A DNA stretch of 64,000 bases from Qingrenia yutianensis (GTDB taxonomy: Bacteria; Bacillota; Clostridia; UMGS1810): contig NZ_JACRTE010000003.1 in NCBI RefSeq assembly GCF_014385105.1, forward strand, positions 112,358 through 176,357. Direction: 5' to 3'. Shown here piece after piece: positions 1 to 64,000 of this stretch. Within the stretch, counting starts at the first letter, position 1. Each line of letters starts with the position of its first letter. A model generated the notes under the pieces. The model was not told the origin of the DNA. It did not search any database and worked only from the letters and a program-made list of their open reading frames with translations. The translations under genes were made by a program, and so were the position numbers.

Positions 1-735
1 CTGCTTTATCTTGAATACGACGGCACGAATTATCACGGCTGGCAAATTCAGCCCGAGGACATAACCGTGCAGAAAACGGTTGAGGACGCGGTATTTAAGA
101 TTTTTAAAGAAAAAATAAGCGTCACGGGTTGCAGCCGAACCGACGCAGGCGTTCACGCGAAAAAATACGCGTTAAGCTTTTTCACCGAGTGCAAAATTCC
201 GGCTGAAAGGGTCGCGGTTGCGCTTAACACTGCACTTCCGTATGACGTGCGCGCGCTGTACTGCACCGAGGTAGGCGAAAACTTTCACGCGCGGTTTGAC
301 ACCGTTTCAAAAACGTATCAATATATCATTAACAACGGAAAATACGATGTTTTTATGCGCAATTACTGCTGGACGGTCAAAAGTGCGCTCGATATAGAAA
401 AAATGCGCAGTTCGGCGAAATATTTTTTGGGAAAACACGATTTCAAATCGTTTATGACGGGGGAAAAAGATGTCACTGTGAGAAACGTTTTTTCGCTTGA
501 CATAACAGAAAACGGCGATTTTATAAATATATTCATATCGGCGGACGGATTTTTATATAATATGGTAAGAATTATCGTCGGCACGCTCAAAAAAATAGGC
601 GAGGGAAAGCTTGACGGCGAAAAAATTCCCGAAATAATTCTTGCACGCGACAGAAGTCTTGCGGGCGAAACCGCCCCTCCGCAGGGACTTTACCTCTATG
701 ATGTGAAATACGAAGTATCGGAGATTTTAAAATGA
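1..735 (+). CDS. truA: tRNA pseudouridine(38-40) synthase TruA, 5'-truncated by window edge (reading frame open from nt 1)
   Basis: Translation from nt 1 'LLYLEYDGTNYHGWQIQPED...RTDAGVHA...' carries the TruA catalytic Asp motif (RTDAGVHA) and the conserved C-terminal region. No start codon lies inside the window. Confidence 0.85.
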   Translation: MLYLEYDGTNYHGWQIQPEDITVQKTVEDAVFKIFKEKISVTGCSRTDAGVHAKKYALSFFTECKIPAERVAVALNTALPYDVRALYCTEVGENFHARFDTVSKTYQYIINNGKYDVFMRNYCWTVKSALDIEKMRSSAKYFLGKHDFKSFMTGEKDVTVRNVFSLDITENGDFINIFISADGFLYNMVRIIVGTLKKIGEGKLDGEKIPEIILARDRSLAGETAPPQGLYLYDVKYEVSEILK

Positions 736-1844
736 ACGAAAAGGGAAAAATCGGAATTAAAATTTTAATGGTAATTTTGATTGTCATTCTTGCATCTGTG
801 CTGGTTTACGTAAACCAAACGCCCGTTTTTTTCACAAAGGCAATCAGGCTTTTCAACAAAAATTACGAATACAAAACCCCTACCGTGGAGCTTGGAAGCA
901 CCGAGGGAACCTTTGTTACGGCTCTTTCCGACGCGCGTGCGGTTATCGGCACAAAAGAGGGAATTAACGTTTATTCCCATTCGCTAAAAAGCGAAAAAAG
1001 CGCGGGTTTTTCGGGCGAAAATCCCGTTATTAAGCACAACGGCGACAAAATTCTGGTGTTTCACAAAGGCTCGGAAAAAGCGTTTTTTATGAACGGCAAA
1101 AAAAATATTCCCATAACCGCAAGCGGAAATATTTTAACGGGCGCGGTGAACGAAAACGGATATTTTGCGCTTCTCACCGAGGAAAAGGGCTTTAAGGCGG
1201 AAATTGTTGTGTACGACAAAAACGGCGAGGAGTTTTACAAGTGGCACAGCGCCGAGAATTTTGTGACCGACATAACACTTTCGCCGTCAAATACAGCATT
1301 TGCGGCGTCGGCGCTCGACTATTCGGACGGCGCGTTAAAAAGCAAACTTCTTATTTTTGACACGACGCAAGAGGAACCGAAAATCACTGACGCAAACGAA
1401 AATTTCACACAGATTGAGTTTATCGGACGTTCAAAAATCGCGGTTGTTTCGAACAACGCGGTGTCGGTTTATTCGACGGGCGGAAACAGGCTTTGGCAAC
1501 ATTCTTTCGGAAGCAAAACGGTTTTTGCATATAAAATCAAGGACGGAAAAATTGCCGCGGCGGCAGGCGACAGCAACCTCGGCACCGAAACGCTGGACGT
1601 TTTGATGTTCAACGACGGCGGAAAAGCGGTTGTAAATTTCAAAAACAAGGGCGAGGCGGTGTGCCTCGACATCTTGGGAAACGACGTTCTCATTGCAGGC
1701 AAAAGGTATATGCGCGTCGCTGGCAACAAGGAAAAATCGTATATTAAAACGGGAAAAGACATTGTTTCGGCACAGTTTTTCGGCAACAACAAAACCGCGC
1801 TCGTACATTCGGGCGCGCTGGTTCAGCTTGAATATTTTGATTAG
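732..1844 (+). CDS. hypothetical bitopic membrane protein (N-terminal TM helix, large beta-rich extracytoplasmic domain; DUF5711-like)
   Basis: Hydrophobic segment IGIKILMVILIVILASVLVYV near the N-terminus, then a Gly/Asn-rich beta-strand pattern of about 330 aa. Its ATGA start overlaps the truA stop. Confidence 0.5.
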   Translation: MNEKGKIGIKILMVILIVILASVLVYVNQTPVFFTKAIRLFNKNYEYKTPTVELGSTEGTFVTALSDARAVIGTKEGINVYSHSLKSEKSAGFSGENPVIKHNGDKILVFHKGSEKAFFMNGKKNIPITASGNILTGAVNENGYFALLTEEKGFKAEIVVYDKNGEEFYKWHSAENFVTDITLSPSNTAFAASALDYSDGALKSKLLIFDTTQEEPKITDANENFTQIEFIGRSKIAVVSNNAVSVYSTGGNRLWQHSFGSKTVFAYKIKDGKIAAAAGDSNLGTETLDVLMFNDGGKAVVNFKNKGEAVCLDILGNDVLIAGKRYMRVAGNKEKSYIKTGKDIVSAQFFGNNKTALVHSGALVQLEYFD

Positions 1845-1862
1845 CCGGCAGGAGGGCGGATT

Positions 1863-2492
1863 ATGGCGGATATTGTAATTATCGTTTTTATCGCGGTGTT
1901 TCTGATGATTGGCTATAAAAAAGGACTGGTCATCACACTGCTTAATATGTGCTCGTATCTCGTTTCGTCGCTCGCGGTGTTTATATTTTTTAAACCCGTG
2001 CATACATATCTTTGCGAAAGCGAGGTCGGCAAAAGCGTTGCTAAAACGGTGAGCGAAAAAATCGCGGAGCGTTTTTCGGGAGTGAGTGTTTTAAACCTTC
2101 CTTTGCCGTTGATTTTAAAAAGCGGAACGCGCGAGGGCGAGGTTATCGCGCAGAGCAGTGCGGCGGAAATCATCGCGCAAAACGTGACAAACGCGCTGCT
2201 TTTGGTGGTTACGTTCGTTTTGCTTTATTTTGTGATAAAACTTGTTATAAAATTTGTGCGCGCACCGCTTTCGGCGGTAACGTCGCTGCCGATATTAAAA
2301 CAGGCAAACAAGCTCGGCGGTGCGGTTGTCGGCGCGGCAATGGGATTTTTGTGGCTGTACGTTTTAACTGCGCTGATTGCAGCATTTTCGTTTGCCGATG
2401 CGGTTGCACCGATTGCGGGCGCGGTTTCAAATTCACAGATTATGGGATTTTTGTATGAAAACAATTTTCTTTTAAACTTTATAAAAATATAA
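1863..2492 (+). CDS. CvpA family membrane protein
   Basis: Four hydrophobic helices; N-terminus MADIVIIVFIAVFLMIGYKKGLV is typical of the CvpA/colicin V production protein family. Confidence 0.65.
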   Translation: MADIVIIVFIAVFLMIGYKKGLVITLLNMCSYLVSSLAVFIFFKPVHTYLCESEVGKSVAKTVSEKIAERFSGVSVLNLPLPLILKSGTREGEVIAQSSAAEIIAQNVTNALLLVVTFVLLYFVIKLVIKFVRAPLSAVTSLPILKQANKLGGAVVGAAMGFLWLYVLTALIAAFSFADAVAPIAGAVSNSQIMGFLYENNFLLNFIKI

Positions 2493-2498
2493 AAAATA

Positions 2499-2555
2499 CG
2501 GCAGTGGTATTTGAATTTGAATTTTCAAAAATTTCAAATAATACTGCCGTTTTTT
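2499..2555 (+). terminator. Rho-independent terminator after cvpA-like gene
   Basis: Stem cggcagt (2499–2505) pairs with actgccg (2543–2549), with extended imperfect pairing inside, followed by tttttt at 2550–2555. Confidence 0.5.
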
Positions 2556-2713
2556 GAAATAAAGAGTACACCGCTTTTAATTCTCCTCTTTTCCGCATTT
2601 GTCAGCGCGTGTTTGAAAGCATCTGTCATATTTTTTGTAATGCAGGTATTTGCATATTTTCACTTCCTTTAATTTTTAAACTTACACTTTTATTTTAACA
2701 CAATTTTTAATGG

Positions 2714-2742
2714 TTGACAGTGATAAAAATTTGGTGTATGAT
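2714..2742 (+). promoter_or_regulatory. sigma-A type promoter: TTGACA –17 nt– TATGAT
   Basis: TTGACA at 2714–2719 and TATGAT at 2737–2742 with an exact 17-nt spacer. The true start codon is about 28 nt downstream at 2770 with a GGAGG ribosome-binding site. The promoter lies inside the 5' extension of the automatically called ORF 2710..3585. Confidence 0.6.
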
Positions 2743-2769
2743 GAAAAAAACGGAATTTTGGAGGAAAAT

Positions 2770-3585
2770 ATGAATATAAATGACATTTTAGCACTCGGCG
2801 AAAATGAAAAACCGCTCGATAATCTTGTTACCGACGGCGGTTTCTGCTCGATTTTCAGAACAATCTGCTGTGTGGGCGACTCGCTTTCGAGCGGAGAATT
2901 TGAGGGCACAAACGACGAGGGAAACAAAACTTATCACGATTTTTACGAATATTCTTGGGGACAGTTTATAGCACGTGCGGCAGGGTGCAAGGTATATAAT
3001 TTTTCAAGAGGCGGTATGACGGCTAAATGGTATTGTGAAACCTTTGCGGACGAAAACGGCTTGTGGGACAAAAACAAGGCAGGTCAAGCTTACATAATAG
3101 CGCTCGGCGTTAACGATTTGAATTTGACGGCGAACAAAACAATCGGCACAACCGACGATGTTTGCCTTGACGACTACACCAAAAATGCCGACACCGTCAC
3201 GGGCTGGTATGCGAGGGTTATTCAGCGTTACAAAATCATTTCGCCCGATGCGAAATTCTTTTTCGTGACGCTCCCGAGAAACGACAAAACCGATGAAAAT
3301 TCGGTGAAAGTAAGGGCGCGATTTACCGAGTTTAACAAGATTTTAAGAGAATTTACTAAAATTTTTGACAATTCGTATGTTATAGATTTGGAAAAATATT
3401 TTCCCGTTATGGACGACGATTACAGAAAGAGATTTTACCTCGGCGGACATCTTAATCCGATGGGATATATTCTCACCGCGAAGGTGATTTCGTCGTATAT
3501 CGACTATATTGTGCGTCACAATTATGCCGATTTCAAACAGGTCGGATTTATAGGAACACCGTATAAAAACACGGTTGACAAATAA
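2770..3585 (+). CDS. SGNH/GDSL family hydrolase (lipase/esterase-like)
   Basis: GDSL block 'CCVGDSLSSGEF' near the N-terminus and a later 'GGH' region. Start moved to ATG 2770, in frame with the called 2710 ORF, because 2710–2742 is the promoter. Confidence 0.7.
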   Translation: MNINDILALGENEKPLDNLVTDGGFCSIFRTICCVGDSLSSGEFEGTNDEGNKTYHDFYEYSWGQFIARAAGCKVYNFSRGGMTAKWYCETFADENGLWDKNKAGQAYIIALGVNDLNLTANKTIGTTDDVCLDDYTKNADTVTGWYARVIQRYKIISPDAKFFFVTLPRNDKTDENSVKVRARFTEFNKILREFTKIFDNSYVIDLEKYFPVMDDDYRKRFYLGGHLNPMGYILTAKVISSYIDYIVRHNYADFKQVGFIGTPYKNTVDK

Positions 3586-3619
3586 AAAAATCAGGGAGGA
3601 TTTCTCCCTGATTTTTTTT
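3584..3619. terminator. bidirectional Rho-independent terminator between convergent genes
   Basis: aaaaaaa + tcagggag / ctccctga hairpin + tttttttt. An A-run on one side and a T-run on the other serve both the GDSL gene (+) and the AEC transporter (-). Confidence 0.7.
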
Positions 3620-3620
3620 G

Positions 3621-4547
3621 TTATATCATAGCCAAAATCATAAACGCAGCCGGCGTAATTATCAGCGCGGCGACGTTTGATATAAGCGCAATGCACGCGC
3701 CGAGGGTGGAATTAAGCCCTTTCGACGCAGGCACAACGATGCTGTTCAATCCTGCCGGCATTGCCATCATTCCCGCCGATATTATAATCACCGTTTTGTC
3801 AAAGCCCAAAAGATAAAGCGCGAGCGCCGTGCAGAAAGGTATAAACACCATTCTCACAAACAGAGTGAGATAAACTCTCACGTTTGTGAACGCTTTTTTG
3901 AGCGGAAGAGACGACAAAACGTAGCCTGCCAAAATCATAGACATAGGCGCCATACAGTTTTGCGCGTTCTGCACCGCCGTTGACATAACTTTGGGCAGTT
4001 TTATGCCGAATATTCCGAACACAATTCCCACCGCCGTTGCAACGATGGGCGGATTTAAAAGTGATTTGAACGAAAGCTTTGTTTTTGTCGGATCGAGAAT
4101 GTAAAATCCCAGAACGTAGCACACAATGTTGCCGACAAGCATAAACATCATCGCATAGTAGAGCCATTCCTCACCGTAAAGCGCCAAAATGAGCGGATAG
4201 CCGAAATATGTATAATTCGGAAACATCACCGTGTATGCGTATACTCCGCGCTCGAATTTGTCTTTTGTCATAAGCTTTGCCCACAAAAAGCCGAGCGCGA
4301 TTTCAAATATCATCACAAATGCGCCGATTATCACAAAATTTATGTTCTTAAAAAGCGACGTTATGTTAAACTGTGTTGCAAACGTGTTAAAGCACATTGC
4401 AGGCAGAAAAACCCAAACCAAAAGATTTGAAATCACACCGCCGGCACTGTCGTTTAAAAGCTTTCCCTTTTTCGCAAAATAGCCGATTAAAAGGAATATA
4501 AACATCATTAAAACTTGATTTAGAGTTATTCCGAAGGTTTGCGCCAT
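3621..4547 (-). CDS. AEC (auxin efflux carrier / malate permease-like) family transporter
   Basis: About 10 TM helices across 308 aa, with N- and C-terminal halves typical of the AEC family. Confidence 0.7.
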   Translation of the reverse strand: MAQTFGITLNQVLMMFIFLLIGYFAKKGKLLNDSAGGVISNLLVWVFLPAMCFNTFATQFNITSLFKNINFVIIGAFVMIFEIALGFLWAKLMTKDKFERGVYAYTVMFPNYTYFGYPLILALYGEEWLYYAMMFMLVGNIVCYVLGFYILDPTKTKLSFKSLLNPPIVATAVGIVFGIFGIKLPKVMSTAVQNAQNCMAPMSMILAGYVLSSLPLKKAFTNVRVYLTLFVRMVFIPFCTALALYLLGFDKTVIIISAGMMAMPAGLNSIVVPASKGLNSTLGACIALISNVAALIITPAAFMILAMI

Positions 4548-4566
4548 TATATTTCCCTTTCAAAAA

Positions 4567-5460
4567 TCAGTCGTGAAATTCGTCTGCGGTAATCATTGTT
4601 CCGATACCTTTTTTTGTAAATATTTCCAGTAAAATTGAGTGGAGAATACGTCCGTCAATGATATGAACCCTTTTAACGCCGTGCGAAACGGCATCTTTAC
4701 AGCTTAAAATTTTGGGAATCATACCGCCCGAAATTACGCCTTTTTCAATATATCCGTCCACCTCGTCGGTAGGAATAACGGGCATAACCTCGCCCTCTTT
4801 GTCTTTTACACCGTCAACGTCGGTGAGATAGATAAGCTTTTCCGCCTTAAGCGCCTTTGCAACCTCCGCCGCAACGGTGTCGGCGTTGATGTTGTAGCTC
4901 TGACCGTTTCCGTCAACTCCGACGGGCGCGATAACGGGAATATATTCGTCGTCGGTGAGAAGTTTTATCACCTTTGTGTTGATTTTTTCAACCTCGCCCA
5001 CAAAGCCGATGTCCTCTTTTTTACCGTCAACATAGGTGTAGAGCTTTTTGCACTCAATAAGTTTTCCGTCAAGACCGCAAAGACCTATCGCCTTACCGCC
5101 TTTTGCGTTCAAAAGCGACACAATTTCTTTGTTGGTTTTGCCCACAAGCACCATCTGCGCAATGTGCATTGTGTCCTCGTCGGTCACGCGCAGACCGTTT
5201 ATAAATTTGCTCTCAACGTGATACGTTTTGAGCGCGTTTGAAATGTCGGGACCGCCGCCGTGAACGAGCACGGGGTTTAAGCCGACGAATTTCAAAAGCA
5301 CAACGTCCTCGATTACGCTTTTTTTCAGCTCGTCGTTTATCATAGCGTTTCCGCCGTATTTTATAACGATTGTTTTTTTGTAGAGTTTTTGAATGTAGGG
5401 AAGCGCCTCAACCAGTATGCCTGCTTTTTTTATAAGACCTTCGGTGTAAGAATCCATCAT
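4567..5460 (-). CDS. argB: acetylglutamate kinase
   Basis: 'VIKYGGNAM' nucleotide-binding motif and 'VHGGGP' motif. Start set at ATG 5460, which forms an ATGA overlap with the argC stop. Confidence 0.9.
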
Positions 5461-6494
5461 AAATAAAAACCTCCGTTCGCAATACCGCATTTTTCGTCAA
5501 GACCGAACATAATGTTCATATTCTGCACCGCCTGACCTGCCGCGCCCTTGAAAAGATTGTCAATCGCACTTGACACAACAACCCTTTTGAGCCTTTTGTC
5601 AACCTTAAAGCCGATGTCGATAAAATTGCTTCCGGCAACGTGATTTGTTTCGGGCAGAGCGTCTTTTAAAACGCGCACAAAATATTCGCCCTTGTAGAAG
5701 TCGGCAAAAATTTTGTATATGTCGTCATCGGTATAATCGCCGTTCAAATTTGCATAACTTGTGGCGAGTATTCCGCGTTTTAACGGCACAAGGTGAGGGG
5801 TGAACGACACCAAAATCTCCTCGCCGGCAATGAGCGAAAGTTCCTGTTCGATTTCCGACGTGTGGCGGTGCGTTGCAATTTTGTACGCGCGCATATTTTC
5901 GGTACATTCGCAAAAGCTGTAGTCAAGATTTGTGGTTCTGCCGGCGCCCGTAACACCCGATTTTGCGTCGATTATGATGTTTTTCGTGTCAACGGCTTTT
6001 GCGTTTAAAAGCGGTGCGAGCGCCATAATCGAGCAGGTGGTGTAACAGCCGGGATTGCCGATAATATCGGCATTTTTAATTTCCGAGCGGTGCAGTTCGC
6101 ACAGTCCGTAAACCGATTTTTTCAAAAGCTTTGGACAGTCGTGCGGTGCGCCGTACCATTTTTCGTAAACTTTTTCGTCGTTATAGCGAAAATCTCCGCT
6201 CAAATCAATGATTTTCACACCGGCGTCATACAGCGAAGGGATAACCTCTTTGGACGCGCCGTGCGGAAGCGCGGTGAAAACAACGTCGCATTTTTCCTTG
6301 ATTTGCGCAATATCGACTTCACTCAAAACAATATCGCAAACGCCTTTTAAATTTGGGTAAACGTCCGAAATTTTTTTGCCCGCATATGTCTTTGACGCCG
6401 CAAATGTAATTTCCGCCGTAGGGTGGTTTGAAAGTATGCGCACCGTTTCAATTCCCGCATAACCCGTTGCGCCCAAAACTCCTGCTCTTATCAT
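5457..6494 (-). CDS. argC: N-acetyl-gamma-glutamyl-phosphate reductase
   Basis: N-terminal '[21 protein letters not shown]' Rossmann fold and catalytic-Cys region 'GCYTT'. Confidence 0.9.
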
Positions 6495-6774
6495 AATTTT
6501 CGCCTTCTTTTTAATATTTTTTAAAAAATGTGAAAATAATTTTCATTTTAATACATTGTTGTTAGTCTATTATCCCACATCTTACCGCAAAAATCAACAC
6601 ATCAGCGCCTTATTTATGCAATATGCACACATAGGTGTGTGTCAAAGTTGTTTTTATGGTTATTTTGTATTTTTATGCAATGTTATGCGCATAAAAATAC
6701 ATTTTTGTATATGCGTTTTTTCGACCTTTTTATTGTTTGCACTGTGATAAAATATCGGTATGGGAGGGCGGTTT

Positions 6775-7692
6775 ATGACAGTTTACATAGATGTTTTGTT
6801 TGTGATAAATTTTGTTGTAAATTATGTGCTTTTGCTTATAACGGGCAAAATTATGCGGCGCGAAAAATCGTACATACGGCTTGTTTCGGCGGCAATTATC
6901 GGCGCGCTCTACGCGTGTTTTATGTTTTTTCCGCAGATAAAATTTTTGTACGGGTGCGCGTTTAAAATAATCGCCTCGTTTTTGCTGATACTCATTGCAT
7001 ACGGCGCAAAAAACGCGGTGCTGACAGTGAAAACCGCGTTTGTGTTTTATCTTTCGTCGTTTCTGTTCGGCGGTGTCACGCTCGCGCTTTTCTATTTCAC
7101 CGACGCAGGGTTAAAGTACGGCGGAGCGCTTAACAACGGCATTTTTTACTTTGAACTGCCGTGGAAAATTTTGTTTTTCTCCTGTCTTGTTGCGTACATC
7201 GCGGTGAAAACGGGATTTGCGATATACAAGCGCGACAAAAACCTGTCGTATCGGCGCATAAGGGTGGAAATCTGCCGAAACAGCGCGGAACTGAACGCGC
7301 TGGTGGACACGGGAAATTTGCTTATCGACCCGATAACAAATTCTCCCGTGGTGGTTGCCGAGCTTGAGAGCGTAAAAAAACTTTTGCCCGGCGCGCTTAT
7401 CGAAGTTTTCCGCGAAAAAAAGGAAAACGACCTTGAAACGGTGTCGGAGGCGGTTAAAAACACCGATTTTGAAAGGCGCATACGGATGATACCGTTTACC
7501 TCGCTCGGCGCAGAAAACGGCATAATGCTGGGGTTTAAGCCCGACAGTATCACCGTGGGAAAAAGCGTTGTTTCAAACGTCTGCATAGGAATTTGCGCAA
7601 GACCGCTTTCAAACGGTCATTCGTACAACGCGCTGATAAGCCCCGAAGCTTTGCATATTCCGTCGGCAAACCAAAACAGTTTTAATTTTTAA
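6775..7692 (+). CDS. spoIIGA: sigma-E processing aspartic peptidase SpoIIGA
   Basis: N-terminal TM bundle 'VYIDVLFVINFVVNYVLLL' and the C-terminal 'LVDTGN' aspartic protease motif. GGGAGGG lies 6 nt upstream of ATG 6775. Confidence 0.85.
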   Translation: MTVYIDVLFVINFVVNYVLLLITGKIMRREKSYIRLVSAAIIGALYACFMFFPQIKFLYGCAFKIIASFLLILIAYGAKNAVLTVKTAFVFYLSSFLFGGVTLALFYFTDAGLKYGGALNNGIFYFELPWKILFFSCLVAYIAVKTGFAIYKRDKNLSYRRIRVEICRNSAELNALVDTGNLLIDPITNSPVVVAELESVKKLLPGALIEVFREKKENDLETVSEAVKNTDFERRIRMIPFTSLGAENGIMLGFKPDSITVGKSVVSNVCIGICARPLSNGHSYNALISPEALHIPSANQNSFNF

Positions 7693-7717
7693 AACACTTG
7701 AAACGGAGGATTTTTAG

Positions 7718-8416
7718 GTGAAAATTAGAGAAATTTTTTCATACATACTGCGCCTTTTAAGACGCGGAGAAGTGCATTATATCGGCGGTTCGCTCACTTT
7801 GCCGCCGCCTCTTTCAAAAGAGGAGGAGGAAAAATACATAGCACGTCTTGACGAAAACAACAAGGACGTGAAAAATATTTTAATCGAGCACAATCTGCGC
7901 CTTGTTGTGTATATCGCAAAAAAATTCGAGAACACAAACGTCGGCGCGGAGGACTTAATTTCAATCGGCACAATCGGGCTTATCAAGGCGATAAACACGT
8001 TTAAACCCGACAAAAAAATCAAGCTTGCAACCTATGCGTCGCGGTGTATTGAAAACGAAATTCTGATGTATCTGCGCAAAAACAGCAACCGCAAGGTTGA
8101 AATTTCAATCGACGAACCGCTTAACGTTGACTGGGACGGCAACGAACTGCTTTTGTCCGATATTCTCGGCACCGACGCAGACGTGGTGTGCCAGAACATT
8201 GAAAACGAGGTGGACAAAGAGCTTTTGCTCATTGCGCTCGACAAGCTTTCACCGCGCGAAAAACGCATAATGGAACTCCGTTTCGGCGTGCGCGGTGCGG
8301 CGGCAAAGACACAGAAAGAGGTTGCAAATATGCTCGGAATTTCGCAGTCGTACATTTCGCGCCTTGAAAAACGCATAATCGTTCGGCTGAAAAAAGAGAT
8401 TACAAAAATGATATAG
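7718..8416 (+). CDS. sigE: sporulation sigma factor sigma-E (pro-sigma-E)
   Basis: GTG start after GGAGGA. The pro-sequence is followed by '[17 protein letters not shown]', the hallmark of pro-sigma-E. Sigma-70 regions 2–4 are present. Confidence 0.9.
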
Positions 8417-8430
8417 GAAAATATTGTGCG

Positions 8431-8460
8431 TTGCCCGATATGCGCAAAATCTGATATAAT
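8431..8460 (+). promoter_or_regulatory. candidate sigma-A promoter (TTGCCC –18– TGaTATAAT) upstream of SLH-GH18 gene, bracketed by a 9-bp inverted repeat
   Basis: The -35-like TTGCCC at 8431–8436 and the extended -10 TGATATAAT at 8452–8460 lie between the arms of an inverted repeat, CCCGATATG (8434–8442) and CATATCGGG (8477–8485). Confidence 0.4.
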
Positions 8461-8494
8461 TTGAGATATACAAAAACATATCGGGGGTTCACAT

Positions 8495-10423
8495 ATGAAA
8501 AAATTCTTGGCTTTAATCTGTGCGCTTGCACTTTGTATGTCTGCATTTTCGGCGGGCGCGGAGGGGTTTACATCTCTTTCTTATCTTTCGGACACCGACG
8601 GTCACTGGGCGGAAAAATACATTGACGAGCTGTTTGATATGGGCATTATGGCAGGTGACAACGGCAATTCGCGCGCCGAGGAAAACATAACGCGCGGTGA
8701 ATTTTGCGCGCTGATAACCCGTGCGCTTTACGACGTTGATTTATTTGACGGTACGGTGGATTTTCCCGACGTTAAAAAGAACGATATTTTTTACAAAAAC
8801 ATCGGAATTGCGGTGCAAAACGGCATTATAAAGGGTGACGAACGGGGATATTTTAACGGTGACAAAAATATCACTCGCGAAGAAATCGTCATAATAACTG
8901 CGCGTGTGCTTGCCGACAAGGACGCTTACAAAAAGACGGATTTTAAGGATATTTCGTCAAAATATCTCTATCTTGACGAGCTTGAAAAGGTGTACGGGCT
9001 CGGAATAATTTCGGGCGACGAAAACAAAAATTTCAATCCGCAGGGCTTTGCTTTGCGCTCGGAGTGTGCAAAAATGATTTATTTGACAAAAGGAAACCAC
9101 GGAAAAGCCGACCCTGTGACGAGCGTTTTAAAGTCGGCGGAAAACTACGTTGTCACGGGCAACGGCATAGATACAAGCGGTGCGGAAAGCACGGAAAATG
9201 TTTACAGAGATGAGGCTGCGGACTACGCGTACTCGCTCGGCTTTACCGCGGACAGAACGGTTGAAAATGTTAAAATTTCTGACTATGAAGTGAAAAATTC
9301 CACCGCATACGCAAAGTTTTCGTATGATATAAGTTTTGATGCAAAATACAGTGACGGGAGCGGAAAAATGCGCGTATACACGGGCGAAACGACCGTGAAA
9401 ATGATGAGAAAAAACGGTAAATGGACGGTTTATAAAACCGAAGAAAGCTTGAAATTAAAGGAAAAAATCAACCTTACGTGGGAGGTGCTCGGCGGTGTTC
9501 CGTCGTATGCGCCCGACGGTGTGAACGTCGTGTCGCCGACGTGGTACGAAATTATTTCGGACAACAGTTACAAAAATTCCGAAACCGTTTATCAGGATAA
9601 GCAAACGACGCTGAAAATCACCGACAAATCGAGCGCACAGTATCTTGATTATGCGCAGAAAAACGGCTATGACGTGTGGATTGCGTACCGAAACAATTTT
9701 AATTCATCCGACACCGCAAAATTTCTAAACAGCGGCAGCGCGAAAAATTCGGCGGTTAGGTTTTTGATTAAAGGTCTTGCGGAAACAAAGGCGGACGGCA
9801 TTAACATTGATTTTGAAAATATGAGAGACAAATACGCGTTTGCAAACCACGTCCGCGCCGTGTCGCTTGCACTGCGCAGACTCGGACTTGTGACGAGCGT
9901 TGATATTAACAAATACGACAAAACGGGCGGAAACTGGTCGCTGTGCTACGACCGCGATAAACTCGGTGTTTATGCCGATTACACGGCAATTATGGCGTAC
10001 GACCAAAACGGGAACTGGAGCAAAACGAGCGGACCCGTTGCAGGGCTTGACTGGGCGGAAGATGTCGTGAAAACCACGCTTAATGAGGTCGGTGCGGATA
10101 AGCTGATTTTGGGTGTGCCGTTTTATGTCCGCATTTGGCAGGAAAAGAACGGCAAGGTTGTGAAATCAAGTGCCGTGTCGATGGATTACGCGAAAAAAAC
10201 CGCGTCGGAAAACGGCGCAAACGTGCGCTATGACGCGAAAATAGGGCAGAATATTTACACTTGGCCGGACGGAGAATATGACTATAAAATTTATATGGAG
10301 GACGAAACGTCGATAAAAAATAAAATTTCGCTTGTCGGAAAATATTCGCTTGCAGGTGTTGCGTCTTGGCGCAGAGGCTTTGAAAGCGCGGATATTTGGC
10401 AAGTGATAAAAGAAGGAATTTAA
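8495..10423 (+). CDS. secreted SLH-domain glycoside hydrolase family 18 protein (chitinase/cortex-lytic-like)
   Basis: Signal peptide; N-terminal SLH-like repeats ('HWAEKYIDELFDMGIMAGDNGN', 'FPDVKKNDIFYKNIGIAVQNGIIKG'); GH18 catalytic block 'DGINIDFE' (DxxDxDxE). Confidence 0.75.
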   Translation: MKKFLALICALALCMSAFSAGAEGFTSLSYLSDTDGHWAEKYIDELFDMGIMAGDNGNSRAEENITRGEFCALITRALYDVDLFDGTVDFPDVKKNDIFYKNIGIAVQNGIIKGDERGYFNGDKNITREEIVIITARVLADKDAYKKTDFKDISSKYLYLDELEKVYGLGIISGDENKNFNPQGFALRSECAKMIYLTKGNHGKADPVTSVLKSAENYVVTGNGIDTSGAESTENVYRDEAADYAYSLGFTADRTVENVKISDYEVKNSTAYAKFSYDISFDAKYSDGSGKMRVYTGETTVKMMRKNGKWTVYKTEESLKLKEKINLTWEVLGGVPSYAPDGVNVVSPTWYEIISDNSYKNSETVYQDKQTTLKITDKSSAQYLDYAQKNGYDVWIAYRNNFNSSDTAKFLNSGSAKNSAVRFLIKGLAETKADGINIDFENMRDKYAFANHVRAVSLALRRLGLVTSVDINKYDKTGGNWSLCYDRDKLGVYADYTAIMAYDQNGNWSKTSGPVAGLDWAEDVVKTTLNEVGADKLILGVPFYVRIWQEKNGKVVKSSAVSMDYAKKTASENGANVRYDAKIGQNIYTWPDGEYDYKIYMEDETSIKNKISLVGKYSLAGVASWRRGFESADIWQVIKEGI

Positions 10424-10518
10424 TTCAAGAGAATAACGACGACCTATTGTTGATATGATATGATTGTCATAAGGGTCAAGGGCGGAGCATTGCTCCCAAA
10501 AGGAGTTTGTATACTTTG

Positions 10519-10552
10519 GAAAAAATGTAGGGGACGATGCCCGCATCGTCCC
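10519..10552 (-). terminator. Rho-independent terminator downstream of PHP gene (minus strand)
   Basis: GC-rich hairpin gggacgatgc/gcatcgtccc at 10531–10552, followed on the minus strand by a T-run (A-run 10521–10525 on the plus strand). Confidence 0.5.
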
Positions 10553-10567
10553 GTTAACATCGTCCCG

Positions 10568-11401
10568 TTATCTTCTCATATCCTCCAAAATTTTATAAGG
10601 GATTTTCAAATTTCCCAAACCTGTGCCTATCTCAATGTGCGGTTTCATTGCACCGTGAAAATCCGTACCGCCCGAAATCTTAAGACCGAGCCGTTTTGCA
10701 AGGTCAAGATATTTTTTGTGCATTTCGGGCGTGTATTCGGTGTAAAATCCCTCAATGCCGTCAAGACCTGCATTTTTGAGCGACTTTATAAATTTAAAAA
10801 GGTCATCATCGGTGCGTTTCATAAGGTGTAAATGCGCCGCAAACGCCATACCGCCGGCGTTTTTTATAATTTTCACCGCCTCCTCGGCAGTGATTTTCTG
10901 ATTGGACGAATAACCGCCCTTTCCGCTTGAAAGGTACTTGTCAAACGCTTCTTTCACGCTTTTGACGTATCCTTTGTTCATCATAACGCGCGCAAAATGC
11001 GCACGTCCCACCGTACCGCCCCCGGACAGCTTTTCCGCCTCGGCAAGCGATACGTCAAAACCCATTTTTATAAGATTTTGTTCAACTTCCCTGTTGCGCT
11101 CGCACCGCACTCTTTTAAGGTCGGCAAGTTCTTTTTGCAGATTTTCGTTGTCAACGTCGATAAAATATCCCAAAATGTGCGTTTCGGTTTTGGATTTCGC
11201 CGAAAGTTCAATCCCCGTTACAACCTCGATATTTTCTCTTTTTCCCGTTAAAACCGCCTCTTTCACGCCGTCCGTCGTGTCGTGGTCGGTGAGCGCGATT
11301 GCCGAAAGTCCGTGATTTTTTGCGTACATAACAAGCTCGGACGGCGAAAGCGAGCCGTCCGATTTATTTGAATGTGTATGAAGGTCGATAAGTTTTTCCA
11401 T
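10568..11401 (-). CDS. PHP domain phosphoesterase (TrpH/YciV-like)
   Basis: N-terminal 'IDLHTHSNKSDGSLSPSELV...LTDHDT' metal-binding PHP motifs. Confidence 0.75.
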   Translation of the reverse strand: MEKLIDLHTHSNKSDGSLSPSELVMYAKNHGLSAIALTDHDTTDGVKEAVLTGKRENIEVVTGIELSAKSKTETHILGYFIDVDNENLQKELADLKRVRCERNREVEQNLIKMGFDVSLAEAEKLSGGGTVGRAHFARVMMNKGYVKSVKEAFDKYLSSGKGGYSSNQKITAEEAVKIIKNAGGMAFAAHLHLMKRTDDDLFKFIKSLKNAGLDGIEGFYTEYTPEMHKKYLDLAKRLGLKISGGTDFHGAMKPHIEIGTGLGNLKIPYKILEDMRR

Positions 11402-11402
11402 A

Positions 11403-12965
11403 CTAATTTTCTTCCTTATATTTTTTCATATATTCAGCCGTCGAGCCGTAGTTAAACACCTCAACCGCCTTTGCAAGTTGGTCGTCAATTTCAACCTCGC
11501 ACTGCTTTAAAACCTCCTCGATTTTAAGCTGGGTGGTGAAATCGAGCACGCCGTAGGGGTAAAGTCCCGTCATCTGCTGAAAATCTTTAACCGCGTAATA
11601 CATATTTTCGTCAAATTCATCGTTGGGAATTTCAACGAAAAATCCGAGCGCGTCAAGACGCTGTTTAAAGCACAAAACGTCCTCGCCCGTGTCGCCCTGC
11701 GACAAAATTCTGTCGTGAACAAGGGGCGCGTAATATTTTCTGTCATACTTCACAACGCGGTTTTTAAGGTAAATGTCGGGCGTAATTCCCACACCGTTTA
11801 TGTGACGTCCGCCCGCGGTGAGATATTCCGAGTCGGTGAGCCTTACGCCTCCGCCCGAAACAATTCTGCTCACAAGCTGTTTTGTGCCCTTGCCGTACGA
11901 CTGCTCGCCTATCGCAATGCCGACGTTTGTATCCTGAACCGCACCGGCAAAAGCCTCCGACGCGCTTGCACTGTTGCCGTTTATCAGCGCGATGATGTCG
12001 TATTTCGGGTTTTCAAGGTCGGAGTCAAACGAAAAATTCTTTTTCGGGTCTTTGTATTCAAATGAAATAATCGGACCTTTCGGGAAAAGCATATTGCCGA
12101 TTTTCACAAGCTCGGCAAGCGAACCGCCGGGGTTGCTGCGCAAATCGAAAATCACCTTTGTGATGCCGAGAGTGTCAAAATAGGAAAGCGCCTCGGATAT
12201 AAAATCGGAGCTGTGTCCCTCGAACGAATACAAAAGTATGTAGCCGATTTTGCCGTCGATAACGTCGTAAAATCCCGATTCGTCGTTCACAAGGTCACGT
12301 TTCATACTGAACGTCATATTTTCGCCGTCGCGGATTAAATCGACCGAAACCTCACTGCCTTGCTCGCCGATAATGTGGCTTTTCGCCTCGTTGATGCCCA
12401 TTCCGACGATATTTACTCCGCCGACGCTTACGATAAGGTCGTCCTTTTTAATTCCGGCGCCCGACGCAGGCGAATTTTTAATTACGCGCACAACTTTCAA
12501 ACCGCCGTCAACAGCGGTGACGATAACGCCGATACCGTAGTATTCGTTGTTTATGCCCTCAATAAATTTGTCGTATTCTTCAGCGGTGTAATACTCGCTG
12601 TGGGGGTCGAGATTTGAAAAAATTCCTTTAAGCGCGTCGTCGAGATATTCGGGGTGTTTTGCCAAAATAACGCGCAGTGCGTTGCGGTAAACGTCCTTTG
12701 CCTCAACGTCGTATTTATACGTTTGTTCAAGCATTTTAAGCGTGCGGTCGATAAGCGAGTTTTCAAAGGTGTCAAGGTTAAGTTCGCCGTCGGATTTATC
12801 CTCCGCAGTGTTTTCGTCTGTATTTCCGTCGGTGTTTTCGCCCGTGTTTTCGCTCTGTGCGCTCTCGTTTGTCTGCAAATCCTCGGCATAAACAAAGCAG
12901 GGAACGCTTGAAAAAATTATGCTTAACACAAGAATTAACGATAAAATTTTGTTTTTTATTTTCAT
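11403..12965 (-). CDS. S41 family C-terminal processing peptidase with C-terminal peptidoglycan-binding domain
   Basis: Signal peptide, PDZ and S41 core ('GPIISFEY...NGNSASASE'), and a C-terminal PG_binding-like 'GDTGEDVLCFKQRLDALGFF'. Confidence 0.8.
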   Translation of the reverse strand: MKIKNKILSLILVLSIIFSSVPCFVYAEDLQTNESAQSENTGENTDGNTDENTAEDKSDGELNLDTFENSLIDRTLKMLEQTYKYDVEAKDVYRNALRVILAKHPEYLDDALKGIFSNLDPHSEYYTAEEYDKFIEGINNEYYGIGVIVTAVDGGLKVVRVIKNSPASGAGIKKDDLIVSVGGVNIVGMGINEAKSHIIGEQGSEVSVDLIRDGENMTFSMKRDLVNDESGFYDVIDGKIGYILLYSFEGHSSDFISEALSYFDTLGITKVIFDLRSNPGGSLAELVKIGNMLFPKGPIISFEYKDPKKNFSFDSDLENPKYDIIALINGNSASASEAFAGAVQDTNVGIAIGEQSYGKGTKQLVSRIVSGGGVRLTDSEYLTAGGRHINGVGITPDIYLKNRVVKYDRKYYAPLVHDRILSQGDTGEDVLCFKQRLDALGFFVEIPNDEFDENMYYAVKDFQQMTGLYPYGVLDFTTQLKIEEVLKQCEVEIDDQLAKAVEVFNYGSTAEYMKKYKEEN

Positions 12966-12974
12966 ATTTTCACC

Positions 12975-14006
12975 TTATCCCACATAAATTATATAACATA
13001 TTTTTTCGCTGCCGTATTGGTCAATCATAGTAAAAAACACGGCTTCGCGGTCTAAAAGAAAGCGGTTTATTTTGTCCTGCGACGAATCGGAATAATTTTC
13101 GTAAACTAGAAAGTTTGAAAATGCGTCAAAGCCTGTCAGAACGCCGTTTTCGGCGGCCGGCATAAATTCGCCTTTCTGATATTTTTTAAGATTTTTGAAA
13201 ATTATTTTGTGTCCGCTTTTGTCATATAAAAAAACGTCGCCTTTGTAAATTCCGCCCGTTTTAAAGCGGTTTTCGTCATTCTTTTTGATTTTTAAAGCAA
13301 AGCAAGTACCGTCTTTTGCAAAGCACAATACACTGCACCCCTGTTCGGGCTTGTCGCCGATGTATAAAATAAGGTCGTTTTCCTTTGTGACAACGTCGTT
13401 TCCGTTTGTGAGCGAAATTGTTTTTTCGCTTCCCATCGCGGAAACGTCGCTTATTTTGCCGTTCGTGACGTCATATCCGTGTTTTTTTGCGATTTCCGCG
13501 TCAAAAAGCGCAAGCTTTGCGAAAAAATCCTTTTCGGTTTGCTCATCTTTAGGGCGCAAAAGCTTTTTGCCGTCGAGATTTTCGCATTTTTCGTAACTTT
13601 CAAGATATGCCGAAACGTATCCGCGGTTTTCTGCACTGCAAAGCGCAAAATCGTAAAAATCACAGAGTTTTTGGCTGTTTTCGCTTTTGAGATTAAAGCT
13701 TACCGCGCACAGACGGAAAAAATCTTCGTTTGTCAAAATTTTGCCGTCGTTTCCGCCGTCATCTTGGTCAATTCCGAAAATTTTCACCGCTTTTTCGTAT
13801 GCCATACCGCGGTCGGGCAGATATTCGCCGTCAAATATGCCGAGTTTTTTCAAAAGCATAAGAATGTCCGCATTTTCGCCTGCGTCGTACGAAAGGGAAA
13901 AGTCAGCCTTTTTGTCGCCGTAAAGCTTTGCGCAGAGCGCGTTTTGCCCGATAAGCAAAAGCACAAGCGCAAGACAAACAAATTTTCTTATTTTCAATTT
14001 ATTCAC
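12975..14006 (-). CDS. hypothetical secreted protein
   Basis: Signal peptide 'FVCLALVLLLIGQNALCA'. No recognisable catalytic motif. Confidence 0.45.
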   Translation of the reverse strand: MNKLKIRKFVCLALVLLLIGQNALCAKLYGDKKADFSLSYDAGENADILMLLKKLGIFDGEYLPDRGMAYEKAVKIFGIDQDDGGNDGKILTNEDFFRLCAVSFNLKSENSQKLCDFYDFALCSAENRGYVSAYLESYEKCENLDGKKLLRPKDEQTEKDFFAKLALFDAEIAKKHGYDVTNGKISDVSAMGSEKTISLTNGNDVVTKENDLILYIGDKPEQGCSVLCFAKDGTCFALKIKKNDENRFKTGGIYKGDVFLYDKSGHKIIFKNLKKYQKGEFMPAAENGVLTGFDAFSNFLVYENYSDSSQDKINRFLLDREAVFFTMIDQYGSEKICYIIYVG

Positions 14007-14017
14007 CTTTTTAAAAT

Positions 14018-15718
14018 TTACATTTTTTCGGGCGCGTCAATTCCGAGAATGTCCAAAACGTTTTTGATAACCGTTTTAACCGCCGTGATGAGGTAAAGAC
14101 GCGCAAGCGTTAAGTTTTTGTCCTCGTTTTTAACCCTGCATTTGGGCGCGTTGTAGAACGAATGGAAAAGCGACGCCAAATCAAGCACGTAGCGCGTAAT
14201 TCTGCTGGGGTCACTGTTTTCGGCGCAGATGCAGATTTCGTTGGGAAGCATTGCGATTTTCGCCGTTAATTCTTCCTCTTCCGGCTCGGTAAGAACGGTC
14301 AAATCTGCATTTTCGTCAAACGAAATGCCGTCCTCTTTGAGCGAATTTATAATGCTTGCAATTCGCGCGTGCGCATACTGAACGTAGAAAACGGGGTTTT
14401 CGCTGTTCTGCGCAACCGCCAAATCGAGGTCAAAATCAAGGTGGCTTTCGCTGTGGCGCAGATTAAAGAAAAATCTCGCCGCGTCAACGCCGATTTCTTC
14501 GATAAGGTCGGAAAGTGTAATCATCTTTCCCGTGCGCTTGCTCATACGTGCGATTTCGCCGTTTCGCATAAGTCGCACAAGCTGCATAATCACAATTTCA
14601 AGTTTGTCGCCGTCAAGACCGATTGCGTTCATAGCGCCTTTCATACGCGCAACGTGACCGTGATGGTCGGCGCCCCAAACATTTATCGCCCTGTCAAATT
14701 TGCGGATTGCGAATTTGTTTCGGTGATATGCAATATCCACCGCAAAATAGGTGGGAATACCGTTCTGACGGATTAAAACTTCGTCTTTTTCACAGCCGAA
14801 ATCGGTGGCTTTAAGCCAAAGCGCGCCGTCTTTTTCGTATGTCAAACCGCTCTTTTTGAGCGCGTCCATTGTTTCTTTAACTTCGCCGTCTTTGTGGAGC
14901 GTGCTTTCGGGAAACCACACGTCGTACGAAATTTTGTAGTCGAGAAGTCCTTTTTTCAGATTTTCAATATTTATCGGCAAAGCGTAGTCAACAAGCGCTT
15001 TTCTGCGTTCCTCGCCGTCCTTTTCAAGAAGTGCATCGCCGTATTTTTCAATATAGTTTTTCGCGTGCTCTTTTATGTCGTCGCCCTGATACCAGTCGGG
15101 CGAAAATTCCACCGCGTCATCGCCCCTTAACGCCTGAATATAGCGTGCCTCAAGCGAATAGCCGAATTTTTCAATCTGCGCGCCCGCGTCGTTGATGTAA
15201 AATTCCTTTGTAACGTCGTAACCCGCGCATTTTAAAATGTTAGACAAAACGTCGCCGATAACACCTCCGCGCGCGTTACCCATATGCATAGGACCCGTGG
15301 GGTTTGCGCTGACAAATTCGACAACCACTCTTTCGCCGTTTCCCATATCGGTTTTGCCGTAGTCCGCGCCCATTTTATGAGCAAGTTTAAGCGCGTCGTA
15401 CAGCCAGTCTTTTTTAAGATAAAAGTTGATAAATCCGGGACCTGCGATTTCGCATCGGTCAATGTATGTGTCCTCAATGTCGATGTTATCGAGAATTAAC
15501 TGTGCCGTTTCGCGCGGATTTTTCTTGACAAGCTTGGTGATTTTCATTGCAATATTGCTTGAGAAGTCGCCGTTTTTCTTGTCTTTGGGAATTTCAATTT
15601 CGATAGGCAGAAGATAGCCCTGCTCGTCGAATTTGAAAACCTTTTTATCCTCCAGAACCGCGCACGAATTGCCGATTGCCGAAATTATCTGGTCTTTTAT
15701 TTTAGCCGTAATGTCCAT
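14018..15718 (-). CDS. argS: arginine--tRNA ligase
   Basis: Class I aaRS with 'PTGPMHMGNARGGVIGD' (HIGH-like) and a 'MSKRTGK' (KMSKS-like) block. Typical length of 566 aa. Confidence 0.9.
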   Translation of the reverse strand: MDITAKIKDQIISAIGNSCAVLEDKKVFKFDEQGYLLPIEIEIPKDKKNGDFSSNIAMKITKLVKKNPRETAQLILDNIDIEDTYIDRCEIAGPGFINFYLKKDWLYDALKLAHKMGADYGKTDMGNGERVVVEFVSANPTGPMHMGNARGGVIGDVLSNILKCAGYDVTKEFYINDAGAQIEKFGYSLEARYIQALRGDDAVEFSPDWYQGDDIKEHAKNYIEKYGDALLEKDGEERRKALVDYALPINIENLKKGLLDYKISYDVWFPESTLHKDGEVKETMDALKKSGLTYEKDGALWLKATDFGCEKDEVLIRQNGIPTYFAVDIAYHRNKFAIRKFDRAINVWGADHHGHVARMKGAMNAIGLDGDKLEIVIMQLVRLMRNGEIARMSKRTGKMITLSDLIEEIGVDAARFFFNLRHSESHLDFDLDLAVAQNSENPVFYVQYAHARIASIINSLKEDGISFDENADLTVLTEPEEEELTAKIAMLPNEICICAENSDPSRITRYVLDLASLFHSFYNAPKCRVKNEDKNLTLARLYLITAVKTVIKNVLDILGIDAPEKM

Positions 15719-15742
15719 ATTTTTCTCCTTTTAAGCCGTAGA

Positions 15743-16168
15743 TTAAGCTTCTTTTATATTTATCGAAAGTGTGGTTTCGCTTGCAAAAGCGTCGTTGATG
15801 TCCATTTTGTAGCCGACGTTCACAACACCGCCGTCGTCGGTGACGTCAACGCCCACCTCGGTGCTTAAAACGCTCACCGAAAAACTGCCGAACTGCGTGT
15901 TGTAATAAGACGTCGTTTTGCGGTTGGGAATAAACAAAAGCTGATTGTTCACCGAACCGCTCCTTATTATCGACACCTTTTCGCGCTCGATTTCAACCGT
16001 CGTCGTGGTGCCGTCCATACCCGTGACCTCCGATTCGGTATAAACGAGATAATACCGCGCGTTCTCCTTGTAAAAAACGCCCTCGGTCACAAGCTCAACG
16101 TCCTCTTTTTCGTCCTCCGCGTTTCGCTGTTTGCCCTTAATATTTATCAAAACGTTCTTTTTTTCCAC
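15743..16168 (-). CDS. DUF1934 family protein (conserved partner upstream of argS in Firmicutes)
   Basis: 141-aa beta-rich protein lying 24 nt upstream of argS, a conserved Firmicute arrangement. Confidence 0.65.
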   Translation of the reverse strand: MEKKNVLINIKGKQRNAEDEKEDVELVTEGVFYKENARYYLVYTESEVTGMDGTTTTVEIEREKVSIIRSGSVNNQLLFIPNRKTTSYYNTQFGSFSVSVLSTEVGVDVTDDGGVVNVGYKMDINDAFASETTLSINIKEA

Positions 16169-16171
16169 TTT

Positions 16172-16981
16172 CTAATACCTCTCTATGTCTATCTTTTCAA
16201 TCATTTTTCCGATGTCCTTGTCAAGAAATATATTAGCAACATTCAAAAATCCGTCAACCGAGTCGCTGACAAAAAATTTGTACTGTTCATCTGCCTTCTT
16301 TTCGGCAAAACTGTTTTCGTCGCGAAGTTTCTGCGCCGCAAAATCCGCCGTGGATTTGCCTGCGTCGATAAGCGCAACGTTATCGCCCATAACGCGCCTT
16401 ACCGTATTTTTCAAAAGCGGATAGTGCGTGCAGCCGAGAATAAGCGTGTCAATATCCATACCGTCAAAGCCCGAAAGATATTCTTTTGCGATAAGATAAG
16501 CCGCCTCGGAGTCTGCCATATTGTTCTCTGCAAGCGGAACGAACATAGGGCAGGCGATACTGTGCACAAAAATGTCTTTATCAATTTCGCCGATTGCTTG
16601 TTCGTATTTTCCGCTCGCAACCGTACTGCTTGTGCCGATTATGCCTATTTTTTTGTTTTTCGTCGCCTTTGCCGCCGCTTTTGCAGTCGGTTCAACAACG
16701 CCGATTATCGGAATGTTAAACATACTTTTGAGCGTTTCTATGGCAACCGAGCTTACCGTTCCGCACGCGATTACAACAAGTTTAATATCGTGCGTTTTCA
16801 AAAAATTCATATCGCTGACCGCGTATTTAATGATGGTTTCGTTCGACCTTGTGCCGTACGGCACGCGTCCCGTGTCGCCGAAATACACAATGTTTTCGCC
16901 GGGAAGTTTTTTTATAAGCTCTTTTACAGCAGTAAGTCCGCCGACGCCCGAATCAAAGACGCCTATGTATCTGTTATCCAT
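16172..16981 (-). CDS. murI: glutamate racemase
   Basis: 'IGVFDSGVGGLT' and a second catalytic Cys block 'GCTHYP'. Confidence 0.9.
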   Translation of the reverse strand: MDNRYIGVFDSGVGGLTAVKELIKKLPGENIVYFGDTGRVPYGTRSNETIIKYAVSDMNFLKTHDIKLVVIACGTVSSVAIETLKSMFNIPIIGVVEPTAKAAAKATKNKKIGIIGTSSTVASGKYEQAIGEIDKDIFVHSIACPMFVPLAENNMADSEAAYLIAKEYLSGFDGMDIDTLILGCTHYPLLKNTVRRVMGDNVALIDAGKSTADFAAQKLRDENSFAEKKADEQYKFFVSDSVDGFLNVANIFLDKDIGKMIEKIDIERY

Positions 16982-16985
16982 AATT

Positions 16986-18047
16986 TTACTCCATACCGAT
17001 TTCTATAAGTCTGTCTAAAATTTCAGCATACGAAAATCCCTCGTGCATAAAAAGCTTGGGGAACATACTTATGCTCGTAAAGCCCGGAAGTGTGTTGATT
17101 TCGTTGAGTTTCACCGTGCCGTCGTCCTCGTTTACAAAAAAGTCAACGCGCGAATATCCCTTGCCGTCCAGCGCGATAAACGCTTTTTTTGCTGTTTCTT
17201 TTATGCGCTTTTCAATGCCGTCTTTAAATTCTGCCGGAATTATAAGCTTGCTTTCAACCTTGTCGGAATATTTCGCTTCGTAGTCGTAAAATTCGTTTGC
17301 TGCCTTGATTTCGCCCACGCACGACACTCTCACAACTCCGCGTTTGCCCATAACCGCGCACTCAACCTCTCTGCCCGACAAAAATTCTTCTATGATAATG
17401 CGTCTGTCAAATTTAAACGCGTTGTCGATTGCGCTCATAAGCTCATCTCTGTTTTTCGCTTTGCCTATGCCGATTGACGAGCCTGCGTTTGCCGGTTTGA
17501 CAAACATAGGATAGCCGAAAATTTCCTCCGCGTCCACAACTTTTTTCATAATTTCGTCGCGGTCGTAGTCGTTCACCGTCACCCATTTTGCCTGGTCAAT
17601 GCCTGCGCTTTCAAGCATAATTTTTGTGTATGCCTTATCCATACCGAGGCAGGAGGTGAGCATATCGGGACCTGTATACGGAATGTGCGCAAGTTTAAGC
17701 ATACCCTGAACCGTGCCGTCCTCGCCGTTTGCGCCGTGAAGTCCCAAAAACGCGCAGTCGATTTTAACCTTTTCAAGTTTTCCGTTTCCGTAAACGATAA
17801 GCGCTCCGTCCGCACCGCCGAGGTCAACCGAAACGTCTTTAAGGCTGTCGTCATACCACCTGTCACAGATGATGTTTTCAACCTTGCCGGTGTATTCTTT
17901 CCACTTTCCGCCGCGCGTTATGCCGACGGTCATAATGTCGTATTTTTCTTTGTCAAGCTCGTTTATAATCGATGCAGCCGAGCGCAGAGAAATCTCATAT
18001 TCGGTAGACTCTCCGCCGAAGATTACGCAAATTTTCTTTTTCAACAT
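16986..18047 (-). CDS. ddl: D-alanine--D-alanine ligase
   Basis: ATP-grasp fold with 'VIFGGESTEYEISLRSA' N-terminus and 'EINTLPGFT' C-terminal motif. Confidence 0.9.
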   Translation of the reverse strand: MLKKKICVIFGGESTEYEISLRSAASIINELDKEKYDIMTVGITRGGKWKEYTGKVENIICDRWYDDSLKDVSVDLGGADGALIVYGNGKLEKVKIDCAFLGLHGANGEDGTVQGMLKLAHIPYTGPDMLTSCLGMDKAYTKIMLESAGIDQAKWVTVNDYDRDEIMKKVVDAEEIFGYPMFVKPANAGSSIGIGKAKNRDELMSAIDNAFKFDRRIIIEEFLSGREVECAVMGKRGVVRVSCVGEIKAANEFYDYEAKYSDKVESKLIIPAEFKDGIEKRIKETAKKAFIALDGKGYSRVDFFVNEDDGTVKLNEINTLPGFTSISMFPKLFMHEGFSYAEILDRLIEIGME

Positions 18048-18271
18048 AAAAAACCCCTTTATTTATATAGGAAAAATCCTTAATTTATCATATGTAAAAC
18101 CGATGTAATACGGCAAAAAATATTACACCTTTTTTATTATATCACAAACAAAGTCAAAAGCAAATAGAAAATTACCAAAAAAACAATAAAAATTTTGTCA
18201 AATTAGCACTATCAATTTTTTTAAAAGTGTGATATACTTACTTTATCTCACTTTAAGGAGTTATCAAAGTT

Positions 18272-19237
18272 ATGCCGAGCATAAAAATAAACAATAAATC
18301 AAACACCTTTCCCGTGCCGTATGCGTTTGCGGATAAATATATGCCCAGCGCAAATGCAGTTTACGTTAAGGTTTACATATACGCGCTCCGTTTATCGTTT
18401 GACACGGGCTATGAAATCACAATCGAGAGTATCGCGTCAAAGCTTAATATTCTCGAGAGCGACGTTATAAACGCGTTTGAATACTGGAAACAAGTCGGAA
18501 TTATGGAGTTCAAAAAAACCAAGCTCGGCTACGAAACAGAATTTTTGTCCTGCACCGATACCGAAAACACCGCCGACAAAAAGGCACACGCAACGCCGAA
18601 ATATGCGGCAAAGGACGTTACGCGCTGTATACAGGAAAACGACGATATGAAAAATATGTATCAGATTGCACAGGGAATTTTAAACCGTCCTTTAAGCACC
18701 ACCGAAATCACCACGCTTTACAGTATGTACGACTGGCTGGGACTTCCGCGAGAGGTTGTGCTGATGATTTTGGAGCACTGCGCGCAAATCGGCAAAACAA
18801 ATATGCGATACATCGAAAAGGTTGCCGTTTCGTGGTCGGAAAAGGGCATAGACACGCTCGACAAGGCAAAAGCGCATCTTCGCGCGGCAAAAGAATTTAA
18901 CCTTGTCAAAACAAAAATTAAAAATATTTTCCAGATAAAAGACCGAAATTTCACCGAAACGGAGTTAAAATATATCTCAAAATGGATAAACGATATGTCG
19001 GTTGATATTGATATGATAAAAAAAGCGTACGACGTGACGGTGACCAACACGCAAAAGCTGTCGTATCCGTATATGACCACCGTTTTGCAGTCAATTGTGG
19101 ACGGCACGTTTGACAAGCCGAAGTCCAAGCAGGCAAAAGGCGGATTTTTGAACTATACCGAGCGCAAAGACCTCGACGAAAACGACCTTAATATGATTAA
19201 AAAGCGCCGTGAATACATCGCGAAAGGAGAGGCATAA
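18272..19237 (+). CDS. DnaD-domain replication initiation/membrane attachment protein (DnaB/DnaD-like)
   Basis: DnaD-like domain with 'YVKVYIYAL' winged-helix start and a C-terminal DDBH2-like region. The stop overlaps the start of the downstream dnaI-like gene. Confidence 0.7.
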   Translation: MPSIKINNKSNTFPVPYAFADKYMPSANAVYVKVYIYALRLSFDTGYEITIESIASKLNILESDVINAFEYWKQVGIMEFKKTKLGYETEFLSCTDTENTADKKAHATPKYAAKDVTRCIQENDDMKNMYQIAQGILNRPLSTTEITTLYSMYDWLGLPREVVLMILEHCAQIGKTNMRYIEKVAVSWSEKGIDTLDKAKAHLRAAKEFNLVKTKIKNIFQIKDRNFTETELKYISKWINDMSVDIDMIKKAYDVTVTNTQKLSYPYMTTVLQSIVDGTFDKPKSKQAKGGFLNYTERKDLDENDLNMIKKRREYIAKGEA

Positions 19238-20220
19238 TGGATATTGCAAAAATGCTCAAACAGGAGCTTTCGGAGGAATATTTCGAGAAAAAAGAGCGAA
19301 ACGAAAACGAATATGAGCGCAAAAAGGAAATTTTGTATGCCGAGCATCCGCGTCTTAAAGAAATTGACACCGATATTTCGCTCACCGCACTGCGCTGTGC
19401 GAGGAAAATTATAGACAAAACGCGCACGGCGGAGGACGTTTCAAAAGAAATGCTCGAAACGCTCTCGCTCTTAAAAGCCGAGCGCGAGGAGTATATTGCA
19501 AAAAACAATATCGACCCGAGCTACATAAACCCGTCTGCCGACTGCAAAATCTGCAATGACACGGGATATGCTGACGGCAAAATGTGCAAATGTATGAAAA
19601 CGCGCCTTGTTGAAAAGTTATACGAACTTTCGCATATGACCGACGAAAACAAAAAATGCACTTTCAATAAATTTAAGCTTGATTATTACCCCGACCGCGA
19701 CGAAAACAATCTTGGAATTACGCCTCTTGAAAACATAAAAGAAGTGCTTATGGCGTGCAAAAAATTCTGCGAGAATTTCTCGAAAAACAAGCGCGGAATT
19801 TATATTTCGGGAAATGCCGGAGTGGGCAAAACGTACCTTTCGTGCTGTATTGCAAACTACCTTATTTCGCGCGGAAATACGGTACTTTATCAAAGCGCGT
19901 ACCGTTTGTTTTCGTTTTTGGAGGACTATAAATTTATGCGCGTTGACCGAAACGCTTTTTCGCAGTTTTACGATTACATCTACAACTGCGATATGCTGAT
20001 TATAGACGACCTCGGCACCGAGTTTTCCACCACATTTGCAAAGGCGGCATTTTTTGATATAATCAATTCGCGCGCCGACAGCAAAAAGAGCACGGTTATA
20101 AGTTCAAACCTTTCGCTTGCCGACCTTGAGAATTTTTATTCTCCGCGCGTAAAGTCGCGTGTTAATTCGTCGTTTCTGCTTCTCTCGATTTTGGGGGAGG
20201 ATATAAGGGAGAAAATATAA
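19237..20220 (+). CDS. dnaI: primosomal helicase-loader DnaI/DnaC-like AAA+ ATPase
   Basis: Zinc-binding 'CKICNDTGYADGKMCKC', Walker A 'GNAGVGKTYL', Walker B 'LIIDDLG'. Confidence 0.8.
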   Translation: MDIAKMLKQELSEEYFEKKERNENEYERKKEILYAEHPRLKEIDTDISLTALRCARKIIDKTRTAEDVSKEMLETLSLLKAEREEYIAKNNIDPSYINPSADCKICNDTGYADGKMCKCMKTRLVEKLYELSHMTDENKKCTFNKFKLDYYPDRDENNLGITPLENIKEVLMACKKFCENFSKNKRGIYISGNAGVGKTYLSCCIANYLISRGNTVLYQSAYRLFSFLEDYKFMRVDRNAFSQFYDYIYNCDMLIIDDLGTEFSTTFAKAAFFDIINSRADSKKSTVISSNLSLADLENFYSPRVKSRVNSSFLLLSILGEDIREKI

Positions 20221-20223
20221 AAA

Positions 20224-20243
20224 AGAGAGTATAAATACTCTCT
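20224..20243 (+). terminator. perfect 20-nt palindrome (hairpin) immediately after dnaI stop; possible terminator
   Basis: agagagtat-aa-atactctct. There is no strong T-run, so terminator function is uncertain. Confidence 0.35.
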
Positions 20244-20244
20244 T

Positions 20245-20292
20245 CAGACTGTCGAAAAAGCCCAGACTTTTCCGGACTTTTTCGACAGTCTG
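20245..20292. repeat. 48-nt element: perfect 16-bp inverted repeat with 16-nt loop
   Basis: cagactgtcgaaaaag (20245–20260) pairs with ctttttcgacagtctg (20277–20292). Confidence 0.6.
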
Positions 20293-20445
20293 AGCAAGCT
20301 ATAAAATGACTTGCTTTTTGCCGGCGGAGAAGTTCAAACTTCTCTCAATATCCTAATCATTCATACACGCAAAATACACGATATGGTTTGATTGTAGTTT
20401 CTTATACGGCAATATGAGGAATATGCTTTTTTTAATTTTTTATGA

Positions 20446-20811
20446 TATACTTTACCGCATTGTACAAGTAAAACAGTATCGGCGGAGGGCAGTAAAACAA
20501 CCGGGACAAAAAGACCTTTCGGGCTTGACTGTTCGGGGTTTGTTACTTGGAGCTTTATCAATTCCGGGTTTAATGCTTCCGGCATAGGACACAGAACGAA
20601 AGGGCAAATCGCAAAGTACAGCCGAATATCTTGGGGCAGCTCTCAAACCGGGGATTTGGCCTTTTACGGTGATTTATCGCACGTCGGAATCGTTGCCGTA
20701 AAGGACGCTGACGGAAACATTCTTGTTATCCATTGTTCGAGCGGTAATAATAATGTCGTTATTACAACAAACAGCGGTTTCGGTTTCGCGGCAAGACCGA
20801 GGTGCTATTAA
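20446..20811 (+). pseudogene. NlpC/P60 peptidase gene remnant (catalytic domain lacking N-terminal region and any start codon)
   Basis: The open frame from the TGA at 20443 reads '...GLDCSGFVTWSFINSG...DLSHVGIVAV...NILVIHCSS', the Cys-His-His catalytic triad spacing of NlpC/P60. There is no ATG/GTG/TTG upstream of the Cys. Confidence 0.6.
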
Positions 20812-20908
20812 AAACAAAAGACAGCGGGGAGCATTTCTATATGCCTTTCGCTGCCTGTATGAAAGAGCCACACAACCGAGAATTATTCTCTGTTGTGTGG
20901 CTCTGTTA

Positions 20909-22510
20909 TTATTTTTCCCGTGCATACAGTGCCGCAAAATTAAGAAGCTGCTTTTTTGAGGAAACGCCGAGCTTGCTGTAAATATTGCCGTTATGGTATT
21001 TAAGTGTACTCTCTTTAACTTCTGCAATCTGTAAAATTTCAGGAACGGTTTTTCCCTCCAGATAGAGGTCAAATATTGTTCTCTCCTTGGGAGTAAGGCT
21101 GCGTAAACCCGAACAGAAATGATCATAATCATCCTGTATGATGATATTTTTATGCTCTTTCATCAGACGCTTGTTTTCGGTTCTGATGCGTTCAATCTCG
21201 CTTTGCAGACTCTCGTTTTTTTCGGAATGCTCATCGAAGATTTTTTGATATTCGTTATCCTTTCCGGCAAGAAATGCAAAAAGGTCGTCAATTTCCATAA
21301 TACCGCTTTGACTTTCGTCGGAATATGTCTTTTCGGATTGCTTTATTTTGTCAAGCGATTTTTTTATCGGAAGGATAAATCGATTTGAAAAATACAGGCT
21401 AAGGCTTAAAACAGCAAATCCCAAAATCAGAATTATGAGTATAAGCTGTATGGTGTTTTTCGTTTCCAGCCCGGAATAATCCGCATACGGCATCATAACC
21501 GTAATAGAATAAGGTGTGTTTTCGGAATAAAGAGTTGTGTTTCTCGTCATGCCGATATATGCGCCGTATTCATTTTTTAAAGCGACAAGACCCTTTTTCA
21601 GCGGCTTGATTTTGAGGGAATCCTTAGGTGCAAGGAAATATCCGTTTTTTGCTCCGCAGCTTAATCCCTCTTTGATATTGATTTCTTTATCGCCCGAGCG
21701 GGAGAATATGCAGGTTATGTGCGGAAGCGTGGACGGCTGTGCGTGTGCGGACTTAAAAACGCTTTCGTTTACTTCAAAGCCGCAGATGCCGTAAACGCGG
21801 CCGCCGTCGCCTCTGATAGGAAGCGCTACAAGCATAACACGCTCCGACGTTCCGGGAAGCGTTATAATATTACAAATATGAGTGGCTTTTTCAATCGGCT
21901 CGGCGGTATCCGAAAGAACTTCTTCAAAATTCGGGAATCCCCCGGTGTCAAATTCCAAATGCCATTTACGGTGAGGCATAATGCCTTTGTTTATTGCAGC
22001 CTTCACATTTCCCCTGTAAAGAAGCATTGTTTCCTTGTCCGTTGTTCCGAACAGATCCTGATTAAGGTACACGCCTGCTTTTGAACCGCTTTCGCCGGTT
22101 TGAGATGCGTTAATCAGAATAAAAGCGCCGGAACAGCTTGCCTTTAAAAGCTCGTTCTTCAATAAATCAATATAGCGTTCCTCAAGAGCGTTGATATGCA
22201 AAAAAGAATTCTGAACGACGCCAAAATCTGTATTTTCCGAATTGAGATATTGCTCGGTAAGCTGTGCGGCTTTTTCGGAAAGCTGTGCGCCGCGCAAGGT
22301 AATATCATTGTAGTAAGACGTCATTTCACGGTCGAAAAACTCAATCTGAAGGCTTAATATATCCGATATTTTATCCTCGGTTGTCGAAAAACGTCCGAAC
22401 AGGAAAAGAAAAGCCGCAAATATAAGCAATAAAACGATAGCCAGGATAAACATATATCCAAACAGCTTTTTTTGCATAGATTGTCTTTTGTTTCTTACCG
22501 ATATTTGCAT
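20909..22510 (-). CDS. membrane-embedded LuxR-family one-component transcriptional regulator (TM – ~300-aa extracytoplasmic sensor domain – TM – coiled coil – LuxR HTH)
   Basis: TM1 'FGYMFILAIVLLLIFAAFLFLF', TM2 'IQLILIILILGFAVLSLSLYF', and C-terminal 'LTPKERTIFDLYLEGKTVPEILQIAEVKESTLKYHNGNIYSKLGV' LuxR/FixJ-type HTH. No receiver or kinase domain. Start set at Met 22510, downstream of the binding-protein gene's stop. Confidence 0.7.
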   Translation of the reverse strand: MQISVRNKRQSMQKKLFGYMFILAIVLLLIFAAFLFLFGRFSTTEDKISDILSLQIEFFDREMTSYYNDITLRGAQLSEKAAQLTEQYLNSENTDFGVVQNSFLHINALEERYIDLLKNELLKASCSGAFILINASQTGESGSKAGVYLNQDLFGTTDKETMLLYRGNVKAAINKGIMPHRKWHLEFDTGGFPNFEEVLSDTAEPIEKATHICNIITLPGTSERVMLVALPIRGDGGRVYGICGFEVNESVFKSAHAQPSTLPHITCIFSRSGDKEINIKEGLSCGAKNGYFLAPKDSLKIKPLKKGLVALKNEYGAYIGMTRNTTLYSENTPYSITVMMPYADYSGLETKNTIQLILIILILGFAVLSLSLYFSNRFILPIKKSLDKIKQSEKTYSDESQSGIMEIDDLFAFLAGKDNEYQKIFDEHSEKNESLQSEIERIRTENKRLMKEHKNIIIQDDYDHFCSGLRSLTPKERTIFDLYLEGKTVPEILQIAEVKESTLKYHNGNIYSKLGVSSKKQLLNFAALYAREK

Positions 22511-22523
22511 AACAATCCCCCGT

Positions 22524-23846
22524 CTATTTTTCGCAGAGCTTTTGCCAAAGTCCCTCGGCAAGTGCTTCGGGCGGCGTGTTGCTTAATATAAATTGTTTCT
22601 GTTCGTTTCTTAAATAATCGTAAAATGCGTAAACTCTGCTGTAATATTCGGGACTTTGCTGTTCCGATAAAACCTCCGAGCTTTCCTTAATTTTTTTTAG
22701 GGCTGCATAGAGTTTTTCATAATCGGCTGTCTTGAAACGGCAGTCGTCTATTTTGTCAAACGCACCGTTTGTAACCGGCATATAACCTGTTTGGCTTACG
22801 AACTCAAGATTTCTCTCCGGCTCGGTGAGCCATTTGGCAAAAATCACTGCAGCCTCTGCTTTTTGACTTGATGTTTTATATGCGCAAAGACCGACTCCGG
22901 CTTGCGTGATATACGGCTTTTTTCCGTTTTCAGCGGGCAGAGGCAGTATATCCAGATCCATCGGCTCACTCGTTCCGTCCTCATATGTCACGGTATCATT
23001 ATAGTAAAGAATTGCGGCGGACGAGCCTATGCCGGCTACAACCTCGCCTGTCATCACCTGTGTGTTTGAATAGAGATTTGAAAGCATAATATGCCCTTTT
23101 GCAAGCGAATCCGCAAATTTCATAAAGGTTTGCTTAAAAATCACGTTTGACGGGTCATAGAATCCGTTGTCGGCAAAAATATTTCCTGCGCCGCTTTCCG
23201 CAGCCGCAAGCTCAATGGCTCGCAGCGGATAATCAAGAGCGCAGAACGGTTTTCCGCCCGACCAGTCATAATATTTCGCGGCAGCATCGAAAAACCCGTC
23301 CCAGGTGGACAGCGCTTCATATGTAACGCCCGTATCGGCTGAAAAGCGTTCAAACTGACCGCCGGCGATAAACAAAAGATGGGTGGATTTGGACACCGGG
23401 AACACGGACAGCTTTCCTTCTGCCGTGCCGTCCTCCAAAAACTCCGGAACGTATGCCGAAAGCTCTTTTTCGGAAAAATATTCGTTCCAGTCAAGTAAAC
23501 AATCCGTTCCAAGCTCCAGCGCGTTGCTTTTGTGCGCAAAGAAAAGGTCGGGCATTTCGGCGGAACCGGGAATCTTATTATGTGCGTCAAGCAGTTTTTC
23601 GCCTATTTTGGAGGCATTCGACATTGCCGTAACATTGATAATAATGCCTTTTTCCATGCCAACTGTCTCGTTAAATTCGTCAATAAGCCGATTCATCGGC
23701 GAATACGCTTGTTCTCCGTAAACGTGCCACATTGTAAGCGTAACGGGTTTGTTTTTATCAAGCTTCGATTTTTTGCAGCCGGAAAGGCAGCATATTGATA
23801 TGCTGAAAATGAGAAAAAGCAAAAATAATTTTCTTGCTGAATTCAT
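22524..23846 (-). CDS. extracellular solute-binding lipoprotein (family 1, sugar-type ABC binding protein)
   Basis: Lipobox 'CCLSGC' and a 440-aa periplasmic-binding-protein fold. It sits directly upstream of, and co-transcribed with, the LuxR-type regulator. No permease or ATPase genes are adjacent. Confidence 0.75.
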   Translation of the reverse strand: MNSARKLFLLFLIFSISICCLSGCKKSKLDKNKPVTLTMWHVYGEQAYSPMNRLIDEFNETVGMEKGIIINVTAMSNASKIGEKLLDAHNKIPGSAEMPDLFFAHKSNALELGTDCLLDWNEYFSEKELSAYVPEFLEDGTAEGKLSVFPVSKSTHLLFIAGGQFERFSADTGVTYEALSTWDGFFDAAAKYYDWSGGKPFCALDYPLRAIELAAAESGAGNIFADNGFYDPSNVIFKQTFMKFADSLAKGHIMLSNLYSNTQVMTGEVVAGIGSSAAILYYNDTVTYEDGTSEPMDLDILPLPAENGKKPYITQAGVGLCAYKTSSQKAEAAVIFAKWLTEPERNLEFVSQTGYMPVTNGAFDKIDDCRFKTADYEKLYAALKKIKESSEVLSEQQSPEYYSRVYAFYDYLRNEQKQFILSNTPPEALAEGLWQKLCEK

Positions 23847-23928
23847 ATTTAGATTCCTCCGTGATATGATTTGATGATTTTTCCGTTTCTCCTGTTTTAT
23901 GCCGGTAAGTTGCCAACAGATGTAATCA

Positions 23929-24014
23929 ATCCTATACTTTTTCCCCTACTTTTTCAAAAAAACTTAAATTCTTTTGAAATTCATCCTATACTTTTGGCAA
24001 AAAGTATGGGGACA
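23929..24014. promoter_or_regulatory. cluster of CC(n)TACTTTT(T) motifs including a 26-bp palindrome; candidate operator in divergent promoter region
   Basis: aTCCTATACTTTTT (23929–23942), TCCCCTACTTTTT (23942–23954) and aTCCTATACTTTTGG (23983–23997) form an inverted pair with CAAAAAGTATGGGG (24000–24013). Confidence 0.4.
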
Positions 24015-24209
24015 AAAAGATATTTCTATGTATAATGAAAACATGTAAAAACAACAATTTGCAGCACCGGAAAGAATTATCTGCAAAAAAAGATAAAGGG
24101 GCGACCTTTTACGTATGTGTTTCAACCTATTATAAAGTAATCGCAGTTTCTTAAATAAAAAGACGGGTTCTTTTTCAGCTGATATATCCAGCACGAGTAT
24201 ATCACATTC

Positions 24210-24239
24210 TTGGCAATTAGTCAACGGCTTGCGGATAAT
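24210..24239 (+). promoter_or_regulatory. candidate sigma-A promoter TTGGCA –18– GATAAT for the plus-strand gene block
   Basis: TTGGCA at 24210–24215 and GATAAT at 24234–24239. It is about 60 nt upstream of the RBS-supported ATG at 24300 and lies inside the over-extended ORF call 24210..24683. Confidence 0.35.
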
Positions 24240-24299
24240 TTGCGTAGGTTTGTGAAAAAGAAACGGGTTTATAAGTTTTTCAGAGAGGAGGCGAGGCGT

Positions 24300-24683
24300 A
24301 TGATAAATGAGAAGCATAAAACGGCTGCATACAAAATTATTCCGTCACAGGGCGGAAACCGTTACAGCTTTTTCTGCGAATTGTCGGGGATGCTTGTTTG
24401 CACAAGCGGAACATATTATGCGGATAATCCGGAAAAAGAGCTTTTTACCGCTTGGGAATCAGAGGGCAAAAATAATTTTAATGTTTGTCACCGATGCGGA
24501 AGATGGGTTGATTCCGTTGTGTATAATCCGGATGTGCTGATGTGCGTGGACTGTGCTCCTCTCGAGGAGGAGGCGAAATACTGCAAGCACTGCGGAGCAA
24601 GAGCGAAAAACGGCGACATAGTTTGCTCCGTATGCGAAAAAAAGTTGTTATACGGAGGTGCCGGTGAAAATGGCGAAATATAA
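24300..24683 (+). CDS. small cytoplasmic double zinc-ribbon protein
   Basis: GGAGG 8 nt upstream of ATG 24300. C-terminal 'CHRCGRW...CVDC' and 'CKHCGAR...CSVC' CxxC pairs. Confidence 0.55.
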   Translation: MINEKHKTAAYKIIPSQGGNRYSFFCELSGMLVCTSGTYYADNPEKELFTAWESEGKNNFNVCHRCGRWVDSVVYNPDVLMCVDCAPLEEEAKYCKHCGARAKNGDIVCSVCEKKLLYGGAGENGEI

Positions 24684-24954
24684 TAATCCGTCAAGAAAAG
24701 AAGTTTTGGAGCATTTCGGTTTCGGTACGGAAAATATGAAAAGGCTTAAAATCTGTCAGTGCTGCGGCAACGCACAGGCCGCAAAAAACAAGCTTTGCGA
24801 GGTTTGTCATACAAAGTTGCGCGATGAAACGCTTTTTGATATTTACAAAGCAAAGCACCGCTGCTGCGAAAAATGCGGGAACGTGCTTCCGGATGACGCG
24901 GAGTACTGTCCCTTGTGCGGGGCGAAACAAAATAATGAAAGAGAGTCAATATAA
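24670..24954 (+). CDS. small double zinc-ribbon protein (overlaps upstream gene by ~14 nt)
   Basis: 'CQCCGN...CEVC' and 'CEKCGN...CPLCG'. Start at ATG 24670 is preferred over the called GTG 24658, which overlaps the ribosome-binding site. Confidence 0.5.
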   Translation: MAKYNNPSRKEVLEHFGFGTENMKRLKICQCCGNAQAAKNKLCEVCHTKLRDETLFDIYKAKHRCCEKCGNVLPDDAEYCPLCGAKQNNERESI

Positions 24955-25128
24955 AGATGTTAAAATTCCGGAGGATGTAACGCTTGATGCGGGCGGCAAA
25001 ATATTTCTTTGGGAAAATCTTAAAACGCTGAGACCGCTTTGCGATGCGTTTACGATAAACAAATAATTTAATTGTAATATCCATTTTTAAAATGTGGATA
25101 TAGATAAAAATTTTTAAGGAGGTTCATC

Positions 25129-25524
25129 ATGAAAGGAAGAAAGTTTTTGAAGGTCACGGGTATTCTGATGATTATCGGAGGAGCATTTGGTATCATCGGA
25201 GGGATTGTTGCAATGATCGGAGCAGGAGCTTTGGCGGCGGTTCTTGAAACGAGTGCCGGCGGGCTTATGCTTGCAAGTGCGCTGATTCTGGCAAGTGCAG
25301 TATTTCAGCTGGTTGCCGGAATTATGGGTGTAAAAAACTGCGATAAACCCGAAAAGGCTCAAAGCTGCATAGTTATTGGCGTAATTGTGGCAATTTTAAG
25401 CGTAGCGGGAAACGTTATTTCAAACGTGCTTGGCAGTGATTTTAACATCATTAACTACGTTGCCGGTCTGATTATTCCGGTTCTGTACATAATTGGTGCG
25501 GTAAAAAATAAAGAGCCGGCATAA
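25129..25524 (+). CDS. small Gly-rich integral membrane protein (3–4 TM helices)
   Basis: AAGGAGG ribosome-binding site. Hydrophobic GxxxG-rich helices 'ILMIIGGAFGIIGGIVAMIGAGALAAV'. Confidence 0.55.
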   Translation: MKGRKFLKVTGILMIIGGAFGIIGGIVAMIGAGALAAVLETSAGGLMLASALILASAVFQLVAGIMGVKNCDKPEKAQSCIVIGVIVAILSVAGNVISNVLGSDFNIINYVAGLIIPVLYIIGAVKNKEPA

Positions 25525-25592
25525 GTAAAATATCCGAATGCTCCCGCCGTCCGGTTTTTGGCAGCGGGAGCATATGTGCCAAAATTCAAGAG

Positions 25593-26771
25593 GTGATTTT
25601 TATTAAAAAATATATTGCTTTTTTAACGGTTTTATTTCTTTTTATTTTCGGTAATATACTTTGCGTCAATGCCGGCGCAGATATTGCGGTTGGAATAACG
25701 ATAAACGGGGAAGTTATCGAAACGGAGGTTTCACCCTTTGTGGAAAACGGACGTACGCTCGTTCCGGTGAGAGCCGTTTCGGAGCATTTAAAGTACAGCG
25801 TTGAGTGGTTTGCGGAGGAACAAAGAGTCGATATTGATTCGCCCTCCGATAAGCTTACGCTTTACATAGGCAGCGCAGACTATTATAAAAACGGTGAAAA
25901 AAGAACCATGGACGTTCCTGCGGTAATTAAAGACGAAAGAACCTTTGTTCCCCTGCGGCTGGTTGCCGAGGAAATGGGATGTGAGGTTAAATGGGACGAA
26001 GAAAATAATATTGCAAATGTAATAAAATATAACATTGTGGAGGCAAAGACGCCTCATGATATTATACTTAATGCGGCAAGCTATACAAAAATCATTCTTA
26101 AGGAGCAGGAATATGATTTATCGGAGCTTGACGCGATAAATATTGATAACCCCAATGTTTTTGCAGACGATACCTTTGAAGGATACGAATATATAATAAA
26201 AGACGTATCCAATCTTGTTATAGAAGCACCGGAGGGAATAAGCGCTTCTGTTGTAACTCAGGCTCCCTACGCAAACGTACTAAGCTTTAAGGGATGCAGC
26301 GGTATTGTGCTTAAAAATATCACGGCAGGACATAAGGTTGAGAAGGGCTATTGTACCGGCGGCGTAATAATGCTTGACGGTTGCCGGGATATAAATATTG
26401 ATAAATGCGGCCTGTACGGCTGCGGAACGTACGGAATAACTGCGACAGACTCTGCTGAAATAACTGTGGAAAACACGGAAATATATGAGTGCACATATGG
26501 GCTTGTTGAGTTAAGCGACTGTGGCGGAATTAAGTTTAACGGCTGCACATTCAGAGATTCCGGGATGTTTTCAATGTTTGTACTGGACGGCTGCAGCGGT
26601 GTAAGCGTAACAAACTCGGAAATTAAAAATAACAACAGTTCGGAGAATTCGTATTTTATAAGCGCTTACGATTGTTCGGATATTGAATTTTCCGGCTGTG
26701 ACTTTTCAAATAATTCTTATTATAATTTCTGCAGCGGCGATGCTGTAAAATTTACCGGATGCAAATTATGA
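25593..26771 (+). CDS. secreted protein: two copper-amine-oxidase N-terminal-like (stalk) domains + Cys-rich right-handed beta-helix repeats
   Basis: Signal peptide; 'RTLVPVRAVSEHLKYSVEW' and 'RTFVPLRLVAEEMGCEVKW' stalk-domain motifs. The C-terminal 150 aa carry more than 14 Cys in 'GCxG/ CGxYG' ~20-aa repeats. Confidence 0.6.
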   Translation: MIFIKKYIAFLTVLFLFIFGNILCVNAGADIAVGITINGEVIETEVSPFVENGRTLVPVRAVSEHLKYSVEWFAEEQRVDIDSPSDKLTLYIGSADYYKNGEKRTMDVPAVIKDERTFVPLRLVAEEMGCEVKWDEENNIANVIKYNIVEAKTPHDIILNAASYTKIILKEQEYDLSELDAINIDNPNVFADDTFEGYEYIIKDVSNLVIEAPEGISASVVTQAPYANVLSFKGCSGIVLKNITAGHKVEKGYCTGGVIMLDGCRDINIDKCGLYGCGTYGITATDSAEITVENTEIYECTYGLVELSDCGGIKFNGCTFRDSGMFSMFVLDGCSGVSVTNSEIKNNNSSENSYFISAYDCSDIEFSGCDFSNNSYYNFCSGDAVKFTGCKL

Positions 26772-26795
26772 TAAGCATATTAAGGGAGTGAAACG

Positions 26796-27875
26796 ATGGA
26801 AACAGTACAAAGCTATAAGTGTCCTTGCTGCGGTGCTTCGCTGATTTTCCAAAACGAGTCGCTGCACTGCGATTCCTGCGGAAATGATTTTGAGCTTGAC
26901 GCTATGCGGCAAATTGAGGATGTCGGATCGCAAATGCAGGGAGAGTCAAAATATGACTGGGAGCATTACGAACCGAGAAACTATGAAACAGACGGAGAAA
27001 TTGAACTTGCAAGCTATACCTGTCCCTCCTGCGGTGCGGAGATAACCGGTGACGATACAATGGGGTCGACCATCTGCCCTTACTGCGGTGATGCGGCGGT
27101 AATCAAGGGACAGTTTGAGGGAACACTGCGCCCTGATTATATTATTCCGTTTAAAACAGAAAAAAAGGCGGCAATAGAGGCGTTTGAGGCAGATTTCAAA
27201 AATGCGCCGTTTCTGCCGGACGAATTTAAGGTTAAGAAGAAAATTGAAGAAATGACAGGTGTTTACGTGCCATTCTGGATGTTCGATTGCGATTGCAACG
27301 CAGCAATAACTTACGGGGCACAAAGAACCACAAGCTGGAGTGATTCCAATTACAATTATACCAAAACAGATTATTACAGACTTTTCAGAAGCGGCAGTGT
27401 GGGTTTTGCCAACATTCCTGTTGACGGCTCAAAAAAGGCGGATGACGCATATATGGAGGCGGTAGAACCTTTTTGTTATGATGATGCAGTGGAGTTTAAC
27501 GGCGCATATCTTTCGGGGTATATGGCGGATAAATATGATGTTTCGGCAGAGGAAAGCATAGAGCGAGCTAACGAACGTGTAAAAAATTCAACGGTTTCGG
27601 TATTTAAGGAGACGACGAGCGGTTACGCTGCGGTGATTCCCGAAAGTACAAAAATCAGCTTTTCAGGCGGTAAAATAAGGTATTCCCTTCTCCCGGTTTG
27701 GATGCTTAACATCAAATATATGAACAATACCTATAAGTTTGCTGTCAACGGACAGACCGGTAAGGTTGTCGGTGAATATCCTATTGATAACGGAAAAAAA
27801 TGGAGATACTTTGCGAAAATTGCAGGCTTTGCTTATATAGCAGCTGCAGTTATAGCATATTTCTTGCTGCATTAG
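26796..27875 (+). CDS. YdjG-like protein: N-terminal double zinc ribbon, C-terminal TM anchor
   Basis: 'CPCCGAS...CDSCGN' and 'CPSCGAE...CPYCG'. C-terminal TM 'FAKIAGFAYIAAAVIAYFLL'. Directly followed by the TPM gene. Confidence 0.6.
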   Translation: METVQSYKCPCCGASLIFQNESLHCDSCGNDFELDAMRQIEDVGSQMQGESKYDWEHYEPRNYETDGEIELASYTCPSCGAEITGDDTMGSTICPYCGDAAVIKGQFEGTLRPDYIIPFKTEKKAAIEAFEADFKNAPFLPDEFKVKKKIEEMTGVYVPFWMFDCDCNAAITYGAQRTTSWSDSNYNYTKTDYYRLFRSGSVGFANIPVDGSKKADDAYMEAVEPFCYDDAVEFNGAYLSGYMADKYDVSAEESIERANERVKNSTVSVFKETTSGYAAVIPESTKISFSGGKIRYSLLPVWMLNIKYMNNTYKFAVNGQTGKVVGEYPIDNGKKWRYFAKIAGFAYIAAAVIAYFLLH

Positions 27876-27886
27876 GAGGGAGCTAA

Positions 27887-28663
27887 ATGAAAAGATTTGT
27901 TGCAATCATGATTGCCCTTCTCTGCTTTGTATCGACAATTACCGTATATGCGGATTTTATCAATCCAACGATTACGGATTCGGTCGGATACCTGACAGAG
28001 GAACAAAATAAAGAGCTGTCGGCAAGGCTTGATAAAATTCGTGAACAATATAATTTTGACATCGTATTTGTTTCAGAGGATAGATTATCTGCCTATGACG
28101 CACAAGCGGCGGCAGACGACATTTACGATTATAATGGCTACGGTTACGGTGATAATTATGACGGAATACTTTTTTATATAGCAGATTCCGAAAGAGAATA
28201 TCATTTTTCCGTCTGCGGCAGCGGCGAGACAATATTTAACAAAAACGGTCTTGCATACCTTGAAAAAAAGATTGTGCCGTATTTAAAGGAAGATAACTAT
28301 TATGCTGCAGTCAAATCATACGCCGACCGTACGGAAGAGCTTTTGGAGATGGCAGCAGAGGGTAAGCCGTTCAACAAGAGGCAGCACAGCATGAAGTATA
28401 TCCTGTGTGTGGTTGCCGGGGCGCTTCTTCTTCCCCTTATTCTTGCGTATTTTATGATGCACAAAAAGCTCTGCGCAATGAAAACGGCGGTCAAAGAGGA
28501 CTATGCCGGCAATTATATGAAGCCGAACAGTATGAATCTTGACTTTTCAAGGGATATATTCCTTTACAGCACCGTGACAAAAACGGAAAAACCGAAATCG
28601 GATTCCGGCAGCCATACATCGTCTTCCGGAAGAAGTCACGGCGGAAGGGGCGGAAGTTTTTAA
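27887..28663 (+). CDS. TPM-domain (YgcG/YdjH-like) membrane protein with Gly-rich C-terminal tail
   Basis: Signal/TM, then a TPM core 'VGYLTEEQNKELSARLDKIREQYNFDIVFVSEDRL...GILFYIADSEREYHFSVCGSGE', a C-terminal TM and 'SSGRSHGGRGGSF'. Confidence 0.75.
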   Translation: MKRFVAIMIALLCFVSTITVYADFINPTITDSVGYLTEEQNKELSARLDKIREQYNFDIVFVSEDRLSAYDAQAAADDIYDYNGYGYGDNYDGILFYIADSEREYHFSVCGSGETIFNKNGLAYLEKKIVPYLKEDNYYAAVKSYADRTEELLEMAAEGKPFNKRQHSMKYILCVVAGALLLPLILAYFMMHKKLCAMKTAVKEDYAGNYMKPNSMNLDFSRDIFLYSTVTKTEKPKSDSGSHTSSSGRSHGGRGGSF

Positions 28664-28689
28664 AAACAAATTTTAAGGAGGAAAGAATT

Positions 28690-29568
28690 ATGGGAATAGG
28701 TGATTTTTTTAAGAACATTTTCGGTAAAAAAATTTGTGCATTATGCGGCAAGGAATGCGGCATGATGCATCGCACAAAAATCAGGAACAAGGAATTTTTA
28801 TGTGACGATTGCGGAAATCTATGCTCAAAGTACATTAGGCTGAGCGAGCTGACATTGGACGAAGTCAAGGGGCATATAGAATATATGAAAAGGCAGAACA
28901 GACTTTTTGAGGAGGTCTATTCCAAAGAAGGAAAGAAAGACACATACCCTTCGTCGCTCAAGGAAATGGGCATTGAATTTTGCGATGATTTGGGAATGTT
29001 TCGGATTTTGCACAGAAGCAACACGGGCAGAGGCAAAATGAACGAGCTTTTCCGCTACGATCAGGTGGCAAGCTATGAGGAATACATAGATGAAACACCG
29101 GCAACCGAGCCGGGAAAAAATCCTGAATTTAAGGAATGTGGATTAAAAATCAAGCTTTTGGGCGGAAATATGAGCAAGGTTAATACAGACAACAAAAAAG
29201 GTCTTCGTCCTCATCCGTATATTAAGCATGAAATTAAAGTTTGTTTCAGCAAAAAAGACCGTTCGGATTTGCAGTATGCACACAATGCAAAATGCAAGTT
29301 TGATTATATTTTCGGCGTTCACGATGATGAAAGAGGCTTGTTCGGCTTTGGCAGAAGCAAGGCAGAAAAAAGAGAGGATGCGGCAGCGATTGGAATGGCG
29401 GCGGCATTCGGAACGGCTTTTAAGGCTGCAACAAAAGGCGAGGAAGCCGTAACGGAGGCGGACAAAGAAAAACTGAAGGAAGGCATAAATGCTATGAACG
29501 ACGCAGCGACCGGCGGCATGGCGGTTTACACAAGACGTGCGGACGATGCGGAAGCCAAAATAAAGTAA
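28690..29568 (+). CDS. zinc-ribbon domain protein (N-terminal CxxC...CxxC), cytoplasmic
   Basis: 'CALCGKECG...CDDCGN' near the N-terminus. The remainder has no recognisable motif. AAGGAGG ribosome-binding site. Confidence 0.5.
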   Translation: MGIGDFFKNIFGKKICALCGKECGMMHRTKIRNKEFLCDDCGNLCSKYIRLSELTLDEVKGHIEYMKRQNRLFEEVYSKEGKKDTYPSSLKEMGIEFCDDLGMFRILHRSNTGRGKMNELFRYDQVASYEEYIDETPATEPGKNPEFKECGLKIKLLGGNMSKVNTDNKKGLRPHPYIKHEIKVCFSKKDRSDLQYAHNAKCKFDYIFGVHDDERGLFGFGRSKAEKREDAAAIGMAAAFGTAFKAATKGEEAVTEADKEKLKEGINAMNDAATGGMAVYTRRADDAEAKIK

Positions 29569-29583
29569 CGGGAGGTGCAAAAC

Positions 29584-30768
29584 GTGAAAAAACTATCGTT
29601 ATTGCTTGCAGCACTGCTGATCTTAAGCAGCACTGTTGTCAGTGCGGAATGGGAAACATTCAAATCGGCAGACGGTATGTATGAATACACAAAGGATGGA
29701 GTAATTACCGCTTATTACGGTGATGAATTTGCCTTTTTCCCGGCAGAAATAGACGGAACAATAATCAATGAAATCGGTGTTATGGCTTGTTTTGACTTAG
29801 GACTTGAAGCCATATCCGTTGCCGAAGGAATTGAATTGATAAACACAAATGCATTTGAAGGCTGCAATACCGAAAGTGCATATATTCCGTCAAGTGTGAA
29901 AAATATCGGTGAGCGCGCTTTTGCCAACTGCGCAAATCTTAATGAGGTTACATTGAATTCAGAGGAAATAACGTTTGATTTTGATGTGTTTGCCGGAACC
30001 GGATTTATACAGTTTTATATCCCGTGCACGGCAGATGAGCATGTGATGTACGAAAAAATATCCGACGCAAAGGGTGACGGGAATTTTAGTTTTTCACTTA
30101 TGCATACTGCGCTTGTTGAGAGTATGACGGAAAAGGATATTTTCGGTGAAAACATGATATACTGCGAGGACTGCGGCTTTAAAGGAAGCAAATATCTGGA
30201 GGATACCTCTCTGCCGTTTGCGGACATATCGCCGGACGCATGGTACTATTCTTATGTGCAGACGGCGTACAGCTTCGGCATCATAAACGGGAAAAACAAA
30301 AGGGAATTTGACCCGAATGCAGGGCTTACCTGCGCGGAGGCAGCCAAAATTGCCGCGGTAATTCACAATAAAAGCCAATACGAAAGAGAGGAAGTTGAAT
30401 TCCAAATGACCGGTGAAAACTGGTATGATGTTTATGTGGATTATTGCTATGACAATGCAATACTTGAAGATTATATTATCTTCGATTGGGAGGAAAACGC
30501 AACGCGTGCACAGATGGCATATCTGTTTTCGCGGTGCGACACCAATCCGTATTATATAAACGATGTTCCGATAACCGATATTCCGGACGTTTATGACACA
30601 ACGCCCTTCGCATATGAAATTTTAGACCTTTATAATAAAGGAATTGCGGTGGGAAGCGATGAATACATGGCGTTCTATCCGGATTCACATGTAAAACGCA
30701 GTGAAGCGGCGGCTCTTATTTCGAGAATTCTTTGCTACGATATGCGGATTGAATTGCCGAAAGGGTGA
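29584..30768 (+). CDS. secreted BspA-type leucine-rich-repeat protein with C-terminal SLH domains
   Basis: Signal peptide (GTG start at 29584 after GGGAGG); LRR_5-like 'INTNAFEGCNTESAYIPSSVKNIGERAFANCANLNEVTL'; SLH-like 'FADISPDAWYYSYVQTAYSFGIINGKNKREFDP'. Confidence 0.7.
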   Translation: MKKLSLLLAALLILSSTVVSAEWETFKSADGMYEYTKDGVITAYYGDEFAFFPAEIDGTIINEIGVMACFDLGLEAISVAEGIELINTNAFEGCNTESAYIPSSVKNIGERAFANCANLNEVTLNSEEITFDFDVFAGTGFIQFYIPCTADEHVMYEKISDAKGDGNFSFSLMHTALVESMTEKDIFGENMIYCEDCGFKGSKYLEDTSLPFADISPDAWYYSYVQTAYSFGIINGKNKREFDPNAGLTCAEAAKIAAVIHNKSQYEREEVEFQMTGENWYDVYVDYCYDNAILEDYIIFDWEENATRAQMAYLFSRCDTNPYYINDVPITDIPDVYDTTPFAYEILDLYNKGIAVGSDEYMAFYPDSHVKRSEAAALISRILCYDMRIELPKG

Positions 30769-30782
30769 TTAAGGTGAGGCTG

Positions 30783-31313
30783 ATGAAAGCAATTGCGATA
30801 TTTGCGGTTATTGCCGGTCTTTTCGGATGCAGGGCTCCCGGAGAAAAACCTTTTATATTGGACGGACCGGGCATGGTGTATGTTGACAGTGAGCATCGTA
30901 CAGAATACGCAAATACTCTTCCGTTCGATGAAATCGAGGACTATCCCTATTGGGCGGTCGCATATCTTGGAGAGGGAGAAACCGGCAAAAATACGGCAAA
31001 TGAATATATAGAAAAACTTTTTTCAAAGCTTTCAGAGGAAAAATGCCGGGCAATAAGTCATTATGATTACGGCGGAGAAAAATGGTATCTTGTTATTCCG
31101 CGGTACGGAGATGAGAACGAGCTGATTCAAAACGGCGACAAGAAAAATTTGCAAAAAGCAGATGACGGCACACCGTATATAATAAACTGCGGCGGCGATG
31201 TTGAAATTTATATCGTCATACGCGGCGGACACAAAATCACGCTTGATACGGATGAAAACGACAGGCTGATATGTACCCCTGATATATGGGATATAACAGA
31301 CTATAAAGAATAA
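30783..31313 (+). CDS. hypothetical lipoprotein
   Basis: 'AVIAGLFGCRAP' lipobox-like signal. Start chosen at ATG 30783; the called start 30765 overlaps the upstream stop. Confidence 0.45.
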   Translation: MKAIAIFAVIAGLFGCRAPGEKPFILDGPGMVYVDSEHRTEYANTLPFDEIEDYPYWAVAYLGEGETGKNTANEYIEKLFSKLSEEKCRAISHYDYGGEKWYLVIPRYGDENELIQNGDKKNLQKADDGTPYIINCGGDVEIYIVIRGGHKITLDTDENDRLICTPDIWDITDYKE

Positions 31314-31337
31314 AAATTTTGAGAGGAGAATATAATT

Positions 31338-32663
31338 ATGGGACTTTTAAAGGCGGGCGCAGGCGCTCTTGGCGGTGTTTTGGCTGACCAGTGGAGAGAA
31401 TTTTTCTACTGCGAAAGTTTAGATGCCGACACACTTGTGGCAAAAGGTGAAAAACGAGTGGGAAAAAGAAACTCCAACAAAAAGGGAGACGACAACATTA
31501 TTTCGAACGGTTCTGTCATTTCGGTAAACGAAGGGCAGAGCATGATTATTGTGGAATCCGGAAAGATTGTTGAATTCTGCGCAGAAGCCGGAGAATTTGT
31601 CTACGATAATTCCACAGAGCCGAGTATTTTCTGCGGCAGCTTAGGCGAAAGCATTAAGCAAAGCTTTCAGCAGGTCGGAAAGCGTTTTACTTTCGGCGGC
31701 GAACCGGGCAAGGATCAGAGGGTTTATTATTTCAACACAAAGGAAATTACCGGCAATAAATTCGGCACCTCCTCTCCCGTTCCGTTCAGGGTAACGATAG
31801 ATGAGTCCATGAACTATAAGCTGTCGGTGGATTTAAGGTGTAACGGTGTGTATTCCTATAAAATAGCCGATCCTGTTATGTTTTATACAAACGTAAGCGG
31901 TAATGTGGAATATGTATACAGCCGTTCGGAAATTGACGAAATGTTAAAGAGCGAGCTTCTGGACGCTCTGAGACCGGCATTTGCGCAAATTTCGGCAATG
32001 AAAATAATGTATTCGGAAATACCGGCACATACAAAAGAGGTTACGAAGGCGCTTGCCGAGGAACTTAAAGCCGAGTGGAAGGAAAAACGCGGAATCGAGC
32101 TTTTCGCCGTAAGCATTAACGGTGTATCCATCCCCGAGGACCAGAGAAAGAAGATTACCGAGTGGGAGGAAAACGTTATGACAACCAATCCGAATATTGC
32201 GGCGGCGCGCATTGTCGGCGGGCAGACAGACGCTATGAGAACGGCAGCGGCAAACGAAGGCGGAATGGGTGCAATGGGCGGCTTTTTCGGAATGAATATG
32301 GCGCAGAACGCAGGCGGTATGAATGCGGGCAATCTTTTTGCGATGGGTCAGCAGCAACAGCAGTCTCAGCAGCAGGCACAGCAGCCTCAAGCGGCAGGCT
32401 GGAGCTGTGAATGCGGTCAGACGGGCAATACCGGGAAATTCTGTATGAATTGCGGAAAACCGCAGGCATCGCCCGACGGCTGGACGTGTTCGTGCGGAAC
32501 GGTCAACAAGGGTAGGTTCTGCCAAAACTGCGGGAATCCGAAACCTGCGGGCGCACCGACCTATAAATGCGATAAATGCGGCTGGGAGCCTGAAGATCCC
32601 AAAAATCCGCCGAAATTCTGTCCGGAATGCGGTGACATATTTGATGATAATGATAAACAATAA
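31338..32663 (+). CDS. SPFH-domain protein of the YdjI/COG4260 type with Q/G/M-rich linker and three C-terminal zinc ribbons
   Basis: N-terminus 'GVLADQWREFF', SPFH/band-7-like core, 'MGGFFGMNMAQNAGGMNAGNLFAMGQQQQQSQQQAQQ' linker, then 'CECGQ..CMNCG', 'CSCGT..CQNCG', 'CDKCG..CPECG'. Confidence 0.7.
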   Translation: MGLLKAGAGALGGVLADQWREFFYCESLDADTLVAKGEKRVGKRNSNKKGDDNIISNGSVISVNEGQSMIIVESGKIVEFCAEAGEFVYDNSTEPSIFCGSLGESIKQSFQQVGKRFTFGGEPGKDQRVYYFNTKEITGNKFGTSSPVPFRVTIDESMNYKLSVDLRCNGVYSYKIADPVMFYTNVSGNVEYVYSRSEIDEMLKSELLDALRPAFAQISAMKIMYSEIPAHTKEVTKALAEELKAEWKEKRGIELFAVSINGVSIPEDQRKKITEWEENVMTTNPNIAAARIVGGQTDAMRTAAANEGGMGAMGGFFGMNMAQNAGGMNAGNLFAMGQQQQQSQQQAQQPQAAGWSCECGQTGNTGKFCMNCGKPQASPDGWTCSCGTVNKGRFCQNCGNPKPAGAPTYKCDKCGWEPEDPKNPPKFCPECGDIFDDNDKQ

Positions 32664-32686
32664 AATAATGGGAGGAACTTTATATT

Positions 32687-33859
32687 ATGAAAAAAATATT
32701 AGCGTTAATTTTAGCAGTAGGAATGGTATTTTCGCTCGCTGCGTGCGGCGGTGAAAAAACCGGAAAAGGCACCGAAACAAAGCAGGAAACCAAAAAGATT
32801 GACTACGCAAATATGACAGAGGACGATCTGATAAAAGAGTTTATTAAAGATGAGCAGAATATAACCTTGGATGAATTTATAGACCTTGTTTCTACATATT
32901 CATATGCAACAATCAACAATAAGCTTGAGCTTGATGAAAATATAACAGACAAAGCAATAAAAAAGCTTAAAGAAAATAAAGCAAAGCTGCCGGCGGCAAA
33001 GGAATTTGTTGAGCCTCTTTTAAAAAGTGACGCACCGCAGGTAAGAGGCTATGCTTTTTCAAACATCGCCACATTTTTCGGGGCAAGTGATTCGCATAAA
33101 GCGTCGGCAAAGGAGATTCTGAAAACCGAAAAAGAGCCTTATGTTATTAAATGTGCGGTAAAAGCTCTTGGAAATGAAGGCGGCAAGGATGCAGAAATCG
33201 GCAAATTCCTGCTTGATGCGGCAAAGAATGAAAACGCAGTTGTAAGAAGGCAGGCGGCGGTTGCTCTCGGAAGCACATGGAACAAGACTCTTAACGGAGC
33301 GGTTGATGCAGAGATTGAGCTGATGAAGGATCCGGATAAAGAGGTTCGGAAAGCAGCGTATGAGTATGCCGGTCTCCTCGGTGATGACAGGGTGGTTGCG
33401 CCTATCTCGGAAATGCTGAAAAACGAGGCTGACGCAGACCTTCATTCAAGCGGTGTAAGAGGTCTTGTTTGGCTGTGGTATGATTATCCGTCGCACGAAA
33501 ACACAAGCGAGGCGGCATACAGAGCCACGATAGACTACTTTAAAACCACACCGGGCAGCGACAAAGTTCCCGCATGGGCAGCTGTGACAAGCTTTACAAA
33601 CAAATCCGAGAAGAACTATGACGCATGGAAGGAAAAAGCAACATATTTCAATACAGATGAGCTTTATGAAGTTATGCTCGGACTTGTAAAAAACGAAAAT
33701 TTAGGACGTATGACGCGCGGATATGCCTGCAAACCCGTTGCGGTGCATTGCACAAAAGAGCAGTTTGAAGCGTTTGGCGAGGTTATAAACGCTCTTACCG
33801 ATAAGAATGCGAAATTTATACAGGACGAGTATCAAAATCAGGCAAAAAAGCTTGAATAG
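32687..33859 (+). CDS. HEAT-repeat lipoprotein
   Basis: Lipobox 'LAACGG'. Repeated 'VRxxAaxALG' HEAT-like helices (VRGYAFSNI, VRRQAAVALGS, VRKAAYEYAG). Confidence 0.55.
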   Translation: MKKILALILAVGMVFSLAACGGEKTGKGTETKQETKKIDYANMTEDDLIKEFIKDEQNITLDEFIDLVSTYSYATINNKLELDENITDKAIKKLKENKAKLPAAKEFVEPLLKSDAPQVRGYAFSNIATFFGASDSHKASAKEILKTEKEPYVIKCAVKALGNEGGKDAEIGKFLLDAAKNENAVVRRQAAVALGSTWNKTLNGAVDAEIELMKDPDKEVRKAAYEYAGLLGDDRVVAPISEMLKNEADADLHSSGVRGLVWLWYDYPSHENTSEAAYRATIDYFKTTPGSDKVPAWAAVTSFTNKSEKNYDAWKEKATYFNTDELYEVMLGLVKNENLGRMTRGYACKPVAVHCTKEQFEAFGEVINALTDKNAKFIQDEYQNQAKKLE

Positions 33860-33880
33860 CTGCAGAACGGAGGAATGACT

Positions 33881-34723
33881 ATGAAAAAAATAATCGGCGT
33901 TATACTGATTATAGGAGGCATTTTCTTTGCTTTGCTTGCTGTAAAAGCTCTTGTGTCAGCACCGCAGTCCTACGAGAAAATCAGAGCTGCGGCAACGATT
34001 AAGGACGGCAAGCTTACTCCCGAAAACGAAGGGAAGCTTGTGGTTGTCTCGGGAACGCTTAAACCTGCCGAACAGCTTCAGGATCCCATAACTGGTGTTA
34101 AGCTTCCTGGAGTAACGGCGAAAAGAACCGTTTGGACTTATGAACGGGATACCAACAGCGATGATGAACAGGTGTGGGACTGGAAGCCTGAGAATACCGA
34201 CTACAGCGAAAAGGCAAATTTCGGAATCAATGCCGAAATACTTACAACAACTATGCTTGCCGCGCCTACATTACTCGGTGAGTTTAAGGTGGAGAGCAAC
34301 CTGCTCAATCCGATTATAAGAAACACGGAATTTAAGCAATATGACGAGAAGAGCCTCAATGCGGGCTGGAAGGTGCTTTCGGGCGGAAGAGAAAGCAGCT
34401 ACTGCGTTTCAAAAGAAAATTGGCTGCCGAAAAAATCAACAGGTACATACTCAACGACGGGATATGGAGCTCAAAAAATATCCTACGGTATTGTTTCGCC
34501 CGACGATCCGCTCGAATATACGGTTATCGGCGTACAAAAAGGCGATACCCTGATAAAGAGCGAAGATGTAGATTCTGTTACAACCGTTAAGGGAATTATG
34601 ACGGCGGAAGAATTTGCCGAGGAGAACAAAAAAGGTGTGCGCGGCGGCTCGATTTTCGGTATCGTGGCAGGAATATTGCTTGCAATAATCGGTGTTGGAA
34701 TGATGGCATTCCGGAGGCAGTGA
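33881..34723 (+). CDS. hypothetical membrane protein with N- and C-terminal TM helices flanking a ~220-aa extracytoplasmic domain
   Basis: TM 'IIGVILIIGGIFFALLAV' and TM 'IFGIVAGILLAIIGVGMMAF'. ATG 33881 has GGAGG 7 nt upstream. Confidence 0.5.
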   Translation: MKKIIGVILIIGGIFFALLAVKALVSAPQSYEKIRAAATIKDGKLTPENEGKLVVVSGTLKPAEQLQDPITGVKLPGVTAKRTVWTYERDTNSDDEQVWDWKPENTDYSEKANFGINAEILTTTMLAAPTLLGEFKVESNLLNPIIRNTEFKQYDEKSLNAGWKVLSGGRESSYCVSKENWLPKKSTGTYSTTGYGAQKISYGIVSPDDPLEYTVIGVQKGDTLIKSEDVDSVTTVKGIMTAEEFAEENKKGVRGGSIFGIVAGILLAIIGVGMMAFRRQ

Positions 34724-34725
34724 AA

Positions 34726-35301
34726 ATGAAGACGAATACAAAATTATTCTCCGGAGGCGGAACCTATATTTCAAAAGTGGCAATTGCAAGGCTTACATTA
34801 AAAAAACACATACAAATGATTATAGGCGGATTCTTCACAGCGGTTTTTCTGTTCGGAATTATTTCGGGGGTTACGGGGTATAACGAAGAACTTCGTGATA
34901 ACTTGATTACCAATATAGTCATGCTTGTTCCGTCCGCACTCCTTTTGTTAAACGGCATTAAAAACGGCACAATGGCGGCGCGTGCATATCGCTACAACTC
35001 AATCTTTATGTGCGATATTGACGGCACGGTGACAATTGACGAGCTTGCAAAGCAATCCGGAAAACCGCCGTTCAGGGTGCTTTCCGAGCTTGATAAGCTT
35101 TTTGATAAAGGAGTGTTCTGTGACTGCACTCTGCAAAAGCAGGGATTGCCCTGCGTGATTCTTTCGGGCAGAGAAAACAGTAAAACAAGCTTTGTTAACG
35201 TTGTATGCGAAAAATGCAACGGAACAACAAGGATCCGCGCCGGAAGCTCCGGTAAATGTGAGTATTGCGGAAATGCAATCTCAAGCCGCAATATCGGATA
35301 A
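34726..35301 (+). CDS. membrane protein with C-terminal zinc ribbon
   Basis: Two TM helices, then 'CEKCNG...CEYCGN'. The called start 34720 overlaps the upstream stop by 4 nt. Confidence 0.5.
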   Translation: MKTNTKLFSGGGTYISKVAIARLTLKKHIQMIIGGFFTAVFLFGIISGVTGYNEELRDNLITNIVMLVPSALLLLNGIKNGTMAARAYRYNSIFMCDIDGTVTIDELAKQSGKPPFRVLSELDKLFDKGVFCDCTLQKQGLPCVILSGRENSKTSFVNVVCEKCNGTTRIRAGSSGKCEYCGNAISSRNIG

Positions 35302-35469
35302 ATGCAAAATCCAAAAGAAAGGAGATGCTAAGTTATATCGAAAGATATTAACGCAGACACAGAAATCTGAAGTTCGGATTATACTGTTATGTAATCCGAT
35401 ACATTCCGGCAAATTTTGCAGAGGAATGTAAAATATCACATCAAAAGAATGAAAGGAGGAAACAGCAAA

Positions 35470-38400
35470 ATGAAACGATTGCGAAAAAAACTGGTGACAG
35501 CACGAATTTTGGCATTTGTTACGGCGGTTGCAATGCTTTCGGGTATTGGAATAGCTGCTTCTGAGGGAAATAGCGCTGATTCCATTGATGCGTCTGAGAA
35601 CACTGTTATAAGCGAAACGGCACAAGCGCCGGAATCGCCGACTGCGGCGGAACCGCCTGAACTGCCGACTGCGGCGGAACCGCCTGAACAAACGGCAGAA
35701 GCGGAAACAACAGAAGCGCCTGAGGTGCCGACGGAGTCTGATGTTCCGGAATTTCCGAAAGTGTCTGACATGCCCGAAGCAATGGAGATGCCGGAATTTC
35801 CGGAAGAAGATGAAACGCCGGATGTGTCGGGAAATATTGTTGAATTTGGCTCACTCAACCAAGAAGAAGCGCAGACGCCGATGATGGCGTCGATGGGGGC
35901 AAATTCGGGTGACATGGCTCTTGCAGCGGACGATTATTCTCAGTGGATTAACATCGGAAACCACAAAGCACCCGACGGCACCAATTACAAAGCAGACTCA
36001 AAATTTTGGTATGAGGGCATGGTGCTGTGTTTGGAAAGTGAAAGCGCCGATGCAAAAATCCGGTTGCAGAGCGACATTTCTGTGGAAGAAAATTTCTTTG
36101 AAAACGAAAAAAATAATTGGATAGTCGATGTTAATGTCAAGCGTAACAAGGTTATTGACTTAAACGGCAAAACTATTTATATTAAGCCCTATCAATATGA
36201 TAAGGATAACACTTTTTTCTACGGCAAGAATTTTTCCACCGGTATTGCAAAGCATTATACCATGTTCAATATCGGAAACGGTTCCAAGCTCACCATTGTG
36301 GACAGCAAGGGCGGCGGCAAAATCAGGTGCGACAGTTGGCTGCTTTCCGAAAAAGATATGGACGATGCGGAAACAAGCTGTGTGGATATGTTCAATGTTT
36401 CGTCCGGCGGCGAGCTGTTTATCAACGCCTCCGGTGCAGAGTTTGTTTGCGGCCGCTCGAAAAAGCAGTATCTTTACGCTGCTTCCTGCAACGGTCCCGA
36501 TAATGAATATTGCTATGACGGTTATGCCCGGGGTCAGGTTAACGGCTCTGTGGTCGTAGCAGGCGAAAACAGTAAGGTAACCGTGGTTGGCGGCTCTCTT
36601 TTGGCGAGGGGCTACAGCCTGACACCGAGTACCGGCTGGAAGCCGAGCGGCGGCGCAGAAAGTGTGAAAAAATGTGCCGTTTTCCAGGTGGCAAAGGGTG
36701 CGGAAATCAACATTACGGACGGATATTTTAAAGGCTGCGGCGGCGCTGATGTGTTCCAATATTGGTATAGTGACAAGGACAAAATCAGCGTGAATATCAA
36801 AGCGGGCACATTTGACACCCACAAGGTTGATAAAGTGGTTATCCAAGGTCATCTCTCATCCACCACTGATATACCCAACGCATTCAAGGGGTTATCAAGA
36901 GATAACTATATGCCCGGCAGATATGGTGATGTGAACATCCTGAAGGAATGGGTGAATATGGATGAGGCCGACCTTATCTATGGCGGCGAGGAGCTCACCG
37001 AGGAGGACGGAGACGCAACCGGCAGCAAAAAAACCGTTATAAAACCCAAAACCCAGAGCAAATATTTCAACAGTGATTCGCGGGTTGAAATCGAAAACCA
37101 CACCTCCGACGGTTCTAAGGAGTATAACCCCAACGAAAATATACCGTATTATGTCAGTGCCAAGTATACTCCATATTACTCTTTGAAAGAGGAGGAATGG
37201 CTGGCTTATGACTATCAGAACAGAACCGATCGCACTATCAAGTGGTATTACACTCTTTATAAGAGCCTGGGCGACTCTCCGCTTTCTGCAGAGCTGGAAT
37301 CCACTGCTCCAATCTGTAATCTGAATGATTTGCGAACTAATAAAGGCGACAAAATCACCTATCAGAACGGGCAGATGTATCAGCTCAAAATGCGGGTGGA
37401 GGAAAAATGGGTCGGACACAACACCTACACCAGGTCCTTCGCCGGTACGTATATGTTTTATGTTTCCGACGCACCGGTAGGCGAGGTCACGAAATTTATG
37501 AATTTTGAGGTGAAAACCACAGTCACGGGAACGGGAGAACCGCAGAACTTTGAGTCTTTTCCCGACGCCGCAACAATAAGCAAGCTTCAAGAAATGGGCA
37601 TCAAGGATGACACAGAAAGCAGTTATGATTATCGGTATTATTACCTTGATGAATTCGGTAAAACCGTGTACACCAAGTGGATTGACTACGGCAGCGGAAA
37701 ACCGCCGGAAGCCCGTTGGGCATTTGCGCCGCTTAAGCCCGGTCCCATAGATTTGCGCCTGGGTCTTTTGATTCCCGGCAACGGCGGAGAAGGCAGCTAC
37801 ACGAAGATATATAAAACCGTATTCGCTATGCCTTCTATCAGTGTTTGGCGCGAAGGTTCGGGAGATACAGAATTTGTGACTCCCGACCGCAACGACGTTG
37901 TTTATGCAATAACGGGCATGAACGTCACCTTAAATCCCGGGTTAGAGTTTTTAAATGAGCTTGACTTAAAAGACCCGCAAACAGGGAAAAAGCTAACCGT
38001 TGCCGATGTGGAATGGGAGTTTCGTGAATTGAGCGGGACGGGATATGTGCCTCTTGACGTCGACGTGGATAATAACGGCTGCTGCTCCGTTGATCGCAGC
38101 GGCACCTATCGTGCAAAATTCACCTACGATGGCAGAACATGGTATAGTCCAAACCCGATTTTGCTCTCGGGCAAGAACTATGATAACAACAGAATGCCCT
38201 ATATCACCGGCAAAAACAGTCACACATCCTGGTCAGACCCGCATGTGCTGCAAATTAACCTGAATAAGGATGCCAACTGGTATACCGTAACGGAATATTG
38301 GCTGAAAGCGAAAAGTCATCCATATGGCGCCAGCATCGGCAGCAGCCAAAAAAAGTGTGACAGCAACGGCAGTTTGGATATCAAAAAGTTCTTCAGCGGA

Positions 38401-41130
38401 ACAACGACCGCGGATAACTTTAAGCCCGGCGACTATACCTTTGAGGCATTTGTTTATGGAATAGACGGAGACGGACACAACTATCGGATGAAATCCGAGC
38501 CATTCACTGTTCGGTTTGAGAAAGAGTCCACCGACACCGCAATTCGCATAAACGGCGAAACCGTATACGATCCGGCAAAGGCTAACTCTTTTTGTATTCC
38601 ATACACCGTGCCGGCAGGAGTGAGCAATTTGGACTTTGAACAGATTACGTGGCCTGCCGACGCAACTATTGATGTGAACAGAAATAACCGATTTGAGTGG
38701 TATTCAAAGGATCCGGACATTATTCAGATCGACAGCAAAACCGGAAAAGCCGAGGTTTTGCGCCCGGGAACAACTGAGGTTGGTTTTCATATTTATGAGC
38801 CGGACGGCATTGTTTTGGGTGGCACGCAGCTTCGGATTGATGTGCCGATTGCCGGTTTTGAAATAGAGCCAATAGACTACGCCGCTCATATTGGAGAGTC
38901 TTACATAAACCTGAAACCGAAGGTTAAGGCGGTTTGGGCTGCCAGCGGTTTGCGAATCACCGAAAATACGGATCAATATTTGGATTTCGACATCAGAAGC
39001 TGGTCCACCAGCGCTATGTCCGGTGCGGATATCAACAAAATTCAGTATAACGATTATCTGAGGTTTAATTATCGGGTGTTCACCAAGAACGGCTATTTCT
39101 TACCGTTGCAAAGAGACAGTGAATATGGCGGCTATGTTTACTACTGCGTGAACGCAGATGCCTTGGAAATTAAAGGCTTTACGGGTGATGACAAGGTATA
39201 CAAGGCAAAAGAGATTGGTGCATATGCCGCCTATCAGGGGGGCAGCGAGAATTATTGGGCGCGAACGTTTTGTTATAAGGAAACCGGCGTTTATGCCTTT
39301 GAAGAGGGCGATCCCGCTATTTCAAAGCTGTGCATCCCGACAACCGTATTTGTCAAAGATCCCAATACCACATATCTGGAAACAGTGAATATCACAACTC
39401 GTGAGCCGGTTAAAAACGATTATCGCTATGAGGGCGATGACTGGAAAAATGGATACTACACCACCTATCTAAACGGAAACATAAGCTCTCTCAGGGGGGT
39501 TACCGATGTAAACGGTGAAGAGCTCTGGGGATATTCAAGCAGGGTTTCTAAGCTCACGGAGCCGCCCAAAGGCAGCGGCAATCCCTATGAAGATGCAAAA
39601 GGCGAGAGTTCTCTGGAATGGTGGAACGGCGTGATAGAGCCGGTTTATGATGATAAACAAAAGCCCACTGCACGCTATACCGACGGCACTTATTTCAACG
39701 ATGTTACTATGGAGCTTGCGTGGAAGGATACTGCAGCCGGGCAGAAGTTCGCCGTTGACCCCAACGCCACCATTTATGTGAACGGTCATGCTATGAACAA
39801 CGTCACTATCTACTATGATTTTCAGTTTGACGAAAGTTTGCACACGGCTATTTATTTCAAGTATTATTTTGACGTGGGAAGCACTGAGTCATACACCTCT
39901 GCCACTGTGAAGGGAATCTGCGATCCCCGAATCGGCGAAATGCCCACTCTTGTGGAGGAAACTTATGTGGAAGAGTCAGAAGAACTGTATGTTTCCAAGC
40001 TTATCTGGTTTGTGGATAAAAACGGCAACCAAAAATATGATTCCGGTGAGGAGTGCCGCATTCGATACGACAGTGAGGGAAATTATGATTCTGCCAACAG
40101 CGATTTGACTGCAAACGGCACCTTCCGTGCAGACAGAAAATACAGCGTGTTTGTGGAGGTATCCTCCGAAGGAGGACGCATTGCAAACGGCGGTATATTC
40201 CAGCTGTATATGACTTTGGATAACGGTGCGAACGCTTTGCTCTCCGTTGACAACTCCACCGGCGGTGCATACCACTATAATAAAAGCACAAACTTAGTCG
40301 GACGTTTTGACGCAACATTTATAAAGGACGACCCGATGGCATTTTATCGGTTCAACGAGTATCCCGGTTATGACGCAGACGGTTTCGCGTCTTCATCATA
40401 CTGGGTTAAGGATGTGGAGACGGGGGAAAGTATGTTTGGTAAATCGCTGTTGCCCGGAAAGAAATATGAGTTTGATGTGATTTATGTTTCCTCCGATTCA
40501 TGCCGGTTTGCAGATGACTTCACAGTTACTGTGGATGGCGCTCAGCTCACCGACGGTGTGACCTTAGAGGCGGACAGAACTCGTGTTAGAATTCAGTATT
40601 CCTTCACTCTGAATTCCAATGGAACGAAGGTTATCGGAAAGACGGTAAGTTATAACCCAAATAATCCGCCGATTGTTGAATTAAGACAGAATGGAGTCAA
40701 AATTTATGATGCGGTTCTTGACGGCGGCAAGGCGGTCGGTGATAAAATAACGCACGAATTCACCTTTGACACGGTAAATGCCGGCAAATATGACCTTGTT
40801 GTCATAAAAAGCGGACATTTGTTATACACTGTAAGAGGTATAGAGGTGAGCAACAGTGACATAGACCTAAAGACTCACGCAAACGAAAAAATCAGCACAA
40901 TCACGCTGTTGGCGGGTGATGTGAACGGCGATGGAAAAATAAACAATCTCGACTATGCTGTTGTGCTGAATCCCTTAAACTTTAATAAGGGATATAATTC
41001 TCCGAGTGATGTGAAAGATATATCGGCAGATATTAACGGAGATAAAAAAATTAACAATTTGGATTATGCTATTATTCTTAATCCGATACATTTTAATAAG
41101 TCTTGTGATGTGTGTACATTAACGTACTAA
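35470..41130 (+). CDS. giant (≈1886 aa) secreted protein with N-terminal Pro/Glu-rich linker and C-terminal dockerin-like tandem Ca-binding repeats
   Basis: AAGGAGGA ribosome-binding site 8 nt before ATG 35470. Signal peptide 'LVTARILAFVTAVAMLSGIGIAAS'. PE-rich region. C-terminus 'GDVNGDGKINNLDYAVVLNP...ADINGDKKINNLDYAIILNP' matches the dockerin duplicated EF-hand-like segment. Confidence 0.75.
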   Translation: MKRLRKKLVTARILAFVTAVAMLSGIGIAASEGNSADSIDASENTVISETAQAPESPTAAEPPELPTAAEPPEQTAEAETTEAPEVPTESDVPEFPKVSDMPEAMEMPEFPEEDETPDVSGNIVEFGSLNQEEAQTPMMASMGANSGDMALAADDYSQWINIGNHKAPDGTNYKADSKFWYEGMVLCLESESADAKIRLQSDISVEENFFENEKNNWIVDVNVKRNKVIDLNGKTIYIKPYQYDKDNTFFYGKNFSTGIAKHYTMFNIGNGSKLTIVDSKGGGKIRCDSWLLSEKDMDDAETSCVDMFNVSSGGELFINASGAEFVCGRSKKQYLYAASCNGPDNEYCYDGYARGQVNGSVVVAGENSKVTVVGGSLLARGYSLTPSTGWKPSGGAESVKKCAVFQVAKGAEINITDGYFKGCGGADVFQYWYSDKDKISVNIKAGTFDTHKVDKVVIQGHLSSTTDIPNAFKGLSRDNYMPGRYGDVNILKEWVNMDEADLIYGGEELTEEDGDATGSKKTVIKPKTQSKYFNSDSRVEIENHTSDGSKEYNPNENIPYYVSAKYTPYYSLKEEEWLAYDYQNRTDRTIKWYYTLYKSLGDSPLSAELESTAPICNLNDLRTNKGDKITYQNGQMYQLKMRVEEKWVGHNTYTRSFAGTYMFYVSDAPVGEVTKFMNFEVKTTVTGTGEPQNFESFPDAATISKLQEMGIKDDTESSYDYRYYYLDEFGKTVYTKWIDYGSGKPPEARWAFAPLKPGPIDLRLGLLIPGNGGEGSYTKIYKTVFAMPSISVWREGSGDTEFVTPDRNDVVYAITGMNVTLNPGLEFLNELDLKDPQTGKKLTVADVEWEFRELSGTGYVPLDVDVDNNGCCSVDRSGTYRAKFTYDGRTWYSPNPILLSGKNYDNNRMPYITGKNSHTSWSDPHVLQINLNKDANWYTVTEYWLKAKSHPYGASIGSSQKKCDSNGSLDIKKFFSGTTTADNFKPGDYTFEAFVYGIDGDGHNYRMKSEPFTVRFEKESTDTAIRINGETVYDPAKANSFCIPYTVPAGVSNLDFEQITWPADATIDVNRNNRFEWYSKDPDIIQIDSKTGKAEVLRPGTTEVGFHIYEPDGIVLGGTQLRIDVPIAGFEIEPIDYAAHIGESYINLKPKVKAVWAASGLRITENTDQYLDFDIRSWSTSAMSGADINKIQYNDYLRFNYRVFTKNGYFLPLQRDSEYGGYVYYCVNADALEIKGFTGDDKVYKAKEIGAYAAYQGGSENYWARTFCYKETGVYAFEEGDPAISKLCIPTTVFVKDPNTTYLETVNITTREPVKNDYRYEGDDWKNGYYTTYLNGNISSLRGVTDVNGEELWGYSSRVSKLTEPPKGSGNPYEDAKGESSLEWWNGVIEPVYDDKQKPTARYTDGTYFNDVTMELAWKDTAAGQKFAVDPNATIYVNGHAMNNVTIYYDFQFDESLHTAIYFKYYFDVGSTESYTSATVKGICDPRIGEMPTLVEETYVEESEELYVSKLIWFVDKNGNQKYDSGEECRIRYDSEGNYDSANSDLTANGTFRADRKYSVFVEVSSEGGRIANGGIFQLYMTLDNGANALLSVDNSTGGAYHYNKSTNLVGRFDATFIKDDPMAFYRFNEYPGYDADGFASSSYWVKDVETGESMFGKSLLPGKKYEFDVIYVSSDSCRFADDFTVTVDGAQLTDGVTLEADRTRVRIQYSFTLNSNGTKVIGKTVSYNPNNPPIVELRQNGVKIYDAVLDGGKAVGDKITHEFTFDTVNAGKYDLVVIKSGHLLYTVRGIEVSNSDIDLKTHANEKISTITLLAGDVNGDGKINNLDYAVVLNPLNFNKGYNSPSDVKDISADINGDKKINNLDYAIILNPIHFNKSCDVCTLTY
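35636..35689 (+). repeat. 27-nt tandem direct repeat (x2) encoding PTAAEPPEL/PTAAEPPEQ
   Basis: ccgactgcggcggaaccgcctgaac occurs twice back to back inside the linker-coding region. Confidence 0.6.
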
Positions 41131-41144
41131 AAAGGAGGATGAAT

Positions 41145-44100
41145 ATGAAAACATCAAAACAATTAATTTCAGTTTTATTGACATTGGTCATGGTTCTCGG
41201 CATGATTTCCTCGGCGGCATTTGCTGCCGGCGGAGATTATTCAACCAGAATGGTTGTGGAAAAGGTTTCTAATTCCAATATAGATATTAAATGGATGGCA
41301 CAAACCAAAAACGGAGCCGTTATGAAAACTGTTTCTGCCATCATATTTAAGTATGACAATACGAAATATGATATGCTGACAAATGACGGTGAGGTTATAA
41401 CAACAAAAACCATGAGCGACAATCTATTTGGCGAATATACAGATGCATCTTATGCTCAAAGGGTAGCTGTGATAGATTCTCCCGGTCTTTGGAACAACAG
41501 CGGAATCTATACGGAAGCAAAAGGGAATTGGACATTTGTTCTTATCAATCTTTTATCGGGCAGTTCAATGGCAAAAAAAGAATACACAACGGAAACCGCT
41601 CTCGCAGTTGTTCACTTGAAGCTTAAGAGCGGTTCGGTTGATAGCGGAATTTCACAAGACAGTATTGCATTGGCAACGGCAGCCGAAGCAGATGGCTGTG
41701 CTCAGTCGGGTATAGTTGTATTTATAGGTGCAGACAATAAGCCCCTTATCTACGGGAAGACTGATGGCACACCGGACACACTTTCTATAACACCCTCAAT
41801 TGATGCGGGAACCGGCATAACCTTTATTGCTCCTCCCAAACCTTCTCCAACTATCACAACAGCTCCAACAGCAACCGTAACTTATGGCGACACAGTAAGC
41901 GACAGTGCGTTAACGGGCGGAGTGGCTTCCGTTGCAGGAACATTCAAATGGGCAGATGGTGTAACAACCTACGGCAACGCAGGCACAAAAACGCTTAAAG
42001 CAAAGTTTGTTCCCACAGATACGGCAAATTATGCAACGGTTGAAGATATTGATGTTAATGTTAAGGTAAACAAGGCGTCGGCGCCTGCTGCTCCCACAGG
42101 TTTAAAGGGTATAAAAGGACAGACTTTGTCCACAGTTTCCCTCCCGGGCGGCTGGACTTGGGCTGACGGCACGACAGTTATGAACACTGCCGGAACGCAG
42201 ACCTTTAAGGCAAATTACACAGATACAACCGGTAATTATGAAAATGCGACAAATGTTGATGTTTCGGTCAATGTAACTGCAAAATCGACCGCAGCTTTGA
42301 CGGGGCTTACGCAAAGCGGCTGCACCTACGGTGAAACGCTTTCTGCACCGAGCTACACAAAGCCCGCCGGCACGATTGATTCCACAATAAAAGTTACCTA
42401 TATGGGCAAAGGCGGCACAACCTATGCGGAATCCGCAGCAAAACCCGTAAAATCAGGGACTTACACCGTAAAGTTAACGCTTGAAACGGCGGATACAATT
42501 TACAGCGGAACTGCGGACTTCACAATCGCACAAAAAGATGTTACCATACGCGGCTTTAAGGTGCCGAACAGCGCTTATAACGGCGATACGAAAACATCTT
42601 TTAATGCAGCCGCCGCAGAAATCGTCGGCAAGATAACGGGCGATGATGTAACCGTTGACACCACCGCCGCAGAGGCAAACTTTGCACAAAAGGATGTCGG
42701 CAATGATATTTCCGTTAATTTCACAGGCGTGAAGCTTGCAGGCGCAGATAAGGACAATTACAGAATTAACAGCGTTGAGCCTGCAAAGGCAAACATCTAT
42801 CAAAGAACTCTTACGGTTAAACCGGACAGCGGCTTGAGCAAAAAATACGGCGAGGCAGACCCCGCATTGAGCAGCACTGTAAGCGGAACTATTTACGGTG
42901 AGATGTACATAATTGACGGCAAGCTGGAAAGAGAAGCAGGCGAAAATGTCGGCAATTATAAAATTCTCCTCGGCACGCTGGCTCTTAAAGACAACGGAGC
43001 CTTCAAAGCATCAAACTATATACTGAGCCTTGATACGACCGCAGTATACTTTGAGATCAAAAAAGCTCCTGCTCCGTCCGCTCCCACAGGGTTAAGCGGT
43101 ATGAAGGGTAAAACGCTTGCAACCGTTCCTCTTACAGGCGGCTGGGCTTGGGCTGACGGCACGACAGTTATGAACACTGCCGGAACGCAGTCCTTTAAGG
43201 CAAATTACACAGATACAACAGGCAATTATGAAAATGCGACAAATGTTGATGTAACAGTAGAAGTTATTGATAAAACGAATGTCAGCGCAAGCATCACCTT
43301 CGCTGACGGCGAGCTGACATATAACGGCGCAGGGCAGGCTTATGAAACCGCAAGCATTTCCGGCATTACGGCAGGCGCTAACCCCGGCTGGACTTATGTT
43401 TACGCACCCTCCGGCACAGGCTCGCTCGATGCTTCGGGCAAGCCGCAGAACGCAGGCACATACACCGTAACGGCAACCTATGAGGATGATGACAATTACG
43501 GTACAAAGAGCGCCGTGCTTAAAATCAAAAAGGCTGTTCCGACGGGAACTCCGAAGTATACGGAAATAACTTCTTCGGACAAAACTCTTGCAGACGCAGC
43601 TATAACGACAACAGGCGCAGACTTCACTGCTTTGGGTACAGTTATCTGGGTGGCTGACGACGGCGTAACACCGCTTCCGGACACAACTGTGGTTGCGGCA
43701 AACACCTATTACAAATGGCTGTTCACACCGACCGACACAAACAATTACGAAACACTGACAGGAACAATTCGCCTTTATTACAAATCATCGGGCGGAGGCG
43801 GCGGACGAAGCACTTCACGCTACACCGTATCGTTTGAATCGAACGGCGGCAGCAAGGTTTCAAATCAGACCGTTACAAGAAACAGCGTTATGAAAGAGCC
43901 GACAGCGCCGACAAAAGAAAACTTTGATTTTGACGGTTGGTACTCGGATAAGAAACTCAAAACCAAGTACGATTTTTCCGCAAAGGTAACAAAGAGCTTC
44001 ACACTCTATGCAAAATGGACGGAAAAGGATAATTCGGTAAATCAGATTATCTTAACAATCGGCAAAAAGGACACACAGGTATTCGGCAAGGCGAAATCAA

Positions 44101-44453
44101 ATGATGTTGCTCCGAAAATCGTAAACAACCGTACAATGCTTCCGGCAAGGTTTGTTGCCGAAAACCTCGGTGCTGATGTTTCGTGGGACGGCGATAAAGA
44201 ACTTGTGACGATTAAAGGGAAAAATCTTAAAACAGGTGAGGATGTAACTATACTTATTACCATCGGCGCTGCAACAGCAAAGGTAAACGGCAAGGAAATC
44301 AAGCTTGATTCTGCCGCATTTGTTGAGAATGACCGCACCTACACACCAATTCGCTTTATATCCGAGGAACTCGGCGCAAGTGTTGAATGGGTTGAAAAGG
44401 ATAAGAAGGTAATTATCACAAAGCCCGAAATCAAAAAGGCTGAAACAAAGTAA
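41145..44453 (+). CDS. cell-surface protein with MBG-like domains, a Listeria-Bacteroides repeat and two C-terminal copper-amine-oxidase-N-like stalk domains
   Basis: Signal peptide 'LISVLLTLVMVLGMISSAAFA'. 'NYRINSVEPAKANI', 'GNYKILLGTLAL...ASNYILS' MBG-type blocks. 'YTVSFESNGGSKVSNQTV...FDFDGWYSDKKL...FTLYAKW' Listeria-Bacteroides repeat. 'RTMLPARFVAENLGADVSW' and 'RTYTPIRFISEELGASVEW'. Confidence 0.7.
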   Translation: MKTSKQLISVLLTLVMVLGMISSAAFAAGGDYSTRMVVEKVSNSNIDIKWMAQTKNGAVMKTVSAIIFKYDNTKYDMLTNDGEVITTKTMSDNLFGEYTDASYAQRVAVIDSPGLWNNSGIYTEAKGNWTFVLINLLSGSSMAKKEYTTETALAVVHLKLKSGSVDSGISQDSIALATAAEADGCAQSGIVVFIGADNKPLIYGKTDGTPDTLSITPSIDAGTGITFIAPPKPSPTITTAPTATVTYGDTVSDSALTGGVASVAGTFKWADGVTTYGNAGTKTLKAKFVPTDTANYATVEDIDVNVKVNKASAPAAPTGLKGIKGQTLSTVSLPGGWTWADGTTVMNTAGTQTFKANYTDTTGNYENATNVDVSVNVTAKSTAALTGLTQSGCTYGETLSAPSYTKPAGTIDSTIKVTYMGKGGTTYAESAAKPVKSGTYTVKLTLETADTIYSGTADFTIAQKDVTIRGFKVPNSAYNGDTKTSFNAAAAEIVGKITGDDVTVDTTAAEANFAQKDVGNDISVNFTGVKLAGADKDNYRINSVEPAKANIYQRTLTVKPDSGLSKKYGEADPALSSTVSGTIYGEMYIIDGKLEREAGENVGNYKILLGTLALKDNGAFKASNYILSLDTTAVYFEIKKAPAPSAPTGLSGMKGKTLATVPLTGGWAWADGTTVMNTAGTQSFKANYTDTTGNYENATNVDVTVEVIDKTNVSASITFADGELTYNGAGQAYETASISGITAGANPGWTYVYAPSGTGSLDASGKPQNAGTYTVTATYEDDDNYGTKSAVLKIKKAVPTGTPKYTEITSSDKTLADAAITTTGADFTALGTVIWVADDGVTPLPDTTVVAANTYYKWLFTPTDTNNYETLTGTIRLYYKSSGGGGGRSTSRYTVSFESNGGSKVSNQTVTRNSVMKEPTAPTKENFDFDGWYSDKKLKTKYDFSAKVTKSFTLYAKWTEKDNSVNQIILTIGKKDTQVFGKAKSNDVAPKIVNNRTMLPARFVAENLGADVSWDGDKELVTIKGKNLKTGEDVTILITIGAATAKVNGKEIKLDSAAFVENDRTYTPIRFISEELGASVEWVEKDKKVIITKPEIKKAETK
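42064..42290 (+). repeat. intragenic repeat copy 1 (~230 nt; shared near-identical core of ~90 nt)
   Basis: Encodes 'KASAPAAPTGLKGIKGQTLSTVSLPGGWTWADGTTVMNTAGTQTFKANYTDTTGNYENATNVDVSV'. The core 'tgggctgacggcacgacagttatgaacactgccggaacgcag...cctttaaggcaaattacacagatacaac' is identical in copy 2. Confidence 0.7.
43066..43272 (+). repeat. intragenic repeat copy 2 (~1.0 kb downstream of copy 1)
   Basis: Encodes 'KAPAPSAPTGLSGMKGKTLATVPLTGGWAWADGTTVMNTAGTQSFKANYTDTTGNYENATNVDVTV'. Confidence 0.7.
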
Positions 44454-44498
44454 CACTAAATAAAGCTTTCCGAACAGGAAATTGGTGACGGCATAGCA

Positions 44499-44548
44499 GG
44501 CCGCCCGGTATAGAGGCAAAACGCCTTTATTGCCGGGCGGCTTTTTTG
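44499..44548 (+). terminator. Rho-independent terminator closing the long plus-strand gene block
   Basis: ggccgcccgg ... ccgggcggc stem with a structured loop, followed by tttttt at 44542–44547. Confidence 0.6.
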
Positions 44549-45238
44549 TGCCTTTTTATATGATATTACAAAGCAAAGGAAGCGAAAGCGATTACCTCAT
44601 AAATAAAAAATTGCCCTGCATAGGACAAAATTATGCTTTTTGTCGGATATGCCCTGCGGCACGGAGGACACTTTATGAAGCCAGTGCAAAGCTCAAAAAG
44701 CATAAGCCTAAAGGACATCACCGCAAATCTTCGGGAAAACATCACAGAAAACCACCACCGTATCATAGCCGTGCTCCGCCTCTCTCTTTTGTGCAAATTC
44801 AACAAAATTTACACAAAAGGGTGAAATTATGAAATTATTTTTTGAAAGTTACAATGGGCTTGTGACATTAGGTACTACAATGAATTTCGGAAGGAGGTGT
44901 AACGGCTGTGACGGGTACGGCTATTTAATAGCATAATCAAAGGGATTGATATAATTCGATAACCTTGTTATCTGTATATCAGTCCTTTTGCTTATATTAT
45001 TAAGTTTTAGGGGGTGCCTTATGATAGAAAAAAATGATTTTATAACAATTAAAGAATCTAAATTGGGAAAGGAATCATCTTTTACAAAAATAAAGGTCAA
45101 GGGCGGTTGTGTAATAAATGTGAAAAGCAAATTTAATAATACAGTAGATTTGATTGAAGCACTAAAACAGGGAGTTTTTTTATCAATACAATCTGAACAG
45201 TAATTTTTTGCGTTAATCGCTACAATAATGTATAATAG

Positions 45239-45497
45239 TTATTGAACAGGAGTTTAAGATGCGGTACATATTCAAATCACGGGAAAAATGTATGCACTTC
45301 TCATAATATCCGTGAAGAGGTTCTTGAAGCCATTGTGTTAAATGAATAAGTTTTTAGCTCGTGAGTTAATTGAGCCGATAACTGTTTCCGCATATTATAA
45401 GGTTGACGGCGAAACAACGCAAGATGTAGACATAAACTATAAATTTGTGGGAAATCTAAAAAATTCAGAAATAAATTTTTTGAAGCAGGCTATGTGA
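45239..45497 (+). pseudogene. 3'-terminal remnant of a large serine recombinase gene (zinc-ribbon + C-terminal region), interrupted by stop/frameshift
   Basis: Frame 1 reads 'LRCGTYSNHGKNVCTSHNIREEVLEAIVLNE*', the recombinase zinc beta-ribbon pattern C..Y.....G...C..H.I.E..LE..VL. A shifted frame continues 'LARELIEPITVSAYYKVDGETTQDVDINYKFVG...', the typical C-terminal region. No catalytic N-terminal domain is present. Confidence 0.5.
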
Positions 45498-45550
45498 TAG
45501 CCGTAATATTGCGGCAAAGAAACAACCGCTTTATTATGGCTGTTTTAGGG

Positions 45551-45584
45551 CAAAAAAATTATGGTCATTATCAAAAATGACCAT
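45551..45584 (-). terminator. Rho-independent terminator of the minus-strand tRNA-Ser pair
   Basis: Hairpin atggtcatt/aatgaccat at 45561–45584, followed on the minus strand by a T-run (plus-strand aaaaaaa 45552–45558). Confidence 0.6.
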
Positions 45585-45591
45585 AAAATTG

Positions 45592-45682
45592 TGGCGGAGA
45601 AGGAGAGATTTGAACTCTCGCGCCGGTTGCCCGACCTACACCCTTAGCAGGGGCGCCTCTTCGACCTCTTGAGTACTTCTCC
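45592..45682 (-). tRNA. tRNA-Ser (anticodon GCT), 91 nt with long variable arm
   Basis: The reverse complement folds with acceptor GGAGAAG/CTTCTCC + GCCA, anticodon stem CGCCC/GGGTG and loop CTGCTAA (GCT). Confidence 0.88.
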
Positions 45683-45730
45683 AAAAAGTTTGCTGAAAAT
45701 AAAATATTTAATTCACATTGCAAAACAAAG

Positions 45731-45818
45731 TGGCGGAGAGGCAGAGATTCGAACTCTGGGTGCTGAAAGCATCACTAGTTTTCAAGACTAGCTCCTTAAA
45801 CCACTCGGACACCTCTCC
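45731..45818 (-). tRNA. tRNA-Ser (anticodon TGA), 88 nt with long variable arm
   Basis: The reverse complement folds with acceptor GGAGAGG/CCTCTCC + GCCA, anticodon stem CTAGT/ACTAG and loop CTTGAAA (TGA), and a T-loop GTTCGAATC. Confidence 0.88.
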
Positions 45819-45914
45819 GTGCAGTTTTGCAACGTAAACTATTATACCAGTTAACGCGCGATATGTCAAGTGTTTTTTGAAAATTTATCCCGTCTTTTTC
45901 CAAAAATGAGGAAG

Positions 45915-46763
45915 TTAATATTTTTTGCTCAAGAGCGCTCTTTCGGTATCTTCAATAGCTTTAAGCGCCAAATCGTCCTTTTGGCACACGAGATAAAGGT
46001 AAAGCGCGTCGATAATCGCAAGCTGTGCAATACGCGAATTAAGTCCCAAAATCGAGTGGCGCGTTTCATTTGACGCGGTGAAAAGCACAATGTCGCTTTG
46101 CTTTAAAATAGGCGATTTTCCCTCGTTTGTAAGGCAAATTGTGGTTGCGCCGTTGTCGCGCGCAATTTTAAGCGCCTCCACGACGTCTTTCGAGGAACCG
46201 GAGTGCGAAACGCCGATTGCAACGTCGCCTTTTTTGAGGTGCGACGCGTTTATCGCCTGCATATGGTTGTCGCTGTACGCAAATGCGTTGCACCCCGCGC
46301 GCAGAAATTTATGCTGTGCGTCGATTGCCACCGCGGCGGAATTTCCCAGTCCGTATATAGACACGATTTCCGCGTTTGCAATGGCGTTTGCAGCCTTTTC
46401 GATTTCCTCTTTTTTCAGCGCGCCTTTTGTTTTTTCAAGCGAGCAGTAAATGTCGTTTGACACCTTTTCAAAAATTTCAAAACAGCTGTCGCCTTTTTTC
46501 ACGGTGTCGTCAACGTTCTTTTTGCCCTCGTCGCGCGCGATTGAAATTTTAAGTTCCTGGTATCCGCTGCAGCCGAGCCGGCGCGCAAAACGCACGATTG
46601 TCGCCTCGGAACAGTTACATTCCTCCGCAAGCTCGCAAATGGAGAGCGGAATTAAATCGCCCGGGTGCGACAAAATCCAGTCGGCGATTTTTTTCTCGGC
46701 ACGGCCCATTTTATCATATAAAACTTTCACTTGCAGAAGTGTTCTGTTCATAATTTCCCCCAA
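45915..46763 (-). CDS. MurR/RpiR family transcriptional regulator (HTH + SIS domain)
   Basis: N-terminal HTH_6 'MGRAEKKIADWILSHPGDL...SICELAEECNCSEATIVRFAR' and a C-terminal SIS sugar-isomerase domain. Confidence 0.8.
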   Translation of the reverse strand: MGEIMNRTLLQVKVLYDKMGRAEKKIADWILSHPGDLIPLSICELAEECNCSEATIVRFARRLGCSGYQELKISIARDEGKKNVDDTVKKGDSCFEIFEKVSNDIYCSLEKTKGALKKEEIEKAANAIANAEIVSIYGLGNSAAVAIDAQHKFLRAGCNAFAYSDNHMQAINASHLKKGDVAIGVSHSGSSKDVVEALKIARDNGATTICLTNEGKSPILKQSDIVLFTASNETRHSILGLNSRIAQLAIIDALYLYLVCQKDDLALKAIEDTERALLSKKY

Positions 46764-46788
46764 AAAATTTTATTTAAGCCATAAAATT

Positions 46789-47241
46789 TTATTCAATCAT
46801 AAATTTGTCGGTAAAGCCTTTGGAAAGCGCATTTTTTGCGTATTCTTTCGCAAGCGCAAGGCTGTGAAGTTTGTAATTTCCGCACTGAACCTCGTTCATA
46901 GCCGGAACAACCTCGGTTTCAAGCACTTTTTTAAGCGAGTTTTCCACCGCGCCGATAACCGTTTTAACATCGTCCTCGCCCCAGGCGGTCATATAAAAAC
47001 CCGTTCTGCATCCCATAGGAGATAAGTCGATGATGTTGTCCATATCGTCGCGCATATACGTTGCCAAAAGGTGCTCGAGCGTGTGAATACCCTCGCTTTG
47101 CATTTCCTCTTTGTTCGGCTGCATAAAGCGAATGTCAAATTTTGTAACCTTGTCGCCTTTTTCGCCCGTAAGAACGGTGCATTTGCGCACAAACGGCGCT
47201 TTAACTTTTGTATGGTCAAGAGCAAAGCTTTCAACTTTCAT
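46789..47241 (-). CDS. luxS: S-ribosylhomocysteine lyase (AI-2 synthase)
   Basis: 'HTLEHL' Fe-binding motif and conserved N-terminus 'VESFALDHTKVKAPFVR'. Confidence 0.9.
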   Translation of the reverse strand: MKVESFALDHTKVKAPFVRKCTVLTGEKGDKVTKFDIRFMQPNKEEMQSEGIHTLEHLLATYMRDDMDNIIDLSPMGCRTGFYMTAWGEDDVKTVIGAVENSLKKVLETEVVPAMNEVQCGNYKLHSLALAKEYAKNALSKGFTDKFMIE

Positions 47242-47375
47242 ATAAAGAACCTCCGATTTCGGTAAAATTTCACTAAATTATATTTTACCAAATTTTCAAA
47301 AAAATTTCAAGCGTTATTAAACAAAACAAAACCGAGATGCGCGCGCAATCTCGGTTTTATGCGGTAATTTCAAAA

Positions 47376-48068
<693 letters not shown>

Positions 48069-48151
48069 CTACATATTACTACAAAAGTCTACATGCTTTT
48101 CAAAAAATAGTTATTTTGCACAATAATTGAATGTATATTTGTAAAATTTAT

Positions 48152-50461
48152 TTATTCAAAAACTTTTTTAATACCGTAGGTAACATTGCCGTTTTCAACC
48201 GCAAAGCTGAAATATTCGCTGTCGGCATAGTTTGATATGTTGCTGCCGCGTATTCCTTTTAATTCAAAATATTTAACTCCGCCTTTTGCGTAAACCGAGT
48301 TAACCTCGCCGTCGTAAAGCACAAATCCGCGTCTGCCCGACTTGTCGGATAGATATTTTTCGGTTAAATCGTCAAACAAATCCTGCTCGTTTTTGCTTTT
48401 GAAAACAGGCTTTTCGCGCAAAATCAAAAATACGTTTTTGCTGGTTGTGCCGTCAAGCGCGGATATGATTTTCTGCCACTGCGAAAGAGAATTTCCCGAA
48501 ATTGTTCCGCCGTAGTTGTTCGCCGTGACAAACAGGCAGTTTTTGTATTCGTAAACCTCGCATACGTCGGTTTTGACGCTCTTGATTTTGGTGTTCACCG
48601 AGTCGGTTTTGTTGCCCGAAAAGATTGAAACTTCGGTATTCTGCGCCGTTTTTTCGTTGAATTTGCGGACAATCGCGCGTTCCAAAAGCGTATTTTTTGA
48701 AACGGGACTTCCGAACGCGGTGAAATAAAACGAATTTGCGCCGGGCGTGATTTGCTTTAATCCGTCAAGCGACGAAACGTCGTCGGGGAGGGGAATATCC
48801 TCCGCGATATTTCCGCAGTAGAGCGCAATGTGCGTGTTGACGTTTTTGCACGCGATTGTCATAATCGCACTGCCCTCTTTCGCGCCGACGAGGTTGTTGC
48901 CCTCGCGCGTGAACACGTCGTCGGTGAAGTTTATGTCGGTGTCTTTTAGGTTTATCGGCGCGCTTTTGCCGTCCTTGTCACAGCCCTCAAGGCTGATGTA
49001 CTGCTTTTCGCCGGCTCCGAGTTTTACGGTTTTTGTGCTGGGATAAATTGCGGAAATGTCACCGAGAACCGTAAATTCGCAGGACGCTTCTATAACGTTT
49101 TCATCAATTCCGTTTTCGTATGTTGCAAAAACCTTGCCGACACCCTCGGTTTCGGGATAGTAAAATCCGTCCTCGATTTTGCCGTTTTCACAGCTCCATT
49201 CCACAACGTCGGGTGCAACGGCGCCGATATACATTCCGTTTTCGTCGTACAAAAGGCTTTCCACAAGAGTGGACGTGCCTTTAAAAACGGTACTGCTTGC
49301 AGGCTTTAACACCATTTTTGACGCATTGCCTTTTGTTGCGGTCATTTTTATGCCGATACCGTTTATGACACTGCGCAGACTGCCCTCGCTCGGGAGGTTT
49401 ATAACCTCGTTTGCGCCCGTTTCGGTGTTTTTTGCAACCATTGTCGTCGAACCGCCTCCGTCGAGGTTTATCGCGTTGTATATTCCGTTGTTTATGAGGA
49501 TTTCCGATAATTCCGCGAGTGACACTCCGATACTGTCCGCCTGACGTCCGTCCACGGTGATGAGGTAAAGGGTTTTGCCGTCCTTGTCAAGTCCGAGCGC
49601 GGTGCGCGGATTTAACCCTGCAATGTTGTGAGTGTTTTTCGCGGTTTTTCCGTCTTTTACAAGCAGTGTTCCTCCGCCCATTGCAAGGTTTATGTTTTCG
49701 TAATTCGGCTGAAGCGAGATGTCAAACACAATTTTGTCGCCGATTTGGAAGTTGTCAAGCAGAAATGTCGTTCGGTCTTTCAAAAACGACAGAACATAGC
49801 CGTTTTCGGGGATTTTGCACGGACCTGCGTCGTAGTTTATTGCGGTCACGGTGTCGTCCTCAACCACCATTTCAACCTGATATGCGTGCGAGCCGGGTGA
49901 GGTTTCGCCCCATTTGGAATTATACATAACAATTCCGTCCAAATCGTCGTATTTGTTGATGTGCTTAATCTGCGTTCCCTCGCCGTTGGGCGCGGTCACG
50001 GTCATATATGTGTCAATGTAGTCGAAAAGCATATGTTTGTCGTCGGTTTTCACAAAAACCGCGTTGGACGTGCTTGCCTTTGCGTAGGACGTGAGCTTTT
50101 CACCGTCTTTTATCTCAACGCCGACGGGGCTTCCTTTGCCCTTTTCGGTGCTCGACCACGAGAAAAAGTCGCCGTTTACCGCAACGTATGTATCGGCTTT
50201 CTCGGCAAGCGTTTTAACGTTTGTAAGCTTTCGTATGTCGTTTTCGTCCTTCAAAAGTTCCGCGTCGATGTAGTCTTTCGACAGGTCGGCGCTTGCAATG
50301 TTGATGTTCAGCCAGCCGTTTTTGGTCAGCGAGCGGATATGTGAAATTTTAAGTCCGTCGATATATTCCGTTTCGTCATACAGACTGTATATCGGCGCCG
50401 CCGCGTATGCCGACGTAAAAACAAGCATAAGTGCGAGAATAAGCGATGTCAGTTTTTTCAA
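48152..50461 (-). CDS. secreted phosphodiester glycosidase (NAGPA-like/DUF2233) family protein with Ig-like domains
   Basis: Signal peptide; 'VAVNGDFFSWSSTEKGKGSPVGVEIKDGEKL' and 'GGGTLLVKDGK' blocks typical of the family. Confidence 0.6.
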   Translation of the reverse strand: MKKLTSLILALMLVFTSAYAAAPIYSLYDETEYIDGLKISHIRSLTKNGWLNINIASADLSKDYIDAELLKDENDIRKLTNVKTLAEKADTYVAVNGDFFSWSSTEKGKGSPVGVEIKDGEKLTSYAKASTSNAVFVKTDDKHMLFDYIDTYMTVTAPNGEGTQIKHINKYDDLDGIVMYNSKWGETSPGSHAYQVEMVVEDDTVTAINYDAGPCKIPENGYVLSFLKDRTTFLLDNFQIGDKIVFDISLQPNYENINLAMGGGTLLVKDGKTAKNTHNIAGLNPRTALGLDKDGKTLYLITVDGRQADSIGVSLAELSEILINNGIYNAINLDGGGSTTMVAKNTETGANEVINLPSEGSLRSVINGIGIKMTATKGNASKMVLKPASSTVFKGTSTLVESLLYDENGMYIGAVAPDVVEWSCENGKIEDGFYYPETEGVGKVFATYENGIDENVIEASCEFTVLGDISAIYPSTKTVKLGAGEKQYISLEGCDKDGKSAPINLKDTDINFTDDVFTREGNNLVGAKEGSAIMTIACKNVNTHIALYCGNIAEDIPLPDDVSSLDGLKQITPGANSFYFTAFGSPVSKNTLLERAIVRKFNEKTAQNTEVSIFSGNKTDSVNTKIKSVKTDVCEVYEYKNCLFVTANNYGGTISGNSLSQWQKIISALDGTTSKNVFLILREKPVFKSKNEQDLFDDLTEKYLSDKSGRRGFVLYDGEVNSVYAKGGVKYFELKGIRGSNISNYADSEYFSFAVENGNVTYGIKKVFE

Positions 50462-50606
50462 TTTGCCAAAACTCCTTTATATTAAAGTTGATTTCATTAT
50501 ACATCACATATAAATTTATGTAAATATATTTTGCGTTATTTAATAAAATTGTAATTGAAATTTTTTTGAATATGTGGTAATATATACAATGTAATATTAT
50601 GTATTT

Positions 50607-52928
50607 TTGATAGTGAGGTACATTAAAATGAAAAGAATAAGAGTATTGCTTGCGCTTATGGGGCTTGAAATCGGCGGTGCCGAAACGCACGCCGTGGAAC
50701 TTGCAAAATATTTGTGCAAAAAAGGATATATTGTTTATGCGGTGTCGAGCGGAGGAGTTTACGAAAAAGAACTTGCCGACGCCGGAGTGCGTCATTATTA
50801 CGCGCCTCTTACAAAAAAAGACCCGATAAGTATGTATAAATCATACAGTGTGATTAAAAATGTGGTACTGCGCGAAAAAATCGACTTAATCCACGCGCAC
50901 GCGAGGATACCTGCTTTTGTAAGCTCTCTTGTGAAAAAGAAACTCGGTATTCCGCTTGTTTCCACCGTTCACGGGGTGTATTCCACAGCTTGGCACTACA
51001 AAATGCTCACAAACTGGGGCGACGAGGCGGTGTGCGTGAGCGAGGACGTGCAGAAATACGTCATTGAAAACTACAACTTTTCGCCCGACAACACGCTTAT
51101 CACAATAAACGGCATTGATACCGACGTTTTTTCTGGCGATTTTATACACTACGACACGCTTGCCGAGTTTAATCTGCCCGAGCACGCGTTCAAAATAGTG
51201 TGCGTCAGCCGTCTTGATGCAGGCAACACCAACGCGGCATACTCGCTTTTGAGCATTGCCGGCAAATTGAGCGAGCAGATTGACGAACTTAAAATTATTA
51301 TGGTGGGAGGCGGCAGCGAATTTGAAAAGATAAGCGCGCTTTGCGACGAGAAAAACAGTGAGCTGAAAAAGGAAATTTTTGTTATGACAAATTCGCGCAC
51401 CGACGTTCATAAGTTTTTGTCAATAGCCGACGTTTTTGTAGGCATAAGCCGTGCCGCGCTCGAGGCTATGAGCGCGCGCGTTCCCGTAATTCTTACGGGT
51501 CAGTTCGGTTACGGCGGAATTTTTTCGCCCGACAATCTCGATGTTTGCCTTAAGAACAATTTCACCTGCCGCGGTGAGGACTTCGCGTCGGACAACACAT
51601 TTTTTGAAGATATTATGACCGTTTACAATATGCCGAACGAAAAAAGGTCGGCGCTCACGCAGTTCGGGCGCGAAACTGTTTTGAAAAACTATTCGGTAAC
51701 CGCAATGGCGGAGAACACCATAACCGCGTATAAAAAGGTTCTGCGCGAAAAAGCGAACAGCTACGATTTTATGATTTCGGGATATTTCGGCTTTAACAAT
51801 TCGGGCGACGACGCGCTTTTGCAGGCTATGCTCGACAACCTCAAAAGCCTTGACAAAGATGTGAGAATTGTGGTTTTGTCGCGCCGTCCCGACGAAACTG
51901 TGAAACGGTATAACGTCGACGCGATAAACCGATTTTCTCCGTTTAAGGTGATGAAAGTGATGAACCGCACAAAAGTGCTTTTGAGCGGGGGAGGTTCGCT
52001 TATTCAGGACGTCACCAGCACAAAATCAATTTTATACTATCTCACAATTATGAAAACCGCACTCAAAAAACATATGTCGCTTATGGTATATGCAAACGGC
52101 GTAGGACCGATAAACAGGGCGAAAAACCGCCGTCTTACAAAGAAAATTTTCGATAAGGCGGATATTATCACCCTGCGCGAGGAGGGTTCGCTCAAACTTC
52201 TTAAAGAAATCGGCGTGACGAACGATAACATTATTCTCACTGCCGACCCGGCGCTTAATCTTGTGCCGTCCGACGCGGAACTTACCGAAAATGTTTTAAG
52301 GTCGCACGGAATAAAGGGCGATATAAATTTAATCGGCGTGTCGGTGCGCGAATGGAACAAAAACGAGCACAATTTTGAAAAAACTTTTGCGAAAAATCTC
52401 GACATTATCTGCCGTATGAATAACGTTTACCCCGTTTTTCTGCCTATGCAACTGCCGAATGATTTGGAATTTTCAAAGAAAATCTGCGAAAATCTCGAAA
52501 CGCCGTATTACATCATCGGCACGCGTTACGACGAGAAAATTTTTGCCGGTATAATTTCGCGGTGTTCGCTTTTAATCGGTATGCGCCTCCATTCGCTCAT
52601 CTATGCGGCGAGCGTGTGCGTGCCTATCGTCGGCATTGTCTATGACCCGAAAGTTAAAAGCTTTCTCGATTACGTCGGTCAGACGCATTTTATCGGCGCG
52701 GAAAAAATTTCGGGCGAGAATTTTATAGGCATAATAAGCGACTGTTTAAAAAACAAAGACACGATAAAGGAAGAATTTAAAAAACGAATAGACGTTCTTT
52801 GCAAAAAGGCGAAATACAACGCGGACATTGCAATGAAACTTCTTAATAAGGAAACGATTATCACATTTGACGCGGAGGAAAACGCGGAAAATACCGAGGA
52901 GGCGCACAGTGAGAATACTGGGGATTGA
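50607..52928 (+). CDS. fusion protein: GT4 glycosyltransferase (N-term) + polysaccharide pyruvyl transferase CsaB-like domain (C-term)
   Basis: N-terminus 'IRVLLALMGLEIGGAETHAVELAKYL' (GT4). From about aa 385, 'ISGYFGFNNSGDDALLQAMLDNL' (PS_pyruv_trans/CsaB). The 3' end overlaps the ruvX start. Confidence 0.65.
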   Translation: MIVRYIKMKRIRVLLALMGLEIGGAETHAVELAKYLCKKGYIVYAVSSGGVYEKELADAGVRHYYAPLTKKDPISMYKSYSVIKNVVLREKIDLIHAHARIPAFVSSLVKKKLGIPLVSTVHGVYSTAWHYKMLTNWGDEAVCVSEDVQKYVIENYNFSPDNTLITINGIDTDVFSGDFIHYDTLAEFNLPEHAFKIVCVSRLDAGNTNAAYSLLSIAGKLSEQIDELKIIMVGGGSEFEKISALCDEKNSELKKEIFVMTNSRTDVHKFLSIADVFVGISRAALEAMSARVPVILTGQFGYGGIFSPDNLDVCLKNNFTCRGEDFASDNTFFEDIMTVYNMPNEKRSALTQFGRETVLKNYSVTAMAENTITAYKKVLREKANSYDFMISGYFGFNNSGDDALLQAMLDNLKSLDKDVRIVVLSRRPDETVKRYNVDAINRFSPFKVMKVMNRTKVLLSGGGSLIQDVTSTKSILYYLTIMKTALKKHMSLMVYANGVGPINRAKNRRLTKKIFDKADIITLREEGSLKLLKEIGVTNDNIILTADPALNLVPSDAELTENVLRSHGIKGDINLIGVSVREWNKNEHNFEKTFAKNLDIICRMNNVYPVFLPMQLPNDLEFSKKICENLETPYYIIGTRYDEKIFAGIISRCSLLIGMRLHSLIYAASVCVPIVGIVYDPKVKSFLDYVGQTHFIGAEKISGENFIGIISDCLKNKDTIKEEFKKRIDVLCKKAKYNADIAMKLLNKETIITFDAEENAENTEEAHSENTGD

Positions 52929-53346
52929 TTACGGCGACGCAAGAGTGGGAGTTGCGGTGTCCGACCCTCTGCTTTTTACGGCGCAGGGCATAAAAACACT
53001 GCCGAACAAGGTTTTTGACAAAATGCTTTTGAGTCTTGACGAAATTTACAGCGAATACAAGCCGGAAAAAATCGTTTTGGGATTTCCCAAAAATATGGAC
53101 GGTTCGGTGGGATTTCGGGGCGAAATAACGCTTGAATTTAAAAAAACGCTGGAGGAAAGATATAAAAACAGCGAGGTTGTTTTGTATGACGAACGGCTTA
53201 CAACCGTTATGGCGGACAGATTTCTTTCGGCGACAAACACGCGCGGAAGCGGACGCAAAAAGGTTATCGACACCGTATCTGCGGCGGTGATTTTGCAGAA
53301 TTATCTCGACAGCGAGAGAAATAATATTTTAAAAGGAGAAAAATGA
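52909..53346 (+). CDS. ruvX: Holliday junction resolvase-like / pre-16S rRNA nuclease RuvX (YqgF)
   Basis: GTG 52909 gives 'MRILGIDYGDARVGVAVSD', the RNase H-fold YqgF signature. The called ORF start 52867 lies inside the upstream gene. Confidence 0.85.
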   Translation: MRILGIDYGDARVGVAVSDPLLFTAQGIKTLPNKVFDKMLLSLDEIYSEYKPEKIVLGFPKNMDGSVGFRGEITLEFKKTLEERYKNSEVVLYDERLTTVMADRFLSATNTRGSGRKKVIDTVSAAVILQNYLDSERNNILKGEK

Positions 53347-53639
53347 TGAGCGAATTTAATTTTAACGAAAATAAAGAGAGAAATATTATACCTTTTGAGG
53401 ACGAAAACGGAAACAAAGTGAATTTTGAAGTGATAGACGCGTTTAAAATGGACGGAAGCGAATACGTTGCACTGCTCCCTGCCGATGACGACGATTACGA
53501 CACCGAGGTGTTTATTATGCGTATCGAAAAAGAGGGCGAGGACGACGTTTTGGTGTATATCGAAAATGATGAGGAGCTGGACGACGCGTTCGAGATGTTT
53601 AAAGACCGTATGGGCGACGAGTACGACTTTTTGGACTGA
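53343..53639 (+). CDS. DUF1292 family protein
   Basis: 98-aa acidic protein 'IIPFEDENGNKVNFEVIDAFKMDGSEYVALLP', conserved downstream of ruvX in Firmicutes. ATGA overlap with ruvX. Confidence 0.7.
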   Translation: MMSEFNFNENKERNIIPFEDENGNKVNFEVIDAFKMDGSEYVALLPADDDDYDTEVFIMRIEKEGEDDVLVYIENDEELDDAFEMFKDRMGDEYDFLD

Positions 53640-53661
53640 TATTTTATAGGGGGAGTGTAAA

Positions 53662-55371
53662 ATGATGAAGAAATTTTTGTGTATTGTGTTGGCATTGTCA
53701 ATGGTGATGTGCCTTGCGCCGAACGTTTTTGCGGAAGACGTCATTGCCGAGGGAAAATGCGGTGACAGCGTTACGTGGAAGATAGTTGGAAATACGCTTA
53801 CGTTCAGCGGAAGCGGTGCAATGGACGAATTTATTGATATGGCTTGGTATAGTTACAGAAACGATATATATAATGTTGTTATAGAGGAAGGAATAACATA
53901 TCTTACGCACGAATTGTTATGTGATTTGAAATGGTTTTCCTCGGTTAAAATTCCCGACAGTGTTACGAGTGTCGGCACACTTATATTCAGTAACTGCACG
54001 GGGCTTGAAACTGTTGAAATAGGCAAGGGTTTAAAGTCAATCACGCCGTCTGCGTTTTCTAACTGCCCAAATCTTGAAGAAATTGCCGTTTCGCCTGAAA
54101 ATGAAAATCTTGCAAGTGTCGGCGGAGTGCTTTTTAACAAAGACATAACAAATCTTATATATTTTCCGAACGGCTGGTTCGATAAGGAAAATATCGGAGA
54201 AAATGAGGGCAACTATACAATTCCCGATACGGTGACGAAAATTACCGACGGCGCTCTTAACGGAAAACTGTATTTAAAAAACTTTTATACAAATGAAAAT
54301 TCCGCATACACCGCAGAGAACGGTGTGCTGTTTAATAAGGATAAAACCGAGCTTGTGCGCTATCCGTCGGGAAACGAAAGAAGTACATACATTATTCCCG
54401 AAAGCGTACAGAACATTTACGAAAGTGCGTTTTCGTATGCCAAAAATCTGACGGACGTAACACTTCCGCAGAATATAAGCAAACTTGCTGATAATACATT
54501 TTCTGACTGCACAAATCTCAAAGGTATAGAAATACCGAAAAATGTTACCGAAATCGGAAGTTATGCCTTTTCAGACTGTTCAAATCTTGAAAAGGCGGTT
54601 CTGCACGACGGCATTGTTACGCTTGGGAGCGGTGTATTCTATGAATGCGGTGCGCTTAAATATGCCGATATTCCGAAAAATCTTACGGAAATTCCGCGCA
54701 GTACCTTTTACGGCTGTGAAAGCCTCAAAAATATAAAATTGCCGGGTTCTGTAAAAACCGTTGATTTTTCTGCTTTTCAGCGATGCACGTCGCTGACGGA
54801 AATTGATATTCCGCAGAGTGTCACTTTGATTAACAGCAGTGCCTTTGAAGATTGCGAAAGTTTGAAAACCGTCACATTCCGAAACAGCGGTGTTATTAAG
54901 GCTTACGTGTTTTCGGGGTGTCCGAATTTGACACGCGTTAATATTTTTTCGGACAGTATCATAATTTGGGGCGATACGTTTTATGATGAAGCGGAAAAAA
55001 CAAAAGATATATATTTTGCCGTTTCTGCCGATAATGTTGTGACGGGACGTGAAGACGGCAAAGTTTGCGTAGAGGACCTTTCCGAGGACGGCGGACTAAA
55101 GAATGTACGGCTTCACTGCAACACGCCGTGCACGGTGTCGTCGGTGACGGAAAACGAGGAGAAAGCGACCGTTTCGGTTAACGCGAAAAATATAGACGCG
55201 CAGTCGAAGGTCACGGTAGGATTTTACAAAAACGGTGCGCTTGCCGACATAAAAGTGTGTGATGTATCCGACCTCACAGCCGAAACGGACAAAGATTTCG
55301 ACACCGTAAAAATTATGACGTTCCCGTCTTTGCCGTCACTCGAACCGCTTTGCATAAAAGAGGAATTGTAA
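53662..55371 (+). CDS. secreted BspA-type leucine-rich-repeat protein
   Basis: Signal peptide. At least seven LRR_5-like repeats ('IPDSVTSVGTLIFSNCTGLETVEI', 'IPKNVTEIGSYAFSDCSNLEKAVL' and similar). Confidence 0.65.
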   Translation: MMKKFLCIVLALSMVMCLAPNVFAEDVIAEGKCGDSVTWKIVGNTLTFSGSGAMDEFIDMAWYSYRNDIYNVVIEEGITYLTHELLCDLKWFSSVKIPDSVTSVGTLIFSNCTGLETVEIGKGLKSITPSAFSNCPNLEEIAVSPENENLASVGGVLFNKDITNLIYFPNGWFDKENIGENEGNYTIPDTVTKITDGALNGKLYLKNFYTNENSAYTAENGVLFNKDKTELVRYPSGNERSTYIIPESVQNIYESAFSYAKNLTDVTLPQNISKLADNTFSDCTNLKGIEIPKNVTEIGSYAFSDCSNLEKAVLHDGIVTLGSGVFYECGALKYADIPKNLTEIPRSTFYGCESLKNIKLPGSVKTVDFSAFQRCTSLTEIDIPQSVTLINSSAFEDCESLKTVTFRNSGVIKAYVFSGCPNLTRVNIFSDSIIIWGDTFYDEAEKTKDIYFAVSADNVVTGREDGKVCVEDLSEDGGLKNVRLHCNTPCTVSSVTENEEKATVSVNAKNIDAQSKVTVGFYKNGALADIKVCDVSDLTAETDKDFDTVKIMTFPSLPSLEPLCIKEEL

Positions 55372-55560
55372 AATATAACACGGACATCGCGAAGATGTCC
55401 GTGGTTTTGTATGCAGACTTTTTAAACATTTATTTTACACAAATAAATGTTTATTTTTTTTATTGATTATATCCGCGAAATAAAGTAAAATCAAGGTGAA
55501 AGCACAAAAACTTTATTTCGGAAACGAAATTTACATAAGTCAAAAAAGGAGAAGATTTTT

Positions 55561-57399
55561 ATGGAATTTATGCTCGGCTGTAACTATTGGGCGTCAAACG
55601 CGGGCGCGCTTATGTGGGAGCGGTGGGACGCGGACGCGGTGGACAAGGATTTGAAGGTGCTGTCCGAAAACGGCGTTTCTTATATGCGCGTTTTCCCGAA
55701 CTGGCGCGATTTTCAGCCTGTCAAAGTTATGCGCCAGTGGGCAGGAAACGAATATGAGTATCTTATGACCGATGAGAGTTTTCCGACAAACGAAAATTAT
55801 CTTGACGAAACAATGCTTGCACGGTTTAACGAATTTTGCAGTATTGCGGAAAAATATAACATCAAACTGATTGTGGGACTTTTGACCGGCTGGATGAGCG
55901 GACGGCTGTTTGTTCCGCCGATTTTGGAGGGACTTAATCTTTACACTGACCCGACTGCGCTTTTGTTTGAAATGCGCTTTATAAAAGGCTTTATCGGCGC
56001 AACAAAGCATCAAAAATCAATTTTTGCGTGGGATTTGGGCAACGAGTGCAACTGCCTAACATACACCGAATACCGCAGCACCGCCTCGTCGTGGACGGCG
56101 ATTGTTGCAAACACCATAAAGGCATACGACAGCACGCGTCCCGTCGTTTCGGGTATGCATTCGCTCGGCACTGAAAACGCGTGGACGATTTTCGACCAGG
56201 CGGAGCACACCGATATTCTCACCACTCACCCTTATCCGCATTTTGTTCCGCATTGCTTTAAAAACACGCTCACCTCACAGCGTACGCTCCTGCACCCGTC
56301 GTGCGAAACCGCGTACTATTCCGACATCGGCAAAAAGCCGTGCTTTGTTGAGGAAATCGGCACGCTTGGACCTATGACGTGTAACGACGAAACCGCGTCA
56401 AAATTTTTGTTCAATAACCTTTTTTCGGTGTGGGCGAACGGGTCGAAAGGCTTGATGTTCTGGTGTAATTCCGACTTTGCCGACATCGACAGAGCGCCGT
56501 ATACCTGGGATATGATGGAGGACGAGCTGGGTCTTGCCGATAAAGAGCGCAAACCGCGCAAAACGCTTTTGGCGATAAAGAAATTTTCGCAGTTTTTGAA
56601 AAAATTCGGCGGTGAAATCAATCCGCCCGAAAAGGACGCAGTGCTTATTTCGACACGAAATCAGGACGCTTGGGGAGCGGCATATTCGGCATATATTCTT
56701 GCAAAACAGAACGATTTAACTCTTTCGTTTGCGTGGAGCGACCAAAAGCTTCCCGACTCGGAAATTTATATGCTTCCGTCAATTTGCAGTACGCGCGTTA
56801 TGTGTATGGAGCGCTATCTCGAACTTTTGGAGCGCGTGCGTAACGGCGCCGCGCTTTATATATCCAACGACAACGGATTTGTTGCGAAATTTGCCGAAAT
56901 TTCAGGCATTGAGGTTGTAAATTCGCTTGAAGTTGACGAGGACGGATTTACCGAACTCTACGGCGAAAAGATAGAATTTAAGCGCAGAAAAAGGTATATT
57001 GTAAAGCCCTGCGGTGCAAAAGTTTTGTCGTACGATAACCTCGGAAATCCGGCAATCTGCGAAAACAAATACGGCAAGGGCAGAGTTTTTTACGTCAATT
57101 TTCCGCTTGAAACAATGCTTGCCGACGACAGTTTCGGCTTTGAACAGAACAGGCATCTTGTGTATAAAAAACTTTTTGAAAATACCGAGCAAATTGTGCG
57201 TTCAAACGACATAAAAATGTCGGTTACGCGCCATAAGCACGGTGAAAAATACATCTGCACAGCGATAAATTACGGTGACGAAAGCCTCAAAAACAAGATT
57301 GAAATTTCAAAGGATTTTGCCGTTTCAAAGGTGATTTACGGCGATATTGAAAATGTTGAACCTCACGATGCGTGCGTGTTTGAAATTGAGAAAATATGA
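55561..57399 (+). CDS. intracellular clan GH-A (GH5-like) glycoside hydrolase
   Basis: No signal peptide. (beta/alpha)8 motifs 'WDLGNECN' (acid/base Glu) and 'CFVEEIGT' (nucleophile Glu). Confidence 0.6.
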   Translation: MEFMLGCNYWASNAGALMWERWDADAVDKDLKVLSENGVSYMRVFPNWRDFQPVKVMRQWAGNEYEYLMTDESFPTNENYLDETMLARFNEFCSIAEKYNIKLIVGLLTGWMSGRLFVPPILEGLNLYTDPTALLFEMRFIKGFIGATKHQKSIFAWDLGNECNCLTYTEYRSTASSWTAIVANTIKAYDSTRPVVSGMHSLGTENAWTIFDQAEHTDILTTHPYPHFVPHCFKNTLTSQRTLLHPSCETAYYSDIGKKPCFVEEIGTLGPMTCNDETASKFLFNNLFSVWANGSKGLMFWCNSDFADIDRAPYTWDMMEDELGLADKERKPRKTLLAIKKFSQFLKKFGGEINPPEKDAVLISTRNQDAWGAAYSAYILAKQNDLTLSFAWSDQKLPDSEIYMLPSICSTRVMCMERYLELLERVRNGAALYISNDNGFVAKFAEISGIEVVNSLEVDEDGFTELYGEKIEFKRRKRYIVKPCGAKVLSYDNLGNPAICENKYGKGRVFYVNFPLETMLADDSFGFEQNRHLVYKKLFENTEQIVRSNDIKMSVTRHKHGEKYICTAINYGDESLKNKIEISKDFAVSKVIYGDIENVEPHDACVFEIEKI

Positions 57400-57443
57400 A
57401 AATAAAAAATGCTCTCAACAGTTTATGCTGAGAGTATTTTTTG

Positions 57444-58319
57444 CTATACAAGCTTGTTTTTATACCGTATCGGCGTTTCGCCCATAATTCTTTTAAAATG
57501 TTTTGAAAATGTGCTGATGTCACAAAATCCCGTTTTTTCCGCCGCCTCGGCAACGCTTGTCTGACCTTCCTCCAAAAGACGCGCCGCATTCATAATCTGA
57601 ATGTGCAGAATGTACTGATGAAGCGACGAACCTGTGTGCGTTTTAATCATATGGTTAAGGTAGTTTGGATGGAACGAAAAAATTTCGCCCAGCTTTTTGT
57701 TTGTGAGATTTTCGTTGTAATGCTCGTGAATGTATGTGAGCACCTTTTCGGTTTTGTAGTTTGCATTCTGCGAGAAAAAGTCGTTGAAAGTGAGCGAGCG
57801 CACGCAGTTTGCAAGACAGTGCGAAAAATACGCGTTAACCTGTGTGCGGCAGCAAATAACCTTGTGCGAATATTCGTACTCGGCTTTGACAAGGTGCTTT
57901 TCAATTTTTTTAATGTTCGGAATATACAAAATTCCGTTAAATTCCTCCACGTCCTCAAAGTCGCTTTTGCGCAGAATTTCACTGTGTTTAAAGCTTAAAA
58001 TGCGCGAAAGATGGACGGGAAGATTAAGGTGCGAAAAATCTTGAGTATAGTCAAAATTTACCGCAATATATTTTGCCGCGCCGTCCTCGAGCGACGAAAT
58101 CTGATACGGTATTCCGGGCGCTATGATAAGCACGCTCGACGTGTTCATAATATATTCGGTGCCGTTTACGACGATACATCCCGTGCCGTCAAGAGTGTAA
58201 AACATACGTGCGTCGTAGGCTACAAAAAGCTCGAATTTCGTTGTTTTGTCCACGTCAAGATAGCGTATGTATCTTACGAAAGGCGAAATATCTTCCAATT
58301 TCAAAACAATTCCTCCCAA
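57444..58319 (-). CDS. AraC family transcriptional regulator (cupin sensor + HTH)
   Basis: C-terminal AraC-type HTH 'LTNKKLGEIFSFHPNYLNHMIKTHTGSSLHQYILHIQIMNAARLL'. Confidence 0.8.
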   Translation of the reverse strand: MGGIVLKLEDISPFVRYIRYLDVDKTTKFELFVAYDARMFYTLDGTGCIVVNGTEYIMNTSSVLIIAPGIPYQISSLEDGAAKYIAVNFDYTQDFSHLNLPVHLSRILSFKHSEILRKSDFEDVEEFNGILYIPNIKKIEKHLVKAEYEYSHKVICCRTQVNAYFSHCLANCVRSLTFNDFFSQNANYKTEKVLTYIHEHYNENLTNKKLGEIFSFHPNYLNHMIKTHTGSSLHQYILHIQIMNAARLLEEGQTSVAEAAEKTGFCDISTFSKHFKRIMGETPIRYKNKLV

Positions 58320-58541
58320 ATATTTATTTTACACAAATTTTAGTTTGCTTTGTTACTTGATTATACACAAAAAAGACTGTAAAATCAAGATGTAAAATAA
58401 AATTTTTATACTGCGGAAAATCCTGCTTTAAAACAGAGCAAAAACATCTGTTTTTACTGCGGTAAATTTTGCCGTTTGTTTTTTATTTTATTTGTGTTAG
58501 AATTAAAAAAATATATAAATTTAATTCAGGGGGTTTTCAAA

Positions 58542-59909
58542 ATGAAAAAAATTGTTTCTTTGGCGCTTGTGCTTTGCCTTGCGCTCGGCGCACTCGCGGG
58601 ATGCGGAAGTAAAAATACCGCAGACACAAAAAAAGTTGTTATGTGGTCGCACAATTCGCACGCAAAGTCGGCGCTTGTTGAAATTATCGACGATTTTAAC
58701 AAGGGCAGAGGAAAAGAAATCGGCGTTGAAATTGAGCTTGTTATGAAAGAAAACGAGATGGAAAAAATGCTTGACCTTGCTTTCTCATCGGGTCAGGCGC
58801 CCGACATCTTCACGGCGTGCAGCTTCCAGAAACAGGCGGAGGCAGGAAATCTTTTGGATATTTCCACACTTCCCGGAATGGAAAAATACATAGAAAAATA
58901 TGACGGCCAGCTTGCGGAATTAAGATGCAAGTATCATGGCGTGCTTTATGCAATCCCCACCGTTGCAACAACAAGCGGTGTTGCCTATAACAAAGATTTG
59001 TTCAAGGCGGCGGGCATTGTTGACGAAAACGGAGAGGCAAAAGCACCCAAAACTCTTGCAGACATCAGAGAATACGCGAAAAAACTCACCGATACGTCCA
59101 AAAGACAGTACGGCATTGCATACGCTATGAAATACGGCGGTTGGTTCGGCTCGACAATTCAGAGCCCGTCAATGGTAAACTGCGGATACAACGGCTATAA
59201 CCCCGTTACCGGAACATTTGACTATACAAACCTTAAAGACACAATGCAGCTTGTGCTCGACATCAAAAAAGACGGCAGTTATTACCCGGGATGCGAAACA
59301 ATGGAAAACGACACCGCAAGAGCGCTTTTTGCGGAGGGACTTATCGGTATGATTTATGCCGATTCGTGGGATGTCGGCGTTTTTGACACGCAGTTCTCCA
59401 CAAAAATCGACTGGGCGGTTGCTCCTCTCCCCGTTGCTGACGAAAACGCGCAAGTCTACAAACAGGTTATGGGCTGCGGACTTTCAACTTATATGAACAG
59501 CAAAATTACCGATAAAATCACAAAAGAACAGGCTTTTGAAATTTTTGAGCTTTTGAACGGAAAAGAAAAACAGAAAAAATTCTATGAAAAAGGCATTGAC
59601 ATTCCCTATGACAGCGAGGTTATAAAAGAGGCGGATTCGTCCAAACTCAACCCGAAATTCAAACAGTTTGCCGAGCTTGTAAACATCAGCATACTTCCGC
59701 CCGTTACCATAAAATACGACATCGGCACCGAGAGAAATCTTTCGACACGCTTTGCCGAGGACGTTTGGGCAGGCAAAACAACCGACCTTGACAAGCTTTT
59801 GACCGACTATTCAAAAATTGTTAACGACGGCGTGAAAAAATACGCGGACGCTCACCCCGAATACGACGGAAAATCTTTCCTTGTTGAAAACTGGGACGCA
59901 AGAAGATAA
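58542..59909 (+). CDS. ABC transporter carbohydrate-binding lipoprotein
   Basis: 'MKKIVSLALVLCLALGALAGCGS' lipobox and a family-1 solute-binding protein fold. Start moved from 58476 to ATG 58542 after GGGGG. Confidence 0.8.
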   Translation: MKKIVSLALVLCLALGALAGCGSKNTADTKKVVMWSHNSHAKSALVEIIDDFNKGRGKEIGVEIELVMKENEMEKMLDLAFSSGQAPDIFTACSFQKQAEAGNLLDISTLPGMEKYIEKYDGQLAELRCKYHGVLYAIPTVATTSGVAYNKDLFKAAGIVDENGEAKAPKTLADIREYAKKLTDTSKRQYGIAYAMKYGGWFGSTIQSPSMVNCGYNGYNPVTGTFDYTNLKDTMQLVLDIKKDGSYYPGCETMENDTARALFAEGLIGMIYADSWDVGVFDTQFSTKIDWAVAPLPVADENAQVYKQVMGCGLSTYMNSKITDKITKEQAFEIFELLNGKEKQKKFYEKGIDIPYDSEVIKEADSSKLNPKFKQFAELVNISILPPVTIKYDIGTERNLSTRFAEDVWAGKTTDLDKLLTDYSKIVNDGVKKYADAHPEYDGKSFLVENWDARR

Positions 59910-59937
59910 AATAAGCGTATTTAAACAAATTTAAGAG

Positions 59938-60881
59938 GTGTATTTAATGAAAACAACAATGAATATGCGAAGCGGAGTGAAAATCAAAAGCGGACGTCTT
60001 TCGGACAGCGCGCAGTGCTACCTGCTTTTAGGACTTCCTCTTATCGGATTTTTCGTGTTTACGCTTTATCCGATTTTGTGGGCGATGCGCCTTTCGTTTT
60101 TCTATCACGACGGCATACCGTCAAACACCGTTTTTGTGGGCATTGAAAACTTTGTAAACGCGTTCAAAGACAAGGTGTACTGGGGCACGTGGCTCACAAC
60201 ACTGCAATTTGCGGTTATGAAACTTCCGATAGAGCTTCCGCTCGCGCTTGTTCTTGCGGTTTTGCTCAATAAAAAAATAAAAGGCTCGGGATTTTTCAGA
60301 ACGGTGTATTTTATGCCTACCGTCATCAGCGCGGCGCTTATCGCGCTGATGTTTTCAAACCTTTTCAGCGTGTTCGGCATTGTTAATATGTACCTTATAA
60401 AGCTTGGAATTATTAAGGATTTTTTAACTGGTTTGAAACAAAATCCACCGCAATGTGGGTGCTGGTTATTTCGTCGATATGGAATACCTTCGGTACAAAC
60501 ATTCTGTATTTTCTCGGCGCACTGCAAAACGTGCCCGAGGACTGCTACGAGGCGGCGAAAATAGACGGCGCCGGAAAATTTACAACGTTTTTCAAAATTA
60601 CAATTCCGCTTATCGCGCCCGTTGCACAGACGATACTTCTTCTTTCGATAAACGGAACGCTCCAGACGGGCGAATACGTAATACTTTTGACAAACGGCGC
60701 TCCGGGCGGTGCAACCTACACCGCAGGCGCGTATCTTATCGGCAAGTTTGCGCCGGGCTTTGCCGAAACGACGGCAAACATCGGCTACGGCTGTGCGCTT
60801 TCGCTTGTAAACACCGCCATAACGGCGTCGGTTGCGGCATTCTACTTAAAAGCAAGCAAAAAAATGACAAACATATATTGA
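59938..60881 (+). pseudogene. carbohydrate ABC transporter permease (MalF/UgpA-like) disrupted by a 1-nt frameshift near 60447
   Basis: ORF 59938..60564 is permease-like up to '...KLGIIKDFLTGLKQNP', then nonsense. The +2 frame resumes 'TAMWVLVISSIWNTFGTNILYFLGALQNVPEDCYEAAKIDGAGKF' (EAA loop) to 60881. Restoring one nt in 'aatcca^ccgcaatg' gives a continuous '...NPTAMWVLVI'. Confidence 0.6.
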
Positions 60882-60895
60882 TGGGGGTGTACTGA

Positions 60896-61750
60896 TTGGA
60901 TAACAAAAGAAATCTTGCCGATACAATTATTACACTCTTCGTGCTTGTAATTGTGACGCTTATAACGCTTTTTCCGCTTGTTTACACAGCGGCGTCGTCG
61001 TTTAAAACCAACGCGGAAATTTTAGCGTATCCCGAAAGAATATTTTCGCTCAATCCCACGTGGGACAACTACAAAACAGTGTTCCGCTCCGACTCGATAA
61101 ACATTATGCGTATGACGTGGAACAGCCTTTACTACACAATTTTCAGCGTTATTGTGGTGCTGATTACTTCGTCGGTGTCGGGATATGTTTTCTCGCGCGG
61201 TGAGTTTAAGTTTAAAAAGACGATTTTCACAATTTTTTCGTCGCTTATGTTTTTGTCATTCGGTTCGGTTACACTTTACCCGAAGTTTGACATCTTAACC
61301 GCACTGCACCTTAACAAGTCGCTTTTCGGACTTATCGTGTTAAAATGTTTCGGCATACCGATTGTAAATATGTATCTGGTGCGCGGATATGTAAACACGC
61401 TCCCGAAAGAACTGGACGAATCGGCAAAGCTTGACGGGTGCTCGTTTACGGGGACGTTTTTCCGCATAATCGCACCGCTTTTAAAGCCGATACTCGCGAC
61501 CGTCGGAATTTTGACATTCCAGAACACCTGGAACGAATACCTGCTTCCGGCGATTTTCACCGCAGGACTTCCCGAACAGCAGCCCCTTATCGTGGGCATA
61601 ACGTCACTGCGTACGTCGGGCGAGGCGGCGTCGTCCTGGAACCTTATGCTCGCCGGAACGACAATAGCGGTTATTCCCGTGCTTTTTGCATATGCGTTCG
61701 GCAACAAATATTTTGTTGCCGGTCTTGCAAACGGCGCGGTTAAGGGATAA
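60896..61750 (+). CDS. carbohydrate ABC transporter permease (MalG/UgpE-like)
   Basis: Six TM helices and EAA motif region 'DESAKLDGCSFTGTFFRIIAPLLKP'. Confidence 0.8.
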   Translation: MDNKRNLADTIITLFVLVIVTLITLFPLVYTAASSFKTNAEILAYPERIFSLNPTWDNYKTVFRSDSINIMRMTWNSLYYTIFSVIVVLITSSVSGYVFSRGEFKFKKTIFTIFSSLMFLSFGSVTLYPKFDILTALHLNKSLFGLIVLKCFGIPIVNMYLVRGYVNTLPKELDESAKLDGCSFTGTFFRIIAPLLKPILATVGILTFQNTWNEYLLPAIFTAGLPEQQPLIVGITSLRTSGEAASSWNLMLAGTTIAVIPVLFAYAFGNKYFVAGLANGAVKG

Positions 61751-61765
61751 TTTACACGGAGGTAA

Positions 61766-63538
61766 ATGATGAAAATGAAAAAATTTACGGTATCCGCACT
61801 CGTTTTTGTTTTAACGGTTTTCTCGGCGCTGACGTGCTTTTGCGAGGCGGTTCCCAATGCCGAAATAACGCTTGACGCGGAGAGTATGTTCCGAAAAATT
61901 TCGGTCAGCGGATGCCTTACAAGCGCAAATATCGGACTTGACAAAGATTACGGCGCGTCGGTCGGTATGCCGATAAGCTTTGTTATGATGACGGCGCCCT
62001 GTACGGACGGTGACGAATACAATATTTCGTATGAAAACTTAAGCTATTTTAAATCGGGCACGACCGACGAAAACGGAAATTTTGAAGTTGTGTTTCCGCT
62101 TGCTGACAAAAACGGCGACTATGTTTTGCAGATTACCACGCGTTACGGCGTTGCGTACCGCGAAATTTTCAGCTACGACAACAAATCGGTAATCGACCTT
62201 AACAACGTCCTTGCCGAAAAGGACTCGGAAAAACTCGGAGCATTTCTTTTGAGCGACAAAAAATTTCTCGATTACGACACGTCGATTTACGACAGTCTTG
62301 ACGGCGAGGCGAAAATTCTGGTGTGCCGTGCGCTGATTGACGAATACGAAAAAAACGGCGTATATGAAAATATAGACGCTTTCCACCAAAGTTTTAATAA
62401 AATTGCACAGGAAACAAGGGACAGTCTTATTTATCTTCCCGAGTTTTCAAAGGAAAGCAGAATAGGTCTTCTCACAAGCTATTACAACGATTCGGGCAGT
62501 GACGCGGATAAAAAGGTTTTTGCGTACATAACCGAAAACAATCTTCTCGACTACGTTATAACAAATCTTGAAAATAACAAAACTGACGACCTTTTCGGAA
62601 ACGTTGCGGACATCACGGTAAAAAGCCTTTGGGACGCGCAGACGGTTTATTACACAACGTTTGACAAAATCATAAACACCGACAACGTTTTTTCGTTTGA
62701 TGATGAGCTTTTGGCAAAATATAAGTCGGCAAAAAACAGCGACGCTTTGCTTAAAGAAATTTCAAACACAATAAACACCGCAAGCTCGGTTGACGGATTT
62801 AAAAAGGTTATCGAAAACGCGGTGACGAAAATAAATTCGCAGTCCGACGACGAAGAAATCATCAAAAAACCGCCGCAGTCGGGTTCAAAAGGAGGCGGAG
62901 GAGGCGGAAAGGTATCGGGCGGAATTGCTGTTATACCGCCTGTGGAAACACTCCCCGACACCGACACCGCGCAAACCGAGCCGGGCGTTACAAAAGAAAC
63001 GTTTGCCGATTTGGACGGCTTTGACTGGGCGAAAGATGCAATTTTGTCACTCAAAGAGCAAGGTATAATAAACGGCAGGTCGGAAGCGGAATTTGACCCG
63101 TCGGCGACCGTTACGCGTGCGGAATTTTCGCATATGCTCGCAAAGGCAATGAAGCTTGATACCGATAATGCGAAGTCGGATTTTGCCGACGTTTCGGAAA
63201 ACGAATGGTTTTACAAAAGCGTTTCGGCGCTTTCGGAAAAAGGCATTGTAAACGGTATGGGAAACGGACTTTTCGGAAGTAACAATCCCATTTCGCGCCA
63301 GGATTCGGCGGTTATGCTCGCAGGCTTTGTAAATTCGGAAAATACCGAAAACACCGATTTTGCCGACGCGGACGAAATAGCCGATTACGCGAAAGAAAGT
63401 GTTAAAAAATTAAAATCCGCAAAAATCTTTTCGGGTGACGAAAACGGTAATTTCAATCCGAAATCAAGCATCACGCGCGCCGAGTCAGCGGTTGTGATTT
63501 ACAATATTTTAAAAGGTGAGGGGGCGTCTCAAAAATAA
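61766..63538 (+). CDS. secreted protein with three C-terminal SLH domains
   Basis: Signal peptide. C-terminus 'FADLDGFDWAKDAILSLKEQGIINGRSEAEFDP', 'FADVSENEWFYKSVSALSEKGIVNGMGNGLFG', 'FADADEIADYAKESVKKLKSAKIFSGDENGNFNP'. Confidence 0.7.
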   Translation: MMKMKKFTVSALVFVLTVFSALTCFCEAVPNAEITLDAESMFRKISVSGCLTSANIGLDKDYGASVGMPISFVMMTAPCTDGDEYNISYENLSYFKSGTTDENGNFEVVFPLADKNGDYVLQITTRYGVAYREIFSYDNKSVIDLNNVLAEKDSEKLGAFLLSDKKFLDYDTSIYDSLDGEAKILVCRALIDEYEKNGVYENIDAFHQSFNKIAQETRDSLIYLPEFSKESRIGLLTSYYNDSGSDADKKVFAYITENNLLDYVITNLENNKTDDLFGNVADITVKSLWDAQTVYYTTFDKIINTDNVFSFDDELLAKYKSAKNSDALLKEISNTINTASSVDGFKKVIENAVTKINSQSDDEEIIKKPPQSGSKGGGGGGKVSGGIAVIPPVETLPDTDTAQTEPGVTKETFADLDGFDWAKDAILSLKEQGIINGRSEAEFDPSATVTRAEFSHMLAKAMKLDTDNAKSDFADVSENEWFYKSVSALSEKGIVNGMGNGLFGSNNPISRQDSAVMLAGFVNSENTENTDFADADEIADYAKESVKKLKSAKIFSGDENGNFNPKSSITRAESAVVIYNILKGEGASQK

Positions 63539-64000
63539 TGAAAAAGTTAATTGCAATTATTATTTCGTTTGTAATGATTTTTGAGGTTATACCCGTATCG
63601 CTTGCGTCTGCGGAAAATGACAGCGCGGAGTTTGAGAGAAGAACAAAAATTCTCACCACGCTTAAAATCATAAGAGAAACAAAGGAAAAAGGCGAGAATG
63701 TAACACGCGCACAGGCGATTGACACGGCGGTGCGCAGTATCAGAAAAAGCGTTCCCGTAAAAAACGGCAAATGCGGTTATACCGATGTTTTGCCGGGGCA
63801 CAAATACATAGACTCGCTTGCGGCAGCATTTGACACCGCGCTTCTTTCGGGAAACAACGAAAACAAAATTTTTCCCGACGAGAACATCAAAACCGAAACG
63901 CTTTTGAGGCTTTATATCCACATTCTCGGCTACGACGCATACTATGACTGGACGAAAAAGGACGCATACGGCATTTCAGCGGACTTAAAGCTTACAAAAG
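63538..64000 (+). CDS. hypothetical secreted protein, 3'-truncated by window edge
   Basis: The ATG at 63538 overlaps the upstream stop (TAATG). Signal peptide 'LIAIIISFVMIFEVIPVSLASA'. Open to the end of the window, and absent from the ORF track because no stop lies in the window. Confidence 0.4.
   Translation, partial: MKKLIAIIISFVMIFEVIPVSLASAENDSAEFERRTKILTTLKIIRETKEKGENVTRAQAIDTAVRSIRKSVPVKNGKCGYTDVLPGHKYIDSLAAAFDTALLSGNNENKIFPDENIKTETLLRLYIHILGYDAYYDWTKKDAYGISADLKLTK

Follow-up and report, generated by a model that had tools for sequence, protein, structure and literature searches.

A solute-binding lipoprotein gene paired with a transmembrane LuxR-type regulator gene in gut Clostridia: a candidate kinase-free sensing module

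The window analysed here, a 64,000-nucleotide stretch of the Qingrenia yutianensis genome (contig NZ_JACRTE010000003.1), carries on its minus strand a gene for a solute-binding lipoprotein, followed immediately by a gene for a transmembrane regulator with a C-terminal LuxR-type helix–turn–helix (HTH) domain (Table 1). A preliminary description of this DNA had placed a protein of 534 residues within about 14 nt of the binding-protein gene. The adjoining gene is indeed present, but its start codon is the ATG at 22510 rather than 22513, giving 533 residues and a spacer of 13 nt. So short a spacer implies co-transcription of the two genes, and equally tight spacing is found in related loci. A hairpin with a short T-tract after the regulator stop codon is the probable end of the operon; because it has fewer than 5 T, it is absent from the terminator-scan output. 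On the opposite strand, and divergent from the operon, lie a pair of small zinc-ribbon genes and a long block of co-oriented genes behind them.

Table 1. Positions of the features of the binding-protein/regulator locus, in window coordinates
Feature	Position	Strand	Description and basis
Solute-binding lipoprotein gene	22524-23846	-	440 aa; ORF, Pfam SBP_bac_8, AF2, Foldseek
Signal peptide and lipobox LSGC of binding protein	23775-23846	-	
RBS GGAGG of binding-protein gene	23856-23860	-	just upstream of the gene
Intergenic spacer	22511-22523	-	13 nt; holds regulator RBS GGGGGA
Transmembrane LuxR-type regulator gene	20909-22510	-	533 aa; TM1, dCache outside domain, TM2, helical linker/coiled coil, GerE HTH
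TM1	22394-22465	-	about aa 16-39; hydropathy, flanking charge; AF2 helix 12-37
Regulator extracytoplasmic domain	21476-22390	-	about aa 41-345; double-Cache fold
Regulator family signature PHRKW	21962-21976	-	aa 179-183
TM2	21389-21457	-	about aa 352-374; K/R-rich stretch after it; hydropathy, charge, AF2
Cytoplasmic helical linker and probable coiled coil	21146-21388	-	aa 375-455; AF2 helices 342-398, 405-454
Regulator gene segment 3' of linker	20915-21136	-	
Hairpin after regulator stop codon	20864-20904	-	13 bp, GC-containing; read from the sequence
Candidate operator site 1	23985-24010	.	inverted half-sites: AAAAGTATAGG on the minus strand, AAAAGTATGGG on the plus strand
Candidate operator site 2	23931-23953	-	tandem direct half-site pair, 12-nt period (AAAAGTAGGGG, AAAAGTATAGG)
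Promoter-like site GGGACA-16-TATAAT	24009-24036	+	faces zinc-ribbon genes; weak -35 overlapped by site 1
Strong promoter-like site TTGACT-17-TG-n-TATACT	24196-24224	-	faces binding-protein gene
Divergent zinc-ribbon pair	24300-24954	+	small, cytoplasmic; 127 aa and about 95 aa; Pfam DZR
Co-oriented block	25129-35301	+	Pfam labels of neighbours

The binding protein is a family-1 (CUT1) solute-binding lipoprotein, as had been proposed. It matches SBP_bac_8 with an E-value of 2.1e-19 (70.9 bits against a cut-off of 27 bits; Pfam), and this profile match is accompanied by a two-lobed type II fold in an AlphaFold model with a pLDDT of 90.3. Foldseek relates the model to MalE/CUT1-type proteins (E about 1e-20, probability 1.00), with TM scores of 0.65-0.79 to MalE, CbpB, UgpB and 7c0f, and the lipobox cysteine, Cys24, is invariant among relatives. 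The closest solved relatives (15-21% identity) bind oligosaccharides, glycerophosphodiesters (glycerophosphocholine) or a dinucleotide. Many aromatic residues are invariant, which fits a sugar-like ligand without identifying one; ‘sugar-binding’ is only a guess from the fold class. Distant family members are 52-65% identical in the binding protein, whose conservation exceeds that of the regulator (58% against 40% identity), as would be expected if it recognized one fixed ligand.

No permease or ATPase gene had been seen beside the binding-protein gene, and none was found when the neighbours of the gene pair were scanned for about 20 kb on either side. BPD_transp_1 and ABC_tran are absent from the operon both in the window and in nine related loci with Pfam-labelled neighbours (L001, L002, L055, L072, L083, L085, L086, L087 and L089), and in none of these is the binding-protein gene encoded with two permeases (often together with an ATPase), as is typical of CUT1 systems. 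An unseen transporter just past the end of the window, which the preliminary description had allowed for, was rejected, since the hairpin closes the operon before the window ends. The window does contain a canonical sugar ABC locus 35 kb away, at 57444-61750, where a different binding protein sits beside the permeases; that binding protein is only distantly related to the one described here, which looks dedicated to signalling.

The regulator has two hydrophobic segments (about residues 16-39 and 352-374) separated by ~307 residues, and a GerE/LuxR HTH at residues 472-526 (Pfam, 6.1e-11; 42 bits against a cut-off of 23.5 bits), with the four-helix HTH of the GerE family (PF00196). This is the layout anticipated from the first reading, in which an outside domain of ~300 residues was placed between two transmembrane segments (TMs) and a LuxR HTH at the C-terminus. 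Exactly two hydrophobic segments are found in 62 of 66 regulator homologues. The tail ahead of TM1, predicted to be cytoplasmic, is rich in K and R, as is the stretch after TM2, indicating an N-in/C-in orientation; the inside flanks of the TMs carry net charges of +4.6 and +3.1 among the 66 homologues. By the positive-inside rule the HTH is thus predicted to be cytoplasmic. Pfam and NCBIfam gave no match to HisKA, HATPase or Response_reg in the regulator, and no HAMP, receiver, kinase or other domain in the linker (residues 375-455). In the AlphaFold model the stretch between TM2 and the HTH is made of helices only, in keeping with the claim that kinase and receiver domains are lacking. One of these helices (residues 405-454) is a plausible coiled coil, parted from the membrane-proximal helix by a stretch (residues 398-404) with a pLDDT below 50. 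Having TMs and a predicted cytoplasmic DNA-binding domain in one chain, and no phosphorelay domains, the protein falls among the transmembrane one-component regulators. It probably acts as a dimer; the predicted dimerizing helix, together with four clustered half-sites in the divergent region, is compatible with a LuxR-type dimer at repeated half-sites.

Searches of Pfam, NCBIfam and the PDB with the sequence of the outside domain returned nothing, and no Cache family was matched in Pfam even at E-values up to 1. Fold comparison alone identified it as a double Cache (dCache) domain, with a long N-terminal helix leading into two PAS-like alpha/beta modules between the TMs, as a suggested search for a Cache-like domain had foreseen. 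Its membership is by fold only; the sequence is too diverged for the Pfam dCache models. The best structural matches are McpX, Tlp3, PctA and McpU, all of them direct ligand binders, and dCache domains usually bind small ligands themselves. The invariant residues H180-R181-K182-W183, Y148 and G167 sit on strands of the membrane-distal module in the AlphaFold model; HRKW and the other residues of the distal half could form a ligand pocket rather than a docking surface. Whereas dCache receptors and kinases (PctA, Tlp3, McpX, DctB and LuxQ-type tandem PAS proteins) have a methyl-accepting or kinase module as output, the output of the present regulator is a DNA-binding domain.

In 66 of 68 related loci the regulator gene is immediately preceded by the binding-protein gene; almost all of these loci are from gut Clostridia/Oscillospiraceae, Butyricicoccus pullicaecorum included, and on these numbers chance adjacency was rejected. 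Full-length relatives occur in at least 80 species-level genomes, a scan gave at least 578 candidate matches, and relatives of the binding protein number nearly 2000. When searches were started from the binding protein, the same gene order was recovered in both look-ups made. The operon stays fixed while its flanking genes vary freely, sitting among housekeeping genes in some genomes, and in Butyricicoccus (L032) the pair is duplicated as a unit. Most relatives come from Oscillospiraceae of the human and animal gut, and B. pullicaecorum is a culturable butyrate producer.

The zinc-ribbon pair is the commonest neighbour, being divergent within 1.2 kb of the gene pair in 41 of 65 loci and missing from that position in about a third. 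The block behind it begins with a small membrane protein, a Cu-amine-oxidase-N/beta-helix protein, a zinc-ribbon protein with a TM and a TPM protein, and continues with DUF4428, LRR/SLH, SPFH (Band_7_1), HEAT and TMEM43-like proteins. Parts of this block are divergent from the gene pair in L002, L041, L054, L061, L063, L075, L080, L086 and L089, and SPFH, TPM and surface-protein genes often accompany the zinc-ribbon pair in related loci. NCBIfam offered no names for the proteins of the divergent block, and PADLOC gave no defence-system match for the gene pair or its neighbours apart from generic HEAT hits; the SPFH/TPM/zinc-ribbon set resembles the YdjGHI membrane-stress proteins of B. subtilis. 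We consider the zinc-ribbon pair the likeliest direct target of the regulator, and the block a possible extended regulon. The proposal that the regulator acts on the divergent region is favoured by this synteny and by operator-like repeats at the place indicated in the preliminary description, but does not extend to every genome: L072 and L055 have housekeeping genes on the divergent side, and the block may be a frequent target rather than an obligatory one.

The sequence AAAAGTA(T/G)(A/G)GG is present in four copies clustered at 23931-24010; these are the four exact half-site matches of the entire window, all within 80 bp of the divergent region, and they form a putative operator of the regulator. 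Site 1 runs into the -35 of the outward-facing promoter, and this position over a weak -35 suggests activator-type geometry; the TATAAT-16/17-GGGACA arrangement overlapped by site 1 recurs in 42 of 66 loci. Site 1 is conserved down to regulators that are 50-53% identical, with a concerted GTAT->GGAT change. Similar sites are found in many relatives, distant loci included, and the type of half-site follows the recognition-helix subtype of the regulator, a co-variation that is confounded by phylogeny. The strict tandem direct-pair pattern of site 2 occurs in 17 of 66 loci, as against 0 of 3300 shuffles, while for the repeated right arm downstream of site 1 enrichment is only moderate (10 of 21 non-identical loci; 22% of shuffles). 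A strict search of distant loci for the exact 8-mer AAAAGTAT found none, whereas looser searches based on architecture succeeded.

The strong promoter-like site facing the binding-protein gene has counterparts in 38 of 66 loci and would give the operon a leader of about 340 nt. In the window the fold energy of this leader is no better than that of shuffled sequences (z -0.47), and Rfam gave no match in the intergenic region; Rfam hits in the corresponding region of L072 were chance eukaryotic matches and were rejected. In many related loci the leader of the same operon carries a covarying structured RNA, which would be previously undescribed.

The two halves of this arrangement are already known separately: binding-protein-dependent sensing occurs with kinases, chemoreceptors, cyclases and Ser/Thr kinases, and membrane-bound transcription factors form a class of their own. 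The present pair shares with binding-protein-dependent sensors (reviewed in PMC8050422), among them LuxPQ, ChiS–CBP and the three-component systems, the linkage of a binding-protein gene to a sensor gene, but Pfam, NCBIfam and the AF2 model gave GerE as the only output, with no kinase, cyclase or methyl-accepting module. The closest functional analogue is ChiS–CBP of Vibrio cholerae, where a membrane-bound DNA-binding sensor is under binding-protein control and both unliganded and liganded CBP matter (PMC12704726); there a binding protein controls a membrane-embedded regulator that binds DNA from the membrane, as we envisage here. ChiS, however, has histidine-kinase and receiver domains and DNA binding set by phosphorylation, whereas the present regulator has neither domain and carries a LuxR-type HTH. 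CBP is a periplasmic protein of a Gram-negative bacterium and also serves a transporter, while its counterpart here is a lipoprotein encoded in an operon without one. In the three-component sugar sensors of Firmicutes (XylFII–LytS–YesN, and NagB1 beside a Paenibacillus two-component system), phosphotransfer reaches a regulator that is a protein of its own; here one polypeptide contains both the sensor and the DNA-binding domain.

Like ToxR, CadC and TcpP, the regulator is a single polypeptide in which an outside sensing part and a cytoplasmic DNA-binding domain are joined to a membrane anchor. The term ‘ToxR-like’, applied to it earlier, is apt for this logic but not for the family: in ToxR-type proteins a winged helix of the OmpR type stands at the N-terminus, with a single TM and a periplasmic domain at the C-terminus, whereas the present protein has two TMs and a C-terminal HTH of the GerE type, and gave no match to Trans_reg_C. 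To our knowledge, no binding-protein partner has been described for the transmembrane transcription regulator class. In the catalogue of these regulators, only two DNA-binding domains are commoner than GerE (4943 proteins), 17% of the proteins have two TMs, and dCache_1 occurs in 936, mostly with an AraC-type HTH (Demey et al., 2023). Other LuxR-type activators of gut bacteria are DadR, CadR and HcdR of Eggerthella lenta; genetics show that they switch on neighbouring divergent genes in response to small molecules (PMC9734109). In these, too, a membrane part at the N-terminus precedes a GerE HTH at the C-terminus; in these proteins of the Coriobacteriia, however, the membrane part consists of 10-12 TMs, and there is neither a large outside domain nor a binding-protein partner, in contrast to the two TMs flanking a dCache domain in the present family. 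Literature searches for a membrane LuxR protein with a binding-protein partner returned only this Eggerthella 12-TM family and general surveys, and the binding-protein/membrane-LuxR gene unit is not known to have been studied. What is new is the gene pair as a conserved unit, the lack of transporter genes in its operon in the window and the nine Pfam-labelled loci, its link to divergent zinc-ribbon genes, and clustered putative half-sites that follow recognition-helix type.

Building on the established architecture, topology and folds, the near-obligatory linkage, the transporter-less operon wherever neighbours were identified and the co-varying cis-element, we propose, with a probability of about 0.55, that the two genes form a kinase-free module in which the state of the lipoprotein is signalled to the dCache domain, and the LuxR domain, while membrane-bound, acts at the divergent region. 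The lipoprotein, on the outer face of the membrane, would bind an extracellular solute (oligosaccharides, glycerophosphodiesters or similar compounds, from its fold class) and, whether in its liganded or its unliganded form, would dock on the dCache domain of a probably dimeric regulator. A conformational change would then run via TM2 and the long cytoplasmic helices, including the coiled coil, to the pair of C-terminal LuxR-type HTHs. This pair, still anchored in the membrane, would bind the four half-sites at 23931-24010 and, at the weak-(-35) promoter, activate the zinc-ribbon genes together with the envelope/surface block that follows. As the half-sites lie within the long leader of the regulator's own operon, autoregulation is also probable. 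That the binding protein signals by direct contact with the regulator is suggested by the linkage of their genes; we infer also the sign of regulation and action without proteolytic release. A fuller version for gut Clostridia is more tentative, and we put it somewhat below even odds: a transporter-less lipoprotein would act through a diverged dCache domain on the DNA binding of a membrane-tethered LuxR dimer, with a conserved set of zinc-ribbon, giant surface and YdjGHI-like SPFH/TPM proteins under its control; the cue might be a glycan or phosphodiester that comes from the envelope or from the host.

The dCache domain might instead sense directly, a small molecule binding in its distal pocket as in chemoreceptors, while the co-expressed lipoprotein supplies the same or a related compound to an ABC importer from another locus, its role in sensing being at most to raise the ligand concentration near the sensor. 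The direct ligand binders among the top structural matches and the invariant residues on the strands of the distal module speak for this, as does L086, in which a complete Ugp-like ABC operon adjoins the gene pair; moreover, CUT1 systems are known to share components, and an orphan CUT1 binding protein can work with a transporter from another locus. The near-obligatory operon amid freely varying flanks speaks against such a role, as do the joint duplication of the two genes, the lack of a conserved transporter with the pair and a constraint on the binding protein that is stronger than that on the sensor domain. Direct sensing is in our view a serious but less likely alternative, and we prefer the lipoprotein as the source of the signal.

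We think it rather improbable that the AAAAGTA(T/G)(A/G)GG elements and the inverted repeat work at the RNA level, as leader hairpins, an attenuator or the site of another factor, with the real targets of the regulator elsewhere. They do lie downstream of the strong promoter facing the binding-protein gene, within the transcribed leader, and are partly self-complementary, so that the left arm can pair with every downstream copy; the covarying RNA in the same leader of many related loci, moreover, means that the family has RNA-level control. Nevertheless, neither the fold energy of the window leader nor Rfam lends this support, a C-A mismatch is conserved in the inverted repeat, and in L021 the inverted and direct pairs differ in their core (GGAT against GTAT), which fits tolerant protein half-sites better than it fits pairing between the copies. 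The 12-nt tandem period and the spacing of the overlapped promoter are typical of DNA sites, and the half-site core changes with the recognition-helix subtype. As to how a DNA-bound regulator would be switched, CadC is reportedly activated by regulated proteolysis, and a similar cleavage near TM2, freeing a soluble coiled-coil–HTH fragment, has in its favour this precedent and the low-confidence stretch at residues 398-404. We regard it as very improbable, given that no protease gene is conserved beside the gene pair in related loci, that nothing like a cleavage site is seen in the sequence, and that ChiS, like the 10-12-TM LuxR regulators, is described as anchored in the membrane.

If the proposed module operates as outlined, it would be the first binding-protein-to-DNA pathway without a kinase, second messenger or soluble regulator, and no shorter route from binding outside the cell to a promoter would be known; in many species it would be layered with a structured leader RNA. 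The compact two-protein design, with a defined putative operator, would also make it an attractive biosensor chassis. Its putative conserved targets, namely the paired zinc-ribbon proteins, the SPFH/TPM/zinc-ribbon set and the huge surface proteins, are proteins of unknown function, and the identity of the ligand would give a handle on envelope and surface remodelling by these commensals.

The interval 20909-23846 is filled by two minus-strand genes in the same orientation, and the preliminary description of a lipoprotein gene followed co-directionally by an adjacent regulator gene is borne out. Read from stop to stop, the regulator frame could also open with the TTG at 22561; the ATG at 22510, which has GGGGGA ahead of it and matches the N-termini of all homologues, was taken as the start, giving a protein of 533 aa and an intergenic gap of 13 nt. 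The close spacing claimed earlier thus holds, with 534 aa and about 14 nt replaced by these values. A 13-bp hairpin follows the regulator stop codon and the next genes converge on it; the operon therefore consists of two genes and lies entirely within the window, which removes the case, raised earlier, of a transporter just past the window in the same operon.

Coordinates of features in the window and, where a locus handle (L) is given, in related loci of other genomes
Feature	Position	Strand	Detail
DnaB_2-domain and IstB/DnaA-type ATPase-domain protein genes	18272-20220		convergent on hairpin
Hairpin, 13-bp	20864-20904	-	after regulator stop codon
Binding-protein gene	22524-23846	-	upstream gene; 440 aa; signal peptide ending in lipobox LSGC
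Binding-protein RBS	23856-23860	-	GGAGG; rated good
Tandem half-site pair	23931-23941 + 23943-23953		12-nt period; sequence match
Inverted half-site pair	23985-23995 + 24000-24010		sequence match
Outward promoter-like site	24009-24036		weak -35 overlapped by inverted repeat; consensus match
Strong promoter-like site	24196-24224	-	faces binding-protein gene; consensus match
Zinc-ribbon+TM protein	26796-27875
TPM protein	27887-28663
SPFH protein (Band_7_1)	31338-32663
1904-aa protein gene	35416-41130		C-terminal dockerin
1113-aa protein gene	41112-44453		Flg_new, YDG/MBG, Cu-amine-oxidase-N domains
SLH-anchored GH18 glycosidase	8495-10423
Phosphodiester glycosidase (NAGPA) protein	48152-50461
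Fused glycosyltransferase/polysaccharide pyruvyl transferase	50607-52928
Leader RNA element	L060:2792-2934, L077:337-479, L041:8365-8507, L083:6364-6506, L072:8374-8517, L032:8386-8530		about 14 more loci
Shorter second LuxR-HTH protein	L025:4766-5902, L027:6116-7129, L028:2394-3650, L030:7453-8685, L031:11771-12769

The sole domain that Pfam and NCBIfam recognise in the regulator is a C-terminal GerE/LuxR HTH (aa 472-526, 42 bits). Hydropathy places two hydrophobic segments at about aa 16-39 and 352-374, with K/R-rich stretches in the N-tail and after TM2. Exactly two segments, 299-314 residues apart, are found in 62 of 66 homologues. Across the homologues the N-tail carries a net charge of +4.6 and the sequence behind TM2 one of +3.1, and the outer flanks are negative; charge pattern and segments together indicate an N-in/C-in topology with a cytoplasmic HTH. 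The AlphaFold model, built on an alignment of 66 sequences, is confident (pLDDT 83.7, and >90 across most of the outside domain). It runs from TM1 through two long helices and two beta-rich lobes (aa 128-341) to TM2, whose helix continues to aa 398, and ends in a long helix (aa 405-454) and a four-helix HTH. Fold comparison assigns the outside domain to the double-Cache (dCache) class, and a strand in its membrane-distal lobe bears the invariant family signature H180-R181-K182-W183. Kinase, HAMP and receiver domains are absent by Pfam, NCBIfam and the model. The order TM, outside domain, TM and C-terminal LuxR HTH, the cytoplasmic position of the HTH and the lack of kinase and receiver domains all agree with what had been proposed from the sequence.

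The binding protein matches Pfam SBP_bac_8 (2.1e-19), and its PDB matches at the sequence level are weak (4e-5). A very confident structure model (54 sequences, pLDDT 90.3) resembles MalE/CUT1-type binding proteins with a Foldseek probability of 1.0 and TM scores of 0.65-0.79, confirming this as its predicted fold class. The closest solved relatives share only 15-21% identity and bind cyclic maltosyl-maltose, cello- and sophoro-oligosaccharides, maltose, glycerophosphocholine (UgpB) or a dinucleotide (7c0f series). The label 'sugar-binding lipoprotein' holds as to fold and lipobox, and sugar is only a reasonable guess. A protein search placed >100 relatives of the binding protein, 95-98% identical to it, in separate database entries, and the near-identical regulator relatives fall into one entry of 2156 member sequences; this difference could be a clustering artefact or reflect strain-level diversification of a surface-exposed lipoprotein. 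Elsewhere in the window, 57444-61750 holds a canonical sugar-uptake locus in which an SBP_bac_1 binding protein, only remotely similar to that of the pair, is encoded with BPD_transp_1 permease(s) and a divergent AraC-type regulator. This locus provides an internal contrast between the ordinary CUT1 arrangement and a transporter-less binding protein.

Full-length relatives of the regulator number >190 in the protein collection, all with GerE as the sole Pfam domain. A scan of one genome per species gave at least 80 loci with full-length matches and at least 578 confirmed matches, some of which may have the HTH alone in common. Carriers are almost all gut or rumen Clostridia (Oscillospiraceae, Acutalibacteraceae and Lachnospiraceae bins) and include the cultured Butyricicoccus pullicaecorum DSM 23266; one uncultured Clostridia bin (L003) is about 99% identical to the window. 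When translated loci were searched with the window proteins, the regulator was directly preceded by a binding-protein gene in 66 of the 68 loci with enough upstream DNA, and in two look-ups begun from the binding protein the next gene downstream was again the regulator. Profile search found nearly 2000 binding-protein relatives. Mean identity in distant loci is 58% for the binding protein versus 40% for the regulator (38% for its outside domain). The operon lacks permease and ATPase genes in the window and in all Pfam-labelled contexts of related loci, as the preliminary description had noted for the binding protein's immediate neighbours. In 41/65 loci a pair of small zinc-ribbon genes diverges from the module at a distance of no more than 1.2 kb, with SPFH (Band_7_1), TPM, zinc-ribbon+TM, DUF4428 and LRR/SLH genes recurring behind it; other flanks vary freely (ribosomal protein, conjugation and ilv genes, a radical-SAM/Nif11-like cluster).

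The pair occurs twice in L026 and L032. In L032:4660-11647 (B. pullicaecorum) and its relative L026:4777-11641 the two copies face each other across a zinc-ribbon gene, and the second regulator is far more diverged (175 bits vs 417 bits). Several loci encode, right after the regulator, a shorter second protein (330-420 aa) with a closely similar LuxR HTH and little or no outside domain. In L001:12000-21671 and L083:11300-17644 the pair, the zinc-ribbon genes and a giant surface protein lie beside conjugation genes (TraG/VirD4-type coupling protein, MobL, PrgI, TrbL, CHAP), which suggests carriage on an integrative conjugative element in these genomes. Convergent to the regulator, L086:9706-15195 encodes a Ugp-like ABC importer, complete with binding protein, two permeases and MalK-type ATPase, together with a glycerophosphodiester phosphodiesterase and a HAD hydrolase; this single case, with the weak UgpB similarity of the module's own binding protein, hints at a phosphodiester ligand. 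Divergent from the pair at L085:1991-6117 are two small proteins (one Nif11-like), a 460-aa protein of unknown type and a radical-SAM/B12-binding enzyme, which look like a peptide-modification cluster. The outputs to which the module is wired may differ between genomes.

The motif AAAAGTA(T/G)(A/G)GG has four exact matches across the 64-kb window, all within 80 bp, and an alignment of this region from loci with regulators of 50-95% identity gives a clear footprint that coincides exactly with the four half-sites. GGAT replaces GTAT in all four copies in L020; in L021, GGAT stands in the inverted pair and GTAT in the direct pair. More distant loci keep the half-site layout with other cores, and the core tracks the recognition-helix subtype: GTATRGG with TLKYHNGNIYSKL, GGTGGGG or GGTATGG with TLKYHNHNIL, GGGTAGG with GLKYHNKNIYMKL, and TTGATAGG with TVRFHNRNIY..NSLKQLL. 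Read on the strand pointing away from the binding-protein gene, the left arm is GGGACA, and a consensus TATAAT stands 16-17 nt further on in 42/66 loci, a candidate promoter whose geometry is that of activator-dependent ones. From the position of the strong site facing the operon, the leader would be about 340 nt and contain the repeats. Both promoters are candidates assigned from consensus matches and comparative inference. The repeats might conceivably act at the RNA level, but the window leader folds no better than shuffles and matches nothing in Rfam.

In many related loci the operon 5' leader contains, just after a strong promoter, a conserved element that resembles a structured RNA and spans about 143 nt. 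Its stem covaries, its hairpin is variable, and a pseudoknot-like GGGGUAC/GUAUACCCC pairing lies beside a UAUACCCUCCUU box. Ten sequences gave 85% paired cells and 11 pairs with changes on both sides, above all 500 shuffles. A covariance model gave 20 matches with E <1e-6 in 1.2 Mb, every one immediately 5' of the binding-protein gene and on the operon strand. L072, the one carrier compared with Rfam, matched no family, and the element may be a new cis-regulatory RNA or riboswitch. It has no match in the window, which retains the promoter preceding it in relatives; by eye, a degenerate 3' half may be left at about 24055-24110.

The zinc-ribbon+TM, TPM and Band_7_1 proteins of the divergent block recur together beside the module in many loci, accompanied by DUF4428, DUF6935-like and HEAT proteins. 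They can be likened to Bacillus subtilis YdjG, YdjH and YdjI, membrane-stress proteins under sigma-W control that bring PspA to the membrane (PMC8581546). We treat this likeness, drawn from domain types and from terminal residues deducible from primers in that paper, as a lead only; none of the block proteins scanned was identified as PspA. PADLOC matched no defence model. Two very large genes follow the block in the same orientation, and in other loci the zinc-ribbon pair is directly followed by a 1400-1600-aa Flg_new (±SLH) surface protein. Further envelope-related genes are scattered elsewhere in the window; among them, the fused transferase could serve SLH anchoring by pyruvylating a secondary cell-wall polymer.

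Overall, the original sequence observation is confirmed and its interpretation partly supported. The most economical and most likely reading is a kinase-free two-protein sensor. The lipoprotein would signal its own ligand state to the dCache domain, and the signal would travel via TM2 and the helical linker to a dimeric LuxR HTH, which would stay membrane-bound and occupy the four half-sites. From there the regulator would probably activate the outward promoter, and with it the zinc-ribbon genes and the envelope/surface block to about 35.3 kb, possibly beyond, and would also feed back on its own operon leader. The analysis shows the domain layout, topology and folds, the gene linkage, an operon free of transporter genes wherever neighbours were identified, and a conserved cis-element that co-varies; lipoprotein-regulator contact, the ligand, binding to the half-sites and the direction of regulation are inferred. 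In the chief rival reading the dCache pocket senses a ligand directly, the lipoprotein being a co-expressed scavenger; release of the regulator by proteolysis is a minor one.

Transmembrane transcription regulators are common, and GerE ranks third among their DNA-binding domains; about 2% of them contain dCache_1, in most cases with an AraC-type HTH (PMC10269533). In Eggerthella, genetic work has demonstrated LuxR activators that span the membrane, but with 10-12 TM helices and lacking an outside domain (PMC9734109). Binding proteins are encoded next to two-component systems in Firmicutes (PMC8233162), and the closest analogue of the kinase-free sensor, ChiS-CBP, still relies on kinase and receiver domains (PMC12704726). 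We found no description in the literature of a kinase-less dCache-LuxR membrane regulator that has a binding protein as its partner. The module is accordingly a new combination of known parts and no new principle; its family is large, widespread, uncharacterised and experimentally tractable.

Follow-up and report, generated by a model that had tools for sequence, protein, structure and literature searches.

Gene content and layout of the cluster

The window, the whole 64,000-nucleotide stretch of Qingrenia yutianensis DNA analysed here, contains a run of 13 genes (g1 to g13) that all lie on one strand with intergenic gaps of at most 174 nt. Judged by gene spacing, which is the sole basis of the assignment, these genes are one long predicted operon; the cluster has terminator-like sites no more often than shuffled sequence does. 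The operon opens with g1 and g2, beside a divergent LuxR-type regulator. The features, with the evidence for each in brackets, are as follows.

20909..22561, minus strand: LuxR-type regulator, membrane-bound, with a GerE HTH domain, divergent (GerE E = 6e-11)
22524..23846, minus strand: SBP_bac_8 lipoprotein-type solute-binding protein, paired with the regulator (Pfam)
24300..24683, plus strand: g1, 127 aa, cytoplasmic, N-terminal alpha/beta domain packed against ribbon 1, then ribbon 2 of DZR type; opens the operon (motifs, homologues, AF2)
24670..24954, plus strand: g2, 94 aa, double zinc ribbon (DZR), overlapping g1 by 14 nt (DZR 41 bits)
25129..25524, plus strand: g3, small membrane protein with four transmembrane (TM) segments (topology prediction)
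25593..26771, plus strand: g4, secreted, Cu_amine_oxidN1 plus right-handed beta-helix (Pfam)
26796..27875, plus strand: g5, YdjG-like, two N-terminal zinc ribbons, a domain of about 230 aa and a C-terminal TM anchor (Pfam, motifs, topology)
27887..28663, plus strand: g6, YdjH-like TPM membrane protein with signal/TM, external TPM domain, TM and Gly-rich tail (TPM_phosphatase E = 2e-24, topology)
28690..29568, plus strand: g7, cytoplasmic, N-terminal helix, DUF4428 ribbon (six Cys), PH-like domain and three-helix tail (Pfam, motifs, predicted structure)
29575..30768, plus strand: g8, secreted LRR_5 plus SLH cell-wall protein (Pfam)
30765..31313, plus strand: g9, small, secreted or a lipoprotein, encoded immediately 5' of the SPFH gene (topology prediction)
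31338..32663, plus strand: g10, YdjI-like, soluble, SPFH domain (Band_7_1), linker rich in Gly, Met and Gln, then three zinc ribbons at the C-terminus (Band_7_1 E = 5e-18)
32687..33859, plus strand: g11, HEAT-repeat lipoprotein (Pfam; lipobox LAAC)
33875..34723, plus strand: g12, TMEM43-like, a TM segment at each end (Pfam, topology)
34726..35301, plus strand: g13, two TM segments, cytoplasmic domain and C-terminal zinc ribbon (motifs, topology)

Several of the interleaved membrane and extracytoplasmic genes recur in related loci. For example, L014, L044 and L089 each have a g3 homologue beside their YdjG-like gene, a g4 homologue follows g1 and g2 in L087, and g9 homologues lie directly 5' of the SPFH gene in about nine loci. 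L014, L058, L091, L093 and L095 contain interspersed SLH or LRR proteins, and g12 is conserved in L014.

Zinc ribbons are enriched, conserved and predicted to be cytoplasmic

Translation of the open reading frames (ORFs) reveals paired Cys knuckles in six of the 13 co-directional genes across 24300-35301 on the plus strand, namely g1, g2, g5, g7, g10 and g13, with the motifs exactly as the first-pass annotation had stated them. The enrichment of CxxC pairs that it had claimed for six of 13 consecutive proteins is borne out: the CxxC-x(6-30)-CxxC pattern occurs in only about one of 41 crude ORFs in the rest of the window (Fisher p = 4e-4), and the excess is likewise evident against a 3.2% background, the rate in distal ORFs of related loci (binomial p = 1.5e-6). 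Ribbon-pattern ORFs in those loci are commoner within three genes of the module (28 of 438 versus 19 of 595, p = 0.016), and zinc-ribbon families supply the most frequent Pfam matches among 150 module neighbours in 80 loci.

Predicted topology places every ribbon of the six proteins on the cytoplasmic side, with neither a signal peptide nor a TM segment predicted in g1, g2, g7 and g10. Moreover, the ribbon cysteines are invariant among homologues of the five alignable families (g1, g2, g5, g7 and g10), which answers the initial concern that they might prove unpaired, unconserved or extracellular. According to Pfam, the ribbons are of DZR/Zn_Ribbon_1, TFIIB-like and DUF4428 types. Alignment detects clear paralogy only among the repeats inside g10 and among those inside g5, and cross-protein similarity is weak. 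The ribbons derive from several unrelated families and are therefore not recent paralogues, so that the proposed single paralogous ribbon family finds no support.

A YdjG/YdjH/YdjI-type trio without linked PspA

The pspA-ydjGHI operon of Bacillus subtilis has a sigma-W promoter, and an NTF2-like (YpeB-related) fold in the middle domain of YdjG counts among the marks of such a module. This operon belongs to a stress regulon (PMC8581546). Its soluble SPFH protein YdjI depends on YdjG and YdjH to form membrane foci, and interactions of the proteins were recorded in two-hybrid assays (PMC8581546; PMC11237479). YdjG begins with two zinc ribbons, continues with a globular domain and ends in a TM segment (Ravi et al. 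2024, PMC11237479), YdjH is a TPM-domain membrane protein, and YdjI consists of a soluble Band-7/SPFH domain, a low-complexity linker and a single C-terminal zinc-finger motif (Scholz et al. 2021, PMC8581546).

The neighbouring genes g5, g6 and g10 match the architectures of YdjG, YdjH and YdjI, respectively, a likeness drawn from the published descriptions and from primer-derived termini. The tail-anchored (by topology prediction) g5 carries the motifs CPCC/CDSC and CPSC/CPYC, whose eight cysteines are invariant in alignments down to 23% identity, and its N-terminus (METVQSYKCPCC) resembles that of YdjG as read from a primer (MIISYKCPNC). When the g5-like family was compared with the Tim44/NTF2-ribbon family by hhalign, only the ribbons matched. 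The TPM protein g6 has two hydrophobic segments and an end (GGRGGSF) resembling the primer-derived C-terminus of YdjH (SRGSF). The SPFH protein g10 has more than 8000 homologues; in the alignment made for it, all ribbon cysteines (CEC..CMNC, CSC..CQNC and CDKC..CPEC in g10 itself) are invariant, and two relatives have four ribbons. Of 80 genome loci, 52-58 have a g5 homologue beside the SPFH gene, and in 33-38 of the 80 a TPM gene follows the g5 homologue.

The cluster differs from the B. subtilis operon in several respects. First, g10 bears three ribbons, as opposed to the single motif reported for YdjI. Second, four extra ribbon proteins (g1, g2, g7 and g13) are interspersed here along with several extracytoplasmic ones, and a LuxR-type regulator lies upstream (in B. 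subtilis, a sigma-W promoter). Third, there is no linked pspA, although the gene may be present elsewhere in the genome: none of 26 proteins from the cluster and its surroundings in the window matches PspA_IM30 in Pfam, PspA is not among the families matched by at least two of the 150 neighbours in 80 loci, and a search with an approximate PspA sequence of E. coli gave no match. Since neither the cluster nor its relatives have a linked pspA, the Psp function of B. subtilis is not simply transferable.

Two further SPFH arrangements offer points of comparison. Band_7_1 (PF13421) proteins elsewhere most often end in SHOCT, a proposed oligomerisation or anchoring module (Eberhardt et al. 2013, PMC3581485); g10 belongs to the same SPFH subfamily and likewise has a short C-terminal module after its core, but with zinc ribbons in SHOCT's place, which may be functionally equivalent. 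As in classical SPFH-NfeD (flotillin/stomatin) operons, the gene for the SPFH scaffold is grouped with genes for membrane partners, whereas g10 itself has neither a TM segment nor a hairpin and Pfam detects no NfeD domain in the 13 cluster proteins.

Four additional ribbon proteins

The 14-nt overlap of the first two genes agrees with the initial reading, but for g1 the description as ribbons plus short linkers does not hold. In g1 (CHRC/CVDC and CKHC/CSVC), the first ~60 residues are confidently predicted to form a conserved alpha/beta domain that packs on ribbon 1 (AF2 mean pLDDT 81, and >90 for residues 11-80); a PDB fold search with this model returned no convincing match, and none to a nucleic-acid-binding fold. 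In g2 (CQCC/CEVC and CEKC/CPLC), a conserved HFGFGxExMK motif precedes the ribbons. The profile search proposed for the two proteins succeeded for g2 alone, which exceeds the cut-offs of DZR (PF12773; 41.0 bits versus 27.3) and Zn_Ribbon_1 (PF13240; 30.9 bits versus 25). g1 stays below the gathering score of every Pfam model; with only 21.5 bits against the 27.3 of DZR, it does not count as a member of that family on this criterion. On sequence evidence, g1 represents a Pfam-less family found elsewhere directly upstream of an SPFH gene. It comprises 75 homologue clusters, with nine cysteines invariant in alignments down to 42% identity, and is linked via intermediates to the A3 family of small proteins located upstream of SPFH genes, some of these intermediates sitting on contigs too short to reveal an SPFH gene.

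Both small ORFs (24300..24954) are conserved in relatives and always stand at the head of the operon. g2 follows g1 in L087, L089, L091 and L093 with all eight cysteines kept, and three proteins (P0130, P0147 and P0189) are g1-g2 fusions. In the same four loci a GerE regulator, often of the HisKA_7TM-GerE type, is divergent from or adjacent to the g1-family gene, and a GerE regulator likewise lies beside the A3-family small protein in six of seven loci. The pairing of regulator and SBP_bac_8 gene also occurs in L089, and in L096 and L097 a member of the g1 superfamily has an SBP_bac_8 gene upstream.

The DUF4428 ribbon (PF14471; 32.2 bits versus a 27.8 cut-off) of g7 combines CALC/CDDC with C23 and C45, and all six cysteines are invariant in an alignment of 22 sequences. 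Its predicted structure includes a PH-like fold, and the N-terminal helix is amphipathic. In our literature search we found no described function for DUF4428, nor any report of its fixed combination with a PH-like domain or of its linkage to SPFH/YdjG-like/TPM operons; in homologues of the SNIPE nuclease, DUF4428 stands where TM or PH regions for membrane targeting would otherwise be. The fourth protein, g13 (CEKC/CEYC), is predicted to cross the membrane twice, leaving both termini in the cytoplasm, and is found only in close relatives (L001-L005, plus L014 at 88% identity).

Conserved synteny

Except for g13, these partners travel with the trio over considerable distances: g1, g2 and g7 are syntenic with it in loci diverged to 40-55% identity, g7 in every diverged locus examined. 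In L093, the order g1-g2-YdjG-TPM(-SLH)-g7-g9-SPFH is kept at 39-59% identity, with partial versions in L089 and L091. Other Clostridia display the order regulator, small g1-superfamily protein, SPFH, DUF4428, YdjG, TPM, and synteny of the module is kept across families of Clostridia.

Proposed assembly and alternative explanations

On balance, the gene order, architectures and conserved motifs incline us to regard the cluster as an expanded, PspA-independent Firmicute YdjG/YdjH/YdjI module in which the ribbons act as docking knobs. A soluble g10 SPFH oligomer would be held under the cytoplasmic membrane by tail-anchored g5 and the TPM protein g6, a trio that would have gained conserved partners in this lineage: g7, the g1/g2 pair and the two-TM ribbon protein g13. 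The excess of zinc ribbons would then arise because nearly every cytoplasmic subunit or accessory bears Cys4 ribbons. Most likely these are small zinc-stabilised docking or oligomerisation knobs, with zinc binding and contacts both putative, and they may tether soluble parts to membrane anchors, to the inner leaflet or to one another. The extracytoplasmic genes (TPM, SLH/LRR, Cu_amine_oxidN1, lipoproteins and TMEM43-like) point to an envelope-spanning assembly, whose physiological role is probably envelope maintenance or stress.

The first-pass annotation had envisaged adaptors joining the TPM and SPFH proteins in one membrane complex, which fits the YdjG/YdjH/YdjI likeness and the synteny of g1, g2 and g7, although not its picture of a single ribbon family; the metal-dependent regulation and the physical docking that it suggested are putative. 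It had also held that no single annotated family explains the set. The described system covers part of the set, which is therefore not wholly unexplained: the trio g5/g6/g10 is of the known YdjG/YdjH/YdjI type, and what is new is the four ribbon partners g1, g2, g7 and g13.

Alternatively, the Cys4 ribbons could be sensors from which oxidants, electrophiles or zinc limitation release zinc, altering assembly of the SPFH complex; Hsp33 and ZAS anti-sigma factors are comparable zinc-releasing sensors. The packing of about 12 strictly conserved Cys4 sites into one envelope-linked operon, with a B. subtilis counterpart in a stress regulon, would suit such a role. No sequence feature tells sensory from structural ribbons, however, Pfam finds no thioredoxin, peroxidase or zinc-uptake genes in the operon, and the variation of g10 from three to four ribbons among close relatives fits modular docking better, so we consider sensing unlikely.

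About equally unlikely, in our estimation, is that g1 and g2 serve as regulatory partners of the LuxR-type regulator or as nucleic-acid binders, controlling operon expression instead of joining the scaffold. Zinc ribbons often bind nucleic acids, and a GerE or 7TM-GerE regulator adjoins the g1-family gene in the window as well as in the four related loci and six of seven A3-family loci described above. A DNA-binding role has also been suggested for the YdjG ribbon (Popp et al.). Yet g1 and g2 are predicted to be co-transcribed with the structural genes and not with the regulator, Pfam detects no HTH or other DNA-binding domain in either, and the g1 model matches no nucleic-acid-binding fold.

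It is very improbable that the cluster is a mobile accessory island, for anti-phage defence or otherwise, with incidental ribbons. Membrane-associated SPFH and PH-like proteins are present and DUF4428 occurs in SNIPE defence nuclease homologues, but ten proteins gave zero PADLOC-DB v2 matches at E <= 0.01, Pfam finds no nuclease, ATPase or toxin domains in the cluster, composition does not change sharply across it, and synteny is kept across families of Clostridia. Least probable of all is a chance juxtaposition of unrelated ribbon proteins, which the different Pfam families and weak cross-protein similarity would allow but which the two enrichment tests and the conserved gene fusions oppose and the conserved synteny effectively refutes.

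Implications for bacterial SPFH scaffolds

How bacterial SPFH scaffolds without their own anchor arrive at the membrane is poorly understood, and the cluster is relevant both to this question and to the role that conserved zinc ribbons play in YdjG and YdjI. Together with its relatives, the locus demonstrates that the ribbon-bearing trio exists without linked PspA, joined by further conserved ribbon proteins, and yields a short list of candidate subunits and Cys sites in abundant gut Clostridia. Two uncharacterised families, DUF4428 and the Pfam-less g1 family, gain a context.

A bolder proposal, which we advance only tentatively and think doubtful, is that these genes constitute an envelope system that is self-contained, independent of PspA and widespread among the Clostridia of gut and rumen. 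A membrane-embedded LuxR-type regulator and a small zinc protein of the g1 family would lie upstream of a fixed scaffold of SPFH-ribbon protein, DUF4428-PH protein, double-ribbon tail anchor and TPM protein, and a zinc-dependent, possibly redox- or zinc-responsive Cys4 network of heteromeric contacts would assemble the SPFH oligomer under the membrane. If so, the N-terminal domain of g1 and the DUF4428-PH protein would be new dedicated subunits of bacterial SPFH complexes.

Organization of the ribbon-rich cluster

ORF calling places 13 closely packed genes (g1–g13) in the same direction on the + strand at 24300–35301, and translation bears out the first-pass annotation's claim that six of the 13 products carry paired Cys knuckles (CxxC...CxxC), predicted to form zinc ribbons, as well as its estimate of the overlap between the first two genes, which is exactly 14 nt.

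Ribbon-bearing genes of the cluster, from ORF translation
24300–24683, + strand: g1, two ribbons
24670–24954, + strand: g2, two ribbons; overlaps g1 by 14 nt
26796–27875, + strand: g5, two ribbons
28690–29568, + strand: g7, one ribbon, six Cys
31338–32663, + strand: g10, three ribbons
34726–35301, + strand: g13, one ribbon

The remaining seven cluster genes encode membrane or extracytoplasmic proteins.

Cluster genes for membrane or extracytoplasmic proteins, all + strand within 24300–35301
g3: 4-TM protein
g4: Cu_amine_oxidN1 domain and beta-helix
g6: membrane protein with a TPM domain (Pfam)
g8: LRR_5 and SLH domains
g9: lipoprotein-like
g11: lipoprotein-like, with a lipobox
g12: TMEM43-like

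By a crude ORF census, a comparable Cys pattern occurs in about one of the 41 other ORFs of the window, giving a ribbon excess with Fisher p = 4e-4; at a background of 3.2%, the rate measured among distal ORFs of related loci, a binomial test gives 1.5e-6. Hydropathy analysis predicts a cytoplasmic location for every ribbon, and for this reason the scenario of extracellular Cys residues forming disulfides is dropped. Gaps between cluster genes are at most 174 nt, and the frequency of terminator-like sites within the cluster does not exceed that of shuffled sequence; the 13 genes therefore likely form a single operon. A scan for promoters and terminators gave no usable signal.

Two genes for very large cell-surface proteins lie immediately downstream (35416–44453, + strand) and may extend the operon. 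One product (1904 aa) ends in a type I dockerin, and the other (1104 aa) has YDG, MBG, Flg_new and Cu_amine_oxidN1 domains. Further on, a 257-aa ORF with 16 Cys (47337–48110, + strand), for which Pfam returned zero matches at E ≤ 0.001, appears unrelated to the cluster.

Relation to the YdjG/YdjH/YdjI module

In Bacillus subtilis, YdjG carries a pair of zinc ribbons together with an NTF2-like domain and a TM segment; YdjH is a membrane protein with a TPM domain, and the SPFH protein of the module combines band-7 with a C-terminal ribbon (Ravi et al. 2024, PMC11237479). The trio g5, g6 and g10 shares this published architecture: g5 carries a pair of ribbons at its N-terminus and its one TM segment at the C-terminus, g6 is the TPM protein, and g10 is a Band_7_1 SPFH protein (Pfam) without a TM segment, in which a Gly/Met/Gln-rich linker leads into three C-terminal ribbons. 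The case for orthology with YdjG, YdjH and YdjI is one of architecture, adjacency and primer-derived termini. A test of the g5 family (alignment A5) against the Tim44/NTF2-ribbon family profile failed for the NTF2-like middle domain because the ribbons alone aligned; sequence searches of the PDB with g10 and g5 found no solved relatives, g5 giving generic ribbon matches only. An NCBIfam scan of the cluster gave no useful match.

Whereas pspA is linked to the module in Bacillus, none is linked to the trio here or in the related loci searched. Of 26 proteins encoded in the window, within the cluster and around it, none matched PspA in Pfam; across the 80 related loci, PspA is absent from the families matched by at least two of 150 neighbours; and a query with an approximate E. 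coli PspA sequence found no match.

The g10 family has more than 8000 matches, with all ribbon Cys invariant. We surveyed 80 genome loci around SPFH homologues (Oscillospiraceae, Lachnospiraceae, Acutalibacteraceae, Lysinibacillus and others), and the SPFH gene is adjoined by a g5 homologue in 52–58 and by a TPM gene in 33–38 of them; all eight Cys of the g5 ribbons stay invariant even at 23% identity. In nine Lachnospiraceae loci (L017, L022, L034, L045, L056, L059, L066, L068, L077), where tblastn detected no TPM homologue, TPM is replaced by a 250-aa protein that combines a TM segment, a Tim44/NTF2-like domain and a zinc ribbon; it is encoded after the YdjG-like gene, at gene positions of about +1 to +3 relative to SPFH.

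The ribbon count at the SPFH C-terminus (window 32400–32560) varies between three and four among close relatives (P0002, P0028); two relatives have the fourth, which arises by duplication of a WxCxCG..N.GKFCxxCGxPKP unit. Eight loci in the clustering encode a DUF6935 protein of about 180–200 aa a few genes downstream of the module, following the TPM gene in L021, L028, L080, L094 and L095; the window encodes no such protein.

The small ribbon proteins and the linked regulator

A profile search of the two small proteins, as proposed at first pass, identified g2 as a DZR protein (Pfam), while g1, like g13, reached no Pfam model at gathering score. Homologues of g1 form 75 clusters with identity down to 44%, share the N-terminal ~60 residues, and keep the eight ribbon Cys and C26 invariant; g2 homologues conserve all eight Cys and an HFGFGxExMK motif. 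Three metagenomic relatives (P0130, P0147, P0189) are single g1–g2 fusions of ~215 aa, one only 43% identical to g1. In four diverged loci (L087, L089, L091, L093), g1 (44–55% identical) is followed by g2 (39–49% identical), and the pair adjoins a divergent LuxR-type regulator in all four. YdjG-like and TPM genes come after the pair in L089, L091 and L093; in L087 the g5-like gene is shorter and TPM was not matched. L093 keeps the order of the window (g1, g2, YdjG, TPM, SLH, g7, g9, SPFH), and the other three keep partial versions. The doubt whether the ORFs at 24300–24954 are conserved in relatives is thus settled by synteny and fusions: g1 and g2 are real and part of the system.

Divergent from g1, at 20909–23846 on the − strand, lie genes for a membrane-bound GerE/LuxR-type regulator and an SBP_bac_8 lipoprotein. 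The latter recurs in L089, L096 and L097, and in almost all related loci examined the neighbour of the g1-family gene is a GerE-type gene, often HisKA_7TM-GerE, which suggests that this regulator is dedicated to the operon.

Searches of the 80 SPFH loci by tblastn and phmmer found no direct match to g1 or g2. In seven other loci the gene for a Cys-rich protein of 110–120 aa (alignment A3) lies a short way upstream of SPFH. It adjoins the SPFH gene directly in five of the seven and stands beside a HisKA_7TM-GerE regulator in six; the gene order is regulator, small protein, SPFH, DUF4428, YdjG, TPM. Linking g1 to this protein needed profiles and intermediate sequences. The best non-member match of the A3 profile among 6774 ORFs is g1 (E = 7e-4). 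Comparison of the g1-family alignment (A2) with A3 by hhalign gave 96.1% probability (E = 3.7e-9), a value discounted as insufficient by itself because A5 against alignment A6, aligned through ribbons only, gave the identical 96.1% and E = 3.7e-9; pairwise hhalign values for such Cys-rich mini-domains are not trustworthy without independent evidence. The transitive link is the stronger one: searched against 1.84 billion representatives, the g1 profile found ~100 small proteins covering the N-terminal domain, many also matched by the A3 profile (E = 1e-7 to 4e-10). These matches place g1 among putative small zinc proteins, a family for which Pfam has no model. Where a locus offers enough context, the family is tied to SPFH operons; the contigs of three intermediates are too short to be informative.

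DUF4428 and a possible membrane-proximal role

The product of g7 matches DUF4428 (Pfam), and its family (290 aa, 511 members) has six invariant Cys and one invariant His. An AF2 model (pLDDT 83, pTM 0.80) predicts an N-terminal helix, a ribbon, a helix-capped seven-stranded sandwich and three long helices. Band_7_1, YdjG-like and TPM genes accompany all three g7 homologues looked up (52–56% identical), and ~14 of the 80 loci encode DUF4428 proteins, in every case close to the module. In homologues of the SNIPE nuclease, DUF4428 replaces TM or PH membrane-targeting regions, a swap that by analogy lends circumstantial support to a membrane-proximal role.

Both g7 (28690–28730) and g10 (31338–31400) have strongly conserved MG(L/I)-type N-termini, MGxGDFFKNIFGKK, modelled as a helix, in g7 and MGLLKAGAGALGGVLADQW in g10. 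Both may resemble the N-terminal helices with which Vipp1/PspA-type proteins bind membranes.

Several ribbon families, one system

Paralogy of the six ribbon modules, raised at first pass as a point to check, did not survive alignment. Ribbons 1 and 2 score clearly only against each other, with z = 7.4 in g10 and z = 5.4 in g5, whereas between-protein scores (z ≤ 4.4 in 55 comparisons) reflect generic knuckle residues. Pfam also puts the ribbons in differing ribbon families, and together these results point to several families converging on one system rather than to a paralogous expansion. With trio homologues left out, ribbon-pattern ORFs number 28 of 438 within three genes of the module versus 19 of 595 (p = 0.016), and the commonest Pfam families among the 150 module neighbours are Zn_Ribbon_1 and Zn_ribbon_3.

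A proposed membrane-docking role

On the best reading, each ribbon is a small module for docking or oligomerisation, stabilised by zinc. The SPFH oligomer, g7 and g1/g2, all soluble subunits, would in this way be held beneath the membrane by the anchors g5, g6, g13 and g3, and the extracytoplasmic products would complete an envelope-spanning assembly. In B. subtilis, membrane foci of YdjI depend on YdjG and YdjH, PspA foci require YdjI, and the proteins interact in two-hybrid assays (Scholz et al. 2021, PMC8581546). Docking is favoured by analogy with this YdjI dependence, by the cytoplasmic topology predicted for the ribbons, by the PH-like domain modelled in g7, and by the way ribbons and SHOCT replace each other at the C-terminal end of Band_7_1 proteins.

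Alternatively, the ribbons may be redox or zinc sensors, or g1 and g2 may be regulatory, acting with the LuxR-type regulator. A defence island is unlikely, since a PADLOC scan of 10 proteins found no match, and the conserved synteny makes a chance clustering of ribbons very unlikely.

The first-pass suggestion of adaptors on a membrane complex is thus supported in part, with docking itself an inference. The core of the cluster is a new instance of a described module. As far as the literature searched shows, the variant seen here is undescribed: it has no linked pspA, carries g1, g2 and g7 as conserved accessories, and lies next to the gene of a LuxR-type regulator.

Follow-up and report, generated by a model that had tools for sequence, protein, structure and literature searches.

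A pspA-free, expanded gene cluster of SamGHI type in gut Clostridia and its proposed working

On sequence evidence the genes g1, g2 and g6 of a cluster found in gut Clostridia are true relatives of the YdjGHI (SamGHI) membrane-stress complex of Bacillus subtilis. We propose, with a probability of roughly 0.6, that these products form a membrane sensor and scaffold complex of the SamGHI type that works independently of PspA, the core genes being embedded in a larger co-transcribed unit whose products would span the envelope. The cluster lies within a stretch of DNA of 64 kb, which we refer to as the window.

The core genes and their relatives

The core of the cluster consists of the following three genes:

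26796..27875, plus strand, g1: YdjG/SamG homolog (BLASTP, CxxC motifs, TM helix)
27887..28663, plus strand, g2: YdjH/SamH homolog (Pfam TPM_phosphatase, E 2e-24; BLASTP)
31338..32663, plus strand, g6: YdjI/SamI homolog (Pfam Band_7_1, E 5e-18; BLASTP)

The homology was tested directly by BLASTP with one B. subtilis-type pspA-ydjGHI locus (renamed pspA-samGHI) as the reference. g1 matched YdjG over the full length with 33% identity (E 1e-72), and g2 and g6 aligned with YdjH (E 4e-8) and YdjI (E 7e-7) at identities of 23 and 21%, so that functional equivalence of these two is an extrapolation. With all three alignments collinear and both the TPM and the SPFH profile holding, the assignment proposed in an earlier note on this DNA is confirmed. 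The architectures are alike as well, and proteins of these types have also been described by Ravi et al. (2024, PMC11237479). g1 has four CxxC motifs; its two N-terminal zinc ribbons are followed by a central domain, and a TM anchor closes the protein at the C-terminus as in SamG. In g2 a signal peptide precedes the extracytoplasmic TPM domain, and the TM helix is followed by a cytoplasmic tail rich in Gly and Ser with GGRGGSF at its end; SamH shares the TPM domain and the TM helix, and its tail is of low complexity and ends in GSF. Among the relatives of g2 the tail is kept and the TPM ectodomain shows a mosaic, allele-like divergence. Like SamI, g6 is a soluble SPFH protein with a low-complexity (here Q/G/M-rich) linker, but it carries three C-terminal zinc ribbons where SamI has one. 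The transcription order G, H, I is also the same.

Other known systems are more distant. E. coli PspABC-PspF resembles the logic proposed for SamGHI, a membrane sensor pair checked by a peripheral regulatory subunit, yet its components are unrelated in sequence, and no PspA/IM30, PspB, PspC or PspF is present in the cluster. HflK/C-FtsH, SPFH-NfeD (QmcA-YbbJ) and the flotillins FloA/FloT likewise use an SPFH protein as an oligomeric membrane scaffold. g6, however, lacks a TM segment or hairpin and is of the Band_7_1/YdjI type with C-terminal zinc ribbons, and Pfam finds neither an NfeD nor an FtsH partner among the proteins of the cluster.

The window contains no pspA, as had been claimed before. 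This absence could not be upheld as a peculiarity of the cluster, since no PspA was found within 10 kb of any of 80 related Clostridia loci, either by phmmer or by a composition screen, nor by Pfam (positive control included) among 130 flanking PspA-sized ORFs. Lack of a nearby pspA is the norm among the Clostridia homologs and sets them apart from B. subtilis. A compact G-H-I or I-G-H trio with heterogeneous neighbours is the usual layout (42 of the 62 loci informative in this respect), and 11 related loci have G-H and no SPFH gene within 10 kb. The compact trios, for example those of Faecalicatena contorta (L068) and Hespellia stercorisuis (L033), comprise the same three families, are free of pspA and have g1 identities of 38-71%; unlike the window cluster they stand bare, in contexts that vary, and genes of the DUF4428, SLH, lipoprotein, TMEM43-like and g9-family kinds are missing from them. 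Both kinds occur together in the MAG CAKSOE01, which has an expanded (L015) and a compact copy (L020).

The upstream region

The earlier note had let the module start at g1, directly preceded by a secreted beta-helix protein. This start is not supported. The unit likely begins further 5', since small genes upstream are kept beside g1 in relatives and a conserved candidate promoter/operator region lies opposite a divergently transcribed GerE regulator:

20909..22561, minus strand, r1: membrane-bound LuxR/GerE-type one-component regulator (Pfam GerE, E 6e-11, residues 488-542)
22524..23846, minus strand, r2: solute-binding lipoprotein (Pfam SBP_bac_8, E 2e-19)
23931..24036, plus strand, candidate operator and promoter (direct repeat, palindrome, promoter-like site)
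24300..24683, plus strand, u1: small cytoplasmic protein with four CxxC motifs (weak DZR matches)
24658..24954, plus strand, u2: double zinc-ribbon protein (Pfam DZR, E 2e-10)
25129..25524, plus strand, u3: small 4-TM membrane protein (hydropathy)
25593..26771, plus strand, u4: secreted Cu_amine_oxidN1 plus beta-helix protein (Pfam)

In r1 two TM helices flank an extracytoplasmic region of ~320 aa, and the GerE HTH is C-terminal. Divergently transcribed homologs adjoin the module in L015, L017/L018, L019, L021 and L095, and a weak match on the same strand was found in L026. The module of L091 is accompanied by a HisKA_7TM-GerE regulator and that of L096 by a histidine kinase and a GerE response regulator; the fetched flanks of L089/L090/L092 contained no GerE-family regulator. 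We regard r1 as the probable regulator of the cluster. r2 is co-oriented with r1, and the pair is kept in L015, L016, L017/L018 and L095.

The direct repeat CCTATACTTTT is present at 23931-23941 and 23985-23995; L015 and L016 keep it in the corresponding position, and L019 has a single copy. The operator-like 20-bp palindrome ATACTTTTGGCAAAAAGTAT occupies 23988-24007; it is unique in the window and has an expected count of 0.07, yet 7 of 100 shuffles gave one match. A promoter-like sequence (GGGACA-16-TATAAT, 24009-24036) scores 10/12. A sigma-W-type promoter, which the control locus possesses, was not detected in the window.

The small zinc-ribbon genes u1 and u2 probably open the transcription unit, at ~24.0 kb. 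The start of u1 is an ATG at 24300 with a good ribosome-binding site, a TTG at 24210 being a possible alternative. Homologs of u1 and u2 are located together directly 5' of g1 in L019, L021, L091 and L095. u3 is found 5' of g1 in L011, L013-L018 and L093, in most cases with no ORF detected in between, and is 70% identical in Ructibacterium. The beta-helix protein u4 was correctly recognized in the earlier note, but it is missing between u3 and g1 in close relatives (L014-L018, L093) and present in L009, L010, L030 and L031; it is probably a recent insertion and lies outside the module.

The additional genes and alternative explanations

Three genes separate the TPM from the SPFH gene and three more follow, all with the domains predicted for them earlier, to which the DUF4428 assignment of g3 and the TMEM43 assignment of g8 have been added:

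28690..29568, plus strand, g3: cytoplasmic protein with a DUF4428 zinc ribbon (Pfam, E 9e-8), PH-like beta domain and C-terminal helices (model)
29575..30768 (likely start 29584), plus strand, g4: secreted, cell-wall-binding protein (Pfam LRR_5, E 2e-14; SLH, E 1e-12)
30765..31313, plus strand, g5: probable lipoprotein lacking known domains (N-terminus; directly 5' of the SPFH gene)
32687..33859, plus strand, g7: HEAT-repeat lipoprotein (Pfam HEAT_2, E 2e-16; canonical LAAC lipobox)
33875..34723 (likely start 33881), plus strand, g8: TMEM43-family bitopic protein (Pfam TMEM43/PF07787, E 1e-5)
34720..35301 (likely start 34726), plus strand, g9: two TM helices, cytoplasmic helix-loop-helix domain, C-terminal CxxC...CxxC ribbon (topology)

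All nine ORFs from g1 to g9 were recovered at these coordinates, and other, independent assemblies of this species show an identical order. The tight packing described before is real, except that the gap between g2 and g3 (26 nt) exceeds the limit of 25 nt given for it. Two 4-nt overlaps, described as ATGA, are present as annotated and read GTGA; moreover, Shine-Dalgarno spacing favours the later starts of g4, g8 and g9 (an ATG), and with the latter g8 and g9 do not overlap but are separated by 2 nt. g1, g2, g3, g6, g7 and g8 each have a strong ribosome-binding site of the GGAGG type in front of them. Together with gaps of at most 26 nt, these good sites suggest co-transcription.

The six genes had been seen as extra genes of a single cluster. 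They are present, but they are not a one-off set, as distant genomes also combine the core with g3, with g5, with an SLH protein and with a lipoprotein. For g3 of the window modelling predicts a zinc ribbon, a PH-like domain and helices. Homologs of g3 with identities down to ~50% accompany G, H and I in at least six different gene orders, usually along with SLH proteins and lipoproteins, which makes g3 a recurrent fourth component of the module. SLH proteins are found inside the module in L017, L021, L026, L091, L095 and L096. g5, whose N-terminus ends in the non-canonical lipobox LFGC, immediately precedes the SPFH gene in the window, L017, L091 and L095, which are four arrangements; in L026 it is present but apart. 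The expanded clusters of uncultured Clostridia (L091, L095, L089/L092, L096, L026) share G, H, I, a g3-family gene, lipoprotein(s) and usually an SLH protein with the window, and L095 also r1, r2, u1, u2 and g5; they differ in gene order, lack g7, g8 and g9 and carry DUF3298/PdaC-like, DUF6935 and other unknown genes.

g7 was detected only in the closest clade (g1 identity at least 88%). g8 (TM, ectodomain of ~230 aa, TM) matches TMEM43 with 25.5 bits at a cutoff of 23.3. g9 belongs to an unannotated family with 352 representatives and adjoins g8 in every case; its helix-loop-helix domain could be winged-helix-like (weak winged-helix matches) or EF-hand-like (a conserved motif and a calmodulin match). 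Among the loci examined g8 and g9 are confined to this clade and Ructibacterium/Acetivibrio sp. and are missing from most expanded loci. Despite this narrow distribution no other genes of the cluster are as well conserved: in Ructibacterium g8 is 87% identical, compared with 78% for g1 and 69% for g6.

We consider it unlikely that the G-H-I trio alone is functional and that g3-g5, g7-g9 and u1-u4 are unrelated inserted or neighbouring envelope and zinc-ribbon genes acting independently. Such an explanation would fit the accessory content, which varies by genome down to the bare trio of most Clostridia, and the insertion of u4. It would also fit the damage seen in some strains (g7 split into two ORFs in L004, g5 undetected in L005 and cut to 60 aa in L093), so that not all accessory genes are indispensable. 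Furthermore, these genomes have many SLH proteins and lipoproteins, and surface-protein genes abound around the cluster, so that the linkage may partly reflect the neighbourhood. However, g3 homologs of only 52-56% identity adjoin G, H and I in all five contexts examined, which differ in gene order, and in Ructibacterium g8-g9 have been relocated together with g3 within the cluster and not lost. The position of g5, the conservation of g8 and g9 beyond that of the core genes and the suggested co-transcription also speak for a common unit.

Still less probable is a cluster serving mainly the biogenesis and anchoring of surface-layer or wall proteins, with the SPFH, TPM and zinc-ribbon proteins as a platform for export or attachment and not for stress sensing. 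SLH proteins in or beside the module in at least six arrangements, a 1904-aa dockerin protein and a 1113-aa Flg_new/Cu_amine_oxidN1 protein 3' of the cluster and the proposal that Band-7 and TPM domains are chaperone-like assembly factors (Ravi et al. 2024, PMC11237479) are consistent with this role. But the compact trios of most Clostridia have no adjacent SLH genes, the giant downstream proteins do not keep their place beside the module (L093 carries genes of a conjugative element at this position), and the secretion defect in B. subtilis has been attributed to chronic stress signalling and not to a lost export platform.

A phage-derived or anti-phage system (abortive infection or membrane-acting) built around the SPFH and zinc-ribbon proteins is very improbable: DUF4428 occurs as an N-terminal module in some relatives of SNIPE, a membrane-bound anti-phage nuclease, the divergence of the TPM ectodomain would be expected of a surface-exposed target and a conjugative element lies 3' of the module in L093, but PADLOC gave no relevant match for any core gene and for g7 HEAT-repeat similarity only, PHROGs matches were weak and local (zinc-ribbon, LRR, SLH and signal-peptide segments) with none to the TPM or SPFH proteins, Pfam found neither a nuclease nor a toxin nor another effector domain, the 80 loci are flanked by heterogeneous housekeeping-type genes and not by defence islands, and neither repeats nor an integrase mark a mobile element in the window.

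Proposed working of the expanded complex

We favour a SamGHI-type sensor and scaffold. In B. subtilis SamI holds back the signalling of the G-H unit. Recruitment of YdjI and PspA to the membrane requires YdjG and YdjH in this organism, and YdjI is an interaction partner of YdjH (Scholz et al. 2021, PMC8581546). By analogy, g1, tail-anchored with cytoplasmic zinc ribbons, and g2, with the TPM domain outside and the tail inside, would form a membrane-integral unit which recruits the soluble SPFH oligomer g6. In comparison with B. subtilis, the unit seems to comprise at least seven further genes. Their products may contribute zinc-ribbon-rich, membrane-proximal adaptors on the cytoplasmic side (u1, u2, g3 and g9) and envelope proteins on the outside (the wall-bound g4, the lipoproteins g5 and g7 and the TMEM43-like g8). 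Transcription would probably be controlled by r1, possibly acting through the candidate operator, and not from a sigma-W promoter.

The expanded pspA-free SamGHI arrangement is previously undescribed. As to its function, we infer that an envelope-spanning assembly of these proteins would couple the state of the wall and the outer membrane leaflet to the SPFH scaffold beneath the membrane.

The core trio and its relation to SamGHI

The nine plus-strand open reading frames that the earlier note had placed between 26796 and 35301 (g1–g9) were all recovered with exactly the same boundaries. Two details had to be corrected: both 4-nt overlaps, previously read as ATGA, are GTGA, and one gap measures 26 nt, exceeding the supposed limit of 25 nt. 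Shine–Dalgarno spacing favors later starts for g4 (29584), g8 (33881), and g9 (34726), and with g9 starting at 34726 its overlap with g8 disappears. The domains proposed from sequence alone were borne out by Pfam, which returned TPM for g2 (E 2e-24), Band_7_1/SPFH for g6 (E 5e-18), LRR_5 together with SLH for g4, and HEAT_2 for g7. Likewise the gene preceding g1, taken for a secreted beta-helix protein, encodes Cu_amine_oxidN1 and Beta_helix domains. To these assignments we can add DUF4428 in g3 (E 9e-8) and a TMEM43-family match above the gathering score in g8.

A B. subtilis-type pspA–ydjGHI locus (L002), fetched by means of the ydjG primer printed in the 2021 YdjI paper (Scholz et al. 2021), served as control. 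The YdjGHI proteins have since been renamed SamGHI; the three genes are abbreviated here as G, H, and I.

Comparison of the core proteins with their B. subtilis-type counterparts
g1 with YdjG: 33% identity over 356 aligned positions, E 1e-72, full length
g2 with YdjH: 23% identity, E 4e-8, collinear, GSF C-terminal tail in both
g6 with YdjI: 21% identity, E 7e-7, collinear across the SPFH domain, the Q/G/M-rich linker, and the CxxC ribbon

By hydropathy and motif analysis g1 is tail-anchored, with four CxxC motifs and a C-terminal TM helix at residues 340–358. In g2 a signal peptide is followed by the TPM domain, which lies outside the cell, a single TM helix, and a Gly-rich tail in the cytoplasm. 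The zinc-ribbon-rich g6 lacks a TM helix and has four C-terminal CxxC motifs. The features of the B. subtilis proteins are thus all found again: two zinc ribbons at the N-terminus, a conserved central domain, and a TM anchor at the C-terminus (YdjG and g1); a TPM domain, a TM helix, and a low-complexity C-terminal tail (YdjH and g2); and a soluble SPFH domain, a low-complexity linker, and a C-terminal zinc ribbon (YdjI and g6). Ravi et al. (2024; PMC11237479) report these three architectures as well. Because the BLAST comparisons and these architectures agree, the YdjG, YdjH, and YdjI assignments made in the earlier note are correct, and the core of the cluster is a bona fide member of the known system.

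As in B. subtilis, where the three genes form one transcription unit, G, H, and I lie on the same strand and in that order, with gaps of at most 26 nt in the cluster. Three genes stand between H and I in the window; in 42 of 62 related loci the three core genes are immediate neighbors. The B. subtilis operon, however, begins with pspA, which the window cluster lacks, and is transcribed from a sigma-W-dependent promoter. The pattern TGAAAC-N15-18-GTAT, which matches L002 once, ahead of pspA, has no match in the window. A stricter sigma-W consensus (TGAAAC-N-CGTA) had failed on this positive control and was replaced by the relaxed, control-validated pattern. SPFH-NfeD/HflKC-type operons differ from the cluster in that their SPFH protein is membrane-anchored, whereas g6 has no TM helix, and in their NfeD or FtsH partner, neither domain being found by Pfam in the cluster.

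Compared with the related locus L016 (11058–11873), g2 (27887–28663) is a mosaic, the TPM domain being 33–57% identical and the TM helix and cytoplasmic tail 71–77%, with neighboring genes 88–98% identical. The L016 allele resembles in places that of Ructibacterium. This pattern suggests that the surface-exposed part has undergone allelic replacement.

PspA and the arrangement of the trio in Clostridia

The best tblastn match of B. subtilis-type PspA in the whole 64 kb window had E 0.75, and PF04012 (PspA_IM30) was absent from all 17 proteins scanned (g1–g9, the products of the upstream genes u1–u4, the divergent regulator and lipoprotein r1 and r2, and d1 and d2). The Psp/IM30 (ESCRT-III-like) system requires a PspA_IM30 protein, and none is encoded in the window.

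Scanning with a YdjG alignment, one genome per species, yielded 80 related loci with 99–38% identity to g1. They comprise Clostridia-type genomes, among them Ructibacterium gallinarum (Oscillospiraceae), Acetivibrio sp. MSJd-27, Hespellia, and Faecalicatena; the one exception is a record titled "Spirochaetia bacterium" (L045). When the loci were annotated with the window and B. subtilis proteins, PspA had no match within 10 kb in any of the 80. When the loci were screened by composition for divergent PspA-like coiled-coil open reading frames, nothing emerged but the true PspA of L002, and among 130 flanking open reading frames of PspA size, taken from 72 loci, Pfam detected no PF04012 (positive control E 1.4e-41). 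The arrangement of the trio was counted in the 62 loci with adequate flanks.

Arrangement of the trio in 62 related loci
G-H-I, compact: 28 loci
I-G-H, compact: 14 loci
G-H, SPFH gene not within 10 kb: 11 loci
SPFH gene at a distance: 9 loci, 8 of them in the expanded clade

The genes flanking the pspA-free trio are heterogeneous across the Clostridia loci. Since none of the 80 loci has a nearby pspA and the trio is usually compact, the pspA-free trio is the normal form in these Clostridia. The lack of a nearby pspA, which the earlier note had counted among the departures from the B. subtilis layout, is therefore ordinary.

The 11 loci with G and H and without an SPFH gene within 10 kb (e.g., L050, L052, L055, L057, L062, L070, L074, L077, and L078) suggest that the G-H pair is the minimal conserved unit. 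Two copies of the module occur in the metagenome-assembled genome CAKSOE01, one of them expanded (L015, g1 90% identical) and the other, at a separate site, a compact G-H-I trio (L020, g1 71%); at least one close relative thus has the module in duplicate. In L039 a second YdjG/YdjH-like pair lies ~5.5 kb downstream of the first.

Accessory genes, boundaries, and candidate regulation of the expanded cluster

Our genome scan found the full set of g3–g5 and g7–g9 confined to loci with at least 88% identity of g1. In Ructibacterium and Acetivibrio sp. (78%) the cluster is rearranged and reads G, H, lipoprotein, SLH protein, g8, g9, g3, lipoprotein, g4, g5, I, and in L026 (64%) it reads G, H, I, g4, a g3-like gene, two lipoproteins, g5. 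The g3 family reaches down to about 50% identity, and all five distant homologs examined, from independent assemblies, lie in clusters that also encode a homolog of YdjG together with TPM and Band_7_1 proteins. A GerE-family regulator is present in three of these five locus types (L091, L095, and L096). L095 has in common with the window the divergent GerE and solute-binding genes, u1, u2, G, H, SLH proteins, g3, g5, and I. In the window, L017, L091, and L095 the g5 gene immediately precedes that for the SPFH protein; in L026 the two are separated. With the full set limited to close relatives and g7 clade-specific on the one side, and this linkage of g3 to the trio on the other, it seems unlikely to us that the accessory genes are passengers. 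SLH proteins and lipoproteins are usually present in the distant g3 clusters as well. That the cluster is a platform for surface-protein biogenesis we regard as decidedly improbable. A defense system is very improbable: PADLOC gave only a HEAT-repeat similarity for g7 and nothing for g1–g6, g8, g9, and u1, and PHROGs lent no support to a phage origin.

The genes g8 and g9 are adjacent in every case and are the most conserved of the cluster. Between the window (33875–35301) and Ructibacterium (L017, 14352–15778) g8/g9 are 87% identical, compared with 78% for g1, 69% for g6, and 61% for g2, and the best 120 matches listed in the g8 homolog search are all 92–99% identical. These identities indicate either unusually strong constraint on the pair or its recent spread.

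Some strains carry damaged accessory genes next to intact core genes: g7 is split into two open reading frames in L004 (11350–12520), g5 is not detected in L005 (9277–10000), and g5 is shortened to 60 aa in L093 (7251–7433). Not every accessory gene is therefore indispensable. Other additions, none of which is found in the window, recur in the expanded clusters L089, L092, L095, and L096: DUF6935 proteins, DUF3298/PdaC-like proteins, and series of paralogous unknown proteins of ~517 aa. Possibly the same core is combined with different accessory sets in these clusters.

Hydropathy and motif analysis of the accessory proteins predicts g3 to be zinc-ribbon-rich and without TM helix; g4, g5, and g7 to be exported, the latter two with lipoprotein-type N-termini; g8 to have a TM-ectodomain-TM topology; and g9 to have two TM helices, with a zinc ribbon at the end of its cytoplasmic domain. 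The g3 model from a 53-sequence alignment is confident (pLDDT 84, pTM 0.79) and consists of an N-terminal zinc ribbon, a helix, a helix-capped seven-stranded beta domain, and three C-terminal helices. The mark of a PH-like domain is a seven-stranded beta sandwich with a capping C-terminal helix. Foldseek gave no significant match, with PH domains at the top of its list, and we provisionally term the modeled beta domain PH-like, with moderate confidence. According to a 2025 preprint, some SNIPE nuclease homologs without TM segment carry an N-terminal DUF4428 where others of this kind carry a PH domain, a placement compatible with a membrane-proximal targeting role.

The g9 family is unannotated and has 352 representatives at E ≤1e-3; in some relatives the protein is joined to a Ser/Thr kinase or an L7/L12 C-terminal domain. 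Residues 96–109 of g9, in its cytoplasmic part, form a conserved motif, F-x2-D-x-[DN]-G-x-[VIL]-[TS]-x2-E-L. Measured against an EF-hand loop (12 residues, ligands at 1, 3, 5, and 12, Gly at 6, hydrophobic at 8), it fits at positions 3, 5, 6, 8, 9, and 12, which are conserved in 36–53 of 56 members, with position 1 variable. The family profile matches calmodulin (E 2.5e-4); the per-sequence Pfam scans gave weak winged-helix matches and, among those listed, no EF-hand family. A single-sequence AF2 model of g9, built without an alignment, was unusable (pLDDT 47).

Upstream of g1, the small zinc-ribbon genes u1 and u2 are direct neighbors in L019, L021, L091, and L095, and u3, encoding a 4-TM protein, precedes g1 in L011, L013–L018, and L093, mostly with no open reading frame detected between. 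Among close relatives, the beta-helix gene u4 (25593–26771) is present in L009, L010, L030, and L031 and absent from L014–L016 and L093; from this distribution it is probably a recent insertion. Its Cu_amine_oxidN1 domain is ~30% identical to the C-terminus of a 1113-aa YDG/MBG/Flg_new surface protein (41112–44453). The gene that begins 114 nt after g9 (35416–41130) encodes 1904 aa with a type I dockerin at the C-terminus; it was found only in same-species contigs, and at the equivalent position L093 has conjugative-element genes (DUF6017, DUF3801, TraG-like). The dockerin gene is not a conserved neighbor, and the 3′ end at g9 therefore stands. A terminator scan revealed no convincing intrinsic terminator after g9, the sole plus-strand hairpin (35139–35154) being inside g9, so that this boundary rests on the comparison, the downstream genes differing between relatives.

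The divergent region between u1 and the genes for a membrane-bound GerE regulator and a solute-binding lipoprotein contains the following elements.

23931–24036: region with two copies of the direct repeat CCTATACTTTT, the second overlapped by the palindrome
23988–24007: 20-bp perfect palindrome ATACTTTTGGCAAAAAGTAT, directly upstream of the promoter-like site
24009–24036, plus strand: promoter-like GGGACA-16-TATAAT, upstream of u1

The palindrome has the form ATACTTTT-N4-AAAAGTAT and occurs once in the window, against an expected count of 0.07; a single match was likewise obtained in 7 of 100 shuffles. L015 and L016 have kept the repeat, and L019 has one copy of it. The regulator and lipoprotein pair is kept beside the module in several lineages, and palindrome and repeat are a candidate LuxR-type operator. 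Reading the promoter as an extended −10 element was rejected, as the TG abuts TATAAT with no spacer base. Rfam elements were absent from 20.0–36.5 kb.

Possible function and significance

Experiments, all in B. subtilis, indicate that G and H bring I to the membrane and that I restrains signaling by G and H. By analogy g1 and g2 would form a membrane-integral unit, whose conserved cytoplasmic g2 tail and zinc ribbons would recruit the soluble SPFH oligomer g6, which in turn would modulate the unit. The products of g3, u1, u2, and g9 might act as lineage-specific cytoplasmic adaptors, and the wall-bound SLH protein g4, the lipoproteins g5 and g7, and the ectodomain of g8 might make up an extracytoplasmic set around the external TPM domain. 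Such a composition suggests an assembly that spans the envelope and whose expression the GerE regulator would control.

Possibly all these parts belong to an undescribed, PspA-independent membrane-integrity apparatus spanning the envelope, with Ca2+ sensing by g9 and feedback through GerE; we give this joint reading a probability of roughly one in ten. The SLH wall proteins, lipoproteins, and TMEM43-like protein would report the state of the envelope to a SamG-SamH-type sensor, and the SPFH oligomer, the DUF4428/PH-like adaptor, and the zinc-ribbon proteins would be a sub-membrane signal-processing layer. The EF-hand-like loop of g9 would sense ion (Ca2+) influx, as in eukaryotic Ca2+-triggered membrane repair, and the output would return via the membrane-bound GerE regulator.

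To our knowledge SamGHI/YdjGHI has been studied solely in B. subtilis, and there mostly as a membrane tether for PspA. A 2026 preprint makes the case for SamGHI as a sensor complex in its own right, with PspA dispensable for part of the function. Our comparison of Clostridia, in which the sampled loci keep the trio without pspA, agrees with that view and suggests that the trio is an autonomous module; the link to pspA may be peculiar to Bacillus and its lineage. No description seems to exist of the expanded form, which combines a linked regulator with a DUF4428/PH-like protein: the searched passages of PSP surveys make no mention of it, and a full-text literature search for DUF4428 returned few papers, the SNIPE preprint being unrelated to the SamGHI system.

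The expanded form nominates partners of the trio, namely the DUF4428/PH-like adaptor, SLH wall proteins, the g5 lipoprotein before the SPFH gene (not so in L026), the highly conserved pair of TMEM43-like protein and g9, and a dedicated GerE regulator with its candidate operator, all of which can be tested in the cultured relative Ructibacterium gallinarum DSM 107454. It also places DUF4428, the TMEM43 homologs of bacteria, and the unannotated g9 family with its ~350 representatives in a functional context for the first time.
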